Below are positions 1 through 64,000 of a DNA stretch of 64,000 nucleotides, piece by piece; position 1 is the stretch's first letter; every line of letters begins with the position of its first letter. This DNA comes from Endomicrobiia bacterium (lineage in GTDB: Bacteria; Elusimicrobiota; Endomicrobiia; DTEH01), in contig JBCNUU010000003.1 of NCBI GenBank assembly GCA_039630545.1, positions 99,250 through 163,249 on the forward strand, given 5' to 3'. A program made the position numbers and the translations under genes. The notes beneath the pieces were generated by a model. The model saw only the letters and a program-made list of their open reading frames with translations, had not been told where the DNA came from and made no database searches.

Positions 1-395
1 TAATTATTCCTGAGATTAAATACAACTTAGATAAAATCGCTAAAAAAATAAAACAGGACAAACAAAAAGGAAAAGCTTCAGAAATAATTATTTTTGCAGA
101 AGGAGCAGGAAATGTAAAAGAATTTGCGTTAAAACTTGAAGCAAAGACAGAAATTCCAACAAGAATTTCCTCATTAGGATATATTCAAAGAGGAGGTTCT
201 CCGTCTGCACGCTCAAGGATATTAGCAGCACTTTTCGGAGAGTATGCTGTTAAACTTATGAAAGAAAAACAGAAAAACAAAGTTGTAGTAATACAAAACA
301 ATAAAATAACATCACTTGACATAAAAGTTGTCACTGAAAATGAAAAACAAATAGATACACACTTATTGGAGTTGATAGAAAACTTGGGAGGTTAA
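1..395 (+). CDS. pfkA: ATP-dependent 6-phosphofructokinase, 3' portion (5' end lies outside the window)
   Basis: In-frame translation ends ...SSLGYIQRGGSPSARSRILAALFGEYAVKLM...ELIENLGG with a stop at 393-395. The GxIQRGG motif and C-terminal layout are typical of PfkA. There is no start codon inside the window. Confidence 0.75.
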   Translation, partial: IIPEIKYNLDKIAKKIKQDKQKGKASEIIIFAEGAGNVKEFALKLEAKTEIPTRISSLGYIQRGGSPSARSRILAALFGEYAVKLMKEKQKNKVVVIQNNKITSLDIKVVTENEKQIDTHLLELIENLGG

Positions 396-401
396 ATAAA
401 G

Positions 402-818
402 TTGTCAAACAAAAATTTAAATGATTTAAAAAATTTTGGTTTTGAGGAAGCAGGCGAGTGGTATTTATCAGGAGATAAATTACAATATAAACTTGATGAT
501 AGATTTAAAAACAAAAGAGTAATTTATGCTTTCGTTGTTGAGGATGAAGTAAAATATATAGGTATATGTGATAGTTACAATACAACTTTACAGGTTAGAA
601 TGGATAGATACTTAAAAAATCTTTCAGAAACGAATCGCACAAATGTGAGAATCAATGAAGAAATAAAGAAAAAACTAAAGTTGAACCATAAAGTAGAAAT
701 TTATGCACTTCTTCCTGAAACTAAAGACAAGTATGAATTTAACGGAATCAGTATAGATCTTATTAGAGGTTTGGAATATCCATTGATTAAAAAATTTAAC
801 CCTGAATGGAATAAATAA
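402..818 (+). CDS. hypothetical small protein with a GIY-YIG-like nuclease motif (VIYAFVVEDEVKYIG...R)
   Basis: 138-aa ORF with a TTG start and GGGAGG located 10 nt upstream. The sequence VIY-x9-YIG followed by a conserved Arg (VRMDRY) and downstream Glu/Asn resembles the GIY-YIG catalytic core. Confidence 0.4.
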   Translation: MSNKNLNDLKNFGFEEAGEWYLSGDKLQYKLDDRFKNKRVIYAFVVEDEVKYIGICDSYNTTLQVRMDRYLKNLSETNRTNVRINEEIKKKLKLNHKVEIYALLPETKDKYEFNGISIDLIRGLEYPLIKKFNPEWNK

Positions 819-995
819 AAAATTGAGCCCGCTTATTTGTCTATAATTTAAAAAAACCAAATCAAGCTTTTTTATTTTTTCCTTAAACTAATTTGTTTCT
901 TTTTTAAGAAGATATACCCACCTTTCAAAATTTATCTTTAACTTAACAGAAAATTTATATCCTTTTAACAATTTTTAGTATAAATACTAAAAAAT

Positions 996-3335
996 ATGAA
1001 AAAAATAGATTTACATGTACACTCTAAGTATTCAGAGCATCCATCAGAGTGGTTCTTACAAAGGTTAGGCGCAGCTGAATCTTATACAGAGCCAGATCTT
1101 ATCTTTAATTTAGCTAAACAAAATGGTATGGATTTTGTAACAATAACAGACCATAACCGTATAGAAGGATCTTTTTTGCTTAAACAAAAATATCCAAACG
1201 AAGTAATAACTGGAATAGAAACTACTGCTTATTTCCCGGAGGATGGTTGCAAGGTACATATTTTACTTTTTGGTATAAATGAAAAACAATATGATACACT
1301 TCAGAAACTAAGAGAAGATATATATCAACTTAGAGACTGGATAAAATCAGAAAAAATAGCTTATTCTGTTTCTCATCCATTATATTCTGTAAATGGGAAG
1401 TTAAATTTAACTCATCTTGAGAAACTAATTCTACTTTTTGATGTATTTGAAGGTCTTAATGCTGGAAGGGCAAGTATTCATAATGAAGTTTGGGTAGATG
1501 TTTTAAGAAATATAGACAAAAATATAATTGAACAACTTTACGATAAATATAAAATAGAACCTTTTGGAGAAGATTCTCATATAAAAGCCTTTACAGGAGG
1601 CTCAGATGATCATGCTGGCATATTTGTTGGTAAGGGATATACTTTGGTTGATGCTAATAACGCTGAAGGGGTACTTGAAAAAATAAGAGACAAAAAGATT
1701 TCGTTTGCAGGTAAACACAATGATTTTAAATCTTTAGCCTTTACTGTTTATAAAGTTGCCTATGATTTTTCTAGAAGTAAAAATGGCAAGGTGAATCCAT
1801 TAATGGAAAGCATTTTTGAGAGTATTTTAAGAAGAAAAAAATCCATCAGTTTTGTTAATAAAGTAAAAATCTGGCATGCTAAGAGAAAAGATAGAATAGC
1901 TGGTTTTATATTAACACTTATTGAAAATTTAAAAAAGAAAAACGAAAAGGACAAATTAGAAATTTTCTACGAAGACATTACTAATATCTCAGATACTTTC
2001 ATAAAAGAACTCTTTGAATCTTTTGAGAAAAACTTAAAACATGCTGATTTTTTAAATTTAATAAAGAATACAATTTCATCTTTTGCAGGAATTTTCTTAT
2101 CTGTACCTTTCTTTTCAGCATTTAAACACTTACACCAAGATAGAGATTTATTAGACACTTTTAGGAAAAAATTTAAAAATAATCTTACTAGTGACAAAAA
2201 AATATTGTGGTTTACAGATACAATAAACGATTTAAATGGTGTTTCAATAACTCTTAGTAAAATAGCACTTGAAGCATACCATAAAAATAAAAACCTAAAA
2301 ATTGTAACATCCTTGGATGAGGATGATTGCTCTAAATTTTTACCTAACTTAATAAATTTAAAACACATATATAAGTTTCGTCTACCTTATTATGAACAAT
2401 ATGTTCTTAAGATACCTTCTATTCTTAAAACATTACAACAACTTCAAGATTTTATTCCAGATGAAATCTATGTTTCAACTCCAGGACCAGTTGGACTAAT
2501 TGGATTATTAATGTCTAAAATATTTAGTGTTAGATGCATAGGAATTTTTCATACAGATTTTAAAAGGCAAGCTGAAAAAATTGTTGAGGATGAAACATTA
2601 GTTACACTTTTGGATAACTTTGTGAAATGGTTTTATAATAGTTGTGACATAATTGAAGTACCATCTGCTGAGTATATAAATATACTTAAGAATGAAGGAT
2701 TTGAAGAGAACAAATTACGATTATTCAAAAGAGGAATAGATTTAGATACTTTTGCATTTAAACCAGAAGGTAAAAAATTTATAGAAGAGAAATTTGGCAT
2801 AAAAGAAGGTTTAAATTTGTTATATGTTGGTAGAATTTCTAAGGATAAAAATATTGATTTTATTTTAGATGTGTATAAAGAACTAATTAAAAGTAACAGT
2901 TTAATAAATCTTATCATGGTGGGTGACGGGCCATATTTAGAAGAACTTAAAAATAAATATAGAAGTTTGAACAATATAGTATTTACAGGTAAGATAGAAA
3001 ATAAATTTTTACCATATGTGTATTCTGCTTCTCACATATTTTTGTTTCCAAGCACAACTGATACATTCGGCATGGCAGTTTTAGAAGCACAAGCTTGTGG
3101 GTTGCCTGCTATAGTTTCTGACAAAGGTGGACCTAAAAATATAATAATTGACGGGAAAACTGGCTTTATTTCTGAAGCTAATAACTTAAGCAATTGGTTA
3201 GAAAAAACTAATGTTTTGTTGAATATGATTCAAAACAATCCTTCAATGTATTTGCAGTTTAGAGAAGCTTCAAGAAAAAATGTAGAAGAAAATTATAATT
3301 TAGAAGAAGCTATAGAGAAAATTTTCAGTTATTAA
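996..3335 (+). CDS. fusion protein: N-terminal PHP-domain phosphoesterase plus C-terminal GT4 (group 1) glycosyltransferase
   Basis: The N-terminus IDLHVHSKYSEHP...VTITDHN is a PHP His-rich metal site. The C-terminus ...VGRISKDKNIDFIL...MVGDGPY...EAQACGLPAIVSDKGGPKNII.DGKTGF is the canonical GT4 nucleotide-sugar binding fold. It is a single uninterrupted 779-aa ORF. Confidence 0.8.
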   Translation: MKKIDLHVHSKYSEHPSEWFLQRLGAAESYTEPDLIFNLAKQNGMDFVTITDHNRIEGSFLLKQKYPNEVITGIETTAYFPEDGCKVHILLFGINEKQYDTLQKLREDIYQLRDWIKSEKIAYSVSHPLYSVNGKLNLTHLEKLILLFDVFEGLNAGRASIHNEVWVDVLRNIDKNIIEQLYDKYKIEPFGEDSHIKAFTGGSDDHAGIFVGKGYTLVDANNAEGVLEKIRDKKISFAGKHNDFKSLAFTVYKVAYDFSRSKNGKVNPLMESIFESILRRKKSISFVNKVKIWHAKRKDRIAGFILTLIENLKKKNEKDKLEIFYEDITNISDTFIKELFESFEKNLKHADFLNLIKNTISSFAGIFLSVPFFSAFKHLHQDRDLLDTFRKKFKNNLTSDKKILWFTDTINDLNGVSITLSKIALEAYHKNKNLKIVTSLDEDDCSKFLPNLINLKHIYKFRLPYYEQYVLKIPSILKTLQQLQDFIPDEIYVSTPGPVGLIGLLMSKIFSVRCIGIFHTDFKRQAEKIVEDETLVTLLDNFVKWFYNSCDIIEVPSAEYINILKNEGFEENKLRLFKRGIDLDTFAFKPEGKKFIEEKFGIKEGLNLLYVGRISKDKNIDFILDVYKELIKSNSLINLIMVGDGPYLEELKNKYRSLNNIVFTGKIENKFLPYVYSASHIFLFPSTTDTFGMAVLEAQACGLPAIVSDKGGPKNIIIDGKTGFISEANNLSNWLEKTNVLLNMIQNNPSMYLQFREASRKNVEENYNLEEAIEKIFSY

Positions 3336-3337
3336 TT

Positions 3338-4333
3338 TTATACTTCAATAATGTTTTCTTTAATTGAAACTTTACTATTTATAAATTTTTCTACAACTGC
3401 AATGTTTGAGACTATGTGATCCGTAAGTAGCGGTATTCTAACTTTACCACCGACAAGTCCTAAATATGGAATAATTTGATCCGCACTGTATCTATCTAAA
3501 GAAAATTTTTTAAGATCTTCTAATAAAACATTTACACATTCTTTAGCGATATCCTCAGCAGGTGTACCGATTTCACCTGATAACGAACTGCCGACGACAC
3601 CATTTTTTGTATTAGCACAAATTGTTATACCGCATCCATCACATATTGTTTCAACATAGTTAAGTTGTGTTTCTATGGGTAACTTGTGATTTTTTTCTAA
3701 AATCTCTTTAGCTTTATCAACCATTCTTTCTAAGACATTTCTTTTTCTTAAACTATTAGAAGACACAGCAACTATGTTGATTTTTTTGTCTTCACCCAAA
3801 TCAGTAATAAAAATTTTTTCATAAGAGTTTGCTGGTTTTATTTTTACTTCAACTTCAGCACCACCTTTTGGGTAAAATCCATGTTTTATAACATTAATTT
3901 TAACCTCCATCCCGAGTTTTCTTAGCCAGTGACAAAAAACTTTGTCAATAAAATCAATTGATGGTGCCCATTTTCCATAAGTAGCACCACCTGAAATTTT
4001 TATGTTTAACGGATACTTTAATCCAACAATTAACAAACTTTGTAAAACTAATCCTACAGAGCCAGCCGTAGAAATTTTTATTTCCAGCGAAGTTATATTT
4101 ATCTTTTTAGGTGAAAAGTAAAGCTCAGCTGACCCTTTATACGCACCTTTCACTTCAGCATCTGAAAGTTTAGCTAATGCTAACACACATTGTAGATGTT
4201 GTTCTTGAAGGCCAGAGTTAGGTCTGTTTTTTCGAATGTTTGTTATATAAAATGGTTTGTTAAGTAAACAAGATAGTCCTAGTGCTGTTCTTAAAACTTG
4301 TCCACCACCTATAGAACCATCTATTGTAATCAT
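3338..4333 (-). CDS. rtcA: RNA 3'-terminal phosphate cyclase
   Basis: N-terminus MITIDGSIGGGQVLRTALGLS matches the RtcA signature. Length 331 aa. It converges on the GT gene with a 2-bp spacer. Confidence 0.85.
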   Translation of the reverse strand: MITIDGSIGGGQVLRTALGLSCLLNKPFYITNIRKNRPNSGLQEQHLQCVLALAKLSDAEVKGAYKGSAELYFSPKKINITSLEIKISTAGSVGLVLQSLLIVGLKYPLNIKISGGATYGKWAPSIDFIDKVFCHWLRKLGMEVKINVIKHGFYPKGGAEVEVKIKPANSYEKIFITDLGEDKKINIVAVSSNSLRKRNVLERMVDKAKEILEKNHKLPIETQLNYVETICDGCGITICANTKNGVVGSSLSGEIGTPAEDIAKECVNVLLEDLKKFSLDRYSADQIIPYLGLVGGKVRIPLLTDHIVSNIAVVEKFINSKVSIKENIIEV

Positions 4334-4399
4334 AAAGTGTTAATTAGAAATTCAATTTTTCTTTTTCAATAATTTAGTTTTAAAAATATTTTTTTCATC

Positions 4400-4427
4400 T
4401 TGACTTTTTAAAATTTTTTTGTATAAT
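4400..4427 (+). promoter_or_regulatory. sigma70-like promoter upstream of pckG (TTGACT, about 16-nt spacer, TG-TATAAT)
   Basis: TTGACT at 4400-4405 and TATAAT at 4422-4427 preceded by TG. The AAGGAGG RBS and the GTG start at 4471 lie about 40 nt downstream. Confidence 0.35.
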
Positions 4428-4470
4428 AAACAGAAAATTAAAATTTTAAAAAGATAAGGAGGAATAAAAA

Positions 4471-6369
4471 GTGACTGAAGCACTTTCTAAACTTAAAAGT
4501 ATCCTTAAAGATCAAGAATATAAAAAATTAGAAAAGATAAAAAATAAAGAAGTACATGAATTCATATTAAAATCAATTGAATTGTGTACTCCAGCAGATG
4601 TATTTATTTGTTCTGATACACTTGAAGAAATTGCATATATAAGAAATATGGCAATTGTTTCTGGGGAGGAATCAGCAGCACTTCTTACTCCTGGGCATAC
4701 ATTTCACTTTGATGGTATCAACGATCAAGGTAGGGATCGTGGTGTTACAAAATTTTTAGTTCCAAAAGGAGATAAACTTTCGAAAAAACTAAACCAGATT
4801 GACAGAGAAGAAGGCTTAAATGAAATTTTGGGACTTCTTAAAAACTCAATGAAAGGTAGGATAATGATTGTAAGATTCTTAACATTAGGCCCCTCAAATT
4901 CAGTATTTTCAATACCTTGTATGGAATGCACTGATAGTTGGTATGTAGCACATTCTGTAAGTCTACTTTACAGAGAAGGATATAATATGTTTTTAACCCT
5001 ACCAGAGAATGCTGAAATTTTTAAAACCTTACATTCTTCTGGTGAGGTTGAAACAATAAGCAATGGTTTTCCTGTTAGTAAAAATTATGATAAAAAAAGA
5101 ATTTATATTGATTATATCACAAACACTGTATATAGTGTCAACACACAGTACGCAGGTAATTCTGTTGGGTTTAAAAAACTAGCCTTAAGACTTGCAATAA
5201 GAAAAGCGCATAAAGAAGGCTGGCTTGCTGAACATTTTATGCTTATGGGAGTAAAAGGTCCAAATAACAGAAAAACATACTTTGCTGGTGCTTTTCCTTC
5301 TGCTTGTGGAAAAACTTCAACTGCGATGTTACCTGGAGAAACGATTCTTGCTGATGATTTAGCATATGTAAGAAATATAAATGGAGAATGTCGCGCAGTA
5401 AACGTTGAAAAAGGTATTTTTGGTATAATACAGGATGTAAATCCTAAAGATGATCCTTTAATCTGGCAAGTTTTAAACTCTCCTGGTGAGGTGATATTTA
5501 GCAATGTTTTAGTAAAAGATGCCAAAACCTGGTGGCTTGGTATGGGAGTTGAACTTCCAGAAGAAGGAAGAAACTTTAGCGGTCAGTGGTATAAAGGCAA
5601 AAAAGATGACTCAGGCGAAGAAATTCCTGCAGCACATAAAAATGCAAGATATACTGTTTCGCTTAAAGCACTTGCAAATTGTGATGAAGAATTAGAAAAT
5701 CCAGAAGGTGTATATCTTGCTGGTATAATGTTTGGGGGAAGAGACTACAGAGGTTATGTTCCGGTTCAGCAGAGTTTTGACTGGACACATGGAGTTGTAG
5801 CTTTTGGAGCAGCGTTAGAAACAGAAACCACTTTTGCGATTGTAGAAGAAGAAGGTAAATATGAGATAAACATAATGAGTATTCAAGATTTTGTTTCTAT
5901 ACCGTTAGGCACTTATGTAAAAAATTATATTGAGTTTGGTAAGAAATTAAAAAAACCTACAATAATATTTGGTGTGAATTATTTCTTGCGAGATTTAAAA
6001 ACAGGAGAGTTTTTAAATTCTCGTAGAGATAAACATATCTGGGTAAAATGGATGGAGTTGAGAGTTCACAACGATGTAAAAGCAAGGAAGACACCAACTG
6101 GGCTTATACCATTATATGAAGACTTAGTTCCACTTTTTAAATCTATTCTTAACAAAGACTATAAAAAAGAAGATTATATAAAACAGTTCACCATTCGTGT
6201 TCCAGAAAATCTAGCAAAGATAGACAGAGTAGTAAAATTCTGGCAGCAAGAGGAAAACACTCCTCAAGAAATTTACGATGTTTTGGAGGCACAAAAACAG
6301 AGATTACTTGAAGCACAAAAGAAATTCGGTGATTATATTTCTCCTGAAAATTTTGAAGTTGTAATATGA
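4471..6369 (+). CDS. pckG: phosphoenolpyruvate carboxykinase (GTP)
   Basis: FPSACGKTS kinase-1a motif of GTP-PEPCK, 632 aa, GTG start with AAGGAGG RBS. Confidence 0.9.
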   Translation: MTEALSKLKSILKDQEYKKLEKIKNKEVHEFILKSIELCTPADVFICSDTLEEIAYIRNMAIVSGEESAALLTPGHTFHFDGINDQGRDRGVTKFLVPKGDKLSKKLNQIDREEGLNEILGLLKNSMKGRIMIVRFLTLGPSNSVFSIPCMECTDSWYVAHSVSLLYREGYNMFLTLPENAEIFKTLHSSGEVETISNGFPVSKNYDKKRIYIDYITNTVYSVNTQYAGNSVGFKKLALRLAIRKAHKEGWLAEHFMLMGVKGPNNRKTYFAGAFPSACGKTSTAMLPGETILADDLAYVRNINGECRAVNVEKGIFGIIQDVNPKDDPLIWQVLNSPGEVIFSNVLVKDAKTWWLGMGVELPEEGRNFSGQWYKGKKDDSGEEIPAAHKNARYTVSLKALANCDEELENPEGVYLAGIMFGGRDYRGYVPVQQSFDWTHGVVAFGAALETETTFAIVEEEGKYEINIMSIQDFVSIPLGTYVKNYIEFGKKLKKPTIIFGVNYFLRDLKTGEFLNSRRDKHIWVKWMELRVHNDVKARKTPTGLIPLYEDLVPLFKSILNKDYKKEDYIKQFTIRVPENLAKIDRVVKFWQQEENTPQEIYDVLEAQKQRLLEAQKKFGDYISPENFEVVI

Positions 6370-6373
6370 TAAA

Positions 6374-6646
6374 GTGAAGTTAAATATAAAGTTCACAGAG
6401 CATTGTAAAAACAAATTATACCAAAGAAAGATTCCATTGGAGCAAATTAAAAAGGTTTTAACTTCATATGATTTTATGGAAATTGATAAATTTGATACTT
6501 CTGTGTTTCACTTCATTAAAAAAATTTCTGGAAAATTTTTAAGAGTGATTGCGAAACAAATAGAAAATGATTGTTACCTAATTATTACTGCTTTTTTTGA
6601 TAGACGATTATTAAGGAGGTTTAGACGTGATACAAATAAATTATGA
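6374..6646 (+). CDS. DUF4258-family putative toxin (RNase-like)
   Basis: 90 aa. FTEHCKNKL...IPLEQIKKVL...GKFLRVIAKQIENDCYLIITAFF matches the DUF4258 pattern. GTG start 4 nt after the pckG stop. Confidence 0.6.
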   Translation: MKLNIKFTEHCKNKLYQRKIPLEQIKKVLTSYDFMEIDKFDTSVFHFIKKISGKFLRVIAKQIENDCYLIITAFFDRRLLRRFRRDTNKL

Positions 6647-6827
6647 TAAAGAAGGAGATATTCTAGAAATAAAATTTTCAGAGGTCCCTATCCAGGAGAG
6701 TGAATATTTGAAAAAAAGTGGAATAGTAATAGATTATGATAATGAAGGTAAAATTGTTGCTATTGAAGTTCTTTCGTATAGTAAAAGAGTAAAAAAGGAA
6801 ACTCTACCAGAACTAGCTGCGATTTAA
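6627..6827 (+). CDS. DUF2283-family putative antitoxin
   Basis: 66 aa. NYDKEGDILEIKFSE...GIVIDYDNEGKIVAIEVLSYSKRV is a classic DUF2283 sequence. GTG start with AGGAGG RBS, overlapping the upstream ORF by 20 nt. Confidence 0.65.
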   Translation: MIQINYDKEGDILEIKFSEVPIQESEYLKKSGIVIDYDNEGKIVAIEVLSYSKRVKKETLPELAAI

Positions 6828-6964
6828 TACGCTTCTGCTGAAATTTTGAACAAATAATAAATAACCCTTAACCGATGAACAAAAAATTTTATGTTAAGAA
6901 AAAAACCAATTGTTTGAGAAATTAAACCGTTACAATCCAATAATAAAAAGTGAGGTAAAAAATT

Positions 6965-7453
6965 ATGAAAAAATTAATAAGTATAATAATGGGCTCTGAC
7001 TCAGATCTTCCTACAATGAAAGATACAGCAAAAACACTTGAAGAGTTTGAAGTAGGCTATGAGATAAAGATTCTTTCTGCTCACAGAACTCCTGATGATC
7101 TAAAGGAATATATAAAACAGGCAGAACAAACCGGAATAGAACTATTCATAGCAGCTGCAGGTGGAGCTGCACATCTTGCTGGAGTTATTGCAGCACATAC
7201 TACTCTTCCTGTAATTGGGGTTCCAATGGAGTCTCCACTTAATGGATTTGACTCTATACTTTCTATGCTTCAGATGCCACCGGGAGTCCCTGTAGCGGTT
7301 GTGTCTAAAGGTTCATGGGGTGCCAAAAACTCTGCCATATTGGCAATTCAAATTTTGTCTCTAAAATATCCTGAATTAAAAGAAAAACTTAAACAGTACA
7401 AACAAAAAATGGCAGAATCTGTAAGACAAAAAAATAATGCGTTGCAAATCTAA
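6965..7453 (+). CDS. purE: N5-carboxyaminoimidazole ribonucleotide mutase (PurE)
   Basis: [13 protein letters not shown]...[15 protein letters not shown]...PVIGVP are PurE signatures. 162 aa. Confidence 0.85.
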
Positions 7454-8000
7454 AGCAATTTTTTTAGATAGAGACGGAACTATAAATGAGGATGTAGGTG
7501 ATTTTTGTAGTGTAGAAAAACTTAAATTCATTGAAGGTTCTCTTGAAGCTTTAAAGCTTCTCCAAAAAGAGTTTCTTCTTTTTATAATAACAAATCAAAC
7601 GGGCATAGATAAAGGTATTTTCACAGAAGAAGAATTTCTTGAATTTAATAAGACTTATCTGGATATTTTATATACAAATGGAATAGAAATAAAGCAAGTA
7701 CTTTACTGCCCGCATAAAAAAGAAAAAAACTGTGTTTGTAGAAAGCCGAGTACTTATTTTATTAATTTGCTAAAAGATAAATATGATTTAGATTTAAGCA
7801 AATCTTTTTCTATAGGAGATCATCCTCACGATGTTGAAATGGGATTTGCAGCTGGTACCAAGACAATATATCTTCTTACAGGTCACGGGCAAAAACACTT
7901 AGAGGAATTAGTAAAAAAACCTGATTTTGTTGCAAAAAATCTCTATGAAGCATCACTATGGATATTAAATAACATCTATGAAAAACAAAACTCTTGTTAA
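7437..8000 (+). CDS. gmhB: D-glycero-D-manno-heptose 1,7-bisphosphate phosphatase-like HAD phosphatase
   Basis: AIFLDRDGTIN (HAD motif I), CPH...C.CRKP zinc-binding loop and GDHPHD are typical of GmhB / histidinol-phosphatase-like HAD IIIA. It overlaps the purE 3' end. Confidence 0.7.
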   Translation: MRCKSKAIFLDRDGTINEDVGDFCSVEKLKFIEGSLEALKLLQKEFLLFIITNQTGIDKGIFTEEEFLEFNKTYLDILYTNGIEIKQVLYCPHKKEKNCVCRKPSTYFINLLKDKYDLDLSKSFSIGDHPHDVEMGFAAGTKTIYLLTGHGQKHLEELVKKPDFVAKNLYEASLWILNNIYEKQNSC

Positions 8001-8418
8001 TGGGAAAAATTTTATAAACAAATTTCCTAAAAATTTAGTGATTCTATGCAGTGACGGAAGATTTGTTAATCAAACTATGGATTTTGTAGAAAAAAAACTA
8101 AAAATAGAAAAGAAAGATTTAATGGTTTTACCGGGAAGTGTTGTTTTTCTTCGTCTTAAGGAGAAAAATTTAATTAATAGATTAAAACTCTTAATAGAAA
8201 AACATAATATAAACAGAATAATAGTTTTTTCTCATACAGATTGTGGTTTTTATAAAGAGACTTTTAAAACTGACCCGGAAAAAATTAAAAATATTCAAAT
8301 TGAAGATTTAAATTTTTTTAAAAGTAACATCCAAAATCTTTATAAAAACAATATTAAAGTTGAAACCTACTATGTAGATTTACAAGAGAATAAAAAAGTT
8401 TGTTTTATAAAAGTATAA
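7978..8418 (+). CDS. small beta-carbonic-anhydrase-like protein (CSDGR ... HTDCG motifs)
   Basis: 146 aa. The two zinc-ligand motifs C-x-D-x-R and H-x-x-C-G of beta-class CA are present, but the protein is shorter than typical beta-CAs. Translationally coupled to gmhB. Confidence 0.4.
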   Translation: MKNKTLVNGKNFINKFPKNLVILCSDGRFVNQTMDFVEKKLKIEKKDLMVLPGSVVFLRLKEKNLINRLKLLIEKHNINRIIVFSHTDCGFYKETFKTDPEKIKNIQIEDLNFFKSNIQNLYKNNIKVETYYVDLQENKKVCFIKV

Positions 8419-8834
8419 TCATTGTGATTCTTGTTTATAAAATTTTAATAATAACTGTGCTGGTTTTGCATCTTTTGTGGATTTCTTTTATGATTTATGG
8501 ATTTTTTTATAATATCGTAGGGCTATTCTTTAAAAAACAACTTTTGAAAAATTTCTGGTTAAGGACTCTTCATGTTGTAGGGATAATATATGTGGCAGTT
8601 ATTACTTTTTTAGATAAATATTGTCCTTTAACAATATTAGAGATTTATTTAAGAAGAAAGATAGAAAGTTCTTTCTCAGGTATGGATTCTTTTATAGTTT
8701 ATTATCTTGAGAAACTTATCTACCCTGAGGTGAATCCTGATCTGATAATAGTTCCTACTTATTTAATTGCAATTTTAAGTTTAGTAATATATATAATAAA
8801 ACCACCAATAAATTTCCAAATAAGGAGGCCATAA
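8400..8834 (+). CDS. hypothetical integral membrane protein
   Basis: 144 aa, 3-4 predicted hydrophobic helices, TTG start, no recognisable motif. Confidence 0.4.
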   Translation: MFYKSIIIVILVYKILIITVLVLHLLWISFMIYGFFYNIVGLFFKKQLLKNFWLRTLHVVGIIYVAVITFLDKYCPLTILEIYLRRKIESSFSGMDSFIVYYLEKLIYPEVNPDLIIVPTYLIAILSLVIYIIKPPINFQIRRP

Positions 8835-8837
8835 AAA

Positions 8838-10034
8838 GTGAAAGGACTTTCATCAAAAGTTCTAAAAGTATCACCTTCAGCTACATTAGGGATTACAGCT
8901 AAAGCAAAACAACTTAAATCACAGGGAATAAAAGTTATTGCCTTCGCTGCAGGAGAACCGGATTTTGATACTCCGGATTTTATAAAACAGAAAGCAAAAG
9001 AATCTTTAGATAAAGGTCTTACTAAATACACTCCAACAGCAGGTATACCAGAACTTAAACAAGCAATATGTGAAAAATTAAAAAAAGAAAATAACTTAGA
9101 ATACACACCGGAAGAAGTTTTAGTTTCCTGTGGAGCAAAACACTCTATATTTAATGCTGTTATGGCTTTAGTGGATGATGGCGATGAAGTTTTGCTACCA
9201 AAACCATACTGGGTAAGCTATCCAGAAATGATAAAGTTTGCTGGAGGAAAAATAGTAGAGATCCCCACCGATGAAAAAACAAACTTCAAAATTAAAGCAG
9301 AACAACTTAAACAATACATAACTTCAAAAACAAAACTTTTGATTCTAAACTATCCTTCTAACCCTACAGGCATGATGTATACAAAAAAGGAGTTAGAAGA
9401 AATAGCAAAAGTTTTAGTAGAATCACAGATTTACTGCATCTCTGATGAGATATATGAAAAACTTGTATATGACGGCGTAGAGTTTGTAAGTATAGCTTCA
9501 CTTGGTCCAGAAATTAAAAAACTTACAATTACAGTAAACGGTTTATCAAAATCATGCTCTATGACTGGTTGGAGAGTTGGGTATGCATGTGGTCCTAAAG
9601 AGATAATTCAAGCTATGAGTAATCTCCAGGATCATTCCACCTCAAATATTACAACTTTTGTACAGTATGCATCTGTTGATGCTATTAAATTCGGAGAAGA
9701 TTCTATAAGAAAAATGGTTCAAGAATTTAAGATAAGAAGAGATTTTATTGTTGAAGAAATAAACAAAATTCCAGGGCTTTCCACAATTAAACCACAAGGT
9801 GCTTTCTATGTTTGGGTAAACATAAAAAAATTAAAAGGTAAAAACTATAACAATACTACTATCACTGATTCTATGAAATTAACAGAGCTTCTTTTAACAG
9901 AAGCGAAAGTAGCAGTTATACCTGGATGTGTTTTTGGTGACGATGACTACATAAGGTTGTCTTATGCTACATCAATGGAAGATATAAAAGAAGGATTAAA
10001 CAATATAAAAAACTTTGTAAGCAAATTGACATAA
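8838..10034 (+). CDS. aspC: aspartate/aromatic aminotransferase (class I PLP-dependent)
   Basis: GLSKSCSMTGWRVGYACGP PLP-lysine region, 398 aa, GTG start with AGGAGG RBS. Confidence 0.85.
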   Translation: MKGLSSKVLKVSPSATLGITAKAKQLKSQGIKVIAFAAGEPDFDTPDFIKQKAKESLDKGLTKYTPTAGIPELKQAICEKLKKENNLEYTPEEVLVSCGAKHSIFNAVMALVDDGDEVLLPKPYWVSYPEMIKFAGGKIVEIPTDEKTNFKIKAEQLKQYITSKTKLLILNYPSNPTGMMYTKKELEEIAKVLVESQIYCISDEIYEKLVYDGVEFVSIASLGPEIKKLTITVNGLSKSCSMTGWRVGYACGPKEIIQAMSNLQDHSTSNITTFVQYASVDAIKFGEDSIRKMVQEFKIRRDFIVEEINKIPGLSTIKPQGAFYVWVNIKKLKGKNYNNTTITDSMKLTELLLTEAKVAVIPGCVFGDDDYIRLSYATSMEDIKEGLNNIKNFVSKLT

Positions 10035-10061
10035 GGTTTTTATAAAAGGAGGTGAATTACT

Positions 10062-10637
10062 ATGAAAAAATTCATTACGTATTTCTGTTTGATTTTGACA
10101 TTTTCTTTTGGTTATTCTCAAGAAAACTTAAAAAAAATATACGGTACACAAGAAAACGCTATTTATATAAACGTGGTACCTTTTGCTATAGGACACATCA
10201 ATGTAAACTACGAGAGGCTTATTTCTAATAAAGTTTCTTTAATGTTTGGATTAGGTGCATTGAATGGATTTTATGACATCTCCTTTAGTGATGAATGGTC
10301 TGTTTTGACTTTTATGTACAAAATAGGGGTAGGAATTTATCCTGCAGGAAGATATGGAAATACTTTAAGAGGAGTTTATTTTATGCCGTCTTATACCGGT
10401 GCCTTGATTAAACTTCGATATAAACCAGAAGATATCTCAGATACAGTAAGCGCTGCTTTAATTGGAGTAGATGTTGGCTATAAAATTATATGGCAAAATG
10501 GACTTGTTGTGGATTTAAGTATAGGTATGGGTTTTACAACTGATGTTGTAGCAAAAGTTCAAGATAAAAAAGCAGCAGAAAGAGAAGCAAAGATTGGTCC
10601 CACACATGTAGGCATACAGTTTGGATATGCCTGGTAG
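10062..10637 (+). CDS. putative outer-membrane beta-barrel protein with signal peptide
   Basis: N-terminal signal peptide (MKKFITYFCLILTFSFGYS), alternating amphipathic strands, C-terminal aromatic ...GIQFGYAW. AGGAGG RBS. Confidence 0.5.
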   Translation: MKKFITYFCLILTFSFGYSQENLKKIYGTQENAIYINVVPFAIGHINVNYERLISNKVSLMFGLGALNGFYDISFSDEWSVLTFMYKIGVGIYPAGRYGNTLRGVYFMPSYTGALIKLRYKPEDISDTVSAALIGVDVGYKIIWQNGLVVDLSIGMGFTTDVVAKVQDKKAAEREAKIGPTHVGIQFGYAW

Positions 10638-11250
10638 AAGACTCACTTATGAATTCTTCAAACAGCATCCACTGAAAGTAGCAAAGTTACTTTTAGGTAA
10701 ATATCTTGTAAGAATTTTACCTGAAGGCAAAATTGTAGTAAAAATTGTTGAAACAGAGGCGTATGGTGGGAAGGAAGACGATGCATGTCATGTTGGTAGA
10801 TTTGGAAAAACAAAAAAGACCCAAACCTTATTTGGTAAAGTTGGTTGTGCTTATGTTTATCCTGTGCATATTAATACTTATTGTCTAAATGTAGTCTGTC
10901 ACAAAAATGGTCAGGCAGGTGGGGTTCTAATAAGAGCAGCACAACCCACAGAAGGGATAGACCTTATCTTAAAAAATAAAGGTAAAACTATATCTTCTAA
11001 TATAAACAGGAAAATTTTAACAAATCTACTAAACGGACCTGGTAAGTTATGCAAGGGTTTAAAAATTGATAGAAAATTAAACGGAGAGGATATGGTAAAA
11101 GGTAAATTTTTGTATCTGCTTGAAGGAGAAAAAGTAAAAACTTCAGAGATTTTAAAAACACCCAGAATAAATATTCCTTATGCTAAAAAATCTAAAAATT
11201 GGTTGTGGAGATTTTTGATAAAAAATTCAGAGTTTGTGTCAAGAATTTAA
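10621..11250 (+). CDS. mpg: DNA-3-methyladenine glycosylase (Mpg/AAG family)
   Basis: ETEAYGG...DDACHVGR...VYPVHINTYCLNVVC is characteristic of the methylpurine-DNA glycosylase family. Confidence 0.75.
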   Translation: MDMPGRRLTYEFFKQHPLKVAKLLLGKYLVRILPEGKIVVKIVETEAYGGKEDDACHVGRFGKTKKTQTLFGKVGCAYVYPVHINTYCLNVVCHKNGQAGGVLIRAAQPTEGIDLILKNKGKTISSNINRKILTNLLNGPGKLCKGLKIDRKLNGEDMVKGKFLYLLEGEKVKTSEILKTPRINIPYAKKSKNWLWRFLIKNSEFVSRI

Positions 11251-11256
11251 TTTTTT

Positions 11257-11994
11257 ATGGATATAAAAGAAATACTTAGAAAATACAAACAAAACAAGTT
11301 GTCTACAAAACAAGTTTTAAAATATCTTAAAGAATTTCCATATAAGAGACTTTTTGATGCTACCCTTGACATACACAGAGAAATAAGAAAAGGTATCCCG
11401 GAGATTGTATATTGTTTACACAAAAAAGAAAATCAAATTTTAGATATAATCAACAATTTATCTGCTGTTCACAAGTTAGTAATAGGAACAAGATTAGATA
11501 AAGAGAAGTATCTAAAAATAAAAGATAAACTGCCTGAAAACCATGTATACTTTGAAAATGCCCAGATAATAGCTTTAGGAAAACTTCCAAAAAGTAAAAA
11601 AGGATGTATTTTGATTATCACAGCCGGAACAACAGACATTCCTGTAGCAGAGGAAGCAAAAGTTATATGCGAACTTTTAGGAAATAAAGTGATATGTGTG
11701 TATGATGTAGGAGTAGCTGGTCTTCATAGGTTAAACGAAGTTTTAACTTACCTCAACAAGGCAAAAGTAGTAATAGTAGTTGCTGGAATGGATGGAGTTT
11801 TGCCTTCTGTTGTCGGAGGGTTATCAAAAGTTCCTGTGATTGCTGTGCCAACTTCCACAGGGTATGGTGCAAATTTTGGAGGAGTTGCTCCTCTTTTGAC
11901 TATGTTGAATTCTTGTGCTCCAGGGGTTGTGGTGGTAAATATAAATAATGGATTTGGAGCTGGTTATGCTGCCCACCTGATTAATCAAAAGTAA
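11257..11994 (+). CDS. larB: LarB-like PurE-family carboxylase (nickel-pincer cofactor biosynthesis protein LarB / AIR carboxylase-related)
   Basis: C-terminal PurE-like domain ILIITAGTTDIPVAEE...VVAGMDGVLPSVVGG...AVPTSTGYGANFGG with an N-terminal extension typical of LarB. Confidence 0.7.
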   Translation: MDIKEILRKYKQNKLSTKQVLKYLKEFPYKRLFDATLDIHREIRKGIPEIVYCLHKKENQILDIINNLSAVHKLVIGTRLDKEKYLKIKDKLPENHVYFENAQIIALGKLPKSKKGCILIITAGTTDIPVAEEAKVICELLGNKVICVYDVGVAGLHRLNEVLTYLNKAKVVIVVAGMDGVLPSVVGGLSKVPVIAVPTSTGYGANFGGVAPLLTMLNSCAPGVVVVNINNGFGAGYAAHLINQK

Positions 11995-12010
11995 AATAAA
12001 TCTGTATAAC

Positions 12011-12328
12011 TCAGATTACTTTTGTAGTGAGATAAAAATACTTTAACACTTCTGAGGAGTTGTTTACTATATTATGCTTTACATCCTTTGGGATATAAAC
12101 AAAGTAATTAGGATTTAGCTTTTTATATTTTTTACCATTTACTAAAAGCCAACCTTTACCTTCAACAACAAATATAACCTCTTCTTTGTTTTCTGTTGTA
12201 TGCTCACCAACAGATTGACCTTTCTTAAGAACCACAATTCCTGATGAAAATTTAATAGTTTGTTTTTCAGGAGTAAGAAGTTTTAAAGTTTTATTAATTT
12301 TTTTAATATCTTTTAACAAGATCTTCAT
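12011..12328 (-). CDS. cupin-domain protein
   Basis: 105 aa, G.S.G.H......EE...V.EGKG two-motif cupin barrel pattern. Confidence 0.55.
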   Translation of the reverse strand: MKILLKDIKKINKTLKLLTPEKQTIKFSSGIVVLKKGQSVGEHTTENKEEVIFVVEGKGWLLVNGKKYKKLNPNYFVYIPKDVKHNIVNNSSEVLKYFYLTTKVI

Positions 12329-12387
12329 TTTAGAATAAGAAAATTTTTCTATTGAAGATTTACTAACAAAATATAATAAACTTAATT

Positions 12388-12657
12388 TTATTTTTGTTCA
12401 ACAACTGTTGTTGGTTTTTTAGCTAACAATACTATAAACGCCCATACTAATAATATAGCTGCTGTTATTACAACTCCAAGAAGCATATCTTTTAGCCAGT
12501 CAGGAGAGACTAAAAACAACTCTCCATTCCACCAATGATCCACTATACCAAATATCGCTCCACCATAAAACATTAAGGTGAGCCATTTCATACTTTGATT
12601 CTTTTTTTTAACAAAAGTTGTTACTATAGCTGCTGCTGTTGGCACTAAATAACACAT
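12388..12657 (-). CDS. small hypothetical membrane protein
   Basis: 89 aa with two or three hydrophobic helices. Confidence 0.4.
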   Translation of the reverse strand: MCYLVPTAAAIVTTFVKKKNQSMKWLTLMFYGGAIFGIVDHWWNGELFLVSPDWLKDMLLGVVITAAILLVWAFIVLLAKKPTTVVEQK

Positions 12658-12677
12658 AAAATTTGACCTCCTTTTTA

Positions 12678-13331
12678 TTAAAATTCGTTATGAATGCCTG
12701 CAACTATACAAGTAGTATTACTTTGTGTTTCATTTTTCAACAGTTGTCTAATGCCTAAACATATAAAGTGTGACTTAAAAAACTTATATCTTATACCCAA
12801 AAGATAACTTTCCATAGAAAAGTTATTAAATAAAAACTCAAAACCTACATTGAAATTTTTAATATCATATTCAAAAGCTAAACCAAAAAAAGTATCTCCA
12901 GCAAAATTTTTGTCTTCAGAAATATTGTAGCCTATATTTAAGTGAAAAATAACAAAAAGTTCTTTTGTTAAAATTAAATTTAAAAAATATGACCTCGTTC
13001 CTAAAGTATTATTAAATGAAAATGCCAATAGATCCTCCAAAATGAGATATTTTAATCCCAAAGAAGCATCCTCAAATTTTTCTTCCTGATGAGGATAAAT
13101 CTTGTATGGAAATGAAACTAAAAGATCAAGTTTTTGTGTTAATCCTGTTTTCAACCCAAAAGATAAAATCTGCTCGTTGTCTATTTCATCTAAAATATTT
13201 TCATATACAGTTTCTAACTCGTATTTATTTACTTCTATAACACCTGTATCATCTGTAACAAAGGGTATCGCTGAAAAAGAATTGCTGACAAAACACATAA
13301 ATAACAAAAAAGTTATTATATTGTTTTTCAT
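12678..13331 (-). CDS. putative outer-membrane beta-barrel protein with signal peptide
   Basis: Signal peptide MKNNIITFLLFMCFVSNSFSA, beta-strand-rich, C-terminal ...GIHNEF. GGAGG RBS 9 nt upstream of the ATG. Confidence 0.5.
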   Translation of the reverse strand: MKNNIITFLLFMCFVSNSFSAIPFVTDDTGVIEVNKYELETVYENILDEIDNEQILSFGLKTGLTQKLDLLVSFPYKIYPHQEEKFEDASLGLKYLILEDLLAFSFNNTLGTRSYFLNLILTKELFVIFHLNIGYNISEDKNFAGDTFFGLAFEYDIKNFNVGFEFLFNNFSMESYLLGIRYKFFKSHFICLGIRQLLKNETQSNTTCIVAGIHNEF

Positions 13332-13665
13332 ATTTTTGTTCCTCCATTATTTTTATAGTTAACATAAACCTCATAGTTTTCAATTACATTTTCATTTTTA
13401 TTAAGACGAGAATCCTTTGAATATCCTACTATTTTACCACTATATCCAACATCTTTAAGTATTAAAAAGCACTTTCAATTAAACTGTGTTGTATAGTTAC
13501 ATCCCCTACTGGGAATAGCTTTGGTATTTTTGAACACCATATACAGATAATAGTAATCTAAGATAGCCTCATAAAAGCAATTTTTTAGATATCTCTAAGA
13601 AAACTCTCAGATGTTGATGAGGTAAAACCCACTGTTATGTCCACATTAATCCATAAATCTAATGT

Positions 13666-13686
13666 AAATTTACTTTAAGTAAATTT
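13666..13686. promoter_or_regulatory. 21-bp near-perfect palindrome AAATTTACTT-T-AAGTAAATTT in a roughly 1-kb ORF-free region; candidate operator
   Basis: Read directly from the sequence: 10-nt arms that are exact reverse complements around a single central T. Confidence 0.3.
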
Positions 13687-14003
13687 GGTGTTTTACTTAA
13701 TTTTTATATTACCTTAAGTATTCCTTTTGATCTCATTTTTATAGATTTCTTTAATAAAAAAGATAAAATTTGTTTTTTGTCTTACAAAATGGGACATGGA
13801 TGTAAATTTAGTAATTATGCGAAAATTAGTCATAGCTGAATTTGCAAATTTATACCTCGTTTACCGAAAGCTTTTTAATTATCATTTTAAAAATTTTCAC
13901 TATCATCATTTGTGTTACTTTTATAAAATTCGTGCTACTTTGTCAATATCAAAAAATTATTTTTTATTTTGAATATTGAAAACCAAAAGTTACTCGATAA
14001 GTT

Positions 14004-14201
14004 TTATAGTGTATTTCTAAAAATTTCTTTTAGAAGTTCTTTTCTTGTTTGGTAAGAAGACCAATCTTTAATATTTAGTTTCTTTTTTACTTTTGTGAAA
14101 TCTAGCGCACAAGCTACATCATATATCATTGCATCTACAGCACCTATAATTGCAGTTTCTATATTATCTTTGGGTTTTAATTCCTCTAAAATGCTATTCA
14201 A
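14004..14201 (-). CDS. small hypothetical helical protein (start uncertain; ORF stays open upstream to an ATT at about 14291)
   Basis: 65 aa from a TTG. The same frame is open a further 30 codons upstream (ITKQDINQVVKELLKHKANLIKNSKEYKEY) and is preceded by AAGAAGGAGAA 7 nt before an ATT codon. Confidence 0.35.
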   Translation of the reverse strand: MNSILEELKPKDNIETAIIGAVDAMIYDVACALDFTKVKKKLNIKDWSSYQTRKELLKEIFRNTL

Positions 14202-14365
14202 GTATTCTTTATATTCCTTAGAATTTTTTATTAGATTTGCTTTATGTTTTAATAATTCCTTTACTACTTGATTAATGTCTTGTTTTGTAATATTTATTCT
14301 CCTTCTTAATAAAATTATGTTAAAAACTATGTTAACACTATTTTCAAGATAATTTTTGCTGATAG

Positions 14366-14773
14366 TTACACAACAGCTGTTATGCTTAATGTTGAATGTG
14401 TTACACCTTTTATAGCAGAAAGCTTATCTTTGAGTTTTTGAATTTTTTTTGCTTTACCTTTTGTGATTATTACTTCAAGACAGCTGTCATGTGTTAAGTG
14501 GATGTGTTGAGACGCAATTATTATTTTCTGATAATCATGCTGTAAATCCACAATTTTGTCTACTAGTTCTCTTTTGTTGTGATTATAAACAATAGATATA
14601 ACACCTGCTACTTCCTTATTTGTTTTCCATGATTTTCTAACAAACTCTGCACGGATGAGATCTCTTATTGCTTCTGATCTATTTTTGTAGTTTTTGTCTT
14701 TTATATGTTTATCAAATTTTTTAAGAAGATTGTTAGGAATAGCTATACCAAACCTTTTTAGTTTTGCTTTCAT
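14366..14773 (-). CDS. nikR: nickel-responsive transcriptional regulator NikR
   Basis: N-terminal ribbon-helix-helix RFGIAIPNNLLKKFD...NRSEAIRDLIR plus a C-terminal metal-binding domain with H...H.H..C. 135 aa. Confidence 0.8.
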   Translation of the reverse strand: MKAKLKRFGIAIPNNLLKKFDKHIKDKNYKNRSEAIRDLIRAEFVRKSWKTNKEVAGVISIVYNHNKRELVDKIVDLQHDYQKIIIASQHIHLTHDSCLEVIITKGKAKKIQKLKDKLSAIKGVTHSTLSITAVV

Positions 14774-14779
14774 GTGATT

Positions 14780-15574
14780 TTATTGTTTAATTTTTCTTAT
14801 CACTATCAAAAATCCCGTATGTGCAACCATTCTATCTTTAGGACGCAAACTTAAGTCTTTTTTTTGCCATTCTCTTTGAAGAGTTTCATATATTCCCTGT
14901 AAGAAAAATATATTCTTAAATTCTTTTTCTATTTTGTCTATAAGATTAAACACCTGAAGCACTGTAGGAAGCCAAAAACAAGCAACTCCTGAGTCCTTAA
15001 GTAATTTATAGATTTTATGTAAAACTTCCCAGGGGTCAGTGATGTCTATTATTATTCTATCAAAAAACTCATTTGGAAATTCTGCTTGTTTAATATCTGA
15101 TAATTTCAATTCCAGATTTTCTATTTCCTGAATAGGTTTTCTGTAATAGTTTTCTATGTTTCTTTTTGTCATTTCTAACATATCTTCTCTTATATCTATA
15201 GATACTAACCTACCTTTTTCTCCAATTGCTCTTAATATGTATAAACTTAAAGCACCCGAGCCGCAGCCACATTCTAATACATTTGCACCAGGAAAAATAT
15301 CTCCAAGCACTAAAATTTGTCCTGCGTCTTTAGGATATATAACTTGGCTGCTTCTTTTTAATTTATAGAGATTATATTCCATCAAGGTAGGTTTTAAGAC
15401 GATAAGTTTTTCATTCATTGAAGAGTAGACAATATATCCTTCAGGTTTTCCAATTAAATCATTATGGAGAACTTTTCCTTTATGGAAATAAAATACATTG
15501 TCTTTCTTTAATTCTATAATGTATTTTTTTCCCTTTGTGTCAATTAGCATCACAAAGTCATTTTCTTTTAACAT
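14780..15574 (-). CDS. trmI: tRNA (adenine-N1)-methyltransferase (TrmI/GCD14 family)
   Basis: VLECGCGSGALS SAM motif and the N-terminal small beta-domain layout of TrmI. 264 aa. Confidence 0.7.
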   Translation of the reverse strand: MLKENDFVMLIDTKGKKYIIELKKDNVFYFHKGKVLHNDLIGKPEGYIVYSSMNEKLIVLKPTLMEYNLYKLKRSSQVIYPKDAGQILVLGDIFPGANVLECGCGSGALSLYILRAIGEKGRLVSIDIREDMLEMTKRNIENYYRKPIQEIENLELKLSDIKQAEFPNEFFDRIIIDITDPWEVLHKIYKLLKDSGVACFWLPTVLQVFNLIDKIEKEFKNIFFLQGIYETLQREWQKKDLSLRPKDRMVAHTGFLIVIRKIKQ

Positions 15575-15594
15575 AAAATTAGAATATTAAATAA

Positions 15595-16308
15595 ATGAGT
15601 TATTTTTCAATGCTTATAGGATTGTTGTCTAATGAATTCAAATTTTATATTATAGCTTATATGAAAGAAATTAAATTTTTTAAAGAACATTTCTACAAAC
15701 TTGTAAAAACTTCTGGTTGGCCAACAATACAGATTGATGGTATTCAGATGCACAGAATTTCAAAGTTAACTCCTGAAATTGATTCTGCAAAAAAAGTAGA
15801 AGCACTAAATCCTCCTTATGGAAGTTTGGTGTTAGATATATGTACCGGTTTAGGATATACATCTATATTTTTTCTTAAGCGTGGTTGCGGTGTAATTACT
15901 ATAGAAAAGGATGAAAATGTATTATACATAGCCAAACAAAATCCCTATTCAAAATTTTTGTTTGAAAATTTAACTGAAGAAGATATTCCTTCCTGTGGGA
16001 AAGCAAAACTTATAGTTGGTGATGCAAAAGAAGTGATTAAAAGTTTTCCAGATAATTCTTTTAAATATATTCTTCACGATCCACCTAAGTTTAATATAGC
16101 TGAAGATCTTTATTCTTTTGAGTTCTATCTACAGTTATATAGAATTTTAAAACCAGAAGGAAAGATTCTGCACTATGTTGGTTCTCCTCAAATAAAGTCA
16201 AAAAATAAAAACATTATAGGCAACATTATTAAACGGCTAAAAGAAGTAGGTTTTAAAAAAATTCAGCCAGTTGATGAGATAGAGTGTTTTTTGATATTCA
16301 AACAATAA
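15595..16308 (+). CDS. class I SAM-dependent methyltransferase (N6-adenine / rRNA methylase-like, HDPPKF motif)
   Basis: VLDICTGLGY (motif I) and LHDPPKF (motif IV-like DPPY/F). Start uncertain; alternative ATG at 15661. Confidence 0.5.
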   Translation: MSYFSMLIGLLSNEFKFYIIAYMKEIKFFKEHFYKLVKTSGWPTIQIDGIQMHRISKLTPEIDSAKKVEALNPPYGSLVLDICTGLGYTSIFFLKRGCGVITIEKDENVLYIAKQNPYSKFLFENLTEEDIPSCGKAKLIVGDAKEVIKSFPDNSFKYILHDPPKFNIAEDLYSFEFYLQLYRILKPEGKILHYVGSPQIKSKNKNIIGNIIKRLKEVGFKKIQPVDEIECFLIFKQ

Positions 16309-16326
16309 ATTTCTTAATTCCTCAAT

Positions 16327-17340
16327 ATGAAACAAATTCCTGATGGAGTTTACCAAAAATTTGTGTTAAGAGTTAAACCTATTTTTGAGGTTATAAAAAA
16401 ACATAAAAAAATTGTTGTAGCGACCTCGGGTGGTCCTGATAGTATGTTTTTGCTTTTTTTGTTGCATAAACTTTCTTTAAAACACAACTTAGAAGTACTT
16501 GCTGTTTACATTAATCATAATTTAAGAACAAAAAATGAAATTCTTAAGGACATAAAAACAATAGAAAGCTTCTGTAAAACTAATAATTTAAAACTTATAG
16601 TTGATGAAATAAAACCACAAAAATTTGATGAAAATACCTTAAGAGAATTAAGATATAAAAAGCTTCTTAATATTGCATATAAAAATAAATGTTTCGTAAT
16701 AGCTACGGCTCATACTCAAACAGATCTCGCAGAAACATTTATTTTAAACCTTCTTAGAGGTAGTGGTCTTAGAGGTCTTTGTGGTGTTCCTCCAATAAGA
16801 ACTATAAAATACAAAAAAGAAAATATCTATATAATTAGACCCTTAATAGATATAACCAAGCAAGAAATAATTAGAATTCTAAATAAAAATAAAATCTCTT
16901 ATGTCATAGATAAAACTAATCTACAGGATCTATATAAAAGAAATTTTTTGAGAAACAAAATATTTCCTTTGTTTAAAAGAATTAATGAAAATTGTGAAAG
17001 TAATATAGCTTATACTTCACTTTTGATAAACAAGGTTTATGAGAGTATATCAAGTAGTATTGAAAAGAAAATAAAAAACTGTGTAGTTTTTAGGAAATCC
17101 AGCGTTTATATTGATTTAAAAAAATTTTTAATGTATAATGATTTCACACAAAGAGAAATTTTATATAGAATAATCTCAAAGTTGGCTTTAGAGTACGATT
17201 TAGAGATAAAACAAGGATATAGAAATTTTGTAGAACAAATATTAAGTTTGGTAAACAAAAAACTAGTTAAGCTAAATTTTACCAAAAATATTAAAATTTT
17301 AACAACTTACAGGTATATAAAAATAAATATCAATGCCTAA
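16327..17340 (+). CDS. tilS: tRNA(Ile)-lysidine synthetase
   Basis: PP-loop ATPase motif KIVVATSGGPDSMFLL, and the conserved tilS-hpt-ftsH gene order. Confidence 0.8.
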   Translation: MKQIPDGVYQKFVLRVKPIFEVIKKHKKIVVATSGGPDSMFLLFLLHKLSLKHNLEVLAVYINHNLRTKNEILKDIKTIESFCKTNNLKLIVDEIKPQKFDENTLRELRYKKLLNIAYKNKCFVIATAHTQTDLAETFILNLLRGSGLRGLCGVPPIRTIKYKKENIYIIRPLIDITKQEIIRILNKNKISYVIDKTNLQDLYKRNFLRNKIFPLFKRINENCESNIAYTSLLINKVYESISSSIEKKIKNCVVFRKSSVYIDLKKFLMYNDFTQREILYRIISKLALEYDLEIKQGYRNFVEQILSLVNKKLVKLNFTKNIKILTTYRYIKININA

Positions 17341-17845
17341 TTTAAATATTTTAATTACTGAAGAAGAAATTAAAAATAAAGTAACTGAACTTGCCAAAAA
17401 CATATCTAAAGATTATAAAGGGAAAAATCTTCTAATTGTTGGAATTCTTAAAGGCAGCAGTATATTCTTAAGTGATTTGATAAGAAAACTCACTATAAAC
17501 TGTGAGATAGATTTTGTAGCTTTACGTTCTTATAACTCTAAAAAACCAGATAGTTTTATTCAAGTAATTTTGGATTTATATAAAAGCCCTGCAGGTAAGG
17601 ATGTATTAATAGTAGATGACATTTTAGACACAGGAAGAACGCTTGAATTTTTAAAGAAAAATCTTCTTGCAAGGAATACAAAATCTGTGAAAATTTGTGT
17701 GCTTCTTAATAAAATTAAAAAAAGAAATTCTAAAATTAAAGCTGATTATAAAGGTTTTGATATCCCGGATAAATTTGTAGTTGGCTATGGTCTTGACTTT
17801 AAAGAAAAATATCGTAATTTACCTTATATAGCAACAATTAAATGA
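17333..17845 (+). CDS. hpt: hypoxanthine-guanine phosphoribosyltransferase
   Basis: PRPP-binding motif VLIVDDILDTGRTL. 170 aa. Confidence 0.85.
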   Translation: MPNLNILITEEEIKNKVTELAKNISKDYKGKNLLIVGILKGSSIFLSDLIRKLTINCEIDFVALRSYNSKKPDSFIQVILDLYKSPAGKDVLIVDDILDTGRTLEFLKKNLLARNTKSVKICVLLNKIKKRNSKIKADYKGFDIPDKFVVGYGLDFKEKYRNLPYIATIK

Positions 17846-17864
17846 AAAGAGGTTAAAACATTCC

Positions 17865-19667
17865 ATGAAAAAAAATGAGTTAAGATCTTTAATATCGTGG
17901 GTGCTTATTTTCTTTTTAATTTTTATGTTCTTTCGCGGAATAAAAGACATACAGGCAGAGAAAGAAATCCTTTATTCTGATTTTAAATCTCTCTTAAGGG
18001 AAGGGAAAATTCTGGAGGTAAAGTTAAAATCAGATGTAATTTCTGGTAAATATAGAGAGGACTCAAAAGTAATAAATTTTAAAACTTACAGAATCCCTGA
18101 AGACTCCAGACTGGTGGAGGAATTAGAATACTATAATGTAAAATTCACAGCAACTGCTGATAGAGGAAGCTGGTTTTGGTCTGTGCTTTTGAACTTTGGA
18201 CCTGTAGTGTTAATATTTATACTTTGGTATTTATGGACAAAACAACTTCAATCCGGCGGAAAACAAGCAATGATGTTTGGAAAATCTCGTGCGAGGTTAT
18301 ATACAGGTAAAAACAAAAGCGATGTTACATTTAAAGATGTTGCTGGATGTGATGAGGTAAAAGAAGAACTGCAGGAGATAATAGAGTTTTTAAAAGACCC
18401 AAAAAAATTTCAGCGACTTGGAGGAAAAATTCCAAAAGGCGTTTTGCTTTATGGACCTCCAGGAACAGGAAAAACTCTTCTTGCTAAAGCAGTAGCAGGT
18501 GAAGCTGGTGTTCCGTTTTTTTCTGCGTCGGGTTCTGAATTTGTGGAGATGTTTGTTGGAGTTGGGGCATCCAGAGTAAGAGATCTTTTCGAACAAGGAA
18601 GAAAATACGCTCCGTGTTTGCTTTTCATAGATGAACTTGATGCAGTTGGAAGACACAGGTTTGCAGGAATAGGTGGTGGGCATGATGAAAGAGAACAAAC
18701 CTTAAATCAACTCCTTGTAGAATTAGACGGGTTTGATACTACAGAAGGTGTAATTTTAATAGGAGCAACAAATAGGCCCGATGTTTTAGATCCCGCGTTG
18801 TTAAGGCCTGGTCGTTTTGATAGACACATTGTAGTTCCTGTCCCTGATATTAAAGGAAGAGAAGAAATCCTTAAAGTCCACACAAGAAAAGTAAAATTAG
18901 CAGATGATGTAAACTTATCAATAATAGCTCAAAGAACTCCTGGTTTTGTAGGAGCAGACCTTGCAAACTTAGTAAACGAAGCAGCACTCTTAGCAGCAAG
19001 AAAAAATAAAGATGCAGTTGATATGTCTGACTTTGATGAGGCAATTGAAAAAGTAATGGCAGGACCAGCACGAAAATCAAGAGTAATTTCTGAAAGAGAA
19101 AAGAAAATTATCGCCTACCATGAAGCAGGACACGCTTTAGTTGCAAAACTCACACCTGGCTGTGATCCTGTTCATAAAATTTCTCTTATTCCAAGAGGAC
19201 CAGCGTTAGGTTATACATTACAGCTTCCTGCAGAAGACAAATACATAATCTCAAAACAAGAACTGTTAAACAAAATTTCAGTTTTGTTAGGAGGAAGGAC
19301 TGCTGAAAAAATTGTGTTTAACGATATCACAACAGGAGCACAAAATGATCTTTCAAAAGCAACAGAAATAGCAACTAAAATGGTTACAGAATATGGTATG
19401 TCTGAAAAAATAGGTCCTTTAACTTTAAGAAAACGTGAAGAAGAAATTTTTTTAGGCAGGGACTATCTTACAAAAGAAAAAATGTATTCAGAAGCTACTG
19501 CCAGACTTATTGATGAAGAAATTAAAAATATTGTAGAAAGTTGTTCTCAGGGTGTAGAAAATCTATTGTCAAAGAATATAAATAAACTTCACTCATTAGC
19601 ACAAAAGTTAATAGAAAAAGAAGTCCTTGAAGCAGCTGAAATTGATGAGATTATAGCTAACAGTTAA
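17865..19667 (+). CDS. ftsH: ATP-dependent zinc metalloprotease FtsH
   Basis: N-terminal TM segments, Walker [12 protein letters not shown] region and the HEAGH zinc motif. Confidence 0.95.
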
Positions 19668-19672
19668 AATTC

Positions 19673-20248
19673 TTGAAAGTGAAAAAGATAGATAAACAAA
19701 AAATAGAAAAAGCAGTAAAAGATATCTTAACTGCTATAGGTGAAAATCCTGACCGCGAAGGATTAAAAGACACGCCAAAACGAGTTGCAAAATTTTATGA
19801 AGAAGCACTCAGTGGTTACTGGCAGAATCCAGAAGATGTTTTAACAATCTATTATGAAACTGAGGAACACGAAGAAGTTGTTTTAGAAAAAAATATACCT
19901 TTTTATTCAATATGTGAACACCATCTTCTTCCTTTTTTTGGCAAAATTCATATAGCATACATTCCTCACAAAAAACGCTTACTTGGAATATCAAAGTTAG
20001 CAAGGTTAGTTGAAGTTTTTTCAAAACGACTTCAACTTCAGGAGCGCCTTACTAAGCATATTGCAGAGGCTATAATGCAGAAAGCAAAACCATTAGGAGT
20101 AATGGTTGTATGTGAAGCTGAACATCTATGTCTTTCTATGCGAGGTGTTAAAAAGCCAGGTCATAAAGTTGTTACTTCCTGTATGAGGGGAATTTTTCTA
20201 AAAGATCTGCGCGCAAGGATGGAAGTTTTGCAGCTTATTGATCATTAA
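19673..20248 (+). CDS. folE: GTP cyclohydrolase I
   Basis: CEHHLLPF...HIAYIP active-site region. TTG start, with an alternative GTG at 19679. Confidence 0.9.
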
Positions 20249-20262
20249 ATATAAAGCTTCCG

Positions 20263-21093
20263 ATGAAAATAATAGGAATTCTTAATATCACTCCTGACTC
20301 TTTTTATGATGGAGGTAGATATTTTAAGATTGATGATGCACTAAAACACGTAGAAAAGCTTATAAATGAAGGTGCAGATATTATAGATGTTGGTGGAGAA
20401 TCCAGCAGACCTGGAAGCATCCCAGTTTCAGTTGAAGAAGAACTTAGTCGTGTGATTCCTGTGATAAAAGAAATAAAAAAACGCTGGCAGAATGTTGTAT
20501 TATCGATTGACAGTTATAAATATGAAGTAGTAAAACAAGCTTTAGAAAACGGTGTTGAAATTGTAAATGATATTTATGCCTTAAATTACTCACCAGCTAT
20601 TGTAGATTTACTAAAAACATATCCCACTACCAAAATAATCCTTATGCATATGAAAGGCACACCGCAGACAATGCAGTTAAATCCGCAATATCCTGCAGGA
20701 GTAATATCTGAAATTAAAGAATTCTTTATAGAAAGGGTGAAATTTTTGCTCGAACACGAAATAGATATAAAAAGAGTCATACTTGACCCCGGTATTGGTT
20801 TTGGTAAGACGACACAACATAATCTTGAGATATTAAAAAACTTAAAAGAATTAAAACAACTCACAATAAATGGAAAAAATTTCACATTTGATATACTCAT
20901 AGGTCTTTCAAGAAAAAGTTTTATAGGAAGAATTTTAGGTTCTGAAGAAAATCCGTTGCCGCCAGAGGAAAGATACGAAGCAACTGTCGCTTTACACTCT
21001 TATTGTATCTTGCAAGAAGTGGACTATTTGAGAGTGCACGATGTAAAAGCAACAAAGGACGCATTAAAAGTTTTAAGTTTACTTAAATCTTAA
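20263..21093 (+). CDS. folP: dihydropteroate synthase
   Basis: GILNITPDSFYDGG...DVGGESSRPG pterin-binding signature. Confidence 0.9.
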   Translation: MKIIGILNITPDSFYDGGRYFKIDDALKHVEKLINEGADIIDVGGESSRPGSIPVSVEEELSRVIPVIKEIKKRWQNVVLSIDSYKYEVVKQALENGVEIVNDIYALNYSPAIVDLLKTYPTTKIILMHMKGTPQTMQLNPQYPAGVISEIKEFFIERVKFLLEHEIDIKRVILDPGIGFGKTTQHNLEILKNLKELKQLTINGKNFTFDILIGLSRKSFIGRILGSEENPLPPEERYEATVALHSYCILQEVDYLRVHDVKATKDALKVLSLLKS

Positions 21094-21096
21094 GTT

Positions 21097-22059
21097 ATGA
21101 ATACTTTAGCTAAAGTAGTAAATATTCTTATAGAAAATCAGAATAAATATATTTCAGGACAAAAAATTGCAAAAATGTGTGGAATTTCCAGAGTCGCTGT
21201 TTATAAAATAATAAAGAAATTACTTTCCGAAGGATATGAGATAGAAAGAAACAAAAAAATTGGCTACAAACTAGTTTTTTATCCATTTATTGTTGAAGAA
21301 TTTCTTAAAAAAAATTTTAAGACAGTATCTAAAGTATATTATTTTAACCAGGTAACTTCCACTATGGATGTTGCCAAAGAACTTCTACAAAAGAATCCTC
21401 AGATACAAAACACATTAATAGTTGCTCAAAAACAAACCTCTGGTAAAGGGCGACTTCAAAGAAAGTGGTTGTCACCAGAAGGAGGTGTTTACTTTTCTTT
21501 AATTTTGCGACCTGAAGTTTTACCATCTGAAGTATTTTTTTTAAACTATGTGTTTTCTTTGTCTGTAGCAGAACTTCTAAAAGAACAATATTTAATAAAT
21601 GCCACCACAAAATGGCCCAATGATGTTGTAGTAGATAATAAAAAAATATGCGGAATTCTTATAGAAACAGACGCTGAAATAGATAGAGTCAACTGGTGTA
21701 TAGCAGGAGTAGGAGTAAATTTAAATATAAAGCAAACTTTCTTTGACAAAGCAAAGATAGATGCTACATCTGTTATGAGTTTAACTGGTAAAAAAATAAA
21801 TCCAAATCACTTTTTTTCTGAGCTATTTAAAAAAATAGATTTTTACTATGAAATGTTCTTAAAGAAAAAATATAAAGAGCTAACAGAAAAATGGAGTCAA
21901 TTTTCTTCTACCTTAGGAAAAGATGTAGAAGTCATCACACCAAAAGAGATCGTCAAAGGAAAAGCAATTTGTATCTTGCCACAAACAGGAGCCCTCATTA
22001 TAAAAACCTCATCAGGTACAAAAGAAATCCTTTCTGGTGATTGTATCCATTTAAGATAA
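21097..22059 (+). CDS. birA: bifunctional biotin-[acetyl-CoA-carboxylase] ligase / biotin operon repressor
   Basis: N-terminal HTH (ISGQKIAKMCGISRVAVYKIIKKL), catalytic core QTSGKGRLQRKW...KWPNDVVVDNKKICGILIE. Confidence 0.8.
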   Translation: MNTLAKVVNILIENQNKYISGQKIAKMCGISRVAVYKIIKKLLSEGYEIERNKKIGYKLVFYPFIVEEFLKKNFKTVSKVYYFNQVTSTMDVAKELLQKNPQIQNTLIVAQKQTSGKGRLQRKWLSPEGGVYFSLILRPEVLPSEVFFLNYVFSLSVAELLKEQYLINATTKWPNDVVVDNKKICGILIETDAEIDRVNWCIAGVGVNLNIKQTFFDKAKIDATSVMSLTGKKINPNHFFSELFKKIDFYYEMFLKKKYKELTEKWSQFSSTLGKDVEVITPKEIVKGKAICILPQTGALIIKTSSGTKEILSGDCIHLR

Positions 22060-22144
22060 AAATTTTTTGCAACAGTTGATTTTTGTTAACCAAAATTATA
22101 ATTTTAAGTTAACAAAAATTTAGCATATTAAAAAGGAGGAATCC

Positions 22145-23902
22145 ATGAAAAAAACCAAAATTATATTTTTTGTTTTCATATTAAACAGTTTCTGTTTTTC
22201 TTCAGAAGTTTATCTTGAAGCTACTAAGTCACCAAACATATCAGGTATTTATATAATAACCAAACAAGATCTACAAAACTCCGCTTCAGATAATTTAGTT
22301 GAAATTCTTAAAAAATATGGTGTCAACACTTTCAGCAGAAGCAACATCCAAACAGATGTTTCTTTAAATGGTGGAACTTTTGAACAAATAAAAATTTTTA
22401 TAGATGGAATTCCAATAAACGATCCTCAAACAGGCCATCACAACTTAAATATTCCCTTAAGCTTAAAAGATATAGAATCAATACAAATAATAAAAAACGA
22501 TAACTTTTCAAAATATCCTCAGGGTGCATTTTGTGGAGCGATAAATATTATAACTAAAAAAGACACTTCAAACTTTTTTAAACTTTCATATGGAAGTTTT
22601 AATACTTATTTAGCAAAAGCCCATATTTCACATCAAAACACATTAATATCACTTGAAGCAGGTAGTTGTTCCGGGTTCAAAGAAAACACAGACTACAATC
22701 TCTACAATGCATTTTATCAAACACAAATTAAAAATTCTAAATTTATTTTAGGAGTTTTAGACAAAAAATTTGGCGCGCAGGATTTCTACACAGCTCCTTC
22801 TACAAGAAAAGAATATGAACATATCCGAACTATTTTCATGGGTCAATCTTCTGATTTTATACTGAAAGATAATTTGGTGTATAATTTAAATATGTTTCTT
22901 AGAACCGGATATGATTTTTACACAACTCAAAGATATAACCCTCAAGTATACTCAAACTATCACAACAGTTATGTCTGGGGAATTACCAATAAATTTAAGT
23001 TGTACTACAAAAGCTTTATTTTTGAGCCGTTATTAGAGGCAGTATACAAAAACCTTGATAGTAAAGGATTCAGCTCTTTATTTAATTGGAAAGGCATGGG
23101 CGAGTTTTTTGACAGTGAATATAGAGTCGGTATAAACTCTATTTTCAACTACCATAATTTAGCTTTAGAACTTACATTTATTGAAAACTACTATTCAAGA
23201 TATAAATTTGTCCCACAGTTTGGCTCAAAACTTACATTTGATTTCTTACCAAAATCAAGCATCTTTTTTATATTTAGTAAACTTCATAGAGTTCCATCTT
23301 ATACTGAGTTATTTTACTGGGATCCTGCTCACCAGGCAGATGAAAACTTAAAGTTAGAACATACAACAACCTATCAGGCAGGATTAAATAAAAAATTAAA
23401 AAACATAGTTTCATTCTCCTTAGCAGGATTTTTTTATGAACCTACAAACACTATTGATTGGACAAGAACAAAAAACTCCACACAGCCATGGCGTATTACC
23501 AACATAGCAAAGGTAAAAACTTTTGGTGGAAACCTGAAGTTAGATTTTTCATATAAAAATTTTGATGTGAAACTTTACTATGAACATATATTAAAAGAGT
23601 TTAACTTAGATCCAACAAAAGAATTAAAATATATAGAAAACTATCCAAAAAACTTCTTAAGTTTAAGTTTAGGTTTTCATCAAGTTTTTGGATTTAATGT
23701 TTATGTTGAAAGTGTTTACAAACATCTCACTAAGACTAACCCTGATGATTTCACATTATTTAATTTAGGAATAAGAAAAACTTTTAAAAAAGTTAATTTA
23801 ACACTAAGTGTTGAAAATTTGTTTGATATTAAATATGAAGAAATACCAGGTGTTCAGCAACCACCAAGAAACATAATTTTTTCAGCAGAATTAAACTTTT
23901 AA
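22145..23902 (+). CDS. TonB-dependent outer-membrane receptor (short form)
   Basis: Signal peptide and plug-domain motifs (..VSLNGG..IKIFIDGIPINDP..). The C-terminal barrel ends in ...SAELNF with a terminal aromatic. Confidence 0.65.
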   Translation: MKKTKIIFFVFILNSFCFSSEVYLEATKSPNISGIYIITKQDLQNSASDNLVEILKKYGVNTFSRSNIQTDVSLNGGTFEQIKIFIDGIPINDPQTGHHNLNIPLSLKDIESIQIIKNDNFSKYPQGAFCGAINIITKKDTSNFFKLSYGSFNTYLAKAHISHQNTLISLEAGSCSGFKENTDYNLYNAFYQTQIKNSKFILGVLDKKFGAQDFYTAPSTRKEYEHIRTIFMGQSSDFILKDNLVYNLNMFLRTGYDFYTTQRYNPQVYSNYHNSYVWGITNKFKLYYKSFIFEPLLEAVYKNLDSKGFSSLFNWKGMGEFFDSEYRVGINSIFNYHNLALELTFIENYYSRYKFVPQFGSKLTFDFLPKSSIFFIFSKLHRVPSYTELFYWDPAHQADENLKLEHTTTYQAGLNKKLKNIVSFSLAGFFYEPTNTIDWTRTKNSTQPWRITNIAKVKTFGGNLKLDFSYKNFDVKLYYEHILKEFNLDPTKELKYIENYPKNFLSLSLGFHQVFGFNVYVESVYKHLTKTNPDDFTLFNLGIRKTFKKVNLTLSVENLFDIKYEEIPGVQQPPRNIIFSAELNF

Positions 23903-23909
23903 ACTTTTT

Positions 23910-24569
23910 ATGGAAAATTTAACATTAACAACAGCATATATAGCAGGGTTTTTAGCAAGTTTTACTCCGTGTGTTTATCCATTAATTCCTGTAGTAGTAG
24001 CATATATAGGAATACAAGCAGAATCTTCAATTCAAAAGAAGATTTTAGTTACTTTGAGTTATGTTTTAGGAGTATCTATTGTTTATTCCATCTTAGGAGC
24101 GGTAGCTTCTTTAAGTGGAAGTGTGTTTGGACTTACTCAGAATAGTTTCTGGGCTAATTTAGTGGTTGGGGTGGTGTGTCTTTTGTTTTCTTTGAGTATG
24201 TTCGGTTTATTTAAGATAAACTTTCAACTACAAAGATTTATAAATCCATCCATTTTTAGAGGATACTTAGGCGGCTTTATATTAGGAGCAACCTCTGGAC
24301 TTGTTTTTTCACCGTGTAGCACACCTGTATTAGGCACTATTTTAGTTTTGGTTGCAACAAAACAAAATATCTTATACGGTATGTTGTTACTTTTTGTGTT
24401 TTCTTTAGGTCTTTCAACCACACTTCTTTTAGCAGGAATTTTTAGCGGAGTGGCAACAAAACTTCCAAAGTCAGGAAGATGGACATTTGTTGTAGAAAAA
24501 ATTTTTGCATTTATTATTTTAGTTGTAGCGATAATTTATATAAGAAAAGCAATTCTTCTTTTAATTTAA
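23910..24569 (+). CDS. ccdA: cytochrome c-type biogenesis / thiol-disulfide transporter CcdA (DsbD family)
   Basis: Six TM helices with the two conserved Cys (SFTPCVYP and FSPCSTPVLG). Confidence 0.75.
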   Translation: MENLTLTTAYIAGFLASFTPCVYPLIPVVVAYIGIQAESSIQKKILVTLSYVLGVSIVYSILGAVASLSGSVFGLTQNSFWANLVVGVVCLLFSLSMFGLFKINFQLQRFINPSIFRGYLGGFILGATSGLVFSPCSTPVLGTILVLVATKQNILYGMLLLFVFSLGLSTTLLLAGIFSGVATKLPKSGRWTFVVEKIFAFIILVVAIIYIRKAILLLI

Positions 24570-24742
24570 TAGGCAACTTTATTTCTCATCTTAACTTCCA
24601 CACATCAAAAGTAATCATGTTTCTACTCTAAAAAACTTATTAGGACTATTTTCCGACGGAAAATACCTCGACAAATAAATTTGTATTTTGTAAAAAATAA
24701 CACTTTTTAGTTTTAATAATAAATAATTGGAGGTGAGGATTT

Positions 24743-24928
24743 ATGAAGTTTAAAATTTTTTTGTTGTTATTTTTACTTAGTCATATTCTATTTTGTGAAG
24801 TTCATAAAGAATTTCAATACACAGGTTTTTTGCGTGAGTTCGGCCAGACAGTAAGTGGTCAACGCACAATAGTTTTTAATATATATTCACAGCCTACAGT
24901 TGAGGTACCTTCAATCTTGAAAATTTAG
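24743..24928 (+). CDS. small hypothetical signal-peptide ORF (possibly the first fragment of a degraded gene)
   Basis: 61 aa, MKFKIFLLLFLLSHILFC signal-like N-terminus, GGAGGTGAGG RBS. It is followed by several short open stretches in other frames. Confidence 0.2.
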   Translation: MKFKIFLLLFLLSHILFCEVHKEFQYTGFLREFGQTVSGQRTIVFNIYSQPTVEVPSILKI

Positions 24929-25350
24929 CAACTTTATTATTATAAAACAACGGTCCATTTAGAAGGAATCCCATCAATTGAAGGTTATAAATTTGAAGAA
25001 ATGGTCTGAAGATATTGAGGCAGAGGCTAACTCTGTTTCAATTGTTATAAAGATACCTATATAAAAGCACATTTCAAAGAAATATCAAAACAACATGTTC
25101 TGTCAATAATATCTGTGTTAATTGATGGAGGAATAGTAGATAAGGAACCATTTAAGGATCACTCTGAGCACAACGAAGTTGTAAAACTCACACCTGTTGC
25201 TAAAACCTATATATAAATTAAAAGTTGGTCAATAATAATCTCTTCTGAAGGCGAAGAAATAGAAATAACAGATAATCCTTTATATCTTACGATGGGTTCC
25301 TTGAGCAAATGTTATAAATATGAAATCTAATATTTCAATTATAACAGCGT

Positions 25351-26053
25351 TTGTTAAAGAGAAATCTCTTTACTAAAATCTATATACAAAACTCTTTCTT
25401 ATCAGTAATGTTTAATCTTTTGATTTTAGAAAGAAGAACACTTTATGCTGAAAGTTTGAAAGAATTTTTTAAAAAATTAAAGATTTTTGACAAAATAGAA
25501 TATATTGATACAGTAGAGAAATGTTTTAAAATAATACGGAATAAAAACACATCTTTTTCTCTCATAATAATAGGTGAAATTCAACTGAAAAAAATTTTGT
25601 TATTTTTGTTCGTGAGATTAAAAAAATTTCACCTTCTGTTAAAATTCTTTGTTTATATGATCCTTCTGATAAAACTCCGAAAGAAAATTTTATTGTGCCC
25701 TTAATAGATGGATATGTTTCTGTTGAATGGACTGCTTCGGAGTTAAAAAATGGTATTCTGCATCTTCAAAAGGAAGGTATCTTATTCCCCAGAACTCTTT
25801 TTACATGTTTTTTTAGACATTTACATTCATATGACTTAAATAAAGATCAAAAACAGTCAATCATTTTTACGCCTAAAGAACAGATGATATTAAAAATGTT
25901 ATGTGAGGGAAGAATAAATAAAGAAATTGCTACTACTTTAAGAATTAAAGAAAAAAAACTGTTAAAAATCACCTGAATAAAATTTATCTTAAACTTGGGG
26001 TTAAAAAAAGAACAGAAGCAATTTTGCGCATGATTATACTTGGTATAATTTAG
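25351..26053 (+). pseudogene. LuxR/NarL-family response regulator disrupted by two -1 frameshifts in poly-A tracts (A7 at 25588-25594, A8 at 25951-25958)
   Basis: Frame 1: MFNLLILERRTLYAESLKEF...SLIIIGEIQL is a receiver-like N-terminus. Frame 0: ...NFVIFVREIKKISPSVKILCLYDPSD...PLIDGYVSVEW is the receiver C-terminus, followed by the LuxR HTH TPKEQMILKMLCEGRINKEIATTLRIKEK. Frame 2: TVKNHLNKIYLKLGVKKRTEAILRMIILGII* completes the HTH. Adding a single A in each tract restores one ORF. Confidence 0.55.
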
Positions 26054-26059
26054 GATTAA

Positions 26060-27403
26060 TTATTTTAAAAATTTTACAGAAGCTAAAGTTGCACCTAAAA
26101 ATTTTTCTTTTCCGCCATTGAGATAGTTTAGTCCTAATGATTGTCCATAAGTTACTTGTTTTATTATTTCAGGAGCTATTACTACATCAATAGCCCTTCC
26201 ATTAAATTCGCTGGCAGTAAATGTAATTTCAAAGTTTAGTTCGTCTTTAGAAATAGCTAAATCAGTGGCAGCATCTGATTTTACTTCTAATTGTTGTTGA
26301 TTCTGTTGAGATTTTGTGGTTACGATTTTGTCAATAAGTTCTCCAAAAGTATAAACTTCTCCTTCATTGTTTATTAATCTAAAATGTCCTTCTTTCCAGG
26401 TTTCATCTGCATAGATTTTTCCACCTCTAAGGTGGATTTTGTCAAAGCCGTCCGGCATAATTTTTGAAAGAGTATGGGTTATAGCTAAACCTAAATTTTT
26501 GGTTTCTACAAATTTTGAAACAAAAAGTTCACCAAATTTTACAAATTTTCCTTGTTCTGTATCATAATAACCATCTTTAGGTATTACTGGGGAGTCAGGA
26601 GTTGTAACTTTGGTTAATGCGGTTTCATCAAAACCATAAGTCGCGTTCCCTTTGAGTTCAGCTCCCGGAAATCTTATGTCTAAAGCTATCTCTGGGTTTT
26701 CAGTATTCCAGTTTATTATTCCATCAGTAGAATTTATATCAGTGATGCTTACATTAACATATTCTTTTATTTTTTGATAATCAGGTCCCCATATTTTTTC
26801 TCTGTGAGTAAACGATTCTGGCATCCACCAGGTATAAGTTGTTTGTTGTGGCTGGTCTAAAATGTAGTTGTAGTTAGCAGTATAGGTGTGTTTTTGAAGT
26901 TCACCGATTTCGTTTTCAACTCTGTAGTAGTCAACAGTGTTTGAAAGTTCCCATTCTCTTTTTACTAACCTGTTTTGTGGTGGATTTTCTCCTAAGTGAA
27001 ACCAGGTGTGGTTTCTTATTTTTGGCACATCTAAGATGTTTTCTATAGGTTTTTCAAAAGTAAGTAAGTCGTAGTAGTAGTTAAGTTTACGCCACGGTTC
27101 TTCTGCTTCTCTTTTGTTTAATACTAAAAATTTTACCTGGTTTTGTTGTGGTTTAAGGATATATTCTTCCACTCTTACTCTGTAACCATAAGCATCCCTT
27201 AATGATTTACCAAGTTGGTAGTCAGCTTGTTTTAATTCGTTTATGCTTTCATTAAGGTAGCCATCTTGTATAAACTCTATAGCTATTTCAGAGTTTAATT
27301 CTTGTGAGATGGTAAGTTCTTGTTGGACTGAAAGGTCCTCCTGGGAGTGTAGATATAATTGTATTAATAAAATTATTATTGTTGATATTAATATTTTTTT
27401 CAT
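26060..27403 (-). CDS. hypothetical secreted protein (447 aa), last gene of the ECF sigma operon
   Basis: Start reassigned to the ATG at 27403, preceded by GGAGG. Signal peptide MKKILISTIIILLIQLYLHS. No recognisable domain. Confidence 0.55.
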   Translation of the reverse strand: MKKILISTIIILLIQLYLHSQEDLSVQQELTISQELNSEIAIEFIQDGYLNESINELKQADYQLGKSLRDAYGYRVRVEEYILKPQQNQVKFLVLNKREAEEPWRKLNYYYDLLTFEKPIENILDVPKIRNHTWFHLGENPPQNRLVKREWELSNTVDYYRVENEIGELQKHTYTANYNYILDQPQQTTYTWWMPESFTHREKIWGPDYQKIKEYVNVSITDINSTDGIINWNTENPEIALDIRFPGAELKGNATYGFDETALTKVTTPDSPVIPKDGYYDTEQGKFVKFGELFVSKFVETKNLGLAITHTLSKIMPDGFDKIHLRGGKIYADETWKEGHFRLINNEGEVYTFGELIDKIVTTKSQQNQQQLEVKSDAATDLAISKDELNFEITFTASEFNGRAIDVVIAPEIIKQVTYGQSLGLNYLNGGKEKFLGATLASVKFLK

Positions 27404-27419
27404 TTTATTCCTCCTTTTT

Positions 27420-28016
27420 TTAACCTCTAATTCCGCATACATAGGTGTCTAATATAGAATTTTTTTTGCCAAAACTATCATAGGTATAATCTGTCGCGTT
27501 GGGATCGGGAATCCAGATTTCTTTGTCCACTACAAACATATATTGGTATCTTCCAGGTTTTAATGCAATCTCTGCAACCCACTTTCCTTTTTCTTTTTTG
27601 CATTTGGTTTTGTTTATGTCCCATTTGTTAAAGTCTCCTGCTATAGCCACAGATTGTGCTTCAGGTAAATCAATTTCAAACCTTACGACAACTCTTTTTT
27701 GATATATCTTTCTTGATAAAGGAAACCATAAAAGCATAAAAATTAAAATAATCCCAAAAACGAATGCTTGTTTTGGAAGAAAATTCGGTATAAACTTTTC
27801 TTCTTTTTTTGGGAGGTTTGATAAAATTTTAGAAATTAAATATTCAGGTGCTTCGGAGTGAGGTAGAGCTCCCAATTTTTCTAATTTTTCTTCTAATTTT
27901 AAGTAATTTTTGCAAAAAGGACAGTTTTTAATGTGGTGTTGAAGTGTTGAAACTTCTTTTTCACTTAACTGATTTTCCAGGTATTTTTGAAGAAGTTTGA
28001 CATTTTTGCATTTCAT
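27420..28016 (-). CDS. anti-sigma factor: N-terminal zinc-finger anti-sigma domain, one TM helix, C-terminal CBM48/AMPK-beta glycogen-binding-like domain
   Basis: HHIKNCPFCKNY is an H-x3-C-x2-C ZAS-type motif. TM helix AFVFGIILIFMLLWFPL. C-terminus VVRFEIDLPEAQSVAIAGDFNKWD...PGRYQYMFVVDKEIWIPDP resembles the AMPK beta GBD. Confidence 0.65.
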   Translation of the reverse strand: MKCKNVKLLQKYLENQLSEKEVSTLQHHIKNCPFCKNYLKLEEKLEKLGALPHSEAPEYLISKILSNLPKKEEKFIPNFLPKQAFVFGIILIFMLLWFPLSRKIYQKRVVVRFEIDLPEAQSVAIAGDFNKWDINKTKCKKEKGKWVAEIALKPGRYQYMFVVDKEIWIPDPNATDYTYDSFGKKNSILDTYVCGIRG

Positions 28017-28063
28017 ATTTTGTTGCCTCTTATTATATATACGCTTTAAAGTTCAAAAATGTT

Positions 28064-28597
28064 TCATATCTGAATTTTTAGCTTTTTGGCAAGCAATAGC
28101 TTTGCTCTAAACAACAAGGTTTTTACTGTACCAATTGGTTTAGAAGTAACTTCAGCAATTTCTTCATAGGAGAGGTTTTCTATGTATCTTAAAATAAGTA
28201 TATTTAGATATTTTTCTGGTAAAGTCCTTATTAAAGATAGAAGCATTTGGGATTCTAAATTTTTTTGAATAGATTCTTCAACTTTATCTTCACTATAAAT
28301 CAAATTTTTATGGTCTTCTAAAGAAACCGGTAGAAATTTTTTCTTTCTTAAAAAATCTTTAGCAGTGTTGATTGCTATTTTATATAACCAGGTTTTAAAA
28401 TTAAAATTTGATTTGTATTTTTTAAGATTCTTATATAATTTGATAAAAACCTCCTGGGTGAAGTCCTCAGTCTCTGTGTAGTTATTAAAGATAGACATAC
28501 CAAGGTTGTAGATGTAGTTTTTGTATTTCTTGATTATTTCTGCATAAGTGTTTATGTTTCCTTTTAAAACTTCTTTTATTATTTCTTCTTCGGTCAT
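28064..28597 (-). CDS. ECF-type RNA polymerase sigma factor (sigma-70 family, regions 2 and 4)
   Basis: Region 2 ...FTQEVFIKLYKNLKKY...WLYKIAINTAKDFLRKK and region 4 LSYEEIAEVTSKPIGTVKTLLFRAKLLL. Confidence 0.8.
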   Translation of the reverse strand: MTEEEIIKEVLKGNINTYAEIIKKYKNYIYNLGMSIFNNYTETEDFTQEVFIKLYKNLKKYKSNFNFKTWLYKIAINTAKDFLRKKKFLPVSLEDHKNLIYSEDKVEESIQKNLESQMLLSLIRTLPEKYLNILILRYIENLSYEEIAEVTSKPIGTVKTLLFRAKLLLAKKLKIQI

Positions 28598-29232
28598 TAT
28601 CTTTCTATGATTTCCTTCTCTTTTGTTTCCTTAAGAAGTTCTTTTTCTATTATTTCGTGTTTTGACTTGATTATGTTTTCCTTTATTAATTGGAAGGATT
28701 TTTTTGTGGAGATACCGTTTTTTATTATTTCTAAAGAAACCTCAGGACTGATGTTATTTTTTCTGGCATAGTTTATTAATGATAAAAATTTCAAACTTTC
28801 TTTTACAGGTAAATTTGAATTTGATGAAGTTTTTAAAATTTGAATTATTTCATAAAAGGTAATGCCTTGTTCTATCTGGTCAGCTAGATATTGAATGGAA
28901 TATTCCAGTTCACTTTTGGAAATTTTAGGGTAAAATTCGTCTACTAAAATTTTAGCGATTTTGTAGGTGCTGATTTTTTTAATAAGTGTAGTGTAGAAAA
29001 GCAAGTAGTCAACTTTTTTTGCTATAGCTTCTTTTACTCTTAAAAGAGCTAAATTATAAAGTATGTTGTCTGAGTTTATATATTTTTCCAGCGCAGTTGT
29101 AATGTTTAGAATTTGTTGTTCTGAAAAGTTAGTTTGAGTTTTTAAAATTTCTTTTATTTCATTCTGACTTCCAAAAGAAAATTTATATATTGTGAAAGTA
29201 AAAAGAATAAATATAAAGATTCTCTTTGCCAT
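28597..29232 (-). CDS. hypothetical secreted protein (211 aa)
   Basis: Signal peptide MAKRIFIFILFTFTIYKFSFG. Its stop overlaps the sigma-factor start (ATGA). Confidence 0.5.
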   Translation of the reverse strand: MAKRIFIFILFTFTIYKFSFGSQNEIKEILKTQTNFSEQQILNITTALEKYINSDNILYNLALLRVKEAIAKKVDYLLFYTTLIKKISTYKIAKILVDEFYPKISKSELEYSIQYLADQIEQGITFYEIIQILKTSSNSNLPVKESLKFLSLINYARKNNISPEVSLEIIKNGISTKKSFQLIKENIIKSKHEIIEKELLKETKEKEIIER

Positions 29233-29255
29233 TTTATCCTCCTGTTAGTTAGGTG

Positions 29256-30482
29256 TCAATACTTATAGTTTATTCCTAAAAGATAATAACCTCCATTGTA
29301 GTTATATTTATAAAATTTTTCATACTGCATATTGGACTTTGAGGCATAAAGATTAATTATAGTTTTTAAAGAGAAGTTGGAAGTAAATTTGTACTCAAAA
29401 GAAAAAGATAAATTTGTGTAATTGATGTAAATTTTCTCTTCTAAAAATTCTCCAGTATTTTCATCTTGAAGGGGTCTTTGGGGATAGTTTTTCCTTTCAG
29501 AGGTCAATGTAACAGATAAAATGGAAGGTTTTTCGTTTATCATAAATATATAACTAAATGGTAAAGTAACCTTAAAACTATTATAATCGTAGTAATCCTT
29601 GATAAATTTAGGATAATTGGGATCGATATAGAAGTGATTTTGATTTGAGTTAAGTGAACTTAATGTAAAGATTATTCCTATGTTTGAAGCAGAATTTTTA
29701 AAAAAAGTGCTTAAATAGCTAATGCCAAAACTTAAAGAAACTGTTTGATCCTTTCTTTTTTCTTCTATATACTGGGGGCCATCTACTACTAAGTTTTGCT
29801 CTATAAAGTTTTTAGTGTTTGTATTTAGGGAAACTTTTAAGGTTAATTTATCTGTGAGTTTAGCTTCATTTTCAATGTAGAAATGGATACTGTTATAGTC
29901 CAAAGGATGTGTTCCTGCGTTTATGGAATATTCTGCACCAAATGTTTCTTGAGCTTCATAGCTTAAAGATGTATAATTAGGAAAAATAATTTTACTAAAA
30001 TTAATTCCTGAAGATAAAATATTTCTTTTATTGAAATCTTTTGAGACTTCAACTCCTAAAGCGCTTCTTGTGTAGTTGTAAAGTCCATTTTCCCAGGTTT
30101 CATTTTTTGTTTCCTTTATAGCTTGATGTTTCAATACAATTTTTGGTTTTACTGAAAACTCATAAGGAAGTTTATGAATAAGTTTTATCACTAAAAGGCT
30201 ATCAAGTGTTTCCTGGTATAATGTCCCTCCACCTAACAACTCCTCAACTTCTTTAAAACCACAGTATCTTAAGTTTAATATAGGAAGAAGAGTTGTGGAT
30301 AAAGAAAATCTTAATCCTAAAGAAAAATTAGCATCAAGATAACCACTAAAACCACTTGTTTCACCTTCAAATGTATTCTGACCACCTAATAGAGATAAAT
30401 TTATTACTGGTATTAATTTCGTTTCCGAATAAAGACTATTAAAAAATATGGTTAATAATAAAACATATATTACCTTTTTCAT
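29256..30482 (-). CDS. putative outer-membrane beta-barrel protein (408 aa), first gene of the ECF sigma operon
   Basis: Signal peptide MKKVIYVLLLTIFFNSLYS, beta-strand-rich, C-terminal ...GINYKY. Confidence 0.5.
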   Translation of the reverse strand: MKKVIYVLLLTIFFNSLYSETKLIPVINLSLLGGQNTFEGETSGFSGYLDANFSLGLRFSLSTTLLPILNLRYCGFKEVEELLGGGTLYQETLDSLLVIKLIHKLPYEFSVKPKIVLKHQAIKETKNETWENGLYNYTRSALGVEVSKDFNKRNILSSGINFSKIIFPNYTSLSYEAQETFGAEYSINAGTHPLDYNSIHFYIENEAKLTDKLTLKVSLNTNTKNFIEQNLVVDGPQYIEEKRKDQTVSLSFGISYLSTFFKNSASNIGIIFTLSSLNSNQNHFYIDPNYPKFIKDYYDYNSFKVTLPFSYIFMINEKPSILSVTLTSERKNYPQRPLQDENTGEFLEEKIYINYTNLSFSFEYKFTSNFSLKTIINLYASKSNMQYEKFYKYNYNGGYYLLGINYKY

Positions 30483-30536
30483 AATACCCCCTTTTATTTA
30501 ACTACGAACTAAAATTTTAAGAAGTTTCTTTTATTT

Positions 30537-31040
30537 TTAAAATTCTATAAATTCTACACTTTTTGTGGTGGTATTTAAGATGGCTATTGTTTTTGTGTTA
30601 TGTAGCCATCCTCCTGCTTCTCCAGGATTTATGACAATGGTTTTTCCAAAATTTTTAAGGTCTTTTCTGTGTGTATGGCCATATATTATAAAGTCATAAT
30701 CTCCTGATTTTGCTAACTCTTCAAGATTCTGTGGTGGTTCATGAAAGATTATTAGCTTAAAGGATGAGTCATCTTTATGGAGAGAATACTCAAGAGGTGG
30801 AAGCTGAATTATTGAACCACGTTTAGTGTATTTTTCTTTTAGCATTTGTTTTTCTCCATCATTGTTGCCAAAAACAAGATGAATAGGACAGTTAAGTTTA
30901 TCAAAGTGAGAAAATGTTATAGGAGAAATAATGTCTCCTGCGTGGAATACCATTTCTACATTTTTTGAGTTAAAAATTTCTACTGCTTTATCAATTGCAG
31001 GCATATTCTCGTGTGTGTCGGAGATTATTCCGATGAGCAT
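30537..31040 (-). CDS. metallophosphoesterase (YfcE/MJ0936 family phosphodiesterase)
   Basis: IISDTHEN...FHAGD...GNND...GHTH calcineurin-like metal ligands. 167 aa. Confidence 0.75.
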   Translation of the reverse strand: MLIGIISDTHENMPAIDKAVEIFNSKNVEMVFHAGDIISPITFSHFDKLNCPIHLVFGNNDGEKQMLKEKYTKRGSIIQLPPLEYSLHKDDSSFKLIIFHEPPQNLEELAKSGDYDFIIYGHTHRKDLKNFGKTIVINPGEAGGWLHNTKTIAILNTTTKSVEFIEF

Positions 31041-31074
31041 ATATCCCTCCTGTGTTTTTAGCGGAAGTTTTTCT

Positions 31075-31167
31075 CGGAGGGGGCGGGATTCGAACCCGCG
31101 GTCCAGGTTTTAGCCCGGACAACTGCTTAGCAGGCAGCTGCCTTAAACCAATCTCGGCCACCCCTCC
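31075..31167 (-). tRNA. tRNA-Ser (anticodon GCU), long variable arm, no encoded CCA
   Basis: The reverse complement reads GGAGGGGTGGCCGAGATTGGTTTAAGGCAGCTGCCTGCTAAGCAGTTG...GCGGGTTCGAATCCCGCCCCCTCCG. It has a 7-bp acceptor stem, the CT-GCT-AA anticodon loop, a long extra arm and the TTCGAAT T-loop. Confidence 0.85.
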
Positions 31168-31262
31168 TTTAAACTTTTTAATTTTACTAAAATATTTACC
31201 TGTAAATCAACAAGTTGAAAACTCTATAAGAGATATTGTAAAAATTTTTTAAGTTTAAACTT

Positions 31263-32261
31263 ATGAAAAATAAACTTTTTCTTTTTTGTGCTTTGATTTT
31301 GTTTTCTTGTAGAAAAAATTTAAAGGAATTCAAAGAGATAAGATTTTTGATGGATACTATCTGTGAGATAAAAATTTTTTGTTATGATAGCAATTTGGCT
31401 AAAAAAGCTGTTGATGAAGTTTTCAAAGAAGTAGAGAAGATAGATAAAAAATTTGGATATTCTAAAGAAAGTGAAATAGAAAAAATCAATTCTAAAAGTG
31501 GTGTTTCTTTTTGTGAAGTTTCATATGAGGTTTTGAATTTAGTAAAAGAAAGCATAACACTTAGTAAACTTACAGATGGAGCTTTTGATATTACTGTTGG
31601 AGTTTTAAGTCACCTTTGGGGATTTAAAAATTTTAGTAATGAAAAAAAATTTAAAATCCCTCAAAAACATCAGATAGTTGAAGCTTTATCTCTTGTAGGA
31701 TATGAAAAAATTGTTATAGATGAAGAAAAAAATAGAATATTTCTTAAAAAAAGAGGAATGAAAATAGATCTTGGAGGAATTGCAAAAGGATATGCTATAA
31801 AAAAAGCAAAAGAAATTTTAGAATCATATGGGTTTGATAAGTTTTTAATAAATTTTGGAGGAGATATCTATTTAAAAAACAATACAGAAATTCCCTGGAG
31901 AGTTGCTATTCAACATCCACGAGATAGAAATAAGTTTCTGGCTGTTTTAAACCTTTATACAACATCCTGTGTAACATCTGGAGATTATGAAAGATATTTT
32001 ATGTTAGAGAATAAAAGATATCACCATATTTTTGATCCAAAAACAGGATATCCTGCTGATGATATAGTTTCTGTTACAGTTTTATGTGAGGATCCGGTTT
32101 TAGCTGATGCTTTATCCACTGGAATTTTTGTTTTAGGAGAAAAAAAAGGCATACAACTGGCAGAAAAACTAAAAATAGGTTGTATCATAGTAAAAGAAAA
32201 AAAGAACAAACTCTTCATCTATACAACACAAAATTTTAAAGGTATAGATTTTAATTTATAA
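31263..32261 (+). CDS. apbE: FAD:protein FMN transferase (ApbE family lipoprotein)
   Basis: Lipoprotein signal (LILFSC), ApbE core ...DLGGIAKGYA...SGDYERYF. Confidence 0.8.
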   Translation: MKNKLFLFCALILFSCRKNLKEFKEIRFLMDTICEIKIFCYDSNLAKKAVDEVFKEVEKIDKKFGYSKESEIEKINSKSGVSFCEVSYEVLNLVKESITLSKLTDGAFDITVGVLSHLWGFKNFSNEKKFKIPQKHQIVEALSLVGYEKIVIDEEKNRIFLKKRGMKIDLGGIAKGYAIKKAKEILESYGFDKFLINFGGDIYLKNNTEIPWRVAIQHPRDRNKFLAVLNLYTTSCVTSGDYERYFMLENKRYHHIFDPKTGYPADDIVSVTVLCEDPVLADALSTGIFVLGEKKGIQLAEKLKIGCIIVKEKKNKLFIYTTQNFKGIDFNL

Positions 32262-32263
32262 AA

Positions 32264-32626
32264 ATGAAATTAACTAAACCAACATTTCTTGACTACTTCT
32301 TTATTTTTTTATTTCTGTTATCTTCTTTATTTTCATTTAAACTTATGAGTTTCAAAAAAGACAATGACTTATTTGTGGTTATTTTTCAAAACAATAGAGT
32401 TGTTTATAAGGAAAAAATTTCTATTGAAAAAATTATTCAACTTAATAATGCAGTTGTTGAAATAAAAAACAATAAAGTAAAAATTAAGCAGTCTATATGT
32501 CCTTTTAGAATATGTATGCATACAGGCTGGATTAGTAAAGCTGGTCAGCAAATAGTATGTATACCTAACAGAATTTTTATTACTATTGAAAGCAAAAAGA
32601 AAGAGATAGATACTATTGTTTATTAA
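32264..32626 (+). CDS. NusG-domain-II-containing membrane-anchored protein (DUF1312-like), typical ApbE neighbour
   Basis: N-terminal TM helix, then CPFRICMHTGWI...GQQIVCIPNRIFITI beta-rich domain with paired Cys. Located immediately after apbE. Confidence 0.5.
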   Translation: MKLTKPTFLDYFFIFLFLLSSLFSFKLMSFKKDNDLFVVIFQNNRVVYKEKISIEKIIQLNNAVVEIKNNKVKIKQSICPFRICMHTGWISKAGQQIVCIPNRIFITIESKKKEIDTIVY

Positions 32627-34061
32627 ATTTTTTTAATAGTTTTATGATATTATAAGATATAAAATATCCAAAAATACTAGCCAAAAATCCAAAGAGTGAT
32701 GCAGAATAGAAATAATCCATTGTCGTGTCGTCAATCACAAATTTTTTGGTTGTGATGAAGATGTAACCTAACCACACTACTATTCCAGAGATCATTGAAA
32801 TCCATCCAGAGTATATATTTACATATTTTTTCATAAATAAAGCTACTGTGGAAGGAACTAGAATCGCTACAAGCAAAGTCGCCCAGCTGTTAACCATGAG
32901 GTTGTAGATCTGTTGGATATATAGCGCTGTAAACATTGATAAAATTGTAAAAATAACTGTAGAGATTCTGTTTAAAAGCAAAAGAGTTTTTTCTGAAAGA
33001 GTAGGAAAATTTTTATAAACAATATTGTTTACAAATAAAGAAACTCCAGCTAAAAGCGAACTGTCGGCAGAACTCATTATTGCTGCTAATAATCCGCAGA
33101 TAAATATACTAAAAATGAAAGGGTGTAGTTCAAATAAAAACTTCTTTGCAAGTATTGGGATAAGTAGTTCTGGAGTTTCTATATCAGGAAGTATGATTCT
33201 GCTTGCTAAGCCTATTGTAATTATAACTATTCCTAAAACAAAATATATGATACCTGCTACTATAGCACTCCATCTAGCTACAAATTCATTTTTGCTTGAT
33301 AAAGAACGCTGAATTAAATCTTGTCCTACAACGCATCCAAGTCCTATTATAAACCACTTTCCTAAAAAAGTAGACCACATAGAAAAAGTATTTTTTTCAG
33401 GAAGGAAATTAAAAAATTCTTTAGGCGTAGAATGCAATATGTGTATAAGACCACCTGCATTTTTTAAAACAAACGGCAAAATAGCTATTATTCCTACAAT
33501 TAGTATAATCATCTGAAAAAAGTCAGTAATTGTTACAGCCCACATGCCTCCTGTAAGAGTATAGATTAACACCACAGCTGTTCCTAAAATCATCCCTAAG
33601 TTAGGAGGTAGTTGTGTGAAAACACTAAATATGTATCCTATAGCAACAATTTGAGCACCAAGCCATCCTATATATACTGGTAGCATAAGTAAAGTTGCGA
33701 AAGTTTCCAGTTTTTTATTATAATGTAATCCAAAAACTTCTACTACAGTTAAAAGTTTAAGTTTATAAAAAGCTACTGCATAAAAAAGACCTGCAAGAAT
33801 TAATGCTAAACTTGCACCAAAAGGGTCTGCTATGACTCCTTTTAGCCCTTGTTTATAAACTGTAGCTGCTGTTCCCATTACACTTTCTGCTCCGAACCAG
33901 GTGGCAAACATTGTTGCTGTGGCTAAGATAAATCCTAATTTTCTGCCTGCTACTAAAAAATCAGTTAAATTTTTTACTTTATAAGAAGTAAACCAACCAA
34001 TGAAAAGCATTCCTGAAAAGTAAATTCCAACTGTTATAGGTGTAAAAAATTTTTCTGTCAT
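32613..34061 (-). CDS. sodium:solute symporter family transporter
   Basis: SSS-family N-terminus FLVAGRKLGFILATATMFATWFGAESVMG. Start moved to the ATG at 34061 (MTEKFF...), which has AGGAAA 9 nt upstream. Confidence 0.75.
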   Translation of the reverse strand: MTEKFFTPITVGIYFSGMLFIGWFTSYKVKNLTDFLVAGRKLGFILATATMFATWFGAESVMGTAATVYKQGLKGVIADPFGASLALILAGLFYAVAFYKLKLLTVVEVFGLHYNKKLETFATLLMLPVYIGWLGAQIVAIGYIFSVFTQLPPNLGMILGTAVVLIYTLTGGMWAVTITDFFQMIILIVGIIAILPFVLKNAGGLIHILHSTPKEFFNFLPEKNTFSMWSTFLGKWFIIGLGCVVGQDLIQRSLSSKNEFVARWSAIVAGIIYFVLGIVIITIGLASRIILPDIETPELLIPILAKKFLFELHPFIFSIFICGLLAAIMSSADSSLLAGVSLFVNNIVYKNFPTLSEKTLLLLNRISTVIFTILSMFTALYIQQIYNLMVNSWATLLVAILVPSTVALFMKKYVNIYSGWISMISGIVVWLGYIFITTKKFVIDDTTMDYFYSASLFGFLASIFGYFISYNIIKLLKKFNKQ

Positions 34062-34096
34062 GTCTTTGGTTTCCTGTTGAAAAGTAAAATAAAATT

Positions 34097-35194
34097 TTGT
34101 TTTTTTTATTAAAAATTGCAATGGAACTCAATAGTAATACAAAAAAAATTATAAATCTTATCCTTATTGCTTCATCTCTTCAAATTTTAGAAGGATTTTT
34201 ACCTCATCCTGTCCCTGCTGCAAGATTGGGTTTAGCAAATTTAGTAAGTTTAATAGCTATTGTTAATTATGGAACAAAAACTGCTTTACAAGTTGTTATG
34301 GGAAGAACTATAGTTTCTGCTATTTTTTTAGGGACATTTCTGTCTATTCCTTTTATCTTGAGTTTTTTGTCTGGTATTTTTTCAGTGCTGGTTATGGGTG
34401 GAGTATTTTTGGTTTCCTCATATAGTTTTTTAAAATTTAGTATCTTAGGAATTTCTGTGTTTGGAGCAGTTTTTCATAATATTTCCCAGATTTTTTTAGT
34501 CTATTTTTTATTTATTAAAAATAAATCGATTCTACTGCTTTTGCCATTATTAGTTGTTTCAGGTGTAATAAGTGGAGTGGTTATAGGTAGTGTAGCAATT
34601 TTAATTTTTAAGAAATTAGATGAGAAAAAAAGTGTTGGAGTTTGGAATAAACACAACTATAAAAGTTTTACTTTTTTAGAAAGAAAACACATTCCTGAGC
34701 TTAAAATTTCTAAAATAATTTTTTTGTGTTTTATGCTGGTAGTATTAATACTTGTTTTTTTTGTGAATAAAGTTTTTTGTTTATGGTTTTTGTTCATGTT
34801 TTTAATTTTTTTGTATTTTTTTACCAGAAAAAATTTTTCCAGACTTTTTTATAATTTTAAAGCAGTTTTATGGATTTTACTTTTTTCTTTTTTTTTACAA
34901 GTGTTAACTATTAAAACTAATGGTTTAATTTTGGGTCTAATTTTTGTATTAAAGATTTTAAACATAGTTGTTTTTACTAGTTGGCTTTCGCAGTATTATT
35001 CAAAGGAAGAGTTTATATTTATTTTGCAAAAGTTGTTTTTCTTTGACAAAAGTTTTGCAAAAATTTTAGCAGTTAGTTTTTACTCTTTACCAGAATTTCT
35101 GCATGATTTTAAAGCTAAAATTGATTGGATAAAAAATTCTAATATAAAAGAAATACCTAATATAATCTCAGAAATTCTTTTAGATTATTTTTAA
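34097..35194 (+). CDS. Gx-transporter-family membrane protein (heptaprenyl-diphosphate-synthase component I-like) fused to an EcfT/CbiQ-like C-terminal TM domain
   Basis: N-terminus ...LPHPVPAARLGLANLVSLIAIVNYGTKTALQVVMGRT...GISVFGAVFHNISQ matches PF07456-type proteins. C-terminal 180 aa have multi-TM EcfT-like character. Start TTG at 34097, or ATG at 34121. Confidence 0.5.
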   Translation: MFFLLKIAMELNSNTKKIINLILIASSLQILEGFLPHPVPAARLGLANLVSLIAIVNYGTKTALQVVMGRTIVSAIFLGTFLSIPFILSFLSGIFSVLVMGGVFLVSSYSFLKFSILGISVFGAVFHNISQIFLVYFLFIKNKSILLLLPLLVVSGVISGVVIGSVAILIFKKLDEKKSVGVWNKHNYKSFTFLERKHIPELKISKIIFLCFMLVVLILVFFVNKVFCLWFLFMFLIFLYFFTRKNFSRLFYNFKAVLWILLFSFFLQVLTIKTNGLILGLIFVLKILNIVVFTSWLSQYYSKEEFIFILQKLFFFDKSFAKILAVSFYSLPEFLHDFKAKIDWIKNSNIKEIPNIISEILLDYF

Positions 35195-35267
35195 AATTTT
35201 AAGAAACTCTTTATGAGTTTTAACATCTAAATATAGTGAAAAAATTAAGTTTTAAAGAGAAAAAGTT

Positions 35268-37892
35268 ATGAATCCAGAAAAGTTTACTTTAAAATTACAA
35301 GAAGTTTTATATAATGCACAAAGATTAGCTGAAAAAAAATCAAATCCAGAGTTGACACCAGAGCACTTATTATATTCACTTCTTACCACCGAAGATTCTT
35401 TTGCTGTTGATATAATAAAGAAAATAGGTGCTGATGTAAATAAGATAATAAGTGATTTAGAAATACAGATAAATACTCTGCCACAAACAAAGACACACTC
35501 AGGGAGCACTAATGCTATTTATATTACTGGTAGAACAAAAAAAGTATTAGATATCGCTTTAGATGCTTTAGAGGAATTTAAGGATGAATATATATCTGTA
35601 GAACATCTTCTTTTGGGTATACTTCAAGAGGGAGGTATTGCCTCTAAAATTCTTCAAAGATACGGTGTTACTAAAGAAAATGTTCTTAAAGCTCTTCAAT
35701 CTTTAAGAGGAACAGAAAGAGTTACTGATCAGACTCCTGAGGAGAGGTTTAAACCTCTGGAGAGATATGGAAGAGACCTTACACGTCTTGCGAGATTAGG
35801 AAAGTTAGATCCTGTGATAGGTAGGGATCAAGAGATAAGAAGAGCAATCCAGGTTCTTTCAAGAAGAACAAAAAACAATCCTGTGTTAATAGGTGATCCT
35901 GGTGTAGGTAAGACAGCAATAGTTGAGGGTCTTGCTCAAAGAATTGTGGCAGGAGATGTCCCAGAAAGTTTGAAAGATAAAGTAGTTTTTCAGTTAGATC
36001 TTGGAGCTCTTATAGCAGGGACAAAATTTAGAGGAGAGTTTGAAGAAAGGTTAAAATCTGTATTAAAAACAATCTCAGAATCCAAAGGTCAAATCGTTCT
36101 TTTTATAGATGAAATACATACATTAGTTGGTGCAGGAGCTGCAGAAGGTGCAATTGACGCATCTAACATGTTAAAACCCATGCTTGCAAGGGGTGAACTT
36201 AGGTGTATTGGAGCCACCACTATTGAAGAGTATAGAAAGTATATAGAGAAAGATAGAGCTTTAGAAAGAAGATTCCAGCCAATTTTAGTTTCCGAACCTA
36301 CAGTAGAAGATACTATAGCAATTTTGCGTGGATTAAAAGAAAGATATGAAGTTCATCATGGGATAAAAATAAAAGATGAGGCAATTGTTGCAGCTGCTGT
36401 GCTTTCAAATAGATATATAACTGATAGATACCTACCTGATAAAGCAATAGACTTAATTGATGAAGCAGCCAGTAAGTTAAGGATAGAAATTGATTCAATG
36501 CCTGCTGAAATTGACGATATCCAAAGAAAGATTAAACAACTTGAAATAGAAAAGCAAGCTGTAAAAGCTGGAGTCGGTGGTGAACCAGTTGGAGAAAAGG
36601 AGATCGAAACAAAACTTATTGAAATAGATAAACAGATACTGGAGTTAAAACAGAAATACGAGACACTCCATAGTCAGTGGCAGAAAGAAAAAGATTTAAT
36701 TACAAAAATCAAAAGTGTAAAACAGGAAATTGAGAATTATAAAATTACAAAGCAACAAGCAGAAAGAGAAGGTAACCTTGCGTTAGCTGCAGAGATACAG
36801 TACGGTCATCTCCCTGCAAAAGAAAAAGAGTTAAACGAATTATATTCAAAACTTAGAGAAGCACAGAAGGATGCAAAAATGTTAAAAGAAGAAGTTGATG
36901 AAGAGGATATTGCGGAGGTTATATCGAAATGGACAGGAATTCCTGTAAAAAAACTTGTTCAAAGCGAAAAAGAAAAGCTTCTTGAGATGGAAAAATATTT
37001 AGCTCAGTATATTGTAGGACAACAGCATGCAATTGAGAAAATTTCCGATTGTATAAGAAGAGCACGTTCAGGTCTTTCTGATCCAAATCGTCCATTAGGA
37101 GTGTTTTTATTTTTAGGTCCTACAGGGGTTGGTAAAACAGAACTTGCAAAACGGCTTGCTGAGTTTTTGTTTAACGACCAAAAATATCTTACAAGAATAG
37201 ATATGTCTGAGTATATGGAAAAACATTCTGTTGCAAGATTAATTGGTGCTCCTCCTGGTTATGTTGGATATGAAGAAGGAGGTCAGCTTACAGAAGCTGT
37301 AAGAAGAAAGCCTTATTCAGTGATTTTATTTGATGAAATCGAAAAAGCACATCCTGAGGTTTTTAATGTATTGCTTCAGGTGTTTGATGATGGTAGGTTA
37401 ACCGATGGTAAAGGAAGAACAGTCGATTTTAAAAATACTGTAATAATTATGACTTCAAATATAGCTACAGATACAATAACCGAACTGGAAACCAAAGAAA
37501 AACTTTCATATGAACAGATTCATCAATATGTTTTAGATGAACTTAAAAAATTTTTTAAGATAGAGTTTATAAATCGCATAGACGAAATAATAATATTTAA
37601 CAGATTGACACTTAAAGATATTGTAAAGATAGTAGAAATTCAACTAAGAGATGTAGAAAATCGTCTAAAAGATAAAAACATAGAAGTAAAATTTACTGAG
37701 GATCTAAAAGAGCTTTTAGCAAAACAGGGATTTGATGTTTCTTTTGGAGCAAGGCCACTTAAAAGAGTAATACATCAGAAAATTTATAATGTGATTGCGA
37801 AGAATATAATTGAGGGAAATATAAAGGAAAATGATAAAATTATAATTGATATTGATTCCCGCGGTAACATTGTAATAAAAAAATCTGAGTAA
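35268..37892 (+). CDS. clpB: ATP-dependent chaperone ClpB
   Basis: Two AAA+ modules (GDPGVGKTA and GPTGVGKTE Walker A motifs) with a long coiled-coil M-domain between them. 874 aa. Confidence 0.95.
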
Positions 37893-38101
37893 TGGAAAAA
37901 TCAATTTTTAAAAACACTTAAGGAAATTTTGGATTTATGAATACACTATAATATGAAAGCAGAACTGTTAGATAAAAAATCAAAGAGTGACATACACTTA
38001 AAAAACTTTACAGATAATCTCAAGAAAGATTTTAGAGCTTAAAAGATAACAAAGAATAACATCTTAAAAAAAATAACAGATTTTCTTAATAAATTAAAAG
38101 T

Positions 38102-39481
38102 TTAATCTAGGAAATTTTTAAGTTCTTCTAAGTAGTTTTCGTAACCTTTTCTTCCTAATAATGCATATGTATAGTTTTTCCCTAAAACAACACCTGGTTG
38201 GTTAAAAGCATTAATGTTGAATAGTTCTCCTGCATAAGCTGTTGCTAACTCTAACATATAAATCAACTCTCCTATAGATTCTTCATCAATTTTTGGCAAA
38301 AGGATTGTCATATTGGGTCTTTGTGCTTGAGTAAGGGAAGCTACGGTTGCCTTTTCTTCTGCTTTAAATAGTTCGTTAAGTGTATGGTTGGATAGATAGT
38401 GTTCCTGTGGAAATTTTGGAATTTTTACTTCATAGGTAAACTTTTCTACTGAGAGGAAAACGATTATTTTATCATTTGGTCCCTCTCTGTAAAGCTGTAG
38501 CTGGGAATGCTGGTCTGTTACACCTAGAGCTTTAATTGGTGTAGGACCTATATTTACTATTTTACCATTATTATCTTTTTCTTTTCCTAAACTTTCAGCC
38601 CATAGTTGTCTAAACCAGTCTGCAAACCCATATAATCTGTCTGAATAAGAAAACATGACACATATGTGTTTACCTTTTTGATATAGTAGATAGTTTATCA
38701 GTGCAAACATAAATGCAGGATTATTAAACATTTCATTTTCATTAGTTTCCTTACATATTTTGCAGTTTTCAGCCATGTTTTTTGCGCCGGTTAAAAGTTT
38801 TTTTATGTTTATACCGGTAGCTGCTGCCGAGACAAGTCCTACAGGAGATAAGACAGAAAACCTACCTCCTACATTTTCAGGAATTGTGAAATCAAATTGA
38901 GAGTATCCTTTATTTACAAGTTCTCTTAAAAAACCAGTTTTTGGTCCGGTTGTTATTATTATATGCTTTTTTGCTTTGTCTTTACCAACTTTCTTAACAA
39001 GTTCGTTGTAAAATACAAAAAATGTAGCAAGAGTTTCTGCTGTATCACCTGCTTTTGAAATTACATTTATCAGTGTCTTTTTGATGTCAATGTGGTTTAT
39101 TAAACTTTTTGCCGTATCAGGATCAACATTGTCAAACACATAAAGTTTTAAGTAACCTTTTCTTTGCCTTTTAGACAGAGAATTCCAAAATTTATCTCTT
39201 AAAGCAGTCTGGAGGGCTATATTTCCTAACGCAGAACCCCCTATGCCTAAAACTAAAAGTGTGTCAAAATTATTTTTTAGTTGTTTTATCATTTTTAGAA
39301 TTTTATCGACCTCAAAGTTCTCATAAGGTAATGTTGCCCATCCAAGCATATTTGATTTATCTTTTATTTTTTGGTTTAAATTATTATGAACCTCAACAAA
39401 TTTTTTCTGATATTGCAGTAATTCCTTTTCACTTAGACCTTCTTTAACTTTTAAGATATTCTTGTAGTTTAAAGATATCAT
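38102..39481 (-). CDS. pgi: glucose-6-phosphate isomerase
   Basis: GGRFSVLSPVGL and the C-terminal PGI signature region. Start moved to the ATG at 39481 (MISLNY...), preceded by AAGGAGGG. Confidence 0.85.
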   Translation of the reverse strand: MISLNYKNILKVKEGLSEKELLQYQKKFVEVHNNLNQKIKDKSNMLGWATLPYENFEVDKILKMIKQLKNNFDTLLVLGIGGSALGNIALQTALRDKFWNSLSKRQRKGYLKLYVFDNVDPDTAKSLINHIDIKKTLINVISKAGDTAETLATFFVFYNELVKKVGKDKAKKHIIITTGPKTGFLRELVNKGYSQFDFTIPENVGGRFSVLSPVGLVSAAATGINIKKLLTGAKNMAENCKICKETNENEMFNNPAFMFALINYLLYQKGKHICVMFSYSDRLYGFADWFRQLWAESLGKEKDNNGKIVNIGPTPIKALGVTDQHSQLQLYREGPNDKIIVFLSVEKFTYEVKIPKFPQEHYLSNHTLNELFKAEEKATVASLTQAQRPNMTILLPKIDEESIGELIYMLELATAYAGELFNINAFNQPGVVLGKNYTYALLGRKGYENYLEELKNFLD

Positions 39482-39703
39482 CTTACCCTCCTTATTGTTT
39501 GCAATTTTTTTGATATCAACCTTACATTTACAATTTTTTATTTTGTTTTCCAATAGGTTGGAAATTGTAAGTATTCGTCTTTTTTATTTGGGTTTTTAAA
39601 ACTCATTTCTAAAATATAAGAGTTATGTAATCCAACACATCTAAAATGAAAGGTTGTTGAAATTTAAATTATAAGGTCAAAAGCTGAAATTTATATTAAA
39701 CTG

Positions 39704-40843
39704 TTATTTTCTCCATACACCTGCGATTTTATAACCACAATATTTACATTTACCCTCCTTTATACTGTTTTCTAAAACTTCAAAATGTATTCTGTAAATT
39801 AGGATTTTATTGCAGTTAGGACAATAAGTAGAGTTATATTTATGTCCAGGAACATTACCAATATAGACATATTTGAGTCCAACCTCTTTTGCAATTTTAT
39901 AACAACTTTCTAAAGTCTTAACAGGTGTTGCTGGAAGATGTGTGGTTTTGTAGGTAGGAAAAAATCTTGTAAAATGTAAAGGAACATCGTCTGATAAATT
40001 TTCTTTTATCCATAAGCACATCTTTCTAACATCTTTTGGGTTATCATTTAGTGTAGGAATTACTAAATTTACAATCTCCAGCCATATATTTTTATGTTCT
40101 TTTATTATTTTTAATGAATTAAGAACAGGTTGTAGTTTTGCTAAAGATTGATTTTTATAAAACTCTTCAGTAAAACCTTTAAGATCCACCGTAACCGCGT
40201 CTGTAAATTTTAACATTTCTTTAAGTGCTGAAGGATTGATTGAGGCATTTGTATGCCATATGATTTTTATTTTTTCTTTTTTTGCTATCTTTGCTATTTC
40301 ATACATATATTCATAAAACGCAATTGGGTCATTATATGTAAAAGATATAGAGGGAATGTTGTATCTCTTTGCAAGTTTTACTGCTTCCTGAGGAGTTAGA
40401 AAATAATGTGTTATTTCTTCAAGTTGTTTCTGGGAGAGATGCCAGTTATGGCAATGTTTACATTTAAAGTTACAACCTGCTGTGCCAAAACAAAGAATTT
40501 CTGTTGATGGTAAAAAGTGATACACAGGTTCTTTCTCTATAGGGTCAACTGCTACAGCAGACGGTTTTGAATATACTATGTTGTACAGAGTACCGTTTTT
40601 ATTTTCTCTATTAAAACACATACCACGTTTGCCTGAAGGAATAATACATTCTCTAAAACATAAAAGACATTTAACAGAATTCTTGTTTGCTTTTTGATAA
40701 AACATGGCTTCTTTTTGAGGAATGATTAAAGTTGAGGTTGCTGCTTCGTGTTGAAAAAGTATATTTTTTAAAAAAATAACCATAAAGAGTATTATGAGTT
40801 TAAATCCTTTCAAGGTTTTATATTTTATATAATTCACCGACAA
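39704..40843 (-). CDS. AmmeMemoRadiSam-type radical SAM enzyme (PFL-activase-like) with N-terminal hydrophobic extension
   Basis: VKCLLCFRECIIPSGKRGMCFNRENKNGTLY N-terminal Cys cluster and CNFKCKHC (Cx3Cx2C) radical SAM motif. TTG start at 40843; alternative ATG at 40705. Confidence 0.6.
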   Translation of the reverse strand: MSVNYIKYKTLKGFKLIILFMVIFLKNILFQHEAATSTLIIPQKEAMFYQKANKNSVKCLLCFRECIIPSGKRGMCFNRENKNGTLYNIVYSKPSAVAVDPIEKEPVYHFLPSTEILCFGTAGCNFKCKHCHNWHLSQKQLEEITHYFLTPQEAVKLAKRYNIPSISFTYNDPIAFYEYMYEIAKIAKKEKIKIIWHTNASINPSALKEMLKFTDAVTVDLKGFTEEFYKNQSLAKLQPVLNSLKIIKEHKNIWLEIVNLVIPTLNDNPKDVRKMCLWIKENLSDDVPLHFTRFFPTYKTTHLPATPVKTLESCYKIAKEVGLKYVYIGNVPGHKYNSTYCPNCNKILIYRIHFEVLENSIKEGKCKYCGYKIAGVWRK

Positions 40844-41708
40844 TAAAAGTTTTTATTGTGTTATAGTGAAGTTCTACTGTGTCATTAATGTCAAATGCAT
40901 ATCCTCCACCTAAAGTGACAACTACTGGAGTGTCTTTAAAAAATTTTTTTACGAGCTCATCTCTTTTTTTTATTCCTTCTTTTGTAATTTTAAGTCCACC
41001 TAGTTGATCATTTTCATAAATATCAACTCCTGCCTGATAAAACACTACTTCAGCAGAAAAATTTTTTACTTTTTTAAGGCCTTCTTCTAGCAAAGATAAA
41101 TACTTTTCATCAGTAGTGCCTGCGTATACTTCAATATCAAGTGTGCTTTTCTCTTTTGGTTCAGGATAAATTTCTTTTTGATGGATTGAAAATGTGAACA
41201 CATCTTTATCGTCCTGAAAAATTTTTGCTGTACCGTTTCCTTGATGTACATCACAATCAACAACTGCTACTTTTTTGATTTTATAGGTTTTTTTAAGATA
41301 TTTTATAGCAACCGCGATATCGTTAAACACACAGAATCCTTCTCCATGTTCAGGATATGCATGGTGATAACCACCACCTATGTGGATGCCAACTTTCTGT
41401 TGTAGAGCAATTTCAGCTGCTAAAATAGTTCCAGCTACACTTATTAATGATGCCTCAACTATTTGAGGTGTTAATGGGATTTCTAATTTCAAAATTTCTT
41501 CGTAAGAAAGTTTGAGATTGAGAACTTTTTCTACATAACTTCTGGTATGGACCTCATAGAGATATTCTAAGACTACTTTTTGAGGCTCCACGAAGACTAA
41601 GCCTAAGAAAGTTTGTTCTAATTTTTGTTTTATTAAACGATATATTTTTGTAGAAAAAGGATGAACTCCTAAGTCTACCTCATATTTAGGAGAGTATACT
41701 ATTTTCAT
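40818..41708 (-). CDS. histone-deacetylase-superfamily amidohydrolase (AcuC / acetylpolyamine amidohydrolase-like)
   Basis: HIGGGYHHAYPEHGEGFCVFNDIAVA and VAVVDCDVHQGNGT are the metal-binding and catalytic motifs of the arginase/deacetylase fold. Confidence 0.75.
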   Translation of the reverse strand: MKIVYSPKYEVDLGVHPFSTKIYRLIKQKLEQTFLGLVFVEPQKVVLEYLYEVHTRSYVEKVLNLKLSYEEILKLEIPLTPQIVEASLISVAGTILAAEIALQQKVGIHIGGGYHHAYPEHGEGFCVFNDIAVAIKYLKKTYKIKKVAVVDCDVHQGNGTAKIFQDDKDVFTFSIHQKEIYPEPKEKSTLDIEVYAGTTDEKYLSLLEEGLKKVKNFSAEVVFYQAGVDIYENDQLGGLKITKEGIKKRDELVKKFFKDTPVVVTLGGGYAFDINDTVELHYNTIKTFIVGELYKI

Positions 41709-42804
41709 TATCTAAAAAATTTGATAGTTTTTTTAGAATATAAAATTTTTGTTTGTCATCTATTTTTGATTTTTCTACTAAACAGGTGAATAAACTCAAT
41801 GTTTCATCGTAATGTTTTTTGTCTATAGGATAAGGGTGTCCGTCTTTTCCACCAAAAGCAAATGAAAATCTTGCTGGATCCTGAGTGGAGACAGGATATC
41901 CATATATTACCTCAGATATTAAACCTAAAGCTCTCAAAGTTTTAGCTCCAACTCCTTCTACTGATATTAGATTTTTGAATGTGGTAATCTCTGTATCTTT
42001 AATTTTTGTAAATATTTTATAAAGTTTTTTGTAATCAAAATCTTCAGTTTTTATGTAATGCCTTTGAGGCAAAAATAAATCAGGTTGAGATTTTGAATTG
42101 ACGATTTTTTGCAATTCTTTTATGATGTTTTCGGGTTTTTGTAAAGTTGTATATTCAAGTATGCTGTTTTGGAGTGGTTCTGCATCTTTATTTACAAAAT
42201 TTAAAATTTTAGCTTCTTTTTTATCAGAAATAATTCCTGTGTGAGGAGAAATAATAAACTTTTCAGAGCCAGTTGTTGTGATTTTGTTAAACCAGTGGTA
42301 TCTTCTTGCGTATCCTGTGTTTGTGTTCATTCCCTGTTGAATCACACACCAGTTGCCATGTTTGTCTACAAAAATTGTATGATGATAAAGTTGATATCCA
42401 TCTTGAATACAACAGTTGTCTACCTTTGCTGTTAGTTTTGATAAAGCGATGAAAATTTCATTTTCAGATAAGTGTTTGCATTGCATGATTTCTTTTGGAG
42501 TATTTATTGCTGTTTTGCCTTTCCCCCCAAATATATATATACCATATTCAGGATAAGCTCTAAAAGCCTCTTTTATAGCAGCAGTTACTGTAGTTGTGAC
42601 ACCACTTGAATGCCAGTCAAATCCAGATATACATCCTAGAACTTGAAACCATACAGGATCAGAAAGTCGTTTGAGTAATTCTTGGCTACCATACTCTGTT
42701 ATTACTACCTTACAAATCTCAAATAAAAGTTTTTTTTGTCTTTCAAATAGCCATCTAGGAGCTTTTCCTGTGTGTAGGGGTAGATCAGCAGTTTTATATT
42801 TCAT
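41686..42804 (-). CDS. conserved hypothetical protein, DUF763-like (family assignment from memory), with C-terminal helix-hairpin-helix motif
   Basis: 372 aa. LHTGKAPRWLFERQ N-terminal conserved block. VEGVGAKTLRALGLISEVIYG is a canonical HhH (GIGxKTA) DNA-binding motif. Confidence 0.45.
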   Translation of the reverse strand: MKYKTADLPLHTGKAPRWLFERQKKLLFEICKVVITEYGSQELLKRLSDPVWFQVLGCISGFDWHSSGVTTTVTAAIKEAFRAYPEYGIYIFGGKGKTAINTPKEIMQCKHLSENEIFIALSKLTAKVDNCCIQDGYQLYHHTIFVDKHGNWCVIQQGMNTNTGYARRYHWFNKITTTGSEKFIISPHTGIISDKKEAKILNFVNKDAEPLQNSILEYTTLQKPENIIKELQKIVNSKSQPDLFLPQRHYIKTEDFDYKKLYKIFTKIKDTEITTFKNLISVEGVGAKTLRALGLISEVIYGYPVSTQDPARFSFAFGGKDGHPYPIDKKHYDETLSLFTCLVEKSKIDDKQKFYILKKLSNFLDNENSILS

Positions 42805-43762
42805 CTGTTAGAGTTGATATTTGTGGTAAAGTTTTTATTTTTAAATTACAGTCATCCCATATATAGTCAAATTCAAATGATAGAAATACTTTTTTAATAA
42901 ATTCTTTGCTTAAATTTTCTATAAAATTTATAAGGCTTCTGTAAATAGTTACTCTTATAGGTCTTGAATATCTAAATTTGCCGTCACTACACAAAATCAT
43001 TTCTGGAAAACACAGTTTGCTTTTTTTTTCTTTTAAAAATTTAAACTGTGTTTTTGTTAATCTTAATGTTGAAATAGATATAGAATGAAGATTTTTGGCT
43101 TCTATAGATGCTAATGCTTGAGCTATTATTTTTTTATATTCTTCAATAGTATTAAAAACTGACTCTACAAGAGTTTGATATGTTATGTCAAAGACTGGAT
43201 AAATAATAATGGGTTCTAATCTTAAACCTATAAGAAATCCAATTTTTTGAGCATACCATAAAGCTCTTATTCTTTCTTCTAAATTTAAAGTTTTATCTTC
43301 AAAGTTATTAATTATTATTTTTGGGGATAAGGTTACACCATATACGATTTTTATGTTATCATATAAAATTTCCTTGTTTTGCAATTCAAATATATTTGCA
43401 GTTTTTGTTCTTAATTCAACAAAACATTTTTTAGAATAAAACTTTGCTTTTTGAGAAATTATTAAACAGCATTTACTGAAAACTTCGATGTGTTTTTTAG
43501 TTAAAAAAGAGTCTGTAGTTTCTCCGAAGTTGAAATAGAAAACTTTCTTATTGGAATTTTTAAATAATTCTTCTGTTTCTGTTGCAAAATTTTCTATGTT
43601 CTCATAAATAACAGGTTTTGTTGAAATTTTTGAAAATTTCAAGTAACAGTACTCACAGTTAAAATTGCAGGTCTCCGCAAAAGATACAACAAACTCCTCT
43701 AAATCTATGACGTTTTTACCGTATAGATATTTTGAAATAAAACCTTTTTTTCTTAAATGCAT
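42794..43762 (-). CDS. radical SAM protein, spore-photoproduct-lyase-like (SplB / COG1533 'DNA repair photolyase' family)
   Basis: AETCNFNCEYCYL radical SAM cluster motif, in the arrangement seen in SPL-family enzymes. 322 aa. Confidence 0.6.
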   Translation of the reverse strand: MHLRKKGFISKYLYGKNVIDLEEFVVSFAETCNFNCEYCYLKFSKISTKPVIYENIENFATETEELFKNSNKKVFYFNFGETTDSFLTKKHIEVFSKCCLIISQKAKFYSKKCFVELRTKTANIFELQNKEILYDNIKIVYGVTLSPKIIINNFEDKTLNLEERIRALWYAQKIGFLIGLRLEPIIIYPVFDITYQTLVESVFNTIEEYKKIIAQALASIEAKNLHSISISTLRLTKTQFKFLKEKKSKLCFPEMILCSDGKFRYSRPIRVTIYRSLINFIENLSKEFIKKVFLSFEFDYIWDDCNLKIKTLPQISTLTDEI

Positions 43763-43765
43763 AAT

Positions 43766-44119
43766 TTATAAAGTTGTAAGAATATTCTTTATCGTTGAGA
43801 GATGTTTATGGATGTTTCTTTTTTGTGTTATAACATGTTTTAAGTTTACTTCTAAATCAAATATTTTAAATTTTTTAAGTTGATTCAGTTTTTTTGAAGT
43901 TATTGGATATCGCAGCTGATAAGTTTTTCTAAAAAATAACTCGCCATTTTTTATTCTATCTTTTGAAGATAAAATAGAAGTTTCAAAGTTATATTTGAAG
44001 ATTTTATCAACTTCTTTTTTGAAAATAGAAAGTATTTCGTAGGTTTCTTTAATAAAAATCTTCTGCGAATGAGTAAGATGAAGTTTTTCTGAGTTAAAGA
44101 TTTCTGATAGGATGTTCAT
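43766..44119 (-). CDS. small hypothetical protein (118 aa)
   Basis: Start set to an ATG overlapping the permease stop (ATGA). Lys-rich, no motif recognised. Confidence 0.35.
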   Translation of the reverse strand: MNILSEIFNSEKLHLTHSQKIFIKETYEILSIFKKEVDKIFKYNFETSILSSKDRIKNGELFFRKTYQLRYPITSKKLNQLKKFKIFDLEVNLKHVITQKRNIHKHLSTIKNILTTL

Positions 44120-45492
44120 CTTAAAAATATGATTGAAAATATGAAAGAGATAACCATTGTTAAAATTCCTACAGGAAAACCTATCTTTAGCCATTGAAAG
44201 AAGTTAATTTTAATATTGTAGTTTTTTTCAAGAAGGCCTAAGGCAATAATATTTGCGGTAGAACCTATCATGGTGATATTTCCTCCGAAACAACCACCCC
44301 AGAGTATAATCCACCAGAAAGAGGAATTGTTAATGATTAATTTTTTAAGGCTGTTTACTATTGGGATATAAGAAGCTACAACAACTACATTGTCTAAAAC
44401 ACTGGATAGCAATCCTGAAGAGAAAAGTAACCAAAAAGAAAGAAAATTTTTGTTATTACTTATGCTTAAAATTTTCTGTGCGATTTTTTCTGCTATGCCA
44501 GAAGATTGTATAACTCCTGCCTGTGCAAAAAGGAATAAGAAAAATAACAGAGAATTCCATTCAACTTCTTTTTCAATATATTTTTTTGATTGTTCTTTAT
44601 TTATTATTAAAACCAGACCAGCCACTATTATAGGTAGTATAATTAGAATTGTGTTTTCCTCTAAGTTTAAAAACACTTCGATTCTTCTGTGAAAAGCAAT
44701 TAAAATAACAGTAATTAAAAAAATGATACTACTTATTCTGGCTTTTTTATTCATCGGTGTAGATATAAGACACATAAAAAATGTGTTTTCCAGATGAGGT
44801 TTAAGTTTTTCAGAAATTTCCTTTATATATTTTCTGTAAAACCAGGATAATATAACTACAGTTGTAACTAAACAGATAAGTGTGACGGGCATAGAGTTAA
44901 ATATAAAATCTTCAAAAGAAAGTTTTCCTCTTAATGCTATAAGCACTCCAATTGGATTTCCTAAAACAGTAGTGGCAGATCCTATATTTGTTGTAATTAT
45001 GCAGGATAAAAGAAGTGGAATTGGTGAAACTTCAAGAAAATTACATAAAGAAAAAATTATTGTTGAAACAAACATAATAGAGGTGACTTCATCCATTAAA
45101 CCAGAAAGAACATAAGATATAACTAATAACGAAACAAATACTTTTATTCCGTTTAGATTTTTTAGGCATAGTATTTTTGTAGTTATATAATAAAAAACGC
45201 CAGCTTCTTTCAACATTGCTAAAATAATCATCATACCAACTAAAAACCAGATTACATCAAGTGAAGCGTACTTTACAAAATGTTCTAAATCAGTCATGTG
45301 AAGAATAAGCATTATCCCACTTCCTATAAATACAAATCCTACTCTAAATTCCCAAAAAAACAATGTCCCTAAAATTGATAAAGAAAAAATGCTTAAAATT
45401 AAAGATTGCTGTAAAGAAAAGCTGAATAGATTATAGGAAAGAAAACCTACTAGTATAGATAAAAAAATCAAAAATAATATTTTTTCTTTCAT
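44116..45492 (-). CDS. anion permease of the ArsB/NhaD (ion-transporter superfamily) type
   Basis: About 12 TM helices with the duplicated-halves architecture of ArsB/NhaD/CitMHS permeases. Start set to MKEKILF at 45492, which is preceded by TATATAAT roughly 10 nt upstream (possible leaderless mRNA). Confidence 0.6.
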   Translation of the reverse strand: MKEKILFLIFLSILVGFLSYNLFSFSLQQSLILSIFSLSILGTLFFWEFRVGFVFIGSGIMLILHMTDLEHFVKYASLDVIWFLVGMMIILAMLKEAGVFYYITTKILCLKNLNGIKVFVSLLVISYVLSGLMDEVTSIMFVSTIIFSLCNFLEVSPIPLLLSCIITTNIGSATTVLGNPIGVLIALRGKLSFEDFIFNSMPVTLICLVTTVVILSWFYRKYIKEISEKLKPHLENTFFMCLISTPMNKKARISSIIFLITVILIAFHRRIEVFLNLEENTILIILPIIVAGLVLIINKEQSKKYIEKEVEWNSLLFFLFLFAQAGVIQSSGIAEKIAQKILSISNNKNFLSFWLLFSSGLLSSVLDNVVVVASYIPIVNSLKKLIINNSSFWWIILWGGCFGGNITMIGSTANIIALGLLEKNYNIKINFFQWLKIGFPVGILTMVISFIFSIIFLR

Positions 45493-45546
45493 TAAAGATT
45501 GAATTATATAAAAATTTATAATAAAATTCAACAAAATTTAAAAGTT

Positions 45547-45969
45547 ATGAATAAAACGAAGAAGATTTTAGCGTGGTTTTATGTTGTAAACTGGTGCGGA
45601 ATTATTTTTTTTCTTTCAAGTATTCCTGAATTGAAAATAGAAGAGCTTGGATTGTGGGATTTAATTTTAAGAAAAATAGCACATCTTATAGAATATTTAA
45701 TCTTATCAGTTTTGGTTTCCAATGCTCTGTTTGTCTCTTTTAATATGAAGTTTTTAAATTCGTGTCTTTTTAGTTTTGTTTTCAGTGTGATATATGCTAT
45801 ATCAGATGAAATACACCAATACTTTGTGCCTGGAAGACATTTTTCTTTATTGGATGTGTTTATAGACACAATGGGAATTATTTTTGGTATAATTTTATGG
45901 ATAAAGTTTTTAAGATATAGAATATATAAAAATCATATAAATCTTGAAAATAAAAATTTAGTTTTGTAA
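45547..45969 (+). CDS. VanZ-family membrane protein
   Basis: WCGIIFFLSSIP...LRKIAHLIEYLILS...ISDEIHQYFVPGR is the VanZ-like pattern. Confidence 0.6.
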   Translation: MNKTKKILAWFYVVNWCGIIFFLSSIPELKIEELGLWDLILRKIAHLIEYLILSVLVSNALFVSFNMKFLNSCLFSFVFSVIYAISDEIHQYFVPGRHFSLLDVFIDTMGIIFGIILWIKFLRYRIYKNHINLENKNLVL

Positions 45970-45995
45970 ATAGTTTTGTAAAATAACAAAACAAT

Positions 45996-46068
45996 TCCGC
46001 GGTAGCTCAATCGGTGGAGCGTCCGGCTGTTAACCGGATGGTTGCTGGTTCGAGTCCAGCCCGCGGAG
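45996..46068 (+). tRNA. tRNA-Asn (anticodon GUU), no encoded CCA
   Basis: TCCGCGGTAGCTCAATCGGTGGAGCGTCCGGCTGTTAACCGGATGGTTGCTGGTTCGAGTCCAGCCCGCGGAG. The anticodon loop is CT-GTT-AA and the T-loop is GGTTCGAGTCC. Confidence 0.9.
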
Positions 46069-46106
46069 TTTTTTATAAACAATTTCGGTAATTTGTGGAG
46101 GAAAAA

Positions 46107-46448
46107 ATGAATAGATATTATGAAACAGTTATAATATTTTCGCCCACCATAAAAGAAGAAAAAATGAAATCAGATATAGAAAGAGTAAAAAATATTATCG
46201 TCAATTGTGGAGGTAATGTTATAAAAGAAGAAAATTGGGGTAGAAAAAAACTTGCATATGAAATTAAAAAATTTGAAGAAGGTATTTATTATTTTATCTT
46301 TTGTGAAGTAGAAAAAACATCTTTCCCTGAAGAACTTAAGAAGTTCTTTGCTACTAACGAGAATGTGATTAGATATGGAATTAAAAAAATAGAAAAACCT
46401 AAAAAGAAATTAGAATCAAAAGATATAGAGGTATCCAGAGTAATTTAA
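46107..46448 (+). CDS. rpsF: 30S ribosomal protein S6
   Basis: MNRYYETVIIFSPT... S6 N-terminus. GGAGG RBS 7 nt upstream of the ATG at 46107. Confidence 0.85.
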   Translation: MNRYYETVIIFSPTIKEEKMKSDIERVKNIIVNCGGNVIKEENWGRKKLAYEIKKFEEGIYYFIFCEVEKTSFPEELKKFFATNENVIRYGIKKIEKPKKKLESKDIEVSRVI

Positions 46449-46453
46449 TTTGA

Positions 46454-46789
46454 ATGGTTAATGCTTTCAAGGAAGAAAATAAGGTTTATCTATCAGGAAG
46501 GTTAACTCAAGATACTTCATTAAAATATACCAAAACAAAAACTCCGGTTTTAAGATTTACAATAGCTGTTAATACATATATTAAAAATAAAAAAGAAACT
46601 CTTTTTATTCCAGTAGTAGCATATGGAGAATTAGCACTAGAAGTATCTTCTTTCGTAAAACAAGGGACTCCTGTGAGAATAGAAGGTCGTCTTGTAAATC
46701 GGATAGTAAAAATAAATAATGAAGAACATAAGTTTATAGAAGTAATAGCAAACAAAATAGAGGTTTATTCAAAACCAAAGGAGGAATAA
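46454..46789 (+). CDS. ssb: single-stranded DNA-binding protein (short form, no acidic DIPF tail)
   Basis: OB-fold SSB core (...[29 protein letters not shown]...PVVAYGELA...). It ends ...SKPKEE without the canonical C-terminal D-D-D-I-P-F. Confidence 0.75.
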
Positions 46790-46791
46790 AT

Positions 46792-47790
46792 ATGGTAAAA
46801 ATCTACTACGATAAAGATGTAGATTTAGAGATACTAAAAGATAAAGTTGTAGGTATTATTGGATACGGAATTCAGGGTAGAGGACAAAGTTTATGTTTGA
46901 GAGAGTCAAAAATTAAGGTTCTTATTGCTGAACTTGAGGGAACACAAAATTATCTTCAAGCAAAACAGGATGGTTTTGAAGTTTATTCTGCAGATGAAGT
47001 TGCAAAACAGGCAGATATAATTCAAATTCTAACACAGGATCATGTGCAAGCAGAAGTTTATAAAAAATCTATACAAAAGCATCTTAAATCAGGAAAAGCT
47101 CTTTGTTTCTCTCATGGATTTAATATCCACTTTAAACAGATAAAGCCTCCTAAAAATGTTGATGTTTTTATGGTAGCACCAAAAGGACCTGGTGCACTGG
47201 TATGGGAGATGTATCAAAAAGGAGCAGGTGTTCCTGCGTTAATAGCTGTGTATCAAGATGCTTCAGGGAAAGCAAAACAGCTAGCTTTAGCATATGCAAA
47301 AGCAATAGGTGCCACTAAAGCAGGAGTTATTGAAACAACCTTTAAAGAAGAAACAGAAACAGATTTATTTGGTGAACAAGTGGTTTTGTGTGGTGGAGTT
47401 AGTGCTCTTATACATGCTGGCTTTGAGACGCTTGTTGAAGCAGGTTATCAGCCAGAAATAGCTTACTTTGAGGTCTTACATGAACTTAAGCTTATTACTG
47501 ATCTTATTCAACAGTATGGTATTTCTGGTATGAGAAGAAGAGTTTCAAATACAGCCTGTTATGGAGATCTCACTCGTGGTCCAAGAGTAATAGACGCTAG
47601 AGTAAGAAAGACAATGAAAAAGATATTAAGAGAAATTCAATCAGGGAAATTTGCTAGGGAATGGATTAAAGAAAACAAAACAGGTAGAAAAAAATTTAAT
47701 CAACTGCTAGCAAAAGGAGACCAACATCCTATTGAAGAGGTTGGAAGAAGATTAAGAGAAATGATGCCATGGATGAAAGAAAAAAGTTAA
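46792..47790 (+). CDS. ilvC: ketol-acid reductoisomerase
   Basis: [25 protein letters not shown]-binding N-terminus and the conserved C-terminal knotted domain. Confidence 0.9.
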
Positions 47791-47793
47791 AAA

Positions 47794-48426
47794 ATGCTCA
47801 AAGAAGCTAGAGGTTTAGTTTTTATCTTTTGCTGTATAAGTTTAGTTTTTTTTACCTTAAGTTTTTTTTTAAACAAGATCTTTAATGTTTTTTCTGCTAT
47901 TTTTGCGGTTGTAACTCTTCTTTTAATCTATTTTTTTAGAGATCCTCTAAGAGATATAAAAATAAACAAAAATGTTCTTTACTCACCTGCAGATGGTAGA
48001 ATATTTGATATTACAGAAAATGAAAACTTTTATTGTGTAAGAATTTTTATGTCAATTTTTGATGTACATGTTCAGAGAGCTCCTGTTTCTGGAGTTATTA
48101 AAAGAATAGAGTATAAAAAGGGAAAATTTAGTTTAGCGCATAAAACAGAAGCAGGTTTTATAAATGAAAGAAATTTAATAGAAATTTATATTCCTGAAGT
48201 TAATGTGACTGTAAAAATAACCCAGGTAGCAGGAGCTATCGCAAGAAGAATAGTTTGTTGGGTAAAAGAAGACTTTGCAGTAAGACAGGGACAAAAAATT
48301 GGTGCAATTTTGCTAGGTTCACAGGTAAGTTTCGAATTCCCTAAAATTTATAAACTTTTGGTAACAAAAAATCAAAAAGTTTTTGCAGGAATTTCAGCTG
48401 TAGCTGTTTTAAGTAAACCGGAATAG
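47794..48426 (+). CDS. psd: phosphatidylserine decarboxylase proenzyme (archaeal-type, short)
   Basis: N-terminal TM helix, GVIKRIEYKKGKF..., and a C-terminal ...ILLGSQVSF with the G-S self-cleavage site. Confidence 0.8.
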   Translation: MLKEARGLVFIFCCISLVFFTLSFFLNKIFNVFSAIFAVVTLLLIYFFRDPLRDIKINKNVLYSPADGRIFDITENENFYCVRIFMSIFDVHVQRAPVSGVIKRIEYKKGKFSLAHKTEAGFINERNLIEIYIPEVNVTVKITQVAGAIARRIVCWVKEDFAVRQGQKIGAILLGSQVSFEFPKIYKLLVTKNQKVFAGISAVAVLSKPE

Positions 48427-48434
48427 CAAAAGAC

Positions 48435-49229
48435 ATGTTTTCTGAAAATTTATATCTTTTCCCTATGATATTTACTGCGGGTAATATGTTTTGTGGATTG
48501 CTTTCAATTATATTGAGTATCAAAGGAAACTTTTCTAAAGCTTCGTGGCTTATAATTTTAGGAATACTTTTTGATGGAGCAGATGGACTTATTGCAAAAC
48601 TAAAAAAAGCTTCTTCTTCTGTGGGAGTAGAGTTAGACTCTTTTGCTGACTTTGTTACATTTTGCATAGCTCCTATGGTATTGGTTTGGCAGTTAGTTAT
48701 GTATAGATATAAGTTTCCAGGAGCTGTAGTATGTTTTATATATGTTTTCTTTGGAGCTTTAAGACTAGCAAGATTTAATATAGTATCTCATAATTTAAAA
48801 CAAACATTATATTGCAGTAAATTTATAGAAGGACTACCAACGCCAGCTGCTGCAGGAGTTGTGGTGTCTATTATGCTGCTATTTGAGGTCTCTTTAGGTC
48901 CTGATATATCTATTTCAAAAAGTCATCTAACTTTTCTTATAGCGCTTATTCCTTGGTTGTTGAATTTTTTTCCAGCAATAATATTGTTTTTGGCTTTTTT
49001 GATGATCACTAAATTAAAATATCCAAAAGTAAATAATTTAAGATTAACTCAGAGAGTTTCGTTTAAATTTTTTAGTATAGTGCTTGTTTTAATTCTTCTG
49101 GTTTTTGCTTATCCTGAAACTTTTGTGTTTTTAGTGTTTTCTATGTATCTTCTTTATGGTTTAGTGGAATATTTGAGTAGAAGTTATAAAATCTTTAAAG
49201 AAAAAAGAATATCTAATGACACTAAGTAA
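48435..49229 (+). CDS. pssA: CDP-diacylglycerol--serine O-phosphatidyltransferase (CDP-alcohol phosphatidyltransferase family)
   Basis: DGADGLIAKL...GVELDSFADFV is the D-G-x2-A-R...G-x3-D-x3-D motif. The psd-pssA pairing supports the call. Confidence 0.75.
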   Translation: MFSENLYLFPMIFTAGNMFCGLLSIILSIKGNFSKASWLIILGILFDGADGLIAKLKKASSSVGVELDSFADFVTFCIAPMVLVWQLVMYRYKFPGAVVCFIYVFFGALRLARFNIVSHNLKQTLYCSKFIEGLPTPAAAGVVVSIMLLFEVSLGPDISISKSHLTFLIALIPWLLNFFPAIILFLAFLMITKLKYPKVNNLRLTQRVSFKFFSIVLVLILLVFAYPETFVFLVFSMYLLYGLVEYLSRSYKIFKEKRISNDTK

Positions 49230-49851
49230 GTTAAAAAAAGAAATAATTGAGGTATCCAGATATTTAGTTATTAAAAACTATATTGATATTTTTGATGGAA
49301 ATATTTCCTGTAGAATAAATAACAACCAGATTCTTATTACCCCTAAAAGAAAAAACAAATACAAACTTTCCTTAGAAGATTTAGTAGTTATAGATTATGA
49401 TGGAAAAAAAATACAAGGAAAAAATGAACCATCCGGTGAATGGAGACTTCATTGTATGGTTTATAAAGAAAGACAGGATGTAAATTCTGTAGTGCATACT
49501 CATCCTTTATTTTCTGTAGCACTTTCTGTGGCAGGAATTTCTTTTAATAAACCTATTTTAGCTGAAACAGTTAGTTTTGTTGAAAATATAAAAGAGATAA
49601 AATATGTTTGTTTCTATACTGAGAAATTAGCAGAAAATATAAAAAGATTTGTTAAAACTTCAAATATCTTTTTGTTAAAAAATCACGGGTTAGTAACTTT
49701 AGGAAAAACATTAGATGAGGCTTTATTTTTTACAGAAAAAATTGAGCATTTAGCAAAAACTATTTTTGTTTTAAAAATGTTAAGAAAAAAAATAAAAAGG
49801 CTTTCTAATAAAGAAATTGAAGAGATAAAAAATTTAGTTTTAAAAACTTAA
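49216..49851 (+). CDS. class II aldolase/adducin-family protein (fuculose-phosphate aldolase / MTRu-1-P dehydratase-like)
   Basis: SVVHTHP zinc-ligand motif and an overall length of 211 aa. Confidence 0.7.
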   Translation: MTLSKLKKEIIEVSRYLVIKNYIDIFDGNISCRINNNQILITPKRKNKYKLSLEDLVVIDYDGKKIQGKNEPSGEWRLHCMVYKERQDVNSVVHTHPLFSVALSVAGISFNKPILAETVSFVENIKEIKYVCFYTEKLAENIKRFVKTSNIFLLKNHGLVTLGKTLDEALFFTEKIEHLAKTIFVLKMLRKKIKRLSNKEIEEIKNLVLKT

Positions 49852-49869
49852 GGGAGGTGAAAAATCCTT

Positions 49870-51393
49870 ATGGAAAAAAAAGTTAGAGAAAGTTGGGGTT
49901 CAAAATTAGGTGTTGTATTAGCAGTTGCCGGTTCTGCTGTTGGGTTGGGTAATTTTTTGCGATTTCCTGTTCAGGCAGTAAAAAACGGTGGAGGTGTGTT
50001 TATGATTCCTTATATTATTTCTTTTCTTATTCTGGGACTTCCTCTTATGTGGATAGAATGGACAGTAGGAAGATTTGGGGGTGGATTTGGACATGGAACT
50101 GCTCCTGGTGTTTTCCACACTATGTGGCAAAAAAACAGGTTTATAAAATATTTTGGTGTAATAGGGATATTTGGGCCTCTGGTTATTTTTATGTATTACA
50201 CTTATATAGAATCATGGCTTTTAGGTTATACCTTTTTTAGTTTGACTCCAAAATATATTTCTTTATCTACTGCTCAACAGATCAAAGAATTTCTTAGTTG
50301 GTATAGAAACAGCTGGTATTCTTATTTGTTCTTTGTGATAACTTTTTCTTTAAATATCATAGTTGTTTACTTTGGGATAAAAAAAGGAATAGAAAAATTT
50401 TGTAATTGGGCTATGCCTGTGCTTTTAGGGCTTGCTATATTTTTAGTAATAAGAGTTTTAACTCTTAAAAGTTTTGATCCACAATTTCCAGAAAACAATC
50501 CTATAAAAGGACTTGAGTTCTTATGGAATCCCGATTTTAGCAAACTTTTAGATCCTAAAGTATGGTTGGCAGCGGCAGGACAGATATTTTTTACACTTTC
50601 TGTTGGCATTGGTGTTATACTTACATATGCAAGTTATCTTAAAAAAACTGATGATGTAATTCTTTCAGGATTGGCTTCTTCTGCTACCAATGAGTTTGTA
50701 GAGGTAGTTCTTGGAGGTAGCATTGTAATACCTGCTGCTTTTACTTTTTTAGGTGCTCAGGCAGCAGTAGATATTGCAAAATATGGTGCTTTTGATTTAG
50801 GGTTTGTTACCATGCCTCTTATATTTAAACAAATTCCATTTGGAACAATTTTTTCTTTCTGCTGGTTTTTGTTGTTATTTTTAGCGGGGATAACTTCTTC
50901 TGTCTCCTTAGCACAACCGTCAGTTGCATTTTTAGAAGATGAATTTGATATACCAAAAAAAGACGCTGTGTTAATATATGGAGTTTTATCTTTTCTTCTG
51001 TGTCAACCATCTATATTTCTTTTAAAATATGGAGTAGTAGATGAACTTGATTTTTGGGGAGGAACTTTCTGTCTTGTTTTGTTTGGTTGTATTGAGGCAA
51101 TTTTGTTTTCTTGGGTGTTTGGAATAAATAGAGCCTGGGATGAAATGCATTCCGGAGCACAGATGAAACTACCAAAAATATATAAATTTATAATAAAATA
51201 TGTAACACCACTTGTTTTGATTGTTATTCTTGTAAGTTATTTAGCTACAGAAGGAATAAATGTTATTTTGCTTAAAAATGTGCCTCCTGAAAACTTACCT
51301 GTAGTTATATTTACGAGAATTTATCTTCTTACAATATTTGTAATACTTGCGGTGTTGGTAAGAGAAGCTTGGAGGAAAAGAAAACCTTTATAG
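49870..51393 (+). CDS. sodium-dependent transporter of the neurotransmitter:sodium symporter (SNF) family
   Basis: WGSKLGVVLAVAGSAVGLGNFLRFP...GGVFMIPY is the NSS family N-terminal signature. Confidence 0.8.
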   Translation: MEKKVRESWGSKLGVVLAVAGSAVGLGNFLRFPVQAVKNGGGVFMIPYIISFLILGLPLMWIEWTVGRFGGGFGHGTAPGVFHTMWQKNRFIKYFGVIGIFGPLVIFMYYTYIESWLLGYTFFSLTPKYISLSTAQQIKEFLSWYRNSWYSYLFFVITFSLNIIVVYFGIKKGIEKFCNWAMPVLLGLAIFLVIRVLTLKSFDPQFPENNPIKGLEFLWNPDFSKLLDPKVWLAAAGQIFFTLSVGIGVILTYASYLKKTDDVILSGLASSATNEFVEVVLGGSIVIPAAFTFLGAQAAVDIAKYGAFDLGFVTMPLIFKQIPFGTIFSFCWFLLLFLAGITSSVSLAQPSVAFLEDEFDIPKKDAVLIYGVLSFLLCQPSIFLLKYGVVDELDFWGGTFCLVLFGCIEAILFSWVFGINRAWDEMHSGAQMKLPKIYKFIIKYVTPLVLIVILVSYLATEGINVILLKNVPPENLPVVIFTRIYLLTIFVILAVLVREAWRKRKPL

Positions 51394-52071
51394 ATCTTTT
51401 ATGTATATTTTTACTTTTAAGTTGTTATTTAGCTGTTTATACCAATTCTCTAAAACAGCAGTTTGTTTTTCTTGCAATAGTTCTTTTTGAAGTTTTTCTT
51501 TTTCTTCTTCAGTTTTTGGATTTTTAAGTTTAATATAATCTTCTATTTCTTTCTGAGAAAGTTTCACTCCAGAGGCTATAAATTCTCTAAGTTTAAACAT
51601 TGCTATTCTTTTTCTTTGCGATTCTTCAAATTCTTTTGGTGTCATTTTTAATCTTAAAATAACAACTTTATAATATGTTTCTCTATCAAAGTAACCATTT
51701 TTTTGAAAAGCAGGAATGCTCATTATGTGGTAGTTAAGTTCCTGATCTGTTACTTTGATACCATATTTTTTAGCTTCTTGCCAGAAAACTTCTTCACGAA
51801 TTAAATCTCCTAAAACTTGTTGTTTGATGGACTTTATTATCTCATCATTTATTTCGTTATTTTGGTTCCTGTAGTTTTCAATTGATTGGTTTACAAGTCT
51901 ATTATATTTAGAAATAGGTATTTTTGTTCCGTTTACCACAGCAGCTGTGTGTACTATGTTTGAGTATCTTATATACCCACCAAATCCTAAAAATATGCCG
52001 CCAATAAACCCAACAGTGGTAATGATTAAAATATTCTGTTTATGTTTTCTTAAATAGTTAAATATATTCAT
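51388..52071 (-). CDS. SurA N-terminal-domain-containing periplasmic chaperone-like protein (membrane anchored)
   Basis: N-terminal TM anchor, then a SurA_N-like helical domain (...VNGTKIPISKYNRLVNQ...). ATG start chosen at 52071; the track TTG is at 52110. Confidence 0.5.
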   Translation of the reverse strand: MNIFNYLRKHKQNILIITTVGFIGGIFLGFGGYIRYSNIVHTAAVVNGTKIPISKYNRLVNQSIENYRNQNNEINDEIIKSIKQQVLGDLIREEVFWQEAKKYGIKVTDQELNYHIMSIPAFQKNGYFDRETYYKVVILRLKMTPKEFEESQRKRIAMFKLREFIASGVKLSQKEIEDYIKLKNPKTEEEKEKLQKELLQEKQTAVLENWYKQLNNNLKVKIYIKDL

Positions 52072-52134
52072 AAGTTTTGATTTTCTATAAAAAAAATAAT
52101 AATTAGTCAACTGTTCTTTTAAAATTTAACAAAG

Positions 52135-52163
52135 TTGACAAAATAAAAAAATTTTTGTAGAAT
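52135..52163 (+). promoter_or_regulatory. sigma70-like promoter TTGACA-17 nt-TAGAAT upstream of the lipoprotein gene
   Basis: TTGACA at 52135-52140, a 17-nt spacer, TAGAAT at 52158-52163 with TG immediately upstream. Confidence 0.35.
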
Positions 52164-52215
52164 ATAAAAACTTTTGTTTTCATTCAAGAAATATGTCTTT
52201 ATATCTTTACAATTA

Positions 52216-53058
52216 ATGAAAAATATAAAAGGCTTTCTTCTAATAAAGTATATTTTTTTATTTTTAATTTTCTCTTGTAGTAGTCCAGATAGGTTGTTAA
52301 AAAGCGCAATAGAAGATGAGAAAAAAAATAGATACGATAAAGCTGAACAGAAATACTTGACATTAATTGTAAAGTTTCCTCATAGTAGAGATGTGGTTGA
52401 AGCAAAATATAGATTGGGTTTAATCTATAAAGATATAATGAAAGACTATGCTCAAGCAATAATGTGGTTTTCAGATATTATAAAGAATCATCAAGATTCA
52501 GAATTTTACAAACCAGCAGAAGTAGGAATTTTGGAGTCACCTGATTATATAGGAGCTTTAGATAATAACTCAGTTATATTAGGAGATGTGGAAACTGGCG
52601 GAAAAAACATGAAGATAGTTAATGAGTTTGACAAAATTGATTTTGACCTTTACAAGTGTATATGCAAATTGTATGCAGGTGAAAAGCTTGTGCGTCAGGA
52701 GATTAAGTTTTATTTAAAGACATCTCAAGAAATAAGAGAATACGATGTTAATCCAAAAATGTCTAAAGAAAAAAATTTGAAATATTCTATAGTATTTAGA
52801 CTTCCTGTAGAAGCAGGTACCAAATGGGTAACAAAAAAAGAAGATAAAGAGGTCATATATACTATTGTAGCAAAAGATATAAGGGTTAAATTAAAAAATC
52901 ATGAATTTAACAATTGTGTTAAGATTTTAGAAACCTATAAGGGTCAGGAAGGGATAAGATATCTTTATTATGCTGCTGGTAAGGGATGTATAAAAATTGC
53001 AACTTCTTCTGTTAAAAAACCAAATCAAGAATTTAGTGTTTTAGAACTAATAGAATAA
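52216..53058 (+). CDS. lipoprotein with TPR-like repeats (hypothetical)
   Basis: Signal plus lipobox MKNIKGFLLIKYIFLFLIFSC. Contains ...AEQKYLTLIVKFPHSRDVVEAKYRLGLIYKD... as a TPR-like segment. The track TTG at 52174 is an alternative start. Confidence 0.5.
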   Translation: MKNIKGFLLIKYIFLFLIFSCSSPDRLLKSAIEDEKKNRYDKAEQKYLTLIVKFPHSRDVVEAKYRLGLIYKDIMKDYAQAIMWFSDIIKNHQDSEFYKPAEVGILESPDYIGALDNNSVILGDVETGGKNMKIVNEFDKIDFDLYKCICKLYAGEKLVRQEIKFYLKTSQEIREYDVNPKMSKEKNLKYSIVFRLPVEAGTKWVTKKEDKEVIYTIVAKDIRVKLKNHEFNNCVKILETYKGQEGIRYLYYAAGKGCIKIATSSVKKPNQEFSVLELIE

Positions 53059-53085
53059 TTTTTATGTCCAAGGAGAATTACTTAA

Positions 53086-54144
53086 ATGAAAACTTATAAA
53101 ATTGCAGTAATTCCTGGTGATGGGACAGGACCTGAGGTTGTTGCTGAAGGAATTAAAGTTTTAAAAGAAGCAGCCAAAAAATATAATATTAAAATTGAGT
53201 TCGTTAAATTTGATTTTGGAGGTGAAAGATATTTAAGAACAGGTGAAACATTACCTGATAGTGCTATTGAAGAACTAAGAAAGTTTGATGCAATATACCT
53301 TGGAGCGATTGGTCATCCAGATGTAAAACCGGGAATTTTAGAAGTAGGAATATTGTTGAAGTTAAGATTTGTGTTTGATCAATATATAAATTTAAGGCCG
53401 GTAAAGCTTTACAGAAAGGAAGATACTCCACTAAAAGACAAAGAACCGCAAGATATAGATTTTGTTGTAATAAGAGAAAATACAGGTGGTCTGTATAGTG
53501 GTATAGGAGGAATTCAACAAAAGAACACCAAAAATGAAATAGCTACTCAACTTATGATTTATTCATATCATCAAGTGGAAAGATGTATAAGATATGCTTA
53601 TGAATATACAAAAAAAAGAAACAAAAAAAAACAACTCACTTTAGTTCATAAAATAAATGTTTTAACTTACTGTGGAGATTTATGGTGGAGAGTTTTTCAG
53701 GAAGTAGGCAAAGAATATCCAGATATAAAACAAGATTACAACCATGTAGATGCATGCTGTATGTGGTTTGTTAAATCTCCAGAGTTTTATGATGTAATAG
53801 TAACAGAAAATATGTTTGGAGATATTATTACTGATTTAGCTGCTATAATCCAGGGAGGGTTAGGGATCGCAGCTGGAGCAAACATAAATCCATCAGGAAT
53901 TTCAATGTTTGAGCCAATGGGTGGTTCTGCACCAAAATATACTGGTAAAAATGTAATAAATCCTCTAGCAGCAATATACGCAGCAGCAATGATGATGGAT
54001 TTTTTAGGTGAAAAAGAAGCATCCCAAGCAATTGAAGAAGCTATAAAGAAAGCACTTTTAAGTGGAAAAATAAAAAGTTTATCTGCAGGAAAGATGGGGC
54101 TTTCAACTACAGAAGTTGGTGATTTAGTTGCAAGTTTGATTTGA
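53086..54144 (+). CDS. decarboxylating dehydrogenase of the isopropylmalate/tartrate/isocitrate DH family (LeuB-like)
   Basis: KIAVIPGDGTGPEV N-terminus and NMFGDIITDLAA signature. Confidence 0.7.
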   Translation: MKTYKIAVIPGDGTGPEVVAEGIKVLKEAAKKYNIKIEFVKFDFGGERYLRTGETLPDSAIEELRKFDAIYLGAIGHPDVKPGILEVGILLKLRFVFDQYINLRPVKLYRKEDTPLKDKEPQDIDFVVIRENTGGLYSGIGGIQQKNTKNEIATQLMIYSYHQVERCIRYAYEYTKKRNKKKQLTLVHKINVLTYCGDLWWRVFQEVGKEYPDIKQDYNHVDACCMWFVKSPEFYDVIVTENMFGDIITDLAAIIQGGLGIAAGANINPSGISMFEPMGGSAPKYTGKNVINPLAAIYAAAMMMDFLGEKEASQAIEEAIKKALLSGKIKSLSAGKMGLSTTEVGDLVASLI

Positions 54145-54176
54145 TTATAGATTTTTATTTTTTATTATTATGAATT

Positions 54177-55544
54177 ATGAGTAAAAATAAGCTATATATA
54201 AAAACACAAACAAAACGAGATATAAAAATAATAAAAGAAACGAGTGAACAATTTACAATGTTTAAGGTTGAAAAATTTCCCTCATATGATGAGATACTTA
54301 AAGATTATTCAAAAGAATTTTCAAATTATATCCTCCCACAAGGAGATACAACTTTTGGATTTTGGATGCAAACATTAGCAGATCTAGAACTGTTAGATTT
54401 AGAGTTACAAGGATTGGTTGAAGAGTATGAGATAAACCCCTTAAAAAGAACAGTCAAATTTAAAGGAGATGAAGAATTAGTGAGGATGAGAATAGCACAT
54501 CTTGAAAAAGTTGAAAACAAACCAACACTTTATGCAGAATTGGTTGATATGTTTGGAGATACAAATGCATATGGATTTCATAATTTATATCCTTATAAAG
54601 GTAAGTTTTATCCAAGAGTTGTAAGAACTCTGATAAATGCGTTTAAATTAGATAGAAATTCAATAATTCTTGATCCATTTAATGGTTCAGGGACAACTAC
54701 TCATGAAGCTTCATTAATGGGGATAAAAAGTGTTGGTGTAGATATTACACCTATGGGGGTAATTTTAGCAGAACTTAAAAATGAATTACTTTTTTTAAAA
54801 GAAAAAGAACTTAATTTCACAATAGATGAATTAGAAGAAATTTTGAAATTAATAGAAGAAAAAAAATGGAAACACAGTAACTCAACAGTTTATAAGTTGA
54901 TGTTAGTAATATATTTTGACACTGTAGATGCTCTTTTGAGGACTTCGAAGTATAACAGAAAAGGAAAGATTAAGCTTTTTATTGAAAAATTTAATTATAT
55001 AGTAGATTGTCATAAAAAAATACAAAAAGTAAAGGATAAATATAAACTTAATTTTGAACATGCTAAAATTATTCAAGGAGATGCTCTTGAAATTAAAAAT
55101 ATAAATGAAATAAAAGAAAAATTTGATGCTTGCATTACAAGCCCTCCTTATTATTTTTCTATAGATTATGTAGGTAAAGATAAAATAGCATATGATTATT
55201 TAGGCATCGACATAAAGCAAATAGAAAGTAAATATTTAGGTATGAAAAGTGAAGTTTCCTATCGTCAAAATACTTTTGATAGGTTACCATTGAAGGTATT
55301 AAGATATTATGAGGATCTAAAGGAAGCTATAAAAAATATTTATTGGGCATTAAAGACAGGTGCTAATCTTGCAATTATAATTGGAGATAGTACTGTAAAT
55401 GGGAGAAAGATCCCCACAACTATGGTTACTAAAAAATTCTGTGAAGAAATAGGATTCAAATTCGAAAAATTGATATTTAATCCTTTGTTAGGTGTAAGAA
55501 ATAGAGCAATAAGAGGAGAAAGTATAATAATTTGTCACAAATAA
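54177..55544 (+). CDS. site-specific DNA methyltransferase (N6-adenine or N4-cytosine), with motif I (DPFNGSGTT) preceding motif IV (SPPYY)
   Basis: LDPFNGSGTTTHEASLMG at about residue 165 and ACITSPPYYFSIDY at about residue 320, followed by ...WALKTGANLAIIIGDS. Confidence 0.7.
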   Translation: MSKNKLYIKTQTKRDIKIIKETSEQFTMFKVEKFPSYDEILKDYSKEFSNYILPQGDTTFGFWMQTLADLELLDLELQGLVEEYEINPLKRTVKFKGDEELVRMRIAHLEKVENKPTLYAELVDMFGDTNAYGFHNLYPYKGKFYPRVVRTLINAFKLDRNSIILDPFNGSGTTTHEASLMGIKSVGVDITPMGVILAELKNELLFLKEKELNFTIDELEEILKLIEEKKWKHSNSTVYKLMLVIYFDTVDALLRTSKYNRKGKIKLFIEKFNYIVDCHKKIQKVKDKYKLNFEHAKIIQGDALEIKNINEIKEKFDACITSPPYYFSIDYVGKDKIAYDYLGIDIKQIESKYLGMKSEVSYRQNTFDRLPLKVLRYYEDLKEAIKNIYWALKTGANLAIIIGDSTVNGRKIPTTMVTKKFCEEIGFKFEKLIFNPLLGVRNRAIRGESIIICHK

Positions 55545-56785
55545 TTATGAAAATAAGAAGACTACTTATTTCTTCAGAGCCTAAGAATGAAATTGAATCT
55601 GGGCTTAAAAGAATGTATTTAAAAAGAATTCAAGAAATGTTCAAAAGGACTATAAGTATGGAGTCAATTTTTAATGTTTTTGATGAAATTTTTCATGGAT
55701 TGTCTCAAGTATCTTCGTTAAGTGAAGATTTACATAGCTTTTATGAGTCATTGTTGACGATAACATCATATTATCATCATAGTCAAGCAGGACGAGGTAA
55801 TTTAGTAGCAAGGCTATTGGAAACATTAGGTAGCGCAGAGAAAATGGAATTTGAGTTTATTTTAACAAAAATTCCACAATTTTTAAACCAAAACATAGAA
55901 TTGGAAGAAAATGAGTTAACAAAATTAAAGTTTGATGTGGTTAATTTAGTCAAAAATAATCTTATTTTTTGTGAATTAAAAATGAAAGTATATTCTGGTT
56001 GTACTGCTGGGCGTATTGAATTAATGGAGAAGTTTAATAAATTTGTTAAATTGGTTATAGAAAATGAAAGTTTCAGAAAATGTTTACAAAATTCTGGGAT
56101 CAAAAATATTTTTTTAATAGGCGGTATCTTATTTGATATCCAAGGAGAACCAGCGACTCTTAAAAAAGACAAAGAATGGGGAATTTGTTATAATGGTTTG
56201 TTAAGGGGAAAGGACGATATATTAAAGACGTTAAAAAGTAAAAACATTAAATATGAAATTGAAGAAGAAAAATCATTACAGAGGGCATTTGTGATTAACT
56301 TTATACATGGAGATATAAAGATCAATATAATTACAGTCTATGGTAATGAAGTTATAAAATCAATTTTTGGTGGGAAAAATAAATTTGATATTAAATATTT
56401 TAAAAAACTTTTAGAAAATATGTTATATGATGATTTATGGTTAGGACAAATAATTACCCTTAGTGAACGAGCATTATTGAGTAAAAACTTTAAAATAAAT
56501 AAAAAGTTGAAAAATTATATTATCTCAATAATTAAAAGTGAAGAATTAATGTCTGAGATAAAAAAGTTTTCTTTTACTAGAGAAGATGAAAAAATTCTTA
56601 AGGGAATTGTAAGTTTTGTATCTGAAAAGATTAGAAAATATGATAAGGACCTGTTAGGACTTCATCCGACAATTGCAGAGATAATTATTAGTTCGTGTGG
56701 CGAGAAATATGACAGAGAAGATTATATAGCAGATATTATACAATTTTTATCTTGTGAAGAAATAACTAAAAATTTACTCAATTAG
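55532..56785 (+). CDS. hypothetical protein coupled to the DNA methyltransferase; candidate restriction endonuclease
   Basis: 417 aa. Start overlaps the MTase stop (TTG at 55532 or ATG at 55547). Possible PD-(D/E)xK-like element FDVVNLVKNNLIFCELKMK. No other motif recognised. Confidence 0.4.
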   Translation: MSQIIMKIRRLLISSEPKNEIESGLKRMYLKRIQEMFKRTISMESIFNVFDEIFHGLSQVSSLSEDLHSFYESLLTITSYYHHSQAGRGNLVARLLETLGSAEKMEFEFILTKIPQFLNQNIELEENELTKLKFDVVNLVKNNLIFCELKMKVYSGCTAGRIELMEKFNKFVKLVIENESFRKCLQNSGIKNIFLIGGILFDIQGEPATLKKDKEWGICYNGLLRGKDDILKTLKSKNIKYEIEEEKSLQRAFVINFIHGDIKINIITVYGNEVIKSIFGGKNKFDIKYFKKLLENMLYDDLWLGQIITLSERALLSKNFKINKKLKNYIISIIKSEELMSEIKKFSFTREDEKILKGIVSFVSEKIRKYDKDLLGLHPTIAEIIISSCGEKYDREDYIADIIQFLSCEEITKNLLN

Positions 56786-56802
56786 AAAGGAGTTTTAAAA
56801 CA

Positions 56803-57885
56803 ATGTTTAACATAGCAGTAGTAGGAGCAACAGGAGCAGTTGGACAGGAGATGTTGAATATGCTTGATATAAGGAATTTTCCTGTAAATAAAATATATCC
56901 TTTTGCTTCAGAGAGATCAAAAGGTAAAAAAATTATTTTTAAAAATAAAGAATATGAAGTAATTGAACTAACAAAAGAAAATGTTAAAAAATATTCAAAA
57001 GAAATCCAGCTAGCATTGTTTTCAGCTGGAGCTTCAGTTTCAAAAGAATTTGCTCCTGTTTTTGCTGAAGAAGGAATTTTTGTAGTGGATAACTCTTCTG
57101 CCTGGAGGATGGAACCAGAAGTACCACTTGTAGTCCCACAGGTAAACTCACATACTTTGTCAAAAGATAAGAAAATAATAGCAAATCCAAACTGTTCCAC
57201 GATACAGATGGTTGTTGTATTGGCACCTATTCACAAAGTAGCAAAAATCAAAAGAATAATTGTTTCCACCTACCAATCTGTTTCAGGTGCTGGTGGCAAA
57301 GCAATGATTGAACTTTATAATGAATCTCAGAAAGTTTTAGCTAATCTTTCTAAACTTGAGTCTCTTATTACAAAAGATAATACTGGTTTTTTAGTTGAAA
57401 AACAAACTCCTTCTGTGTTTCCTGTTCAGATAGCATTTAACCTGATCCCTCAGATTGATATTTTTATGGAAAATTTGTATACTAAAGAAGAAATGAAGAT
57501 GGTAAATGAAACTAAAAAAATTTTAGAATCTCCGGATATTAAAATTTCAGCACAGTGTGTAAGAGTACCTGTATTTAGAGCACATTCCGAATCAGTATGG
57601 ATTGAAACAGAAAAGAAAATATCTTCTCAAGAAGCAAGAAATATTCTTTCATCTTTAAAAGAAGTAAAAGTAATAGATGATGTGTTCAACAAAGAGGCAA
57701 GTTTTAGATATCCTACTCCACTGGAGGCAACATGTAAGCAGGTCACCTATGTTGGAAGAATAAGAGAAGATATATCCTGCGAAAATGGGTTAGTGATGTG
57801 GATAGTTTCTGATAATCTTCTTAAAGGTGCAGCACTAAATGCTGTGGAGATTTTGGAAGAACTTTTGAATAAAAAAATCATATGA
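56803..57885 (+). CDS. asd: aspartate-semialdehyde dehydrogenase
   Basis: NIAVVGATGAVGQEM NAD(P)-binding N-terminus and IANPNCSTI catalytic cysteine. Confidence 0.9.
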   Translation: MFNIAVVGATGAVGQEMLNMLDIRNFPVNKIYPFASERSKGKKIIFKNKEYEVIELTKENVKKYSKEIQLALFSAGASVSKEFAPVFAEEGIFVVDNSSAWRMEPEVPLVVPQVNSHTLSKDKKIIANPNCSTIQMVVVLAPIHKVAKIKRIIVSTYQSVSGAGGKAMIELYNESQKVLANLSKLESLITKDNTGFLVEKQTPSVFPVQIAFNLIPQIDIFMENLYTKEEMKMVNETKKILESPDIKISAQCVRVPVFRAHSESVWIETEKKISSQEARNILSSLKEVKVIDDVFNKEASFRYPTPLEATCKQVTYVGRIREDISCENGLVMWIVSDNLLKGAALNAVEILEELLNKKII

Positions 57886-57901
57886 AGTTTGGAGAAATTT
57901 T

Positions 57902-58612
57902 ATGAAAAAATTAATAGTTAATGCTGACGATTTTGGTTTTAATTCTAAAATAAATCAAGGTATAATATATGCGTTTAAAAATGGAGTTGTAACCTCAACA
58001 AGCTTAATGGTTACAAGAGAAGGATTTAAAGATGCTGTTAATCTTGCAAAGGATAATCCCAGACTTTCGGTAGGTATCCATATAGATCTGGATGATTTTT
58101 TCGAAATAGATCACAGCAGAGGAAAAATAGTGGCTAATAAAATAAATCCCCTTCCTATAGAAGAGATAAGGAAAGAAATTAAAAGACAAATAGAGATGCT
58201 TCTAAATGAAGGAATTGTGCCTGATCATTTAAGTGGACATCATCATGTACATGTGGTGGATGAAATTTTTCCTTTAATTGTTGAGATTTTAAAAGAATAT
58301 AAAATCCCATCTGTAAGATTTCATAAAAAAATTCTTTATTCTGTGGAAAAATATGATGAATTTAAGAATTTATTAGATTCAAATAACATAATTTATCCGC
58401 CGTATTTTATAGAAGGGTGGTACTGGGGAAACATTGATGAACCTTATACTATAGCTGAGCTTTTAACTCATCCAGGGTATGGTGAGCTTTGGAGAGAGTA
58501 TGAGTTGTCTTCAAGTTGTGATACAAAGTTAAAAATATATTTAAGAGAAAAAAACATTCAACTTATCACCTATAAGGATTTAGTTGAGGAGTTTAAAACA
58601 AAAAATAATTAA
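57902..58612 (+). CDS. ChbG/HpnK/YdjC-family carbohydrate deacetylase
   Basis: MKKLIVNADDFGFNSKINQGI... and DHLSGHHHVH are YdjC-family signatures. Confidence 0.7.
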   Translation: MKKLIVNADDFGFNSKINQGIIYAFKNGVVTSTSLMVTREGFKDAVNLAKDNPRLSVGIHIDLDDFFEIDHSRGKIVANKINPLPIEEIRKEIKRQIEMLLNEGIVPDHLSGHHHVHVVDEIFPLIVEILKEYKIPSVRFHKKILYSVEKYDEFKNLLDSNNIIYPPYFIEGWYWGNIDEPYTIAELLTHPGYGELWREYELSSSCDTKLKIYLREKNIQLITYKDLVEEFKTKNN

Positions 58613-58615
58613 GTT

Positions 58616-59347
58616 GTGGCAATTTATAAATTATACTTAGAATATAATGGAAAAAATTTTTATGGCAGTCAGATACAGAAAAATTTAAGGACTGTCGAGA
58701 AGGTTTTAAGAGACACTCTTAATAATGTGTTGCTTAATAAATACAAACTTGCTTTAGCTTCAAGAACAGATGTTGGAGTACATGCTTTATGTAATGTCGC
58801 AAAGTTGCATGTAGATACTATTTTAGATGTCGAAGAATTTTTGACAAAGCTTAATTATTTTCTACCCGATGATTTGCAGGTAACAAAAATTTTAAAGGTA
58901 AAAAAGGATTTTGATATAAGAGAGGTAAAATATAAACTATATCAATATACTATTTATAATTCTTTAAATAAACCTGTTTTGTATAAAGACTATGTATGGT
59001 GGATAAAAGATAAAATTTCATATTCTACTTTGAAAAAAGCTGCTAAATTTTTTTCTTCAATTAAAAAGTTTAATTTTGCAACTGCAAAAGAAGTAATCGA
59101 TAAAAAAAGAAATACGATCTGTAGAATAAAAATAAAGGTGAGGAAGTTTCAAAATTTTATAATACTTAGTTTTTATGGTGATAGATTTATTTATAGACTA
59201 ATAAGAAATTTAGTGTCTTTAATGGTTGATGTAGCTACAAAAAAAATTGATTTTAAACAACTTTACAAAATAGTAGATAGCTGGGAGTGGTTTAAAAATA
59301 AACCAGCTCCTGCTTGTGGATTAGTTTTAACTAAAATAGTCTTTTAA
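58616..59347 (+). CDS. truA: tRNA pseudouridine(38-40) synthase
   Basis: YKLYLEYNGKNFYGSQIQ...ASRTDVGVHAL contains the catalytic Asp motif. GTG start. Confidence 0.8.
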   Translation: MAIYKLYLEYNGKNFYGSQIQKNLRTVEKVLRDTLNNVLLNKYKLALASRTDVGVHALCNVAKLHVDTILDVEEFLTKLNYFLPDDLQVTKILKVKKDFDIREVKYKLYQYTIYNSLNKPVLYKDYVWWIKDKISYSTLKKAAKFFSSIKKFNFATAKEVIDKKRNTICRIKIKVRKFQNFIILSFYGDRFIYRLIRNLVSLMVDVATKKIDFKQLYKIVDSWEWFKNKPAPACGLVLTKIVF

Positions 59348-59352
59348 AACTT

Positions 59353-60741
59353 ATGAAAAATTTTAAAGTTGGATGTGTCTTGCTTGCTGCTGGAAAAGGA
59401 ACAAGGATGAAGTCCGAAACACCCAAGGTACTTTTTGACATTTGTGGCAAGCCGATGATAGTTCATCTTCTTGACACAGTTATAAAAGTCAAAGAATTTG
59501 AAAAAATATATATAGTTATAGGATATAAAGCAGATGAAGTAAAAAATAAAATTTTGTCTTTATATGACCATAAAATTTTGAACAAAGTAATATTTGTAAA
59601 ACAAGATGAGCAAAAAGGTTCGGGAGATGCTCTTTTAAAAGTAAAGAGATACTCAGAAAAGATGAATTGTTTAGCTGTTATTTCTGCTGATGTTCCATTA
59701 ATTTCAGAAGCAACCATTAAGATGTTAGTAGAGTCGCATCTTAAGGAAAAAGTTGAATGCACCGTTTTGACTACAACAATGGATAATCCATATGGTTATG
59801 GTAGAATAATAAGAGATATCTCTAAAAAATTTATTGAAATAGTAGAAGAAGTAGATGCCAATGATTCACAGAAAAAAATAAAAGAAATAAACACAGGGAT
59901 ATATGTATTTAGTCTTCCTGTGTTATGGAAAGCTTTAAGTAAAATAAAGCCAGATAACAAAAAAAAGGAATATTATTTGACAGACGCAGTGAAGTATTTA
60001 ACTACTAAAAATGCTTTACTATGTAGCAATTCAGATGAGCTTAAAGGTGTAAACACAAAAGAAGACCTAACAGAAATAATAGATATTGTAAGAAAAAGAA
60101 TAATAAAAAAACTTTTGTTAGATGGAGTAAATATACATTCACCTGACACTATATATATTGATTTAAATACAAAAATTTTACAAGATACAGAAATATTTCA
60201 GGGATCTACTATCTGTAATTCAGAAATTAAAAGTTTCTGTAAAATAGGACCTTTTTCTTACATAGATACCTCAAGGATTGAAAATAACACTCATATATTA
60301 TATTCATATATTGTTAACACTCAAATAGGCAATAACTGCAAAATAGGTCCTTTTAGCAAAATTTTAGATACAAAAATTTGTAACAATGTAATAATAGGTA
60401 ACTTTGCAGAGGTTATACGAAGTGTAATAAGTGATAATGTTAAGATAAAACATCACAGCTACATAGGTGATACAGAAATTGAAAATAAAGTAAATATTGG
60501 AGCAGGAGTTATTACTTGCAATTATGATGGAGTAAGGAAGAATAAAACTTATATAGGTCAAAATACTTTTGTTGGTTCTAATGTAAACTTAGTGGCACCT
60601 ATAAAAATTGGTAAAAATGTATTGATAGCAGCAGGTTCTACTATAACAAAGGATGTCCCAGACAATACTTTAGCAATCGCTCGAACAAAAGAAATTTTTA
60701 AACAGAATCATCCTATAATAAAAAATTTAGTTGGTAAATAA
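59353..60741 (+). CDS. glmU: bifunctional UDP-N-acetylglucosamine pyrophosphorylase / glucosamine-1-phosphate N-acetyltransferase
   Basis: LLAAGKGTRMKS nucleotidyltransferase motif and C-terminal left-handed beta-helix hexapeptide repeats. Confidence 0.9.
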   Translation: MKNFKVGCVLLAAGKGTRMKSETPKVLFDICGKPMIVHLLDTVIKVKEFEKIYIVIGYKADEVKNKILSLYDHKILNKVIFVKQDEQKGSGDALLKVKRYSEKMNCLAVISADVPLISEATIKMLVESHLKEKVECTVLTTTMDNPYGYGRIIRDISKKFIEIVEEVDANDSQKKIKEINTGIYVFSLPVLWKALSKIKPDNKKKEYYLTDAVKYLTTKNALLCSNSDELKGVNTKEDLTEIIDIVRKRIIKKLLLDGVNIHSPDTIYIDLNTKILQDTEIFQGSTICNSEIKSFCKIGPFSYIDTSRIENNTHILYSYIVNTQIGNNCKIGPFSKILDTKICNNVIIGNFAEVIRSVISDNVKIKHHSYIGDTEIENKVNIGAGVITCNYDGVRKNKTYIGQNTFVGSNVNLVAPIKIGKNVLIAAGSTITKDVPDNTLAIARTKEIFKQNHPIIKNLVGK

Positions 60742-60756
60742 ATTATGAAATAAATT

Positions 60757-61701
60757 ATGAACACACTTCGTATATTTAGCGGGAATGCAAATATTGAGCT
60801 TTACAAAGAAATAGTAGCTAATTTAAGTATTCCAGAAGGTAGAATTTATGTAGGAAGATTTGCAGATGGAGAAATTGAAGTAAAAATTGAAGAAAACATT
60901 CGTGGAAAAGATTGTTTTGTAGTGCAACCAACATCTCCTCCTGTTAATGAAAATTTGATGGAGCTTCTGGTAATAATTGATGCATTAAAAAGAGCCTCCG
61001 CTGCAAGAATAACAGCAGTTATTCCTTATTTTGGATATGCAAGACAAGACAGGAAATCAGAACCAAGGGTTCCTATTACTTCAAAACTGGTTGCTAACTT
61101 GTTGGTAGCTGCTGGAACAAATAGAGTTTTGACTATAGATCTTCATGCTGGGCAGATTCAGGGTTTTTTTGATATTCCTGTAGATCATTTGTACGCAACT
61201 CCTGTTTTTTTAGAGTATCTTTCTTCTCATCCTGATTTTGAAGATAAACAGAAAGTAGTAGTGGTTTCTCCGGATGCAGGTGGTGTAGAGAGAGCAAGAG
61301 CTTTTGCTAAAAGATTAGATACTTCACTAGCTATTGTAGATAAAAGAAGGCCTTCACCTAATCAAGCCGAGGTTTTAAATGTGATAGGAGATGTGAAAAA
61401 TAAAGTTGCTGTGATATTTGATGATATTATAGATACTGGTGGTACGATAATAAAGGTAGTTGAAAGATTAAAAAAAGAAGGTGCAAAAAAGGTGTATGCT
61501 ATATGTACTCATCCTGTATTAAGTAAAGGTGCTGAAAAGAAAGTAGAAGAGTCACCGCTTGAAAAACTTTTAGTAACCAATACAATTCCGATAGGGAACA
61601 AAAAAAATATAAAAATAGAAGTACTGTCGGTTGGCAAACTTTTAGCAGAGGCAATTAAAAGAATTCATCTTAATACTTCAGTAAGTGAGTTATTTGTTTA
61701 A
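60757..61701 (+). CDS. prs: ribose-phosphate pyrophosphokinase
   Basis: PYFGYARQDRK and DDIIDTGGT PRPP-binding motifs. Confidence 0.9.
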   Translation: MNTLRIFSGNANIELYKEIVANLSIPEGRIYVGRFADGEIEVKIEENIRGKDCFVVQPTSPPVNENLMELLVIIDALKRASAARITAVIPYFGYARQDRKSEPRVPITSKLVANLLVAAGTNRVLTIDLHAGQIQGFFDIPVDHLYATPVFLEYLSSHPDFEDKQKVVVVSPDAGGVERARAFAKRLDTSLAIVDKRRPSPNQAEVLNVIGDVKNKVAVIFDDIIDTGGTIIKVVERLKKEGAKKVYAICTHPVLSKGAEKKVEESPLEKLLVTNTIPIGNKKNIKIEVLSVGKLLAEAIKRIHLNTSVSELFV

Positions 61702-61720
61702 TTTTAGAAAGGAGAAAAAA

Positions 61721-62389
61721 ATGGCTGAAGAATTAGAAATAATAGCAGAAAAAAGGGATATTACTACAAAAGGAAAACTAAAAGAATACAGAAATAAAGG
61801 ATATATTCCAGCAGTTTCTTATGGGGCTAAACATCAAAATTTGAACTTATGGGTTAAGTATAAAGACATTCTAAACCTTATGAAAAAGGGGTCAATAGAA
61901 GGGACAATTTTTAGTTTAAAAGTGGACAATAAAAATTATCATGTGATAATTAAAGAAATTCAAAAACATCCTATTACCGACAGACCAATTCATATTGATT
62001 TTCAAGTAATTTCACTTAAAGAAAAAATTGAGGTTAAAGTTCCAATTCATCTTATTGGTGAAGAAGAAGCTTTAAAACATACTGGAGGGGTAATTGATTT
62101 TCCGTTGAGGGAAATAAGAATAAGGTGTTTACCAAAAGACATTCCTAAATATGTGGAAGTTGATATCTCTCATTTGAAAATTGGTCAATCAATTATGGTA
62201 AAAGATATACCTCAAGAAAAATTTGTAATTTTAGAACCTCCGGATACGATCGTGGTTCATATATTATCTAAGAAAACAGAAGAAATACCAACCACAGAAA
62301 TTGTAGATACAGCAACAATGAAGGAGCCAGAAGTGATTTCTAAAGGTAAAAAAGTTGAACAGGAAGCTACAGATGAATCTAAAAAATAG
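61721..62389 (+). CDS. rplY: 50S ribosomal protein L25 / general stress protein Ctc
   Basis: Start set to the ATG at 61721 (MAEELEI...), preceded by AGGAGAAAAAA. The L25/Ctc fold has a C-terminal acidic extension. The glmU-prs-ctc-pth gene order supports the call. Confidence 0.85.
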   Translation: MAEELEIIAEKRDITTKGKLKEYRNKGYIPAVSYGAKHQNLNLWVKYKDILNLMKKGSIEGTIFSLKVDNKNYHVIIKEIQKHPITDRPIHIDFQVISLKEKIEVKVPIHLIGEEEALKHTGGVIDFPLREIRIRCLPKDIPKYVEVDISHLKIGQSIMVKDIPQEKFVILEPPDTIVVHILSKKTEEIPTTEIVDTATMKEPEVISKGKKVEQEATDESKK

Positions 62390-62425
62390 ATTTTTATCTT
62401 TTATGGTCGGAGGTGATGCATTTTT

Positions 62426-63004
62426 ATGGGGATAAAATTAATTGTTGGGTTAGGAAATCCTGGAAGAGCCCATATTTATGACAGACACAACATAGGTTTT
62501 ATGATGATTGACTATATGGCAAATAAATTTAATTTTAAGATGTTTAATCATAGAGATTTTTCTATAGGAAGAAAAAAAATATTAGGTAGGGATATACACT
62601 TTCTTAAACCGTTGACATATATGAATTTAAGTGGTTTGGCTGTAAAACAATATGTTGAAAAGAAAGAAATTTCTCCGCAGGAAGTATTAGTTATTACTGA
62701 TGATTTTTCAATAAGTCTCGGGACAATAAGAGTCCGTCAGAGAGGTTCTTCAGGAGGGCACAATGGTTTGGGCTCAATAATAGATTGGTTAAAAACAGAG
62801 TTTATCCCACGCATAAGAATTGGTATAGGACCTATACCTGAAGGTGTAAAGCCAGAGGATTTTGTTTTGGATAAATTTTCAAGGAAAGAACTACCTGTAG
62901 TGGCAAAAATAAAAGAAGAAGTGGTAAAATTGATTAAAAATATTATAAAAAATGGAGTAGAGAATACAACCCTTGAAATTCAAGAAAAGGAGGTGAAAAA
63001 ATAA
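62426..63004 (+). CDS. pth: peptidyl-tRNA hydrolase
   Basis: LIVGLGNPG...HNIGFM N-terminal Pth signature. GGAGGTG RBS. Confidence 0.9.
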   Translation: MGIKLIVGLGNPGRAHIYDRHNIGFMMIDYMANKFNFKMFNHRDFSIGRKKILGRDIHFLKPLTYMNLSGLAVKQYVEKKEISPQEVLVITDDFSISLGTIRVRQRGSSGGHNGLGSIIDWLKTEFIPRIRIGIGPIPEGVKPEDFVLDKFSRKELPVVAKIKEEVVKLIKNIIKNGVENTTLEIQEKEVKK

Positions 63005-63019
63005 ACCAGGAAATAGAAA

Positions 63020-63093
63020 GGGTGCGTAGCTCAGTTGGTTAGAGTGCCGCTTTGACATGGCGGAGGTCACAGGTTCAAGTCCTGTCGCACCCA
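63020..63093 (+). tRNA. tRNA-Val (anticodon GAC), no encoded CCA
   Basis: GGGTGCGTAGCTCAGTTGGTTAGAGTGCCGCTTTGACATGGCGGAGGTCACAGGTTCAAGTCCTGTCGCACCCA. The anticodon loop is TT-GAC-AT. Confidence 0.9.
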
Positions 63094-63108
63094 TATTTTT
63101 TTTAATAT

Positions 63109-64000
63109 ATGGATAAAAATATAGAACTTCAAAAATTAAGACATTCTGCATCTCACATAATGGCTTCTGCCGTAATGGAACTTTTCCCTGATACTAAGCT
63201 TGGGATAGGCCCTGCAATAGAGGATGGATTTTACTACGATTTTGATCTTCCATGTAAGATAACAGAAGAAGATCTTATCAAAATAGAAAAAAAGATGTTG
63301 GAAATAATAGAAAAAGATTATAAATTTATTAAAGAAGAAATTCCTAAAGAGAAGGCTGTGGAACTTTTTAAAAAGAGCAACCAGATTTATAAATTAGAAC
63401 TTTTAAAAGAAATAGAAGAGAATAAAGTTTCAATTTATACTCATAACAACTTTGTTGATTTATGTAAAGGACCTCATGTAAATTCAACTTCAGAAGTTAA
63501 ATATTTTAAATTACTTTCTATTTCTGGAGCTTATTGGAAAGGAAATGAAAAAAATCCTCAACTTACCCGGATATACGGAACAGCTTTTTTTACTAAAGAA
63601 GAACTTGATGAATATCTTAATAAATTAGAAGAAGCAAAAAAAAGAGATCACAGAAAAATTGGAAGAGAACTTGAACTTTTTGAAATTTTTGAGGAAGAGT
63701 TTGGAAGCGGGCTAGTATTTTGGCTTCCTAAAGGAGCTATTGTAAGAAAAATTATTGAAGATTATTTAAGAGAATACCATATTAAAAAAGGGTACGAAAT
63801 TGTATATACACCACATATTGCAAAAACCTCGTTATGGGAAATTTCAGGTCATTTGCAGTTTTATTCAGATTATATGTTTTCTCCTATGGATGTTGAGGGA
63901 CAAAAATATATTATAAAGCCAATGAATTGTCCTGGCCATGTGTTGATATATAAATCTAAACTTCGTTCATATAAAGAACTTCCAATAAAATTTTTTGAAT
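63109..64000 (+). CDS. thrS: threonine--tRNA ligase, 5' portion (continues beyond the window)
   Basis: MDKNIELQKLRHSASHIMASAVMELFPDTKLGIGPAIEDGFYYDFD is the ThrRS N-terminal editing/TGS region. The ORF is open to the window end. Confidence 0.85.
   Translation, partial: MDKNIELQKLRHSASHIMASAVMELFPDTKLGIGPAIEDGFYYDFDLPCKITEEDLIKIEKKMLEIIEKDYKFIKEEIPKEKAVELFKKSNQIYKLELLKEIEENKVSIYTHNNFVDLCKGPHVNSTSEVKYFKLLSISGAYWKGNEKNPQLTRIYGTAFFTKEELDEYLNKLEEAKKRDHRKIGRELELFEIFEEEFGSGLVFWLPKGAIVRKIIEDYLREYHIKKGYEIVYTPHIAKTSLWEISGHLQFYSDYMFSPMDVEGQKYIIKPMNCPGHVLIYKSKLRSYKELPIKFFE

Follow-up and report, generated by a model that had tools for sequence, protein, structure and literature searches.

Two genes lie side by side in the same orientation within the window, the 64,000-nucleotide stretch of an Endomicrobiia bacterium contig analysed here: a methyltransferase gene (M), and a second open reading frame, ORF2, which is the predicted restriction endonuclease gene (R) of the pair (Table 1). 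They are flanked upstream by a gene of the Iso_dh family of dehydrogenases (Pfam, 4e-99) and downstream by the gene for aspartate-semialdehyde dehydrogenase, asd (Pfam, 3e-53 and 1e-34). Both reading frames, as well as the leuB-like and asd flanks, were found as an earlier note on this DNA had described them. M and ORF2 each have hundreds of full-length homologues at 65–75% identity, and are therefore not chance reading frames.

The mechanical reading frame of ORF2 opens at TTG 55532, inside the M gene, and would give a protein of 417 aa. Of the two starts that the earlier note had considered, inside M or 2 nt past its stop codon, the second (ATG 55547, 2 nt after the TAA at 55542–55544) is the real one, since all of the close homologues compared (31/31) begin at the equivalent M-x-(I/L)-R-K-L-L. 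The distance from M stop to R start varies from −11 to +18 nt in 20/20 complete modules, and no ribosome-binding site is well placed ahead of the ORF2 gene. The 2-nt spacing suggests translational coupling. ORF2 would then probably be translated by re-initiation after the M stop, so that the nuclease would be made only where the methyltransferase is made.

Table 1. Features of the M/ORF2 locus (positions in the window).
Feature	Position	Strand	Details and basis
Left junction: 32-nt AT-rich spacer, dehydrogenase stop to M ATG	54145–54176	.	Alignment with the empty site of L034
Methyltransferase gene (M)	54177–55544	+	455 aa; open reading frame
Motif I (SAM binding), DPFNGSGTT	54672–54698	+	Residues 166–174; regex position
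Motif IV (catalytic), SPPY	55140–55151	+	Residues 322–325; regex position
M/R junction: M stop TAA, 2 nt, ORF2 ATG	55542–55549	+	Sequence
ORF2, predicted restriction endonuclease gene (R)	55547–56785	+	412 aa from ATG
Putative catalytic D130 ... E143-x-K145 (FDVVNLVKNNLIFCELK)	55934–55981	+	Conservation and model strands
Right junction: ORF2 stop TAG inside TTAGAAAGGAGTTTTA, shared with the empty site (asd ribosome-binding region)	56783–56802	.	

Insertion between the dehydrogenase gene and asd

The pair was acquired horizontally and lies inserted between asd and the dehydrogenase gene of the Iso_dh family. In the close relative L034, whose two flanking genes are 84–86% identical at the protein level and conserved in order, 76 nt separate the dehydrogenase stop from the asd start and the pair is missing; the L034 gene beside asd is of the isopropylmalate/isocitrate dehydrogenase type. 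Two other related genomes (L035 and L039) likewise lack the pair. The insertion into core genes that the earlier note had supposed, and for which it had suggested looking for an empty junction in related genomes, was thus borne out, and both the list of reading frames and the comparison with the empty site indicate that the inserted DNA consists of exactly two ORFs, M and ORF2.

Restriction-modification units have been recognised as simple insertions by genome comparison (Furuta et al. 2010, PMC2853133; see also the PluTI element, PMC2875022). The window pair, situated inside co-directional housekeeping genes, is likewise recognised by the contrast of occupied and empty locus. It differs from such units in that the window locus showed no detectable duplication of a target site, no terminal repeats and no mobility gene linked to the pair; flanking repeats, terminal inverted repeats and terminators there also did not exceed chance expectation.

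The methyltransferase

By resemblance, M looks like a DNA amino-methyltransferase. The D-P-F-x-G-S-G-T-T and S-P-P-Y strings remarked on in the earlier note are both present. In an alignment with 12 homologues, residues D166, P167, F168, N169, G170, S171, G172 and T173 of motif I are invariant, and motif IV is invariant within the string C-I-T-S-P-P-Y-Y-F-S. Homologues of M are 70–87% identical and bear the NCBI name “DNA methyltransferase”. The N-terminus is common to P0213, with conservation from Q25, upstream of the next ATG, and the homologue alignment includes an extra conserved N-terminal region of about 140 residues.

Motif I and a (S/D)PPY motif IV are shared with the amino-methyltransferases of Pfam family N6_N4_Mtase (PF01555), which are mostly of the beta class (M.PvuII, M.RsrI, CcrM). 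Unlike these, however, M has an alpha/gamma-type motif order, in addition to its extra N-terminal region: motif IV is not N-terminal to motif I as in the beta class, and motif I precedes it by 156 residues, in agreement with the reversed order and spacing of about 155 residues given by the earlier note. M matches PF01555 (1.1e-13), but only the C-terminal part of the profile (positions 114–212 of 221) aligns, and does so with the N-terminal half of M, as would be expected if the motif order is permuted with respect to the beta class. The best match is the PADLOC Type II methyltransferase model MTase_II PDLC03224 (3.7e-31), with a co-linear alignment. Since PADLOC Type II methyltransferase models with the same motif order as M exist, the arrangement itself is not new. 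A link between SPP(Y/F) and N4-cytosine methylation has been described, as a rule with known exceptions (PMC3425538). Given its SPPY catalytic motif, the most likely target of M would be N4 of cytosine.

Alternatively, M might be an RNA (tRNA or rRNA) methyltransferase with a functionally unrelated neighbour in ORF2. Matches of this type do occur, to TIGR01177 (47.6 bits), Trm14 (28 bits) and UPF0020, and to an archaeal tRNA m2G10 methyltransferase in the PDB (1.2e-6), all of them weak and centred on motif I. They cover only about 50 residues, though, and fall far under the family cut-offs (316 and 280 bits), whereas models for DNA methyltransferases score far higher on M (107 bits). Nor does the M gene belong to the core genome: it is missing in close relatives, moves between domains of life together with ORF2, and is found among defence genes in integron cassette arrays. 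The RNA methyltransferase reading, which the earlier note had named as a possible refutation of its proposal, was rejected on these grounds as extremely improbable, in favour of a DNA amino-methyltransferase.

The partner protein and its predicted nuclease core

ORF2 belongs to a small, unannotated family, as judged against Pfam, NCBIfam, PADLOC and PDB sequences, none of which gave a match; the same was true when 35 members of the ORF2 family were scanned against Pfam and when the family profile was compared with PDB sequences. The lack of a recognisable family noted earlier thus holds for these members too, and no significant sequence or profile similarity to an established PD-(D/E)xK member family appeared in these searches. 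The members seen come only from metagenomes and metagenome-assembled genomes. Among 185,579 species-representative genomes, the family is present in 27, all of them metagenome-assembled.

The possible D...E-x-K element pointed out in the earlier note (FDVVN...CELKMK) proved to be nearly invariant. In 32 close homologues D130, E143 and K145 are all invariant. Across an alignment of 35 sequences reaching down to 20% identity, conservation is at least 90% for D130 and K145, and position 143 is mostly E and occasionally D. Close homologues alone gave a poor first structure model (pLDDT 61.8), which was replaced by a confident AlphaFold2 model from a diverse alignment (pLDDT 92.1, pTM 0.82). The core of this model, residues 99–196, is arranged as strand-helix-strand-strand-helix-strand, with strands at 99–105, 128–135 and 138–147, a helix at 152–172 and a strand at 187–196. 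D130 falls within strand 2 and E143-x-K145 within strand 3, so that the model displays the alpha-beta-beta-beta-alpha-beta core of PD-(D/E)xK nucleases, with an acidic residue on strand 2 and (D/E)xK on strand 3. Large helical domains are modelled at the N-terminus (residues 1–95) and at the C-terminus (residues 282–412).

In Foldseek comparisons with the PDB, the two top matches of the model are both the Type II enzyme EcoO109I, the better one being 1wte (probability 0.99, E 0.016). PD-(D/E)xK nucleases also make up most of the remaining top-ranked matches (cap-snatching endonucleases, R2 endonuclease, a BspD6I subunit, AF1548). All of these fold matches are weak, with every E at least 0.011 and a best TM-score of 0.46. 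As there is no strong PDB match, assignment of ORF2 as a nuclease is based on its motif and its class of fold, and not on homology to any enzyme that has been characterised. ORF2 is accordingly described here as a predicted protein with a PD-(D/E)xK nuclease core and as the predicted partner restriction enzyme of M. Clear homology to a non-nuclease family, which would have spoken against the proposal of the earlier note, was not found in these searches.

Comparison with EcoO109I illustrates both the resemblance of the pair to classical (IIP-like) Type II systems and its peculiarities. In both cases two adjacent genes occur without ATPase, helicase or specificity subunit, and a PD-(D/E)xK core appears to be common to both nucleases. 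ORF2, however, has no detectable sequence similarity to EcoO109I or to any PDB chain, even with the family profile; it superimposes with TM-scores of 0.34–0.46 only, and exceeds EcoO109I in length by about 140 residues, with additional helical domains. While M.EcoO109I methylates C5 of cytosine, the window M is classed with the amino-methyltransferases.

The two-gene unit in other hosts

M and ORF2 form a conserved two-gene unit, 65–75% identical in many phyla of Bacteria and Archaea. M was located directly upstream of the ORF2 homologue in 20/20 complete modules examined, from hosts in bacterial and archaeal phyla that include Hydrogenedentota, WOR-3, Ignavibacteria, Kryptobacter, Verrucomicrobiota and Nitrososphaerota. 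In distant relatives of ORF2 (26–43% identity), an M gene still 60–71% identical to that of the window adjoins in 4 of 5 cases, in three arrangements: M then R, R then M, and convergent. The remaining relative (L118) has no M within the approximately 1.4 kb upstream and 2.9 kb downstream that make up its whole 5.5-kb contig. Genes neighbouring the modules include those for other defence functions, namely GmrSD, a second methyltransferase with a small ORF, Type I hsdM/hsdS, and AbiJ. In some copies R has decayed with M intact, by frameshift in L026 and by truncation in L028, as expected for a toxic nuclease gene.

Taken with the separate, adjacent M and R genes and the absence of ATPase, translocase, helicase or specificity subunit, these data make it quite likely that M and ORF2 constitute a Type II restriction-modification system, a prediction drawn from sequence comparison and structure modelling. 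The candidate pair proposed in the earlier note therefore gains support from the DNA-type methyltransferase, the predicted PD-(D/E)xK core of ORF2, the distribution of the unit across phyla, and the empty site in a relative. Classical Type II systems are likewise horizontally mobile and found in defence islands. The predicted system is of an ordinary kind of bacterial defence, well supported as such, with a previously undescribed enzyme family, and it leaves the understanding of restriction-modification unchanged. Should ORF2 be a working restriction enzyme, it would represent a new sequence family among PD-(D/E)xK Type II enzymes, and offer molecular biology a new, perhaps thermostable, specificity.

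ORF2 might also be a nuclease-like partner of M other than a classical sequence-specific restriction enzyme. It might, for example, nick DNA, act as a non-specific effector, serve M as a DNA-binding specificity partner or as a regulator, or belong to a system that depends on additional host factors. The weakness of all structural matches would agree with this, as would the size of the protein, which at 412 aa with large helical end domains is bigger than most Type IIP enzymes. A GmrSD gene is situated between M and R in two hosts, so that tight coupling of the two is not obligatory, and the retention of 60–71% identity by M while ORF2 falls to 26% indicates very different constraints on the two proteins. 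Nevertheless, the D...(E/D)xK triad is conserved family-wide on the expected strands, no further conserved gene accompanies the pair, and variable gene order with R decaying first is typical of restriction-modification systems. We consider such a non-classical role unlikely, and retain the Type II restriction-modification reading.

In a Type II system of this kind, M would methylate an exocyclic amino group within a short, specific sequence of the host chromosome. ORF2 would act as a Mg2+-dependent PD-(D/E)xK endonuclease with D130, E143 and K145 as its catalytic core, cutting the same sequence when unmethylated and thereby restricting incoming phage or plasmid DNA. The presence of a single methyltransferase suggests that the recognition site would be symmetric (palindromic). 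Avoidance of palindromes was evaluated in 243 kb of carrier sequence against 576 kb of control loci. GATC, GGCC, CTAG, CATG and GTAC were all found depleted in carriers, so that no single site can be attributed to the predicted system. The depletion of GGCC led us to consider M.CbeI, an alpha-class m4C methyltransferase specific for GGCC, as a relative of M; it was rejected, being a 33-kDa D12-class enzyme with DPPY (PMC3425538).

In about 12 other hosts, the module carries its own attC site and travels as an integron gene cassette. Sites of this type were detected downstream of R in loci L003, L008, L010, L011, L012, L014, L016, L018, L024, L027, L033 and L115, and arrays of 3–5 sites are present in L003, L010, L024, L027 and L115. 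The sites feature R'' boxes of sequence GTATAAC or GCCTAAC and R' boxes of sequence GTTAGGC, GTTAGAC or GTTATAC. Of four sites tested, three gave bottom-strand hairpins with z-scores between −2.8 and −3.9, and 79.7% of cells were paired in the attC structure, compared to 34–51% in slid controls. A covariance model with a hand-specified R/L-box structure replaced a first one, in which the consensus structure derived automatically contained just 4 base pairs. In L008, the module lies downstream of a divergent, decayed integron integrase gene (pseudo-intI, 303.6 bits against TIGR02249, cut-off 265), the only host in which an integrase was found. The homologous modules thus show the hallmarks of integron cassettes, with R''/L''/L'/R' hairpin attC sites, arrays and, in L008, an integrase nearby.

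Integron cassettes encoding restriction-modification or other defence functions have been reported, including in Archaea (Ghaly et al. 2022, PMC9668308). The modules of the other hosts share with these their attC bounds and their location in arrays with other cassettes, and the spread of the module over bacterial and archaeal phyla fits cross-domain cassette exchange. The window copy differs in having neither attC nor integron context. No attC was found near 54177–56802 with the family covariance model or by nhmmer, and the best match to the model in the window (16 bits, E 0.71) is located at 19390–19474. The window copy also lacks the 5' leader with ribosome-binding site of cassette copies (gaagagaggaaaaact-ATG), and has either lost or never possessed both leader and attC. 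The module, a cassette in some hosts and a bare insertion in the window host, illustrates the spread of a defence system across domains and the way in which a cassette may become fixed in a chromosome.

These differences also bear on whether the window copy functions. Leader and attC are missing, just 32 AT-rich nt precede the M ATG, neither a recognisable Shine-Dalgarno sequence nor a clear promoter was found before the M gene, and the GC3 of the pair is host-like, which indicates long residence. The copy could hence be an inactive or domesticated remnant whose intact ORFs are not expressed as a restriction system, M possibly working by itself as an orphan epigenetic enzyme. However, neither ORF is shortened, no residue that is invariant in the family has been lost, and the coupling of M stop and R start is kept; moreover, a weak promoter-like site is present at 54141–54168, and co-directional read-through from the upstream gene is possible. 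A remnant appears improbable to us, and an intact Type II system is the reading we prefer.

Beyond the attC boxes, the cassettes have a further inverted repeat (GTCATTGGCAAAAT), which is not known as a standard feature of attC sites. This repeat was at first taken as a hint of a transposon with terminal inverted repeats at its ends, a candidate rejected in favour of attC-flanked cassettes when the arrays, the R''/R' boxes and the intI remnant were found. One may speculate, at a level of confidence well short of that for the system itself, that ORF2 founds an endonuclease family without a characterised member, with a new specificity or cleavage mode and possibly thermostable in view of its hot-spring hosts, which, as an integron cassette, has passed between the domains Bacteria and Archaea, and that GTCATTGGCAAAAT extends the attC hairpin and aids cassette mobility or expression control. 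The cassette form in other hosts had not been anticipated by the earlier note.

Gene structure and locus of the pair

The methyltransferase gene (M) and the second gene (R), which encodes a putative partner nuclease, lie between a leuB-like gene and asd, the aspartate-semialdehyde dehydrogenase gene, as the earlier note had it, with an Iso_dh-family match upstream and the asd match downstream, and with short spacers, 32 nt before M and 17 nt after R. R starts with an ATG 2 nt past the M stop codon (junction ...CAC AAA TAA TT ATG AAA), and would be translated by re-initiation after M. Of the earlier description, which had R start inside or 2 nt after the M stop and encode 417 aa, the 2-nt gap stands and the length becomes 412 aa, since 31/31 close homologues open with the equivalent M-x-(I/L)-R-K-L-L in the protein alignment.

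Motifs I and IV of M are intact, and invariant among its homologues. Motif I had been noted well before motif IV, and the separation is 156 residues; judged from sequence, this order is permuted relative to the beta class, to which the enzyme does not belong. Pfam N6_N4_Mtase (1.1e-13) matches the N-terminal half of M, and does so with the C-terminal part of the profile only. Type II DNA methyltransferase models provide 24 of the 25 best PADLOC matches (top 3.7e-31), and full-length homologues of 70-87% identity, named "DNA methyltransferase" at NCBI, occur in lineages as diverse as WOR-3, Hydrogenedens, Ignavibacteria, Defluviitoga and Micrarchaeaceae. Matches to tRNA methyltransferase families fall far below cut-off (TIGR01177, 47.6 bits against 316; Trm14, 28 bits against 280) and span about 50 residues around motif I, as do the matches to PDB sequences. 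SPP(Y/F) usually marks N4-cytosine enzymes and (D/N)PP(Y/F) N6-adenine ones, though exceptions are known (PMC3425538); the SPPY of M thus points to m4C as its probable product.

The earlier note had also taken the pair for an insertion, with a possibly empty junction in relatives. Such an empty site is seen in L034, a locus found by a metagenome scan with the asd protein of the window, in which asd starts only 76 nt after the dehydrogenase stop. Proteins of the flanking genes are 84-86% identical, and the housekeeping gene order is shared (SNF transporter, PpiD-like, lipoprotein, dehydrogenase, asd, YdjC, truA, glmU). The two genes are adjacent also in two more distant loci (L035 and L039). 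By junction alignment, the extra DNA of the window is almost exactly the two ORFs, and the R stop codon lies inside the shared TTAGAAAGGAGTTTTA, which holds the asd ribosome-binding site. Neither repeats flanking the pair nor terminators were found at the insertion. With a GC content of 0.267, the pair is within the lowest 4% of 2.6-kb windows, and its third-position GC equals that of neighbouring genes, so that the insertion is not recent or the donor was similarly AT-rich.

Coordinates of genes, motifs, repeats and recombination sites (L-handles denote loci fetched from other genomes or metagenomes; attC, integron cassette recombination site; intI, integron integrase gene)
Locus	Feature	Position	Strand	Remarks
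Window	isocitrate/isopropylmalate-type dehydrogenase	53086-54144		upstream of M; Pfam Iso_dh 4e-99
Window	M ORF	54177-55544	+	455 aa, ORF list
Window	motif I DPFNGSGTT	M residues 166-174		regex position
Window	motif IV SPPY	M residues 322-325		regex position
Window	M stop codon	55542-55544	+
Window	R ORF as mechanically called	55532-56785	+	417 aa from TTG
Window	R ORF from ATG	55547-56785	+	412 aa
Window	asd	56803-57885		downstream of R; family match
L003	GTCATTGGCAAAAT arms	4620-4633 / 7238-7251
L003	attC-like array	1795-1890, 2885-2980, 4489-4581, 7295-7390, 8812-8882		same contig as L004, L114
L008	GTCATTGGCAAAAT arms	3869-3882 / 6487-6500
L008	decayed intI	1151-1744	-	about 2.2 kb upstream of, and divergent from, M-R cassette
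L008	direct repeats	3621-3741, 6610-6733
L011	GTCATTGGCAAAAT arms	4619-4632 / 7238-7251
L012	three-gene variant	1-2992
L024	GTCATTGGCAAAAT arms	108-121 / 4948-4961
L024	decayed module	171-4925		truncated methyltransferase, second methyltransferase-like segment (26% identity), 5'-truncated R
L026	frameshifted R	6001-7222		M intact
L028	R truncated at residue 170	6001-6510		M intact
L029 (Caldimicrobium)	R-then-M module	136-2768		frameshifts in both genes
L114	intI-like remnant	3813-3935		41 residues
L115	three-gene variant	6930-11284
L115	attC sites	6616-6707, 11268-11359
L118	distant R relative (31% identity)	1381-2676

A small family with a predicted nuclease core

R had been described as lacking a recognisable family, and indeed no match was obtained in Pfam, NCBIfam or PADLOC; its single match among PDB sequences, interleukin-31 (E 0.8), is at chance level. 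A search of the large protein database gave 241 homologues, and the best 120 of these, two copies of the window protein aside, are 65-72% identical and about 410 aa long. Their listed sources are bacterial (Endomicrobiia, with the window's own ABDH23_03110, Kryptobacter, Hydrogenedentota, Ratteibacteria, WOR-3 and a Bacteroidetes/Chlorobi bacterium) and archaeal (Pacearchaeota, Micrarchaeaceae and Nitrososphaerota). The family is small, as its profile matches only 91 clusters at E < 1e-3 among 1.84 billion cluster representatives. No functional name is carried by any of the 120 homologues listed, the named ones being "hypothetical protein", or by ten distant clusters checked by name; these are without exception of metagenomic origin (metagenomes or metagenome-assembled genomes) and either lack a name or are "hypothetical".

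An alignment of 35 members, down to 20% identity, retains G51, Y75, D130, K145, G151, R156, E158, K162, G193, D208, Y265, G266, D295, D296 and R308, with E, or in a few members D, at position 143. The D...E-x-K element pointed out previously (FDVVN...CELKMK) is the most conserved element of this alignment. None of the 35 members matches Pfam, and the family profile has no match among PDB sequences; by sequence, then, R belongs to no family described in Pfam, NCBIfam, PADLOC or PDB sequences. The AlphaFold2 model obtained with a diverse alignment as input is confident (pLDDT 92.1, pTM 0.82) and comprises a helical N-terminal region, a core, and a helical C-terminal domain. In the predicted core (strand 99-105, helix 106-112, strands 128-135 and 138-147, helix 152-172, strand 187-196), the second strand bears D130 and the third E143-x-K145, the arrangement of PD-(D/E)xK nucleases with a conserved triad. 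Foldseek against PDB returned nothing below E 1e-3. The two best matches are to the Type II enzyme EcoO109I (1wte: probability 0.99, E 0.016, TM 0.34/0.46), the closest known structure, though the match is weak, and the other top-ranked matches are for the most part PD-(D/E)xK nucleases. Support is good for the fold class and the catalytic motif of the modelled protein, but not for homology with a characterised enzyme, whether by sequence, profile or Foldseek against PDB.

Linkage of the two genes across hosts

A methyltransferase of about 445 aa lies directly upstream of the R homologue in all three close-homologue contexts fetched. Among 185,579 species-representative genomes, 27 loci were found, all from metagenome-assembled genomes and none from a cultured organism, and the gap from M stop to R start is -11 to +18 nt in 20/20 complete modules. 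Linkage persists across deep divergence: a methyltransferase 60-71% identical to window M adjoins four of five distant R relatives (26-43% identity), in the order R then M (L119/L120), M then R (L121, L122) or convergently (L116/L117). The fifth, L118, has no methyltransferase on its whole 5.5-kb contig; its neighbours are 181-aa and 236-aa proteins without Pfam matches and a Ser/Thr kinase. As M is still this similar where R has fallen to 26-43%, M is far more conserved, and the nuclease-like protein evolves far faster. A partner less conserved than the methyltransferase, together with varying gene order, is usual in restriction-modification systems. Decayed modules also occur, two of them with M intact (L026, L028). 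Module neighbours include GmrSD, a second methyltransferase with a small ORF, Type I hsdM/hsdS, and AbiJ.

We consider it highly likely that the pair is a restriction-modification system, and every Type II feature checkable in silico was found in it. As read from genes and predicted fold alone, it would work like classical Type II systems: M would modify DNA, probably at N4 of cytosine, R would cleave the unmodified site, and this site would be symmetric, since there is one methyltransferase. In 243 kb of carrier DNA, several 4-bp palindromes are strongly and generally depleted, and none of this is attributable to the M-R system. Observed/expected ratios in carriers against control loci are 0.42 and 0.83 for GATC, 0.27 and 0.82 for GGCC, 0.19 and 0.49 for CTAG, and 0.49 and 0.82 for GTAC, which suggests that many restriction systems are active in carrier lineages; in the window alone (1-64000), CTAG, GTAC, GATC and ACGT are most depleted. 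The pair is a solid and useful annotation with a story of mobility, unsurprising to specialists.

The pair as an integron cassette in other hosts

Mobility of the module as a cassette goes beyond what the earlier note had found. In other hosts, imperfect palindromes of about 90 nt enclose the modules and show the features of attC: GTATAAC or GCCTAAC as R'' box, AGCATAAAAG / CTTTTATGCT as L''/L' stem, and as R' box GTTAGGC (L027), GTTAGAC (L016, L024), GTTAAGC (L010) or, elsewhere, GTTATAC or GTTATAT. Conservation of the left flank between hosts begins near the R' box, as a cassette boundary there predicts. The bottom strands form attC-like hairpins (z -2.8 to -3.9 in three of four tested), and 79.7% of cells in the R and L helices are paired, compared with 34-51% in slid controls. 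The locus L003 has four attC-like sites 1.1-2.8 kb apart and a fifth, weaker one by covariance model. Its cassettes carry GmrSD, an unknown ORF of 304 aa, what may be a second restriction-modification pair (a CcrM-like methyltransferase of 272 aa and an unknown ORF of 216 aa), the M-R pair and a TPR protein. By nhmmer profile and covariance model, more sites were detected in L010, L024, L027, L033 (a Methanophagales archaeon) and L115, each of them on the cassette strand. A decayed intI in L008, with an internal stop and its N-terminus missing, scores 303.6 bits against TIGR02249 (cut-off 265) and retains the ALERKYP...W.WQYVFPA segment. No integrase lies within 10 kb in L114, on the L003 contig; this array is without integrase, only a remnant being present. 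Integrons are on record from Nanoarchaeota and Thermoproteota, and integron cassettes are known to encode methylation or restriction functions (PMC9668308), so that spread as a cassette, a known mode, explains the distribution of the module across domains.

Inside the attC boxes, the M-R cassette is bracketed by a 14-nt exact inverted repeat, with GTCATTGGCAAAAT about 25-30 nt 5' of the M ATG and its complement just past the R stop. Both arms occur in L003, L008, L011 and L024, and in L012, L014 and L027 one arm occurs, on the examinable side. A second complementary block, GCAATTGGTCG / CGACCAACAGC, adjoins R' and R''. With these repeats, the attC hairpin of a circularised cassette would be about 40 bp longer. 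At the pair in the window no attC was found, the best covariance-model match (16 bits, E 0.71) being 35 kb away; the bare pair may, for instance, have been captured at a secondary site and have lost attC and leader afterwards.

A three-gene variant (L115, L012) has a Type IV-like gene of the GmrSD family (554 aa; 79% identity between these loci) between M and R, and in L115 the whole unit is bounded by two attC sites. The cassette region of L008 is flanked by two direct repeats of about 121 nt, 100% identical. One is set off by about 130 nt from the left inverted repeat, on its left side, and the other begins 8 nt past attC. They could stem from a duplicated start of a neighbouring cassette, from a long duplication of the target or from faulty assembly.
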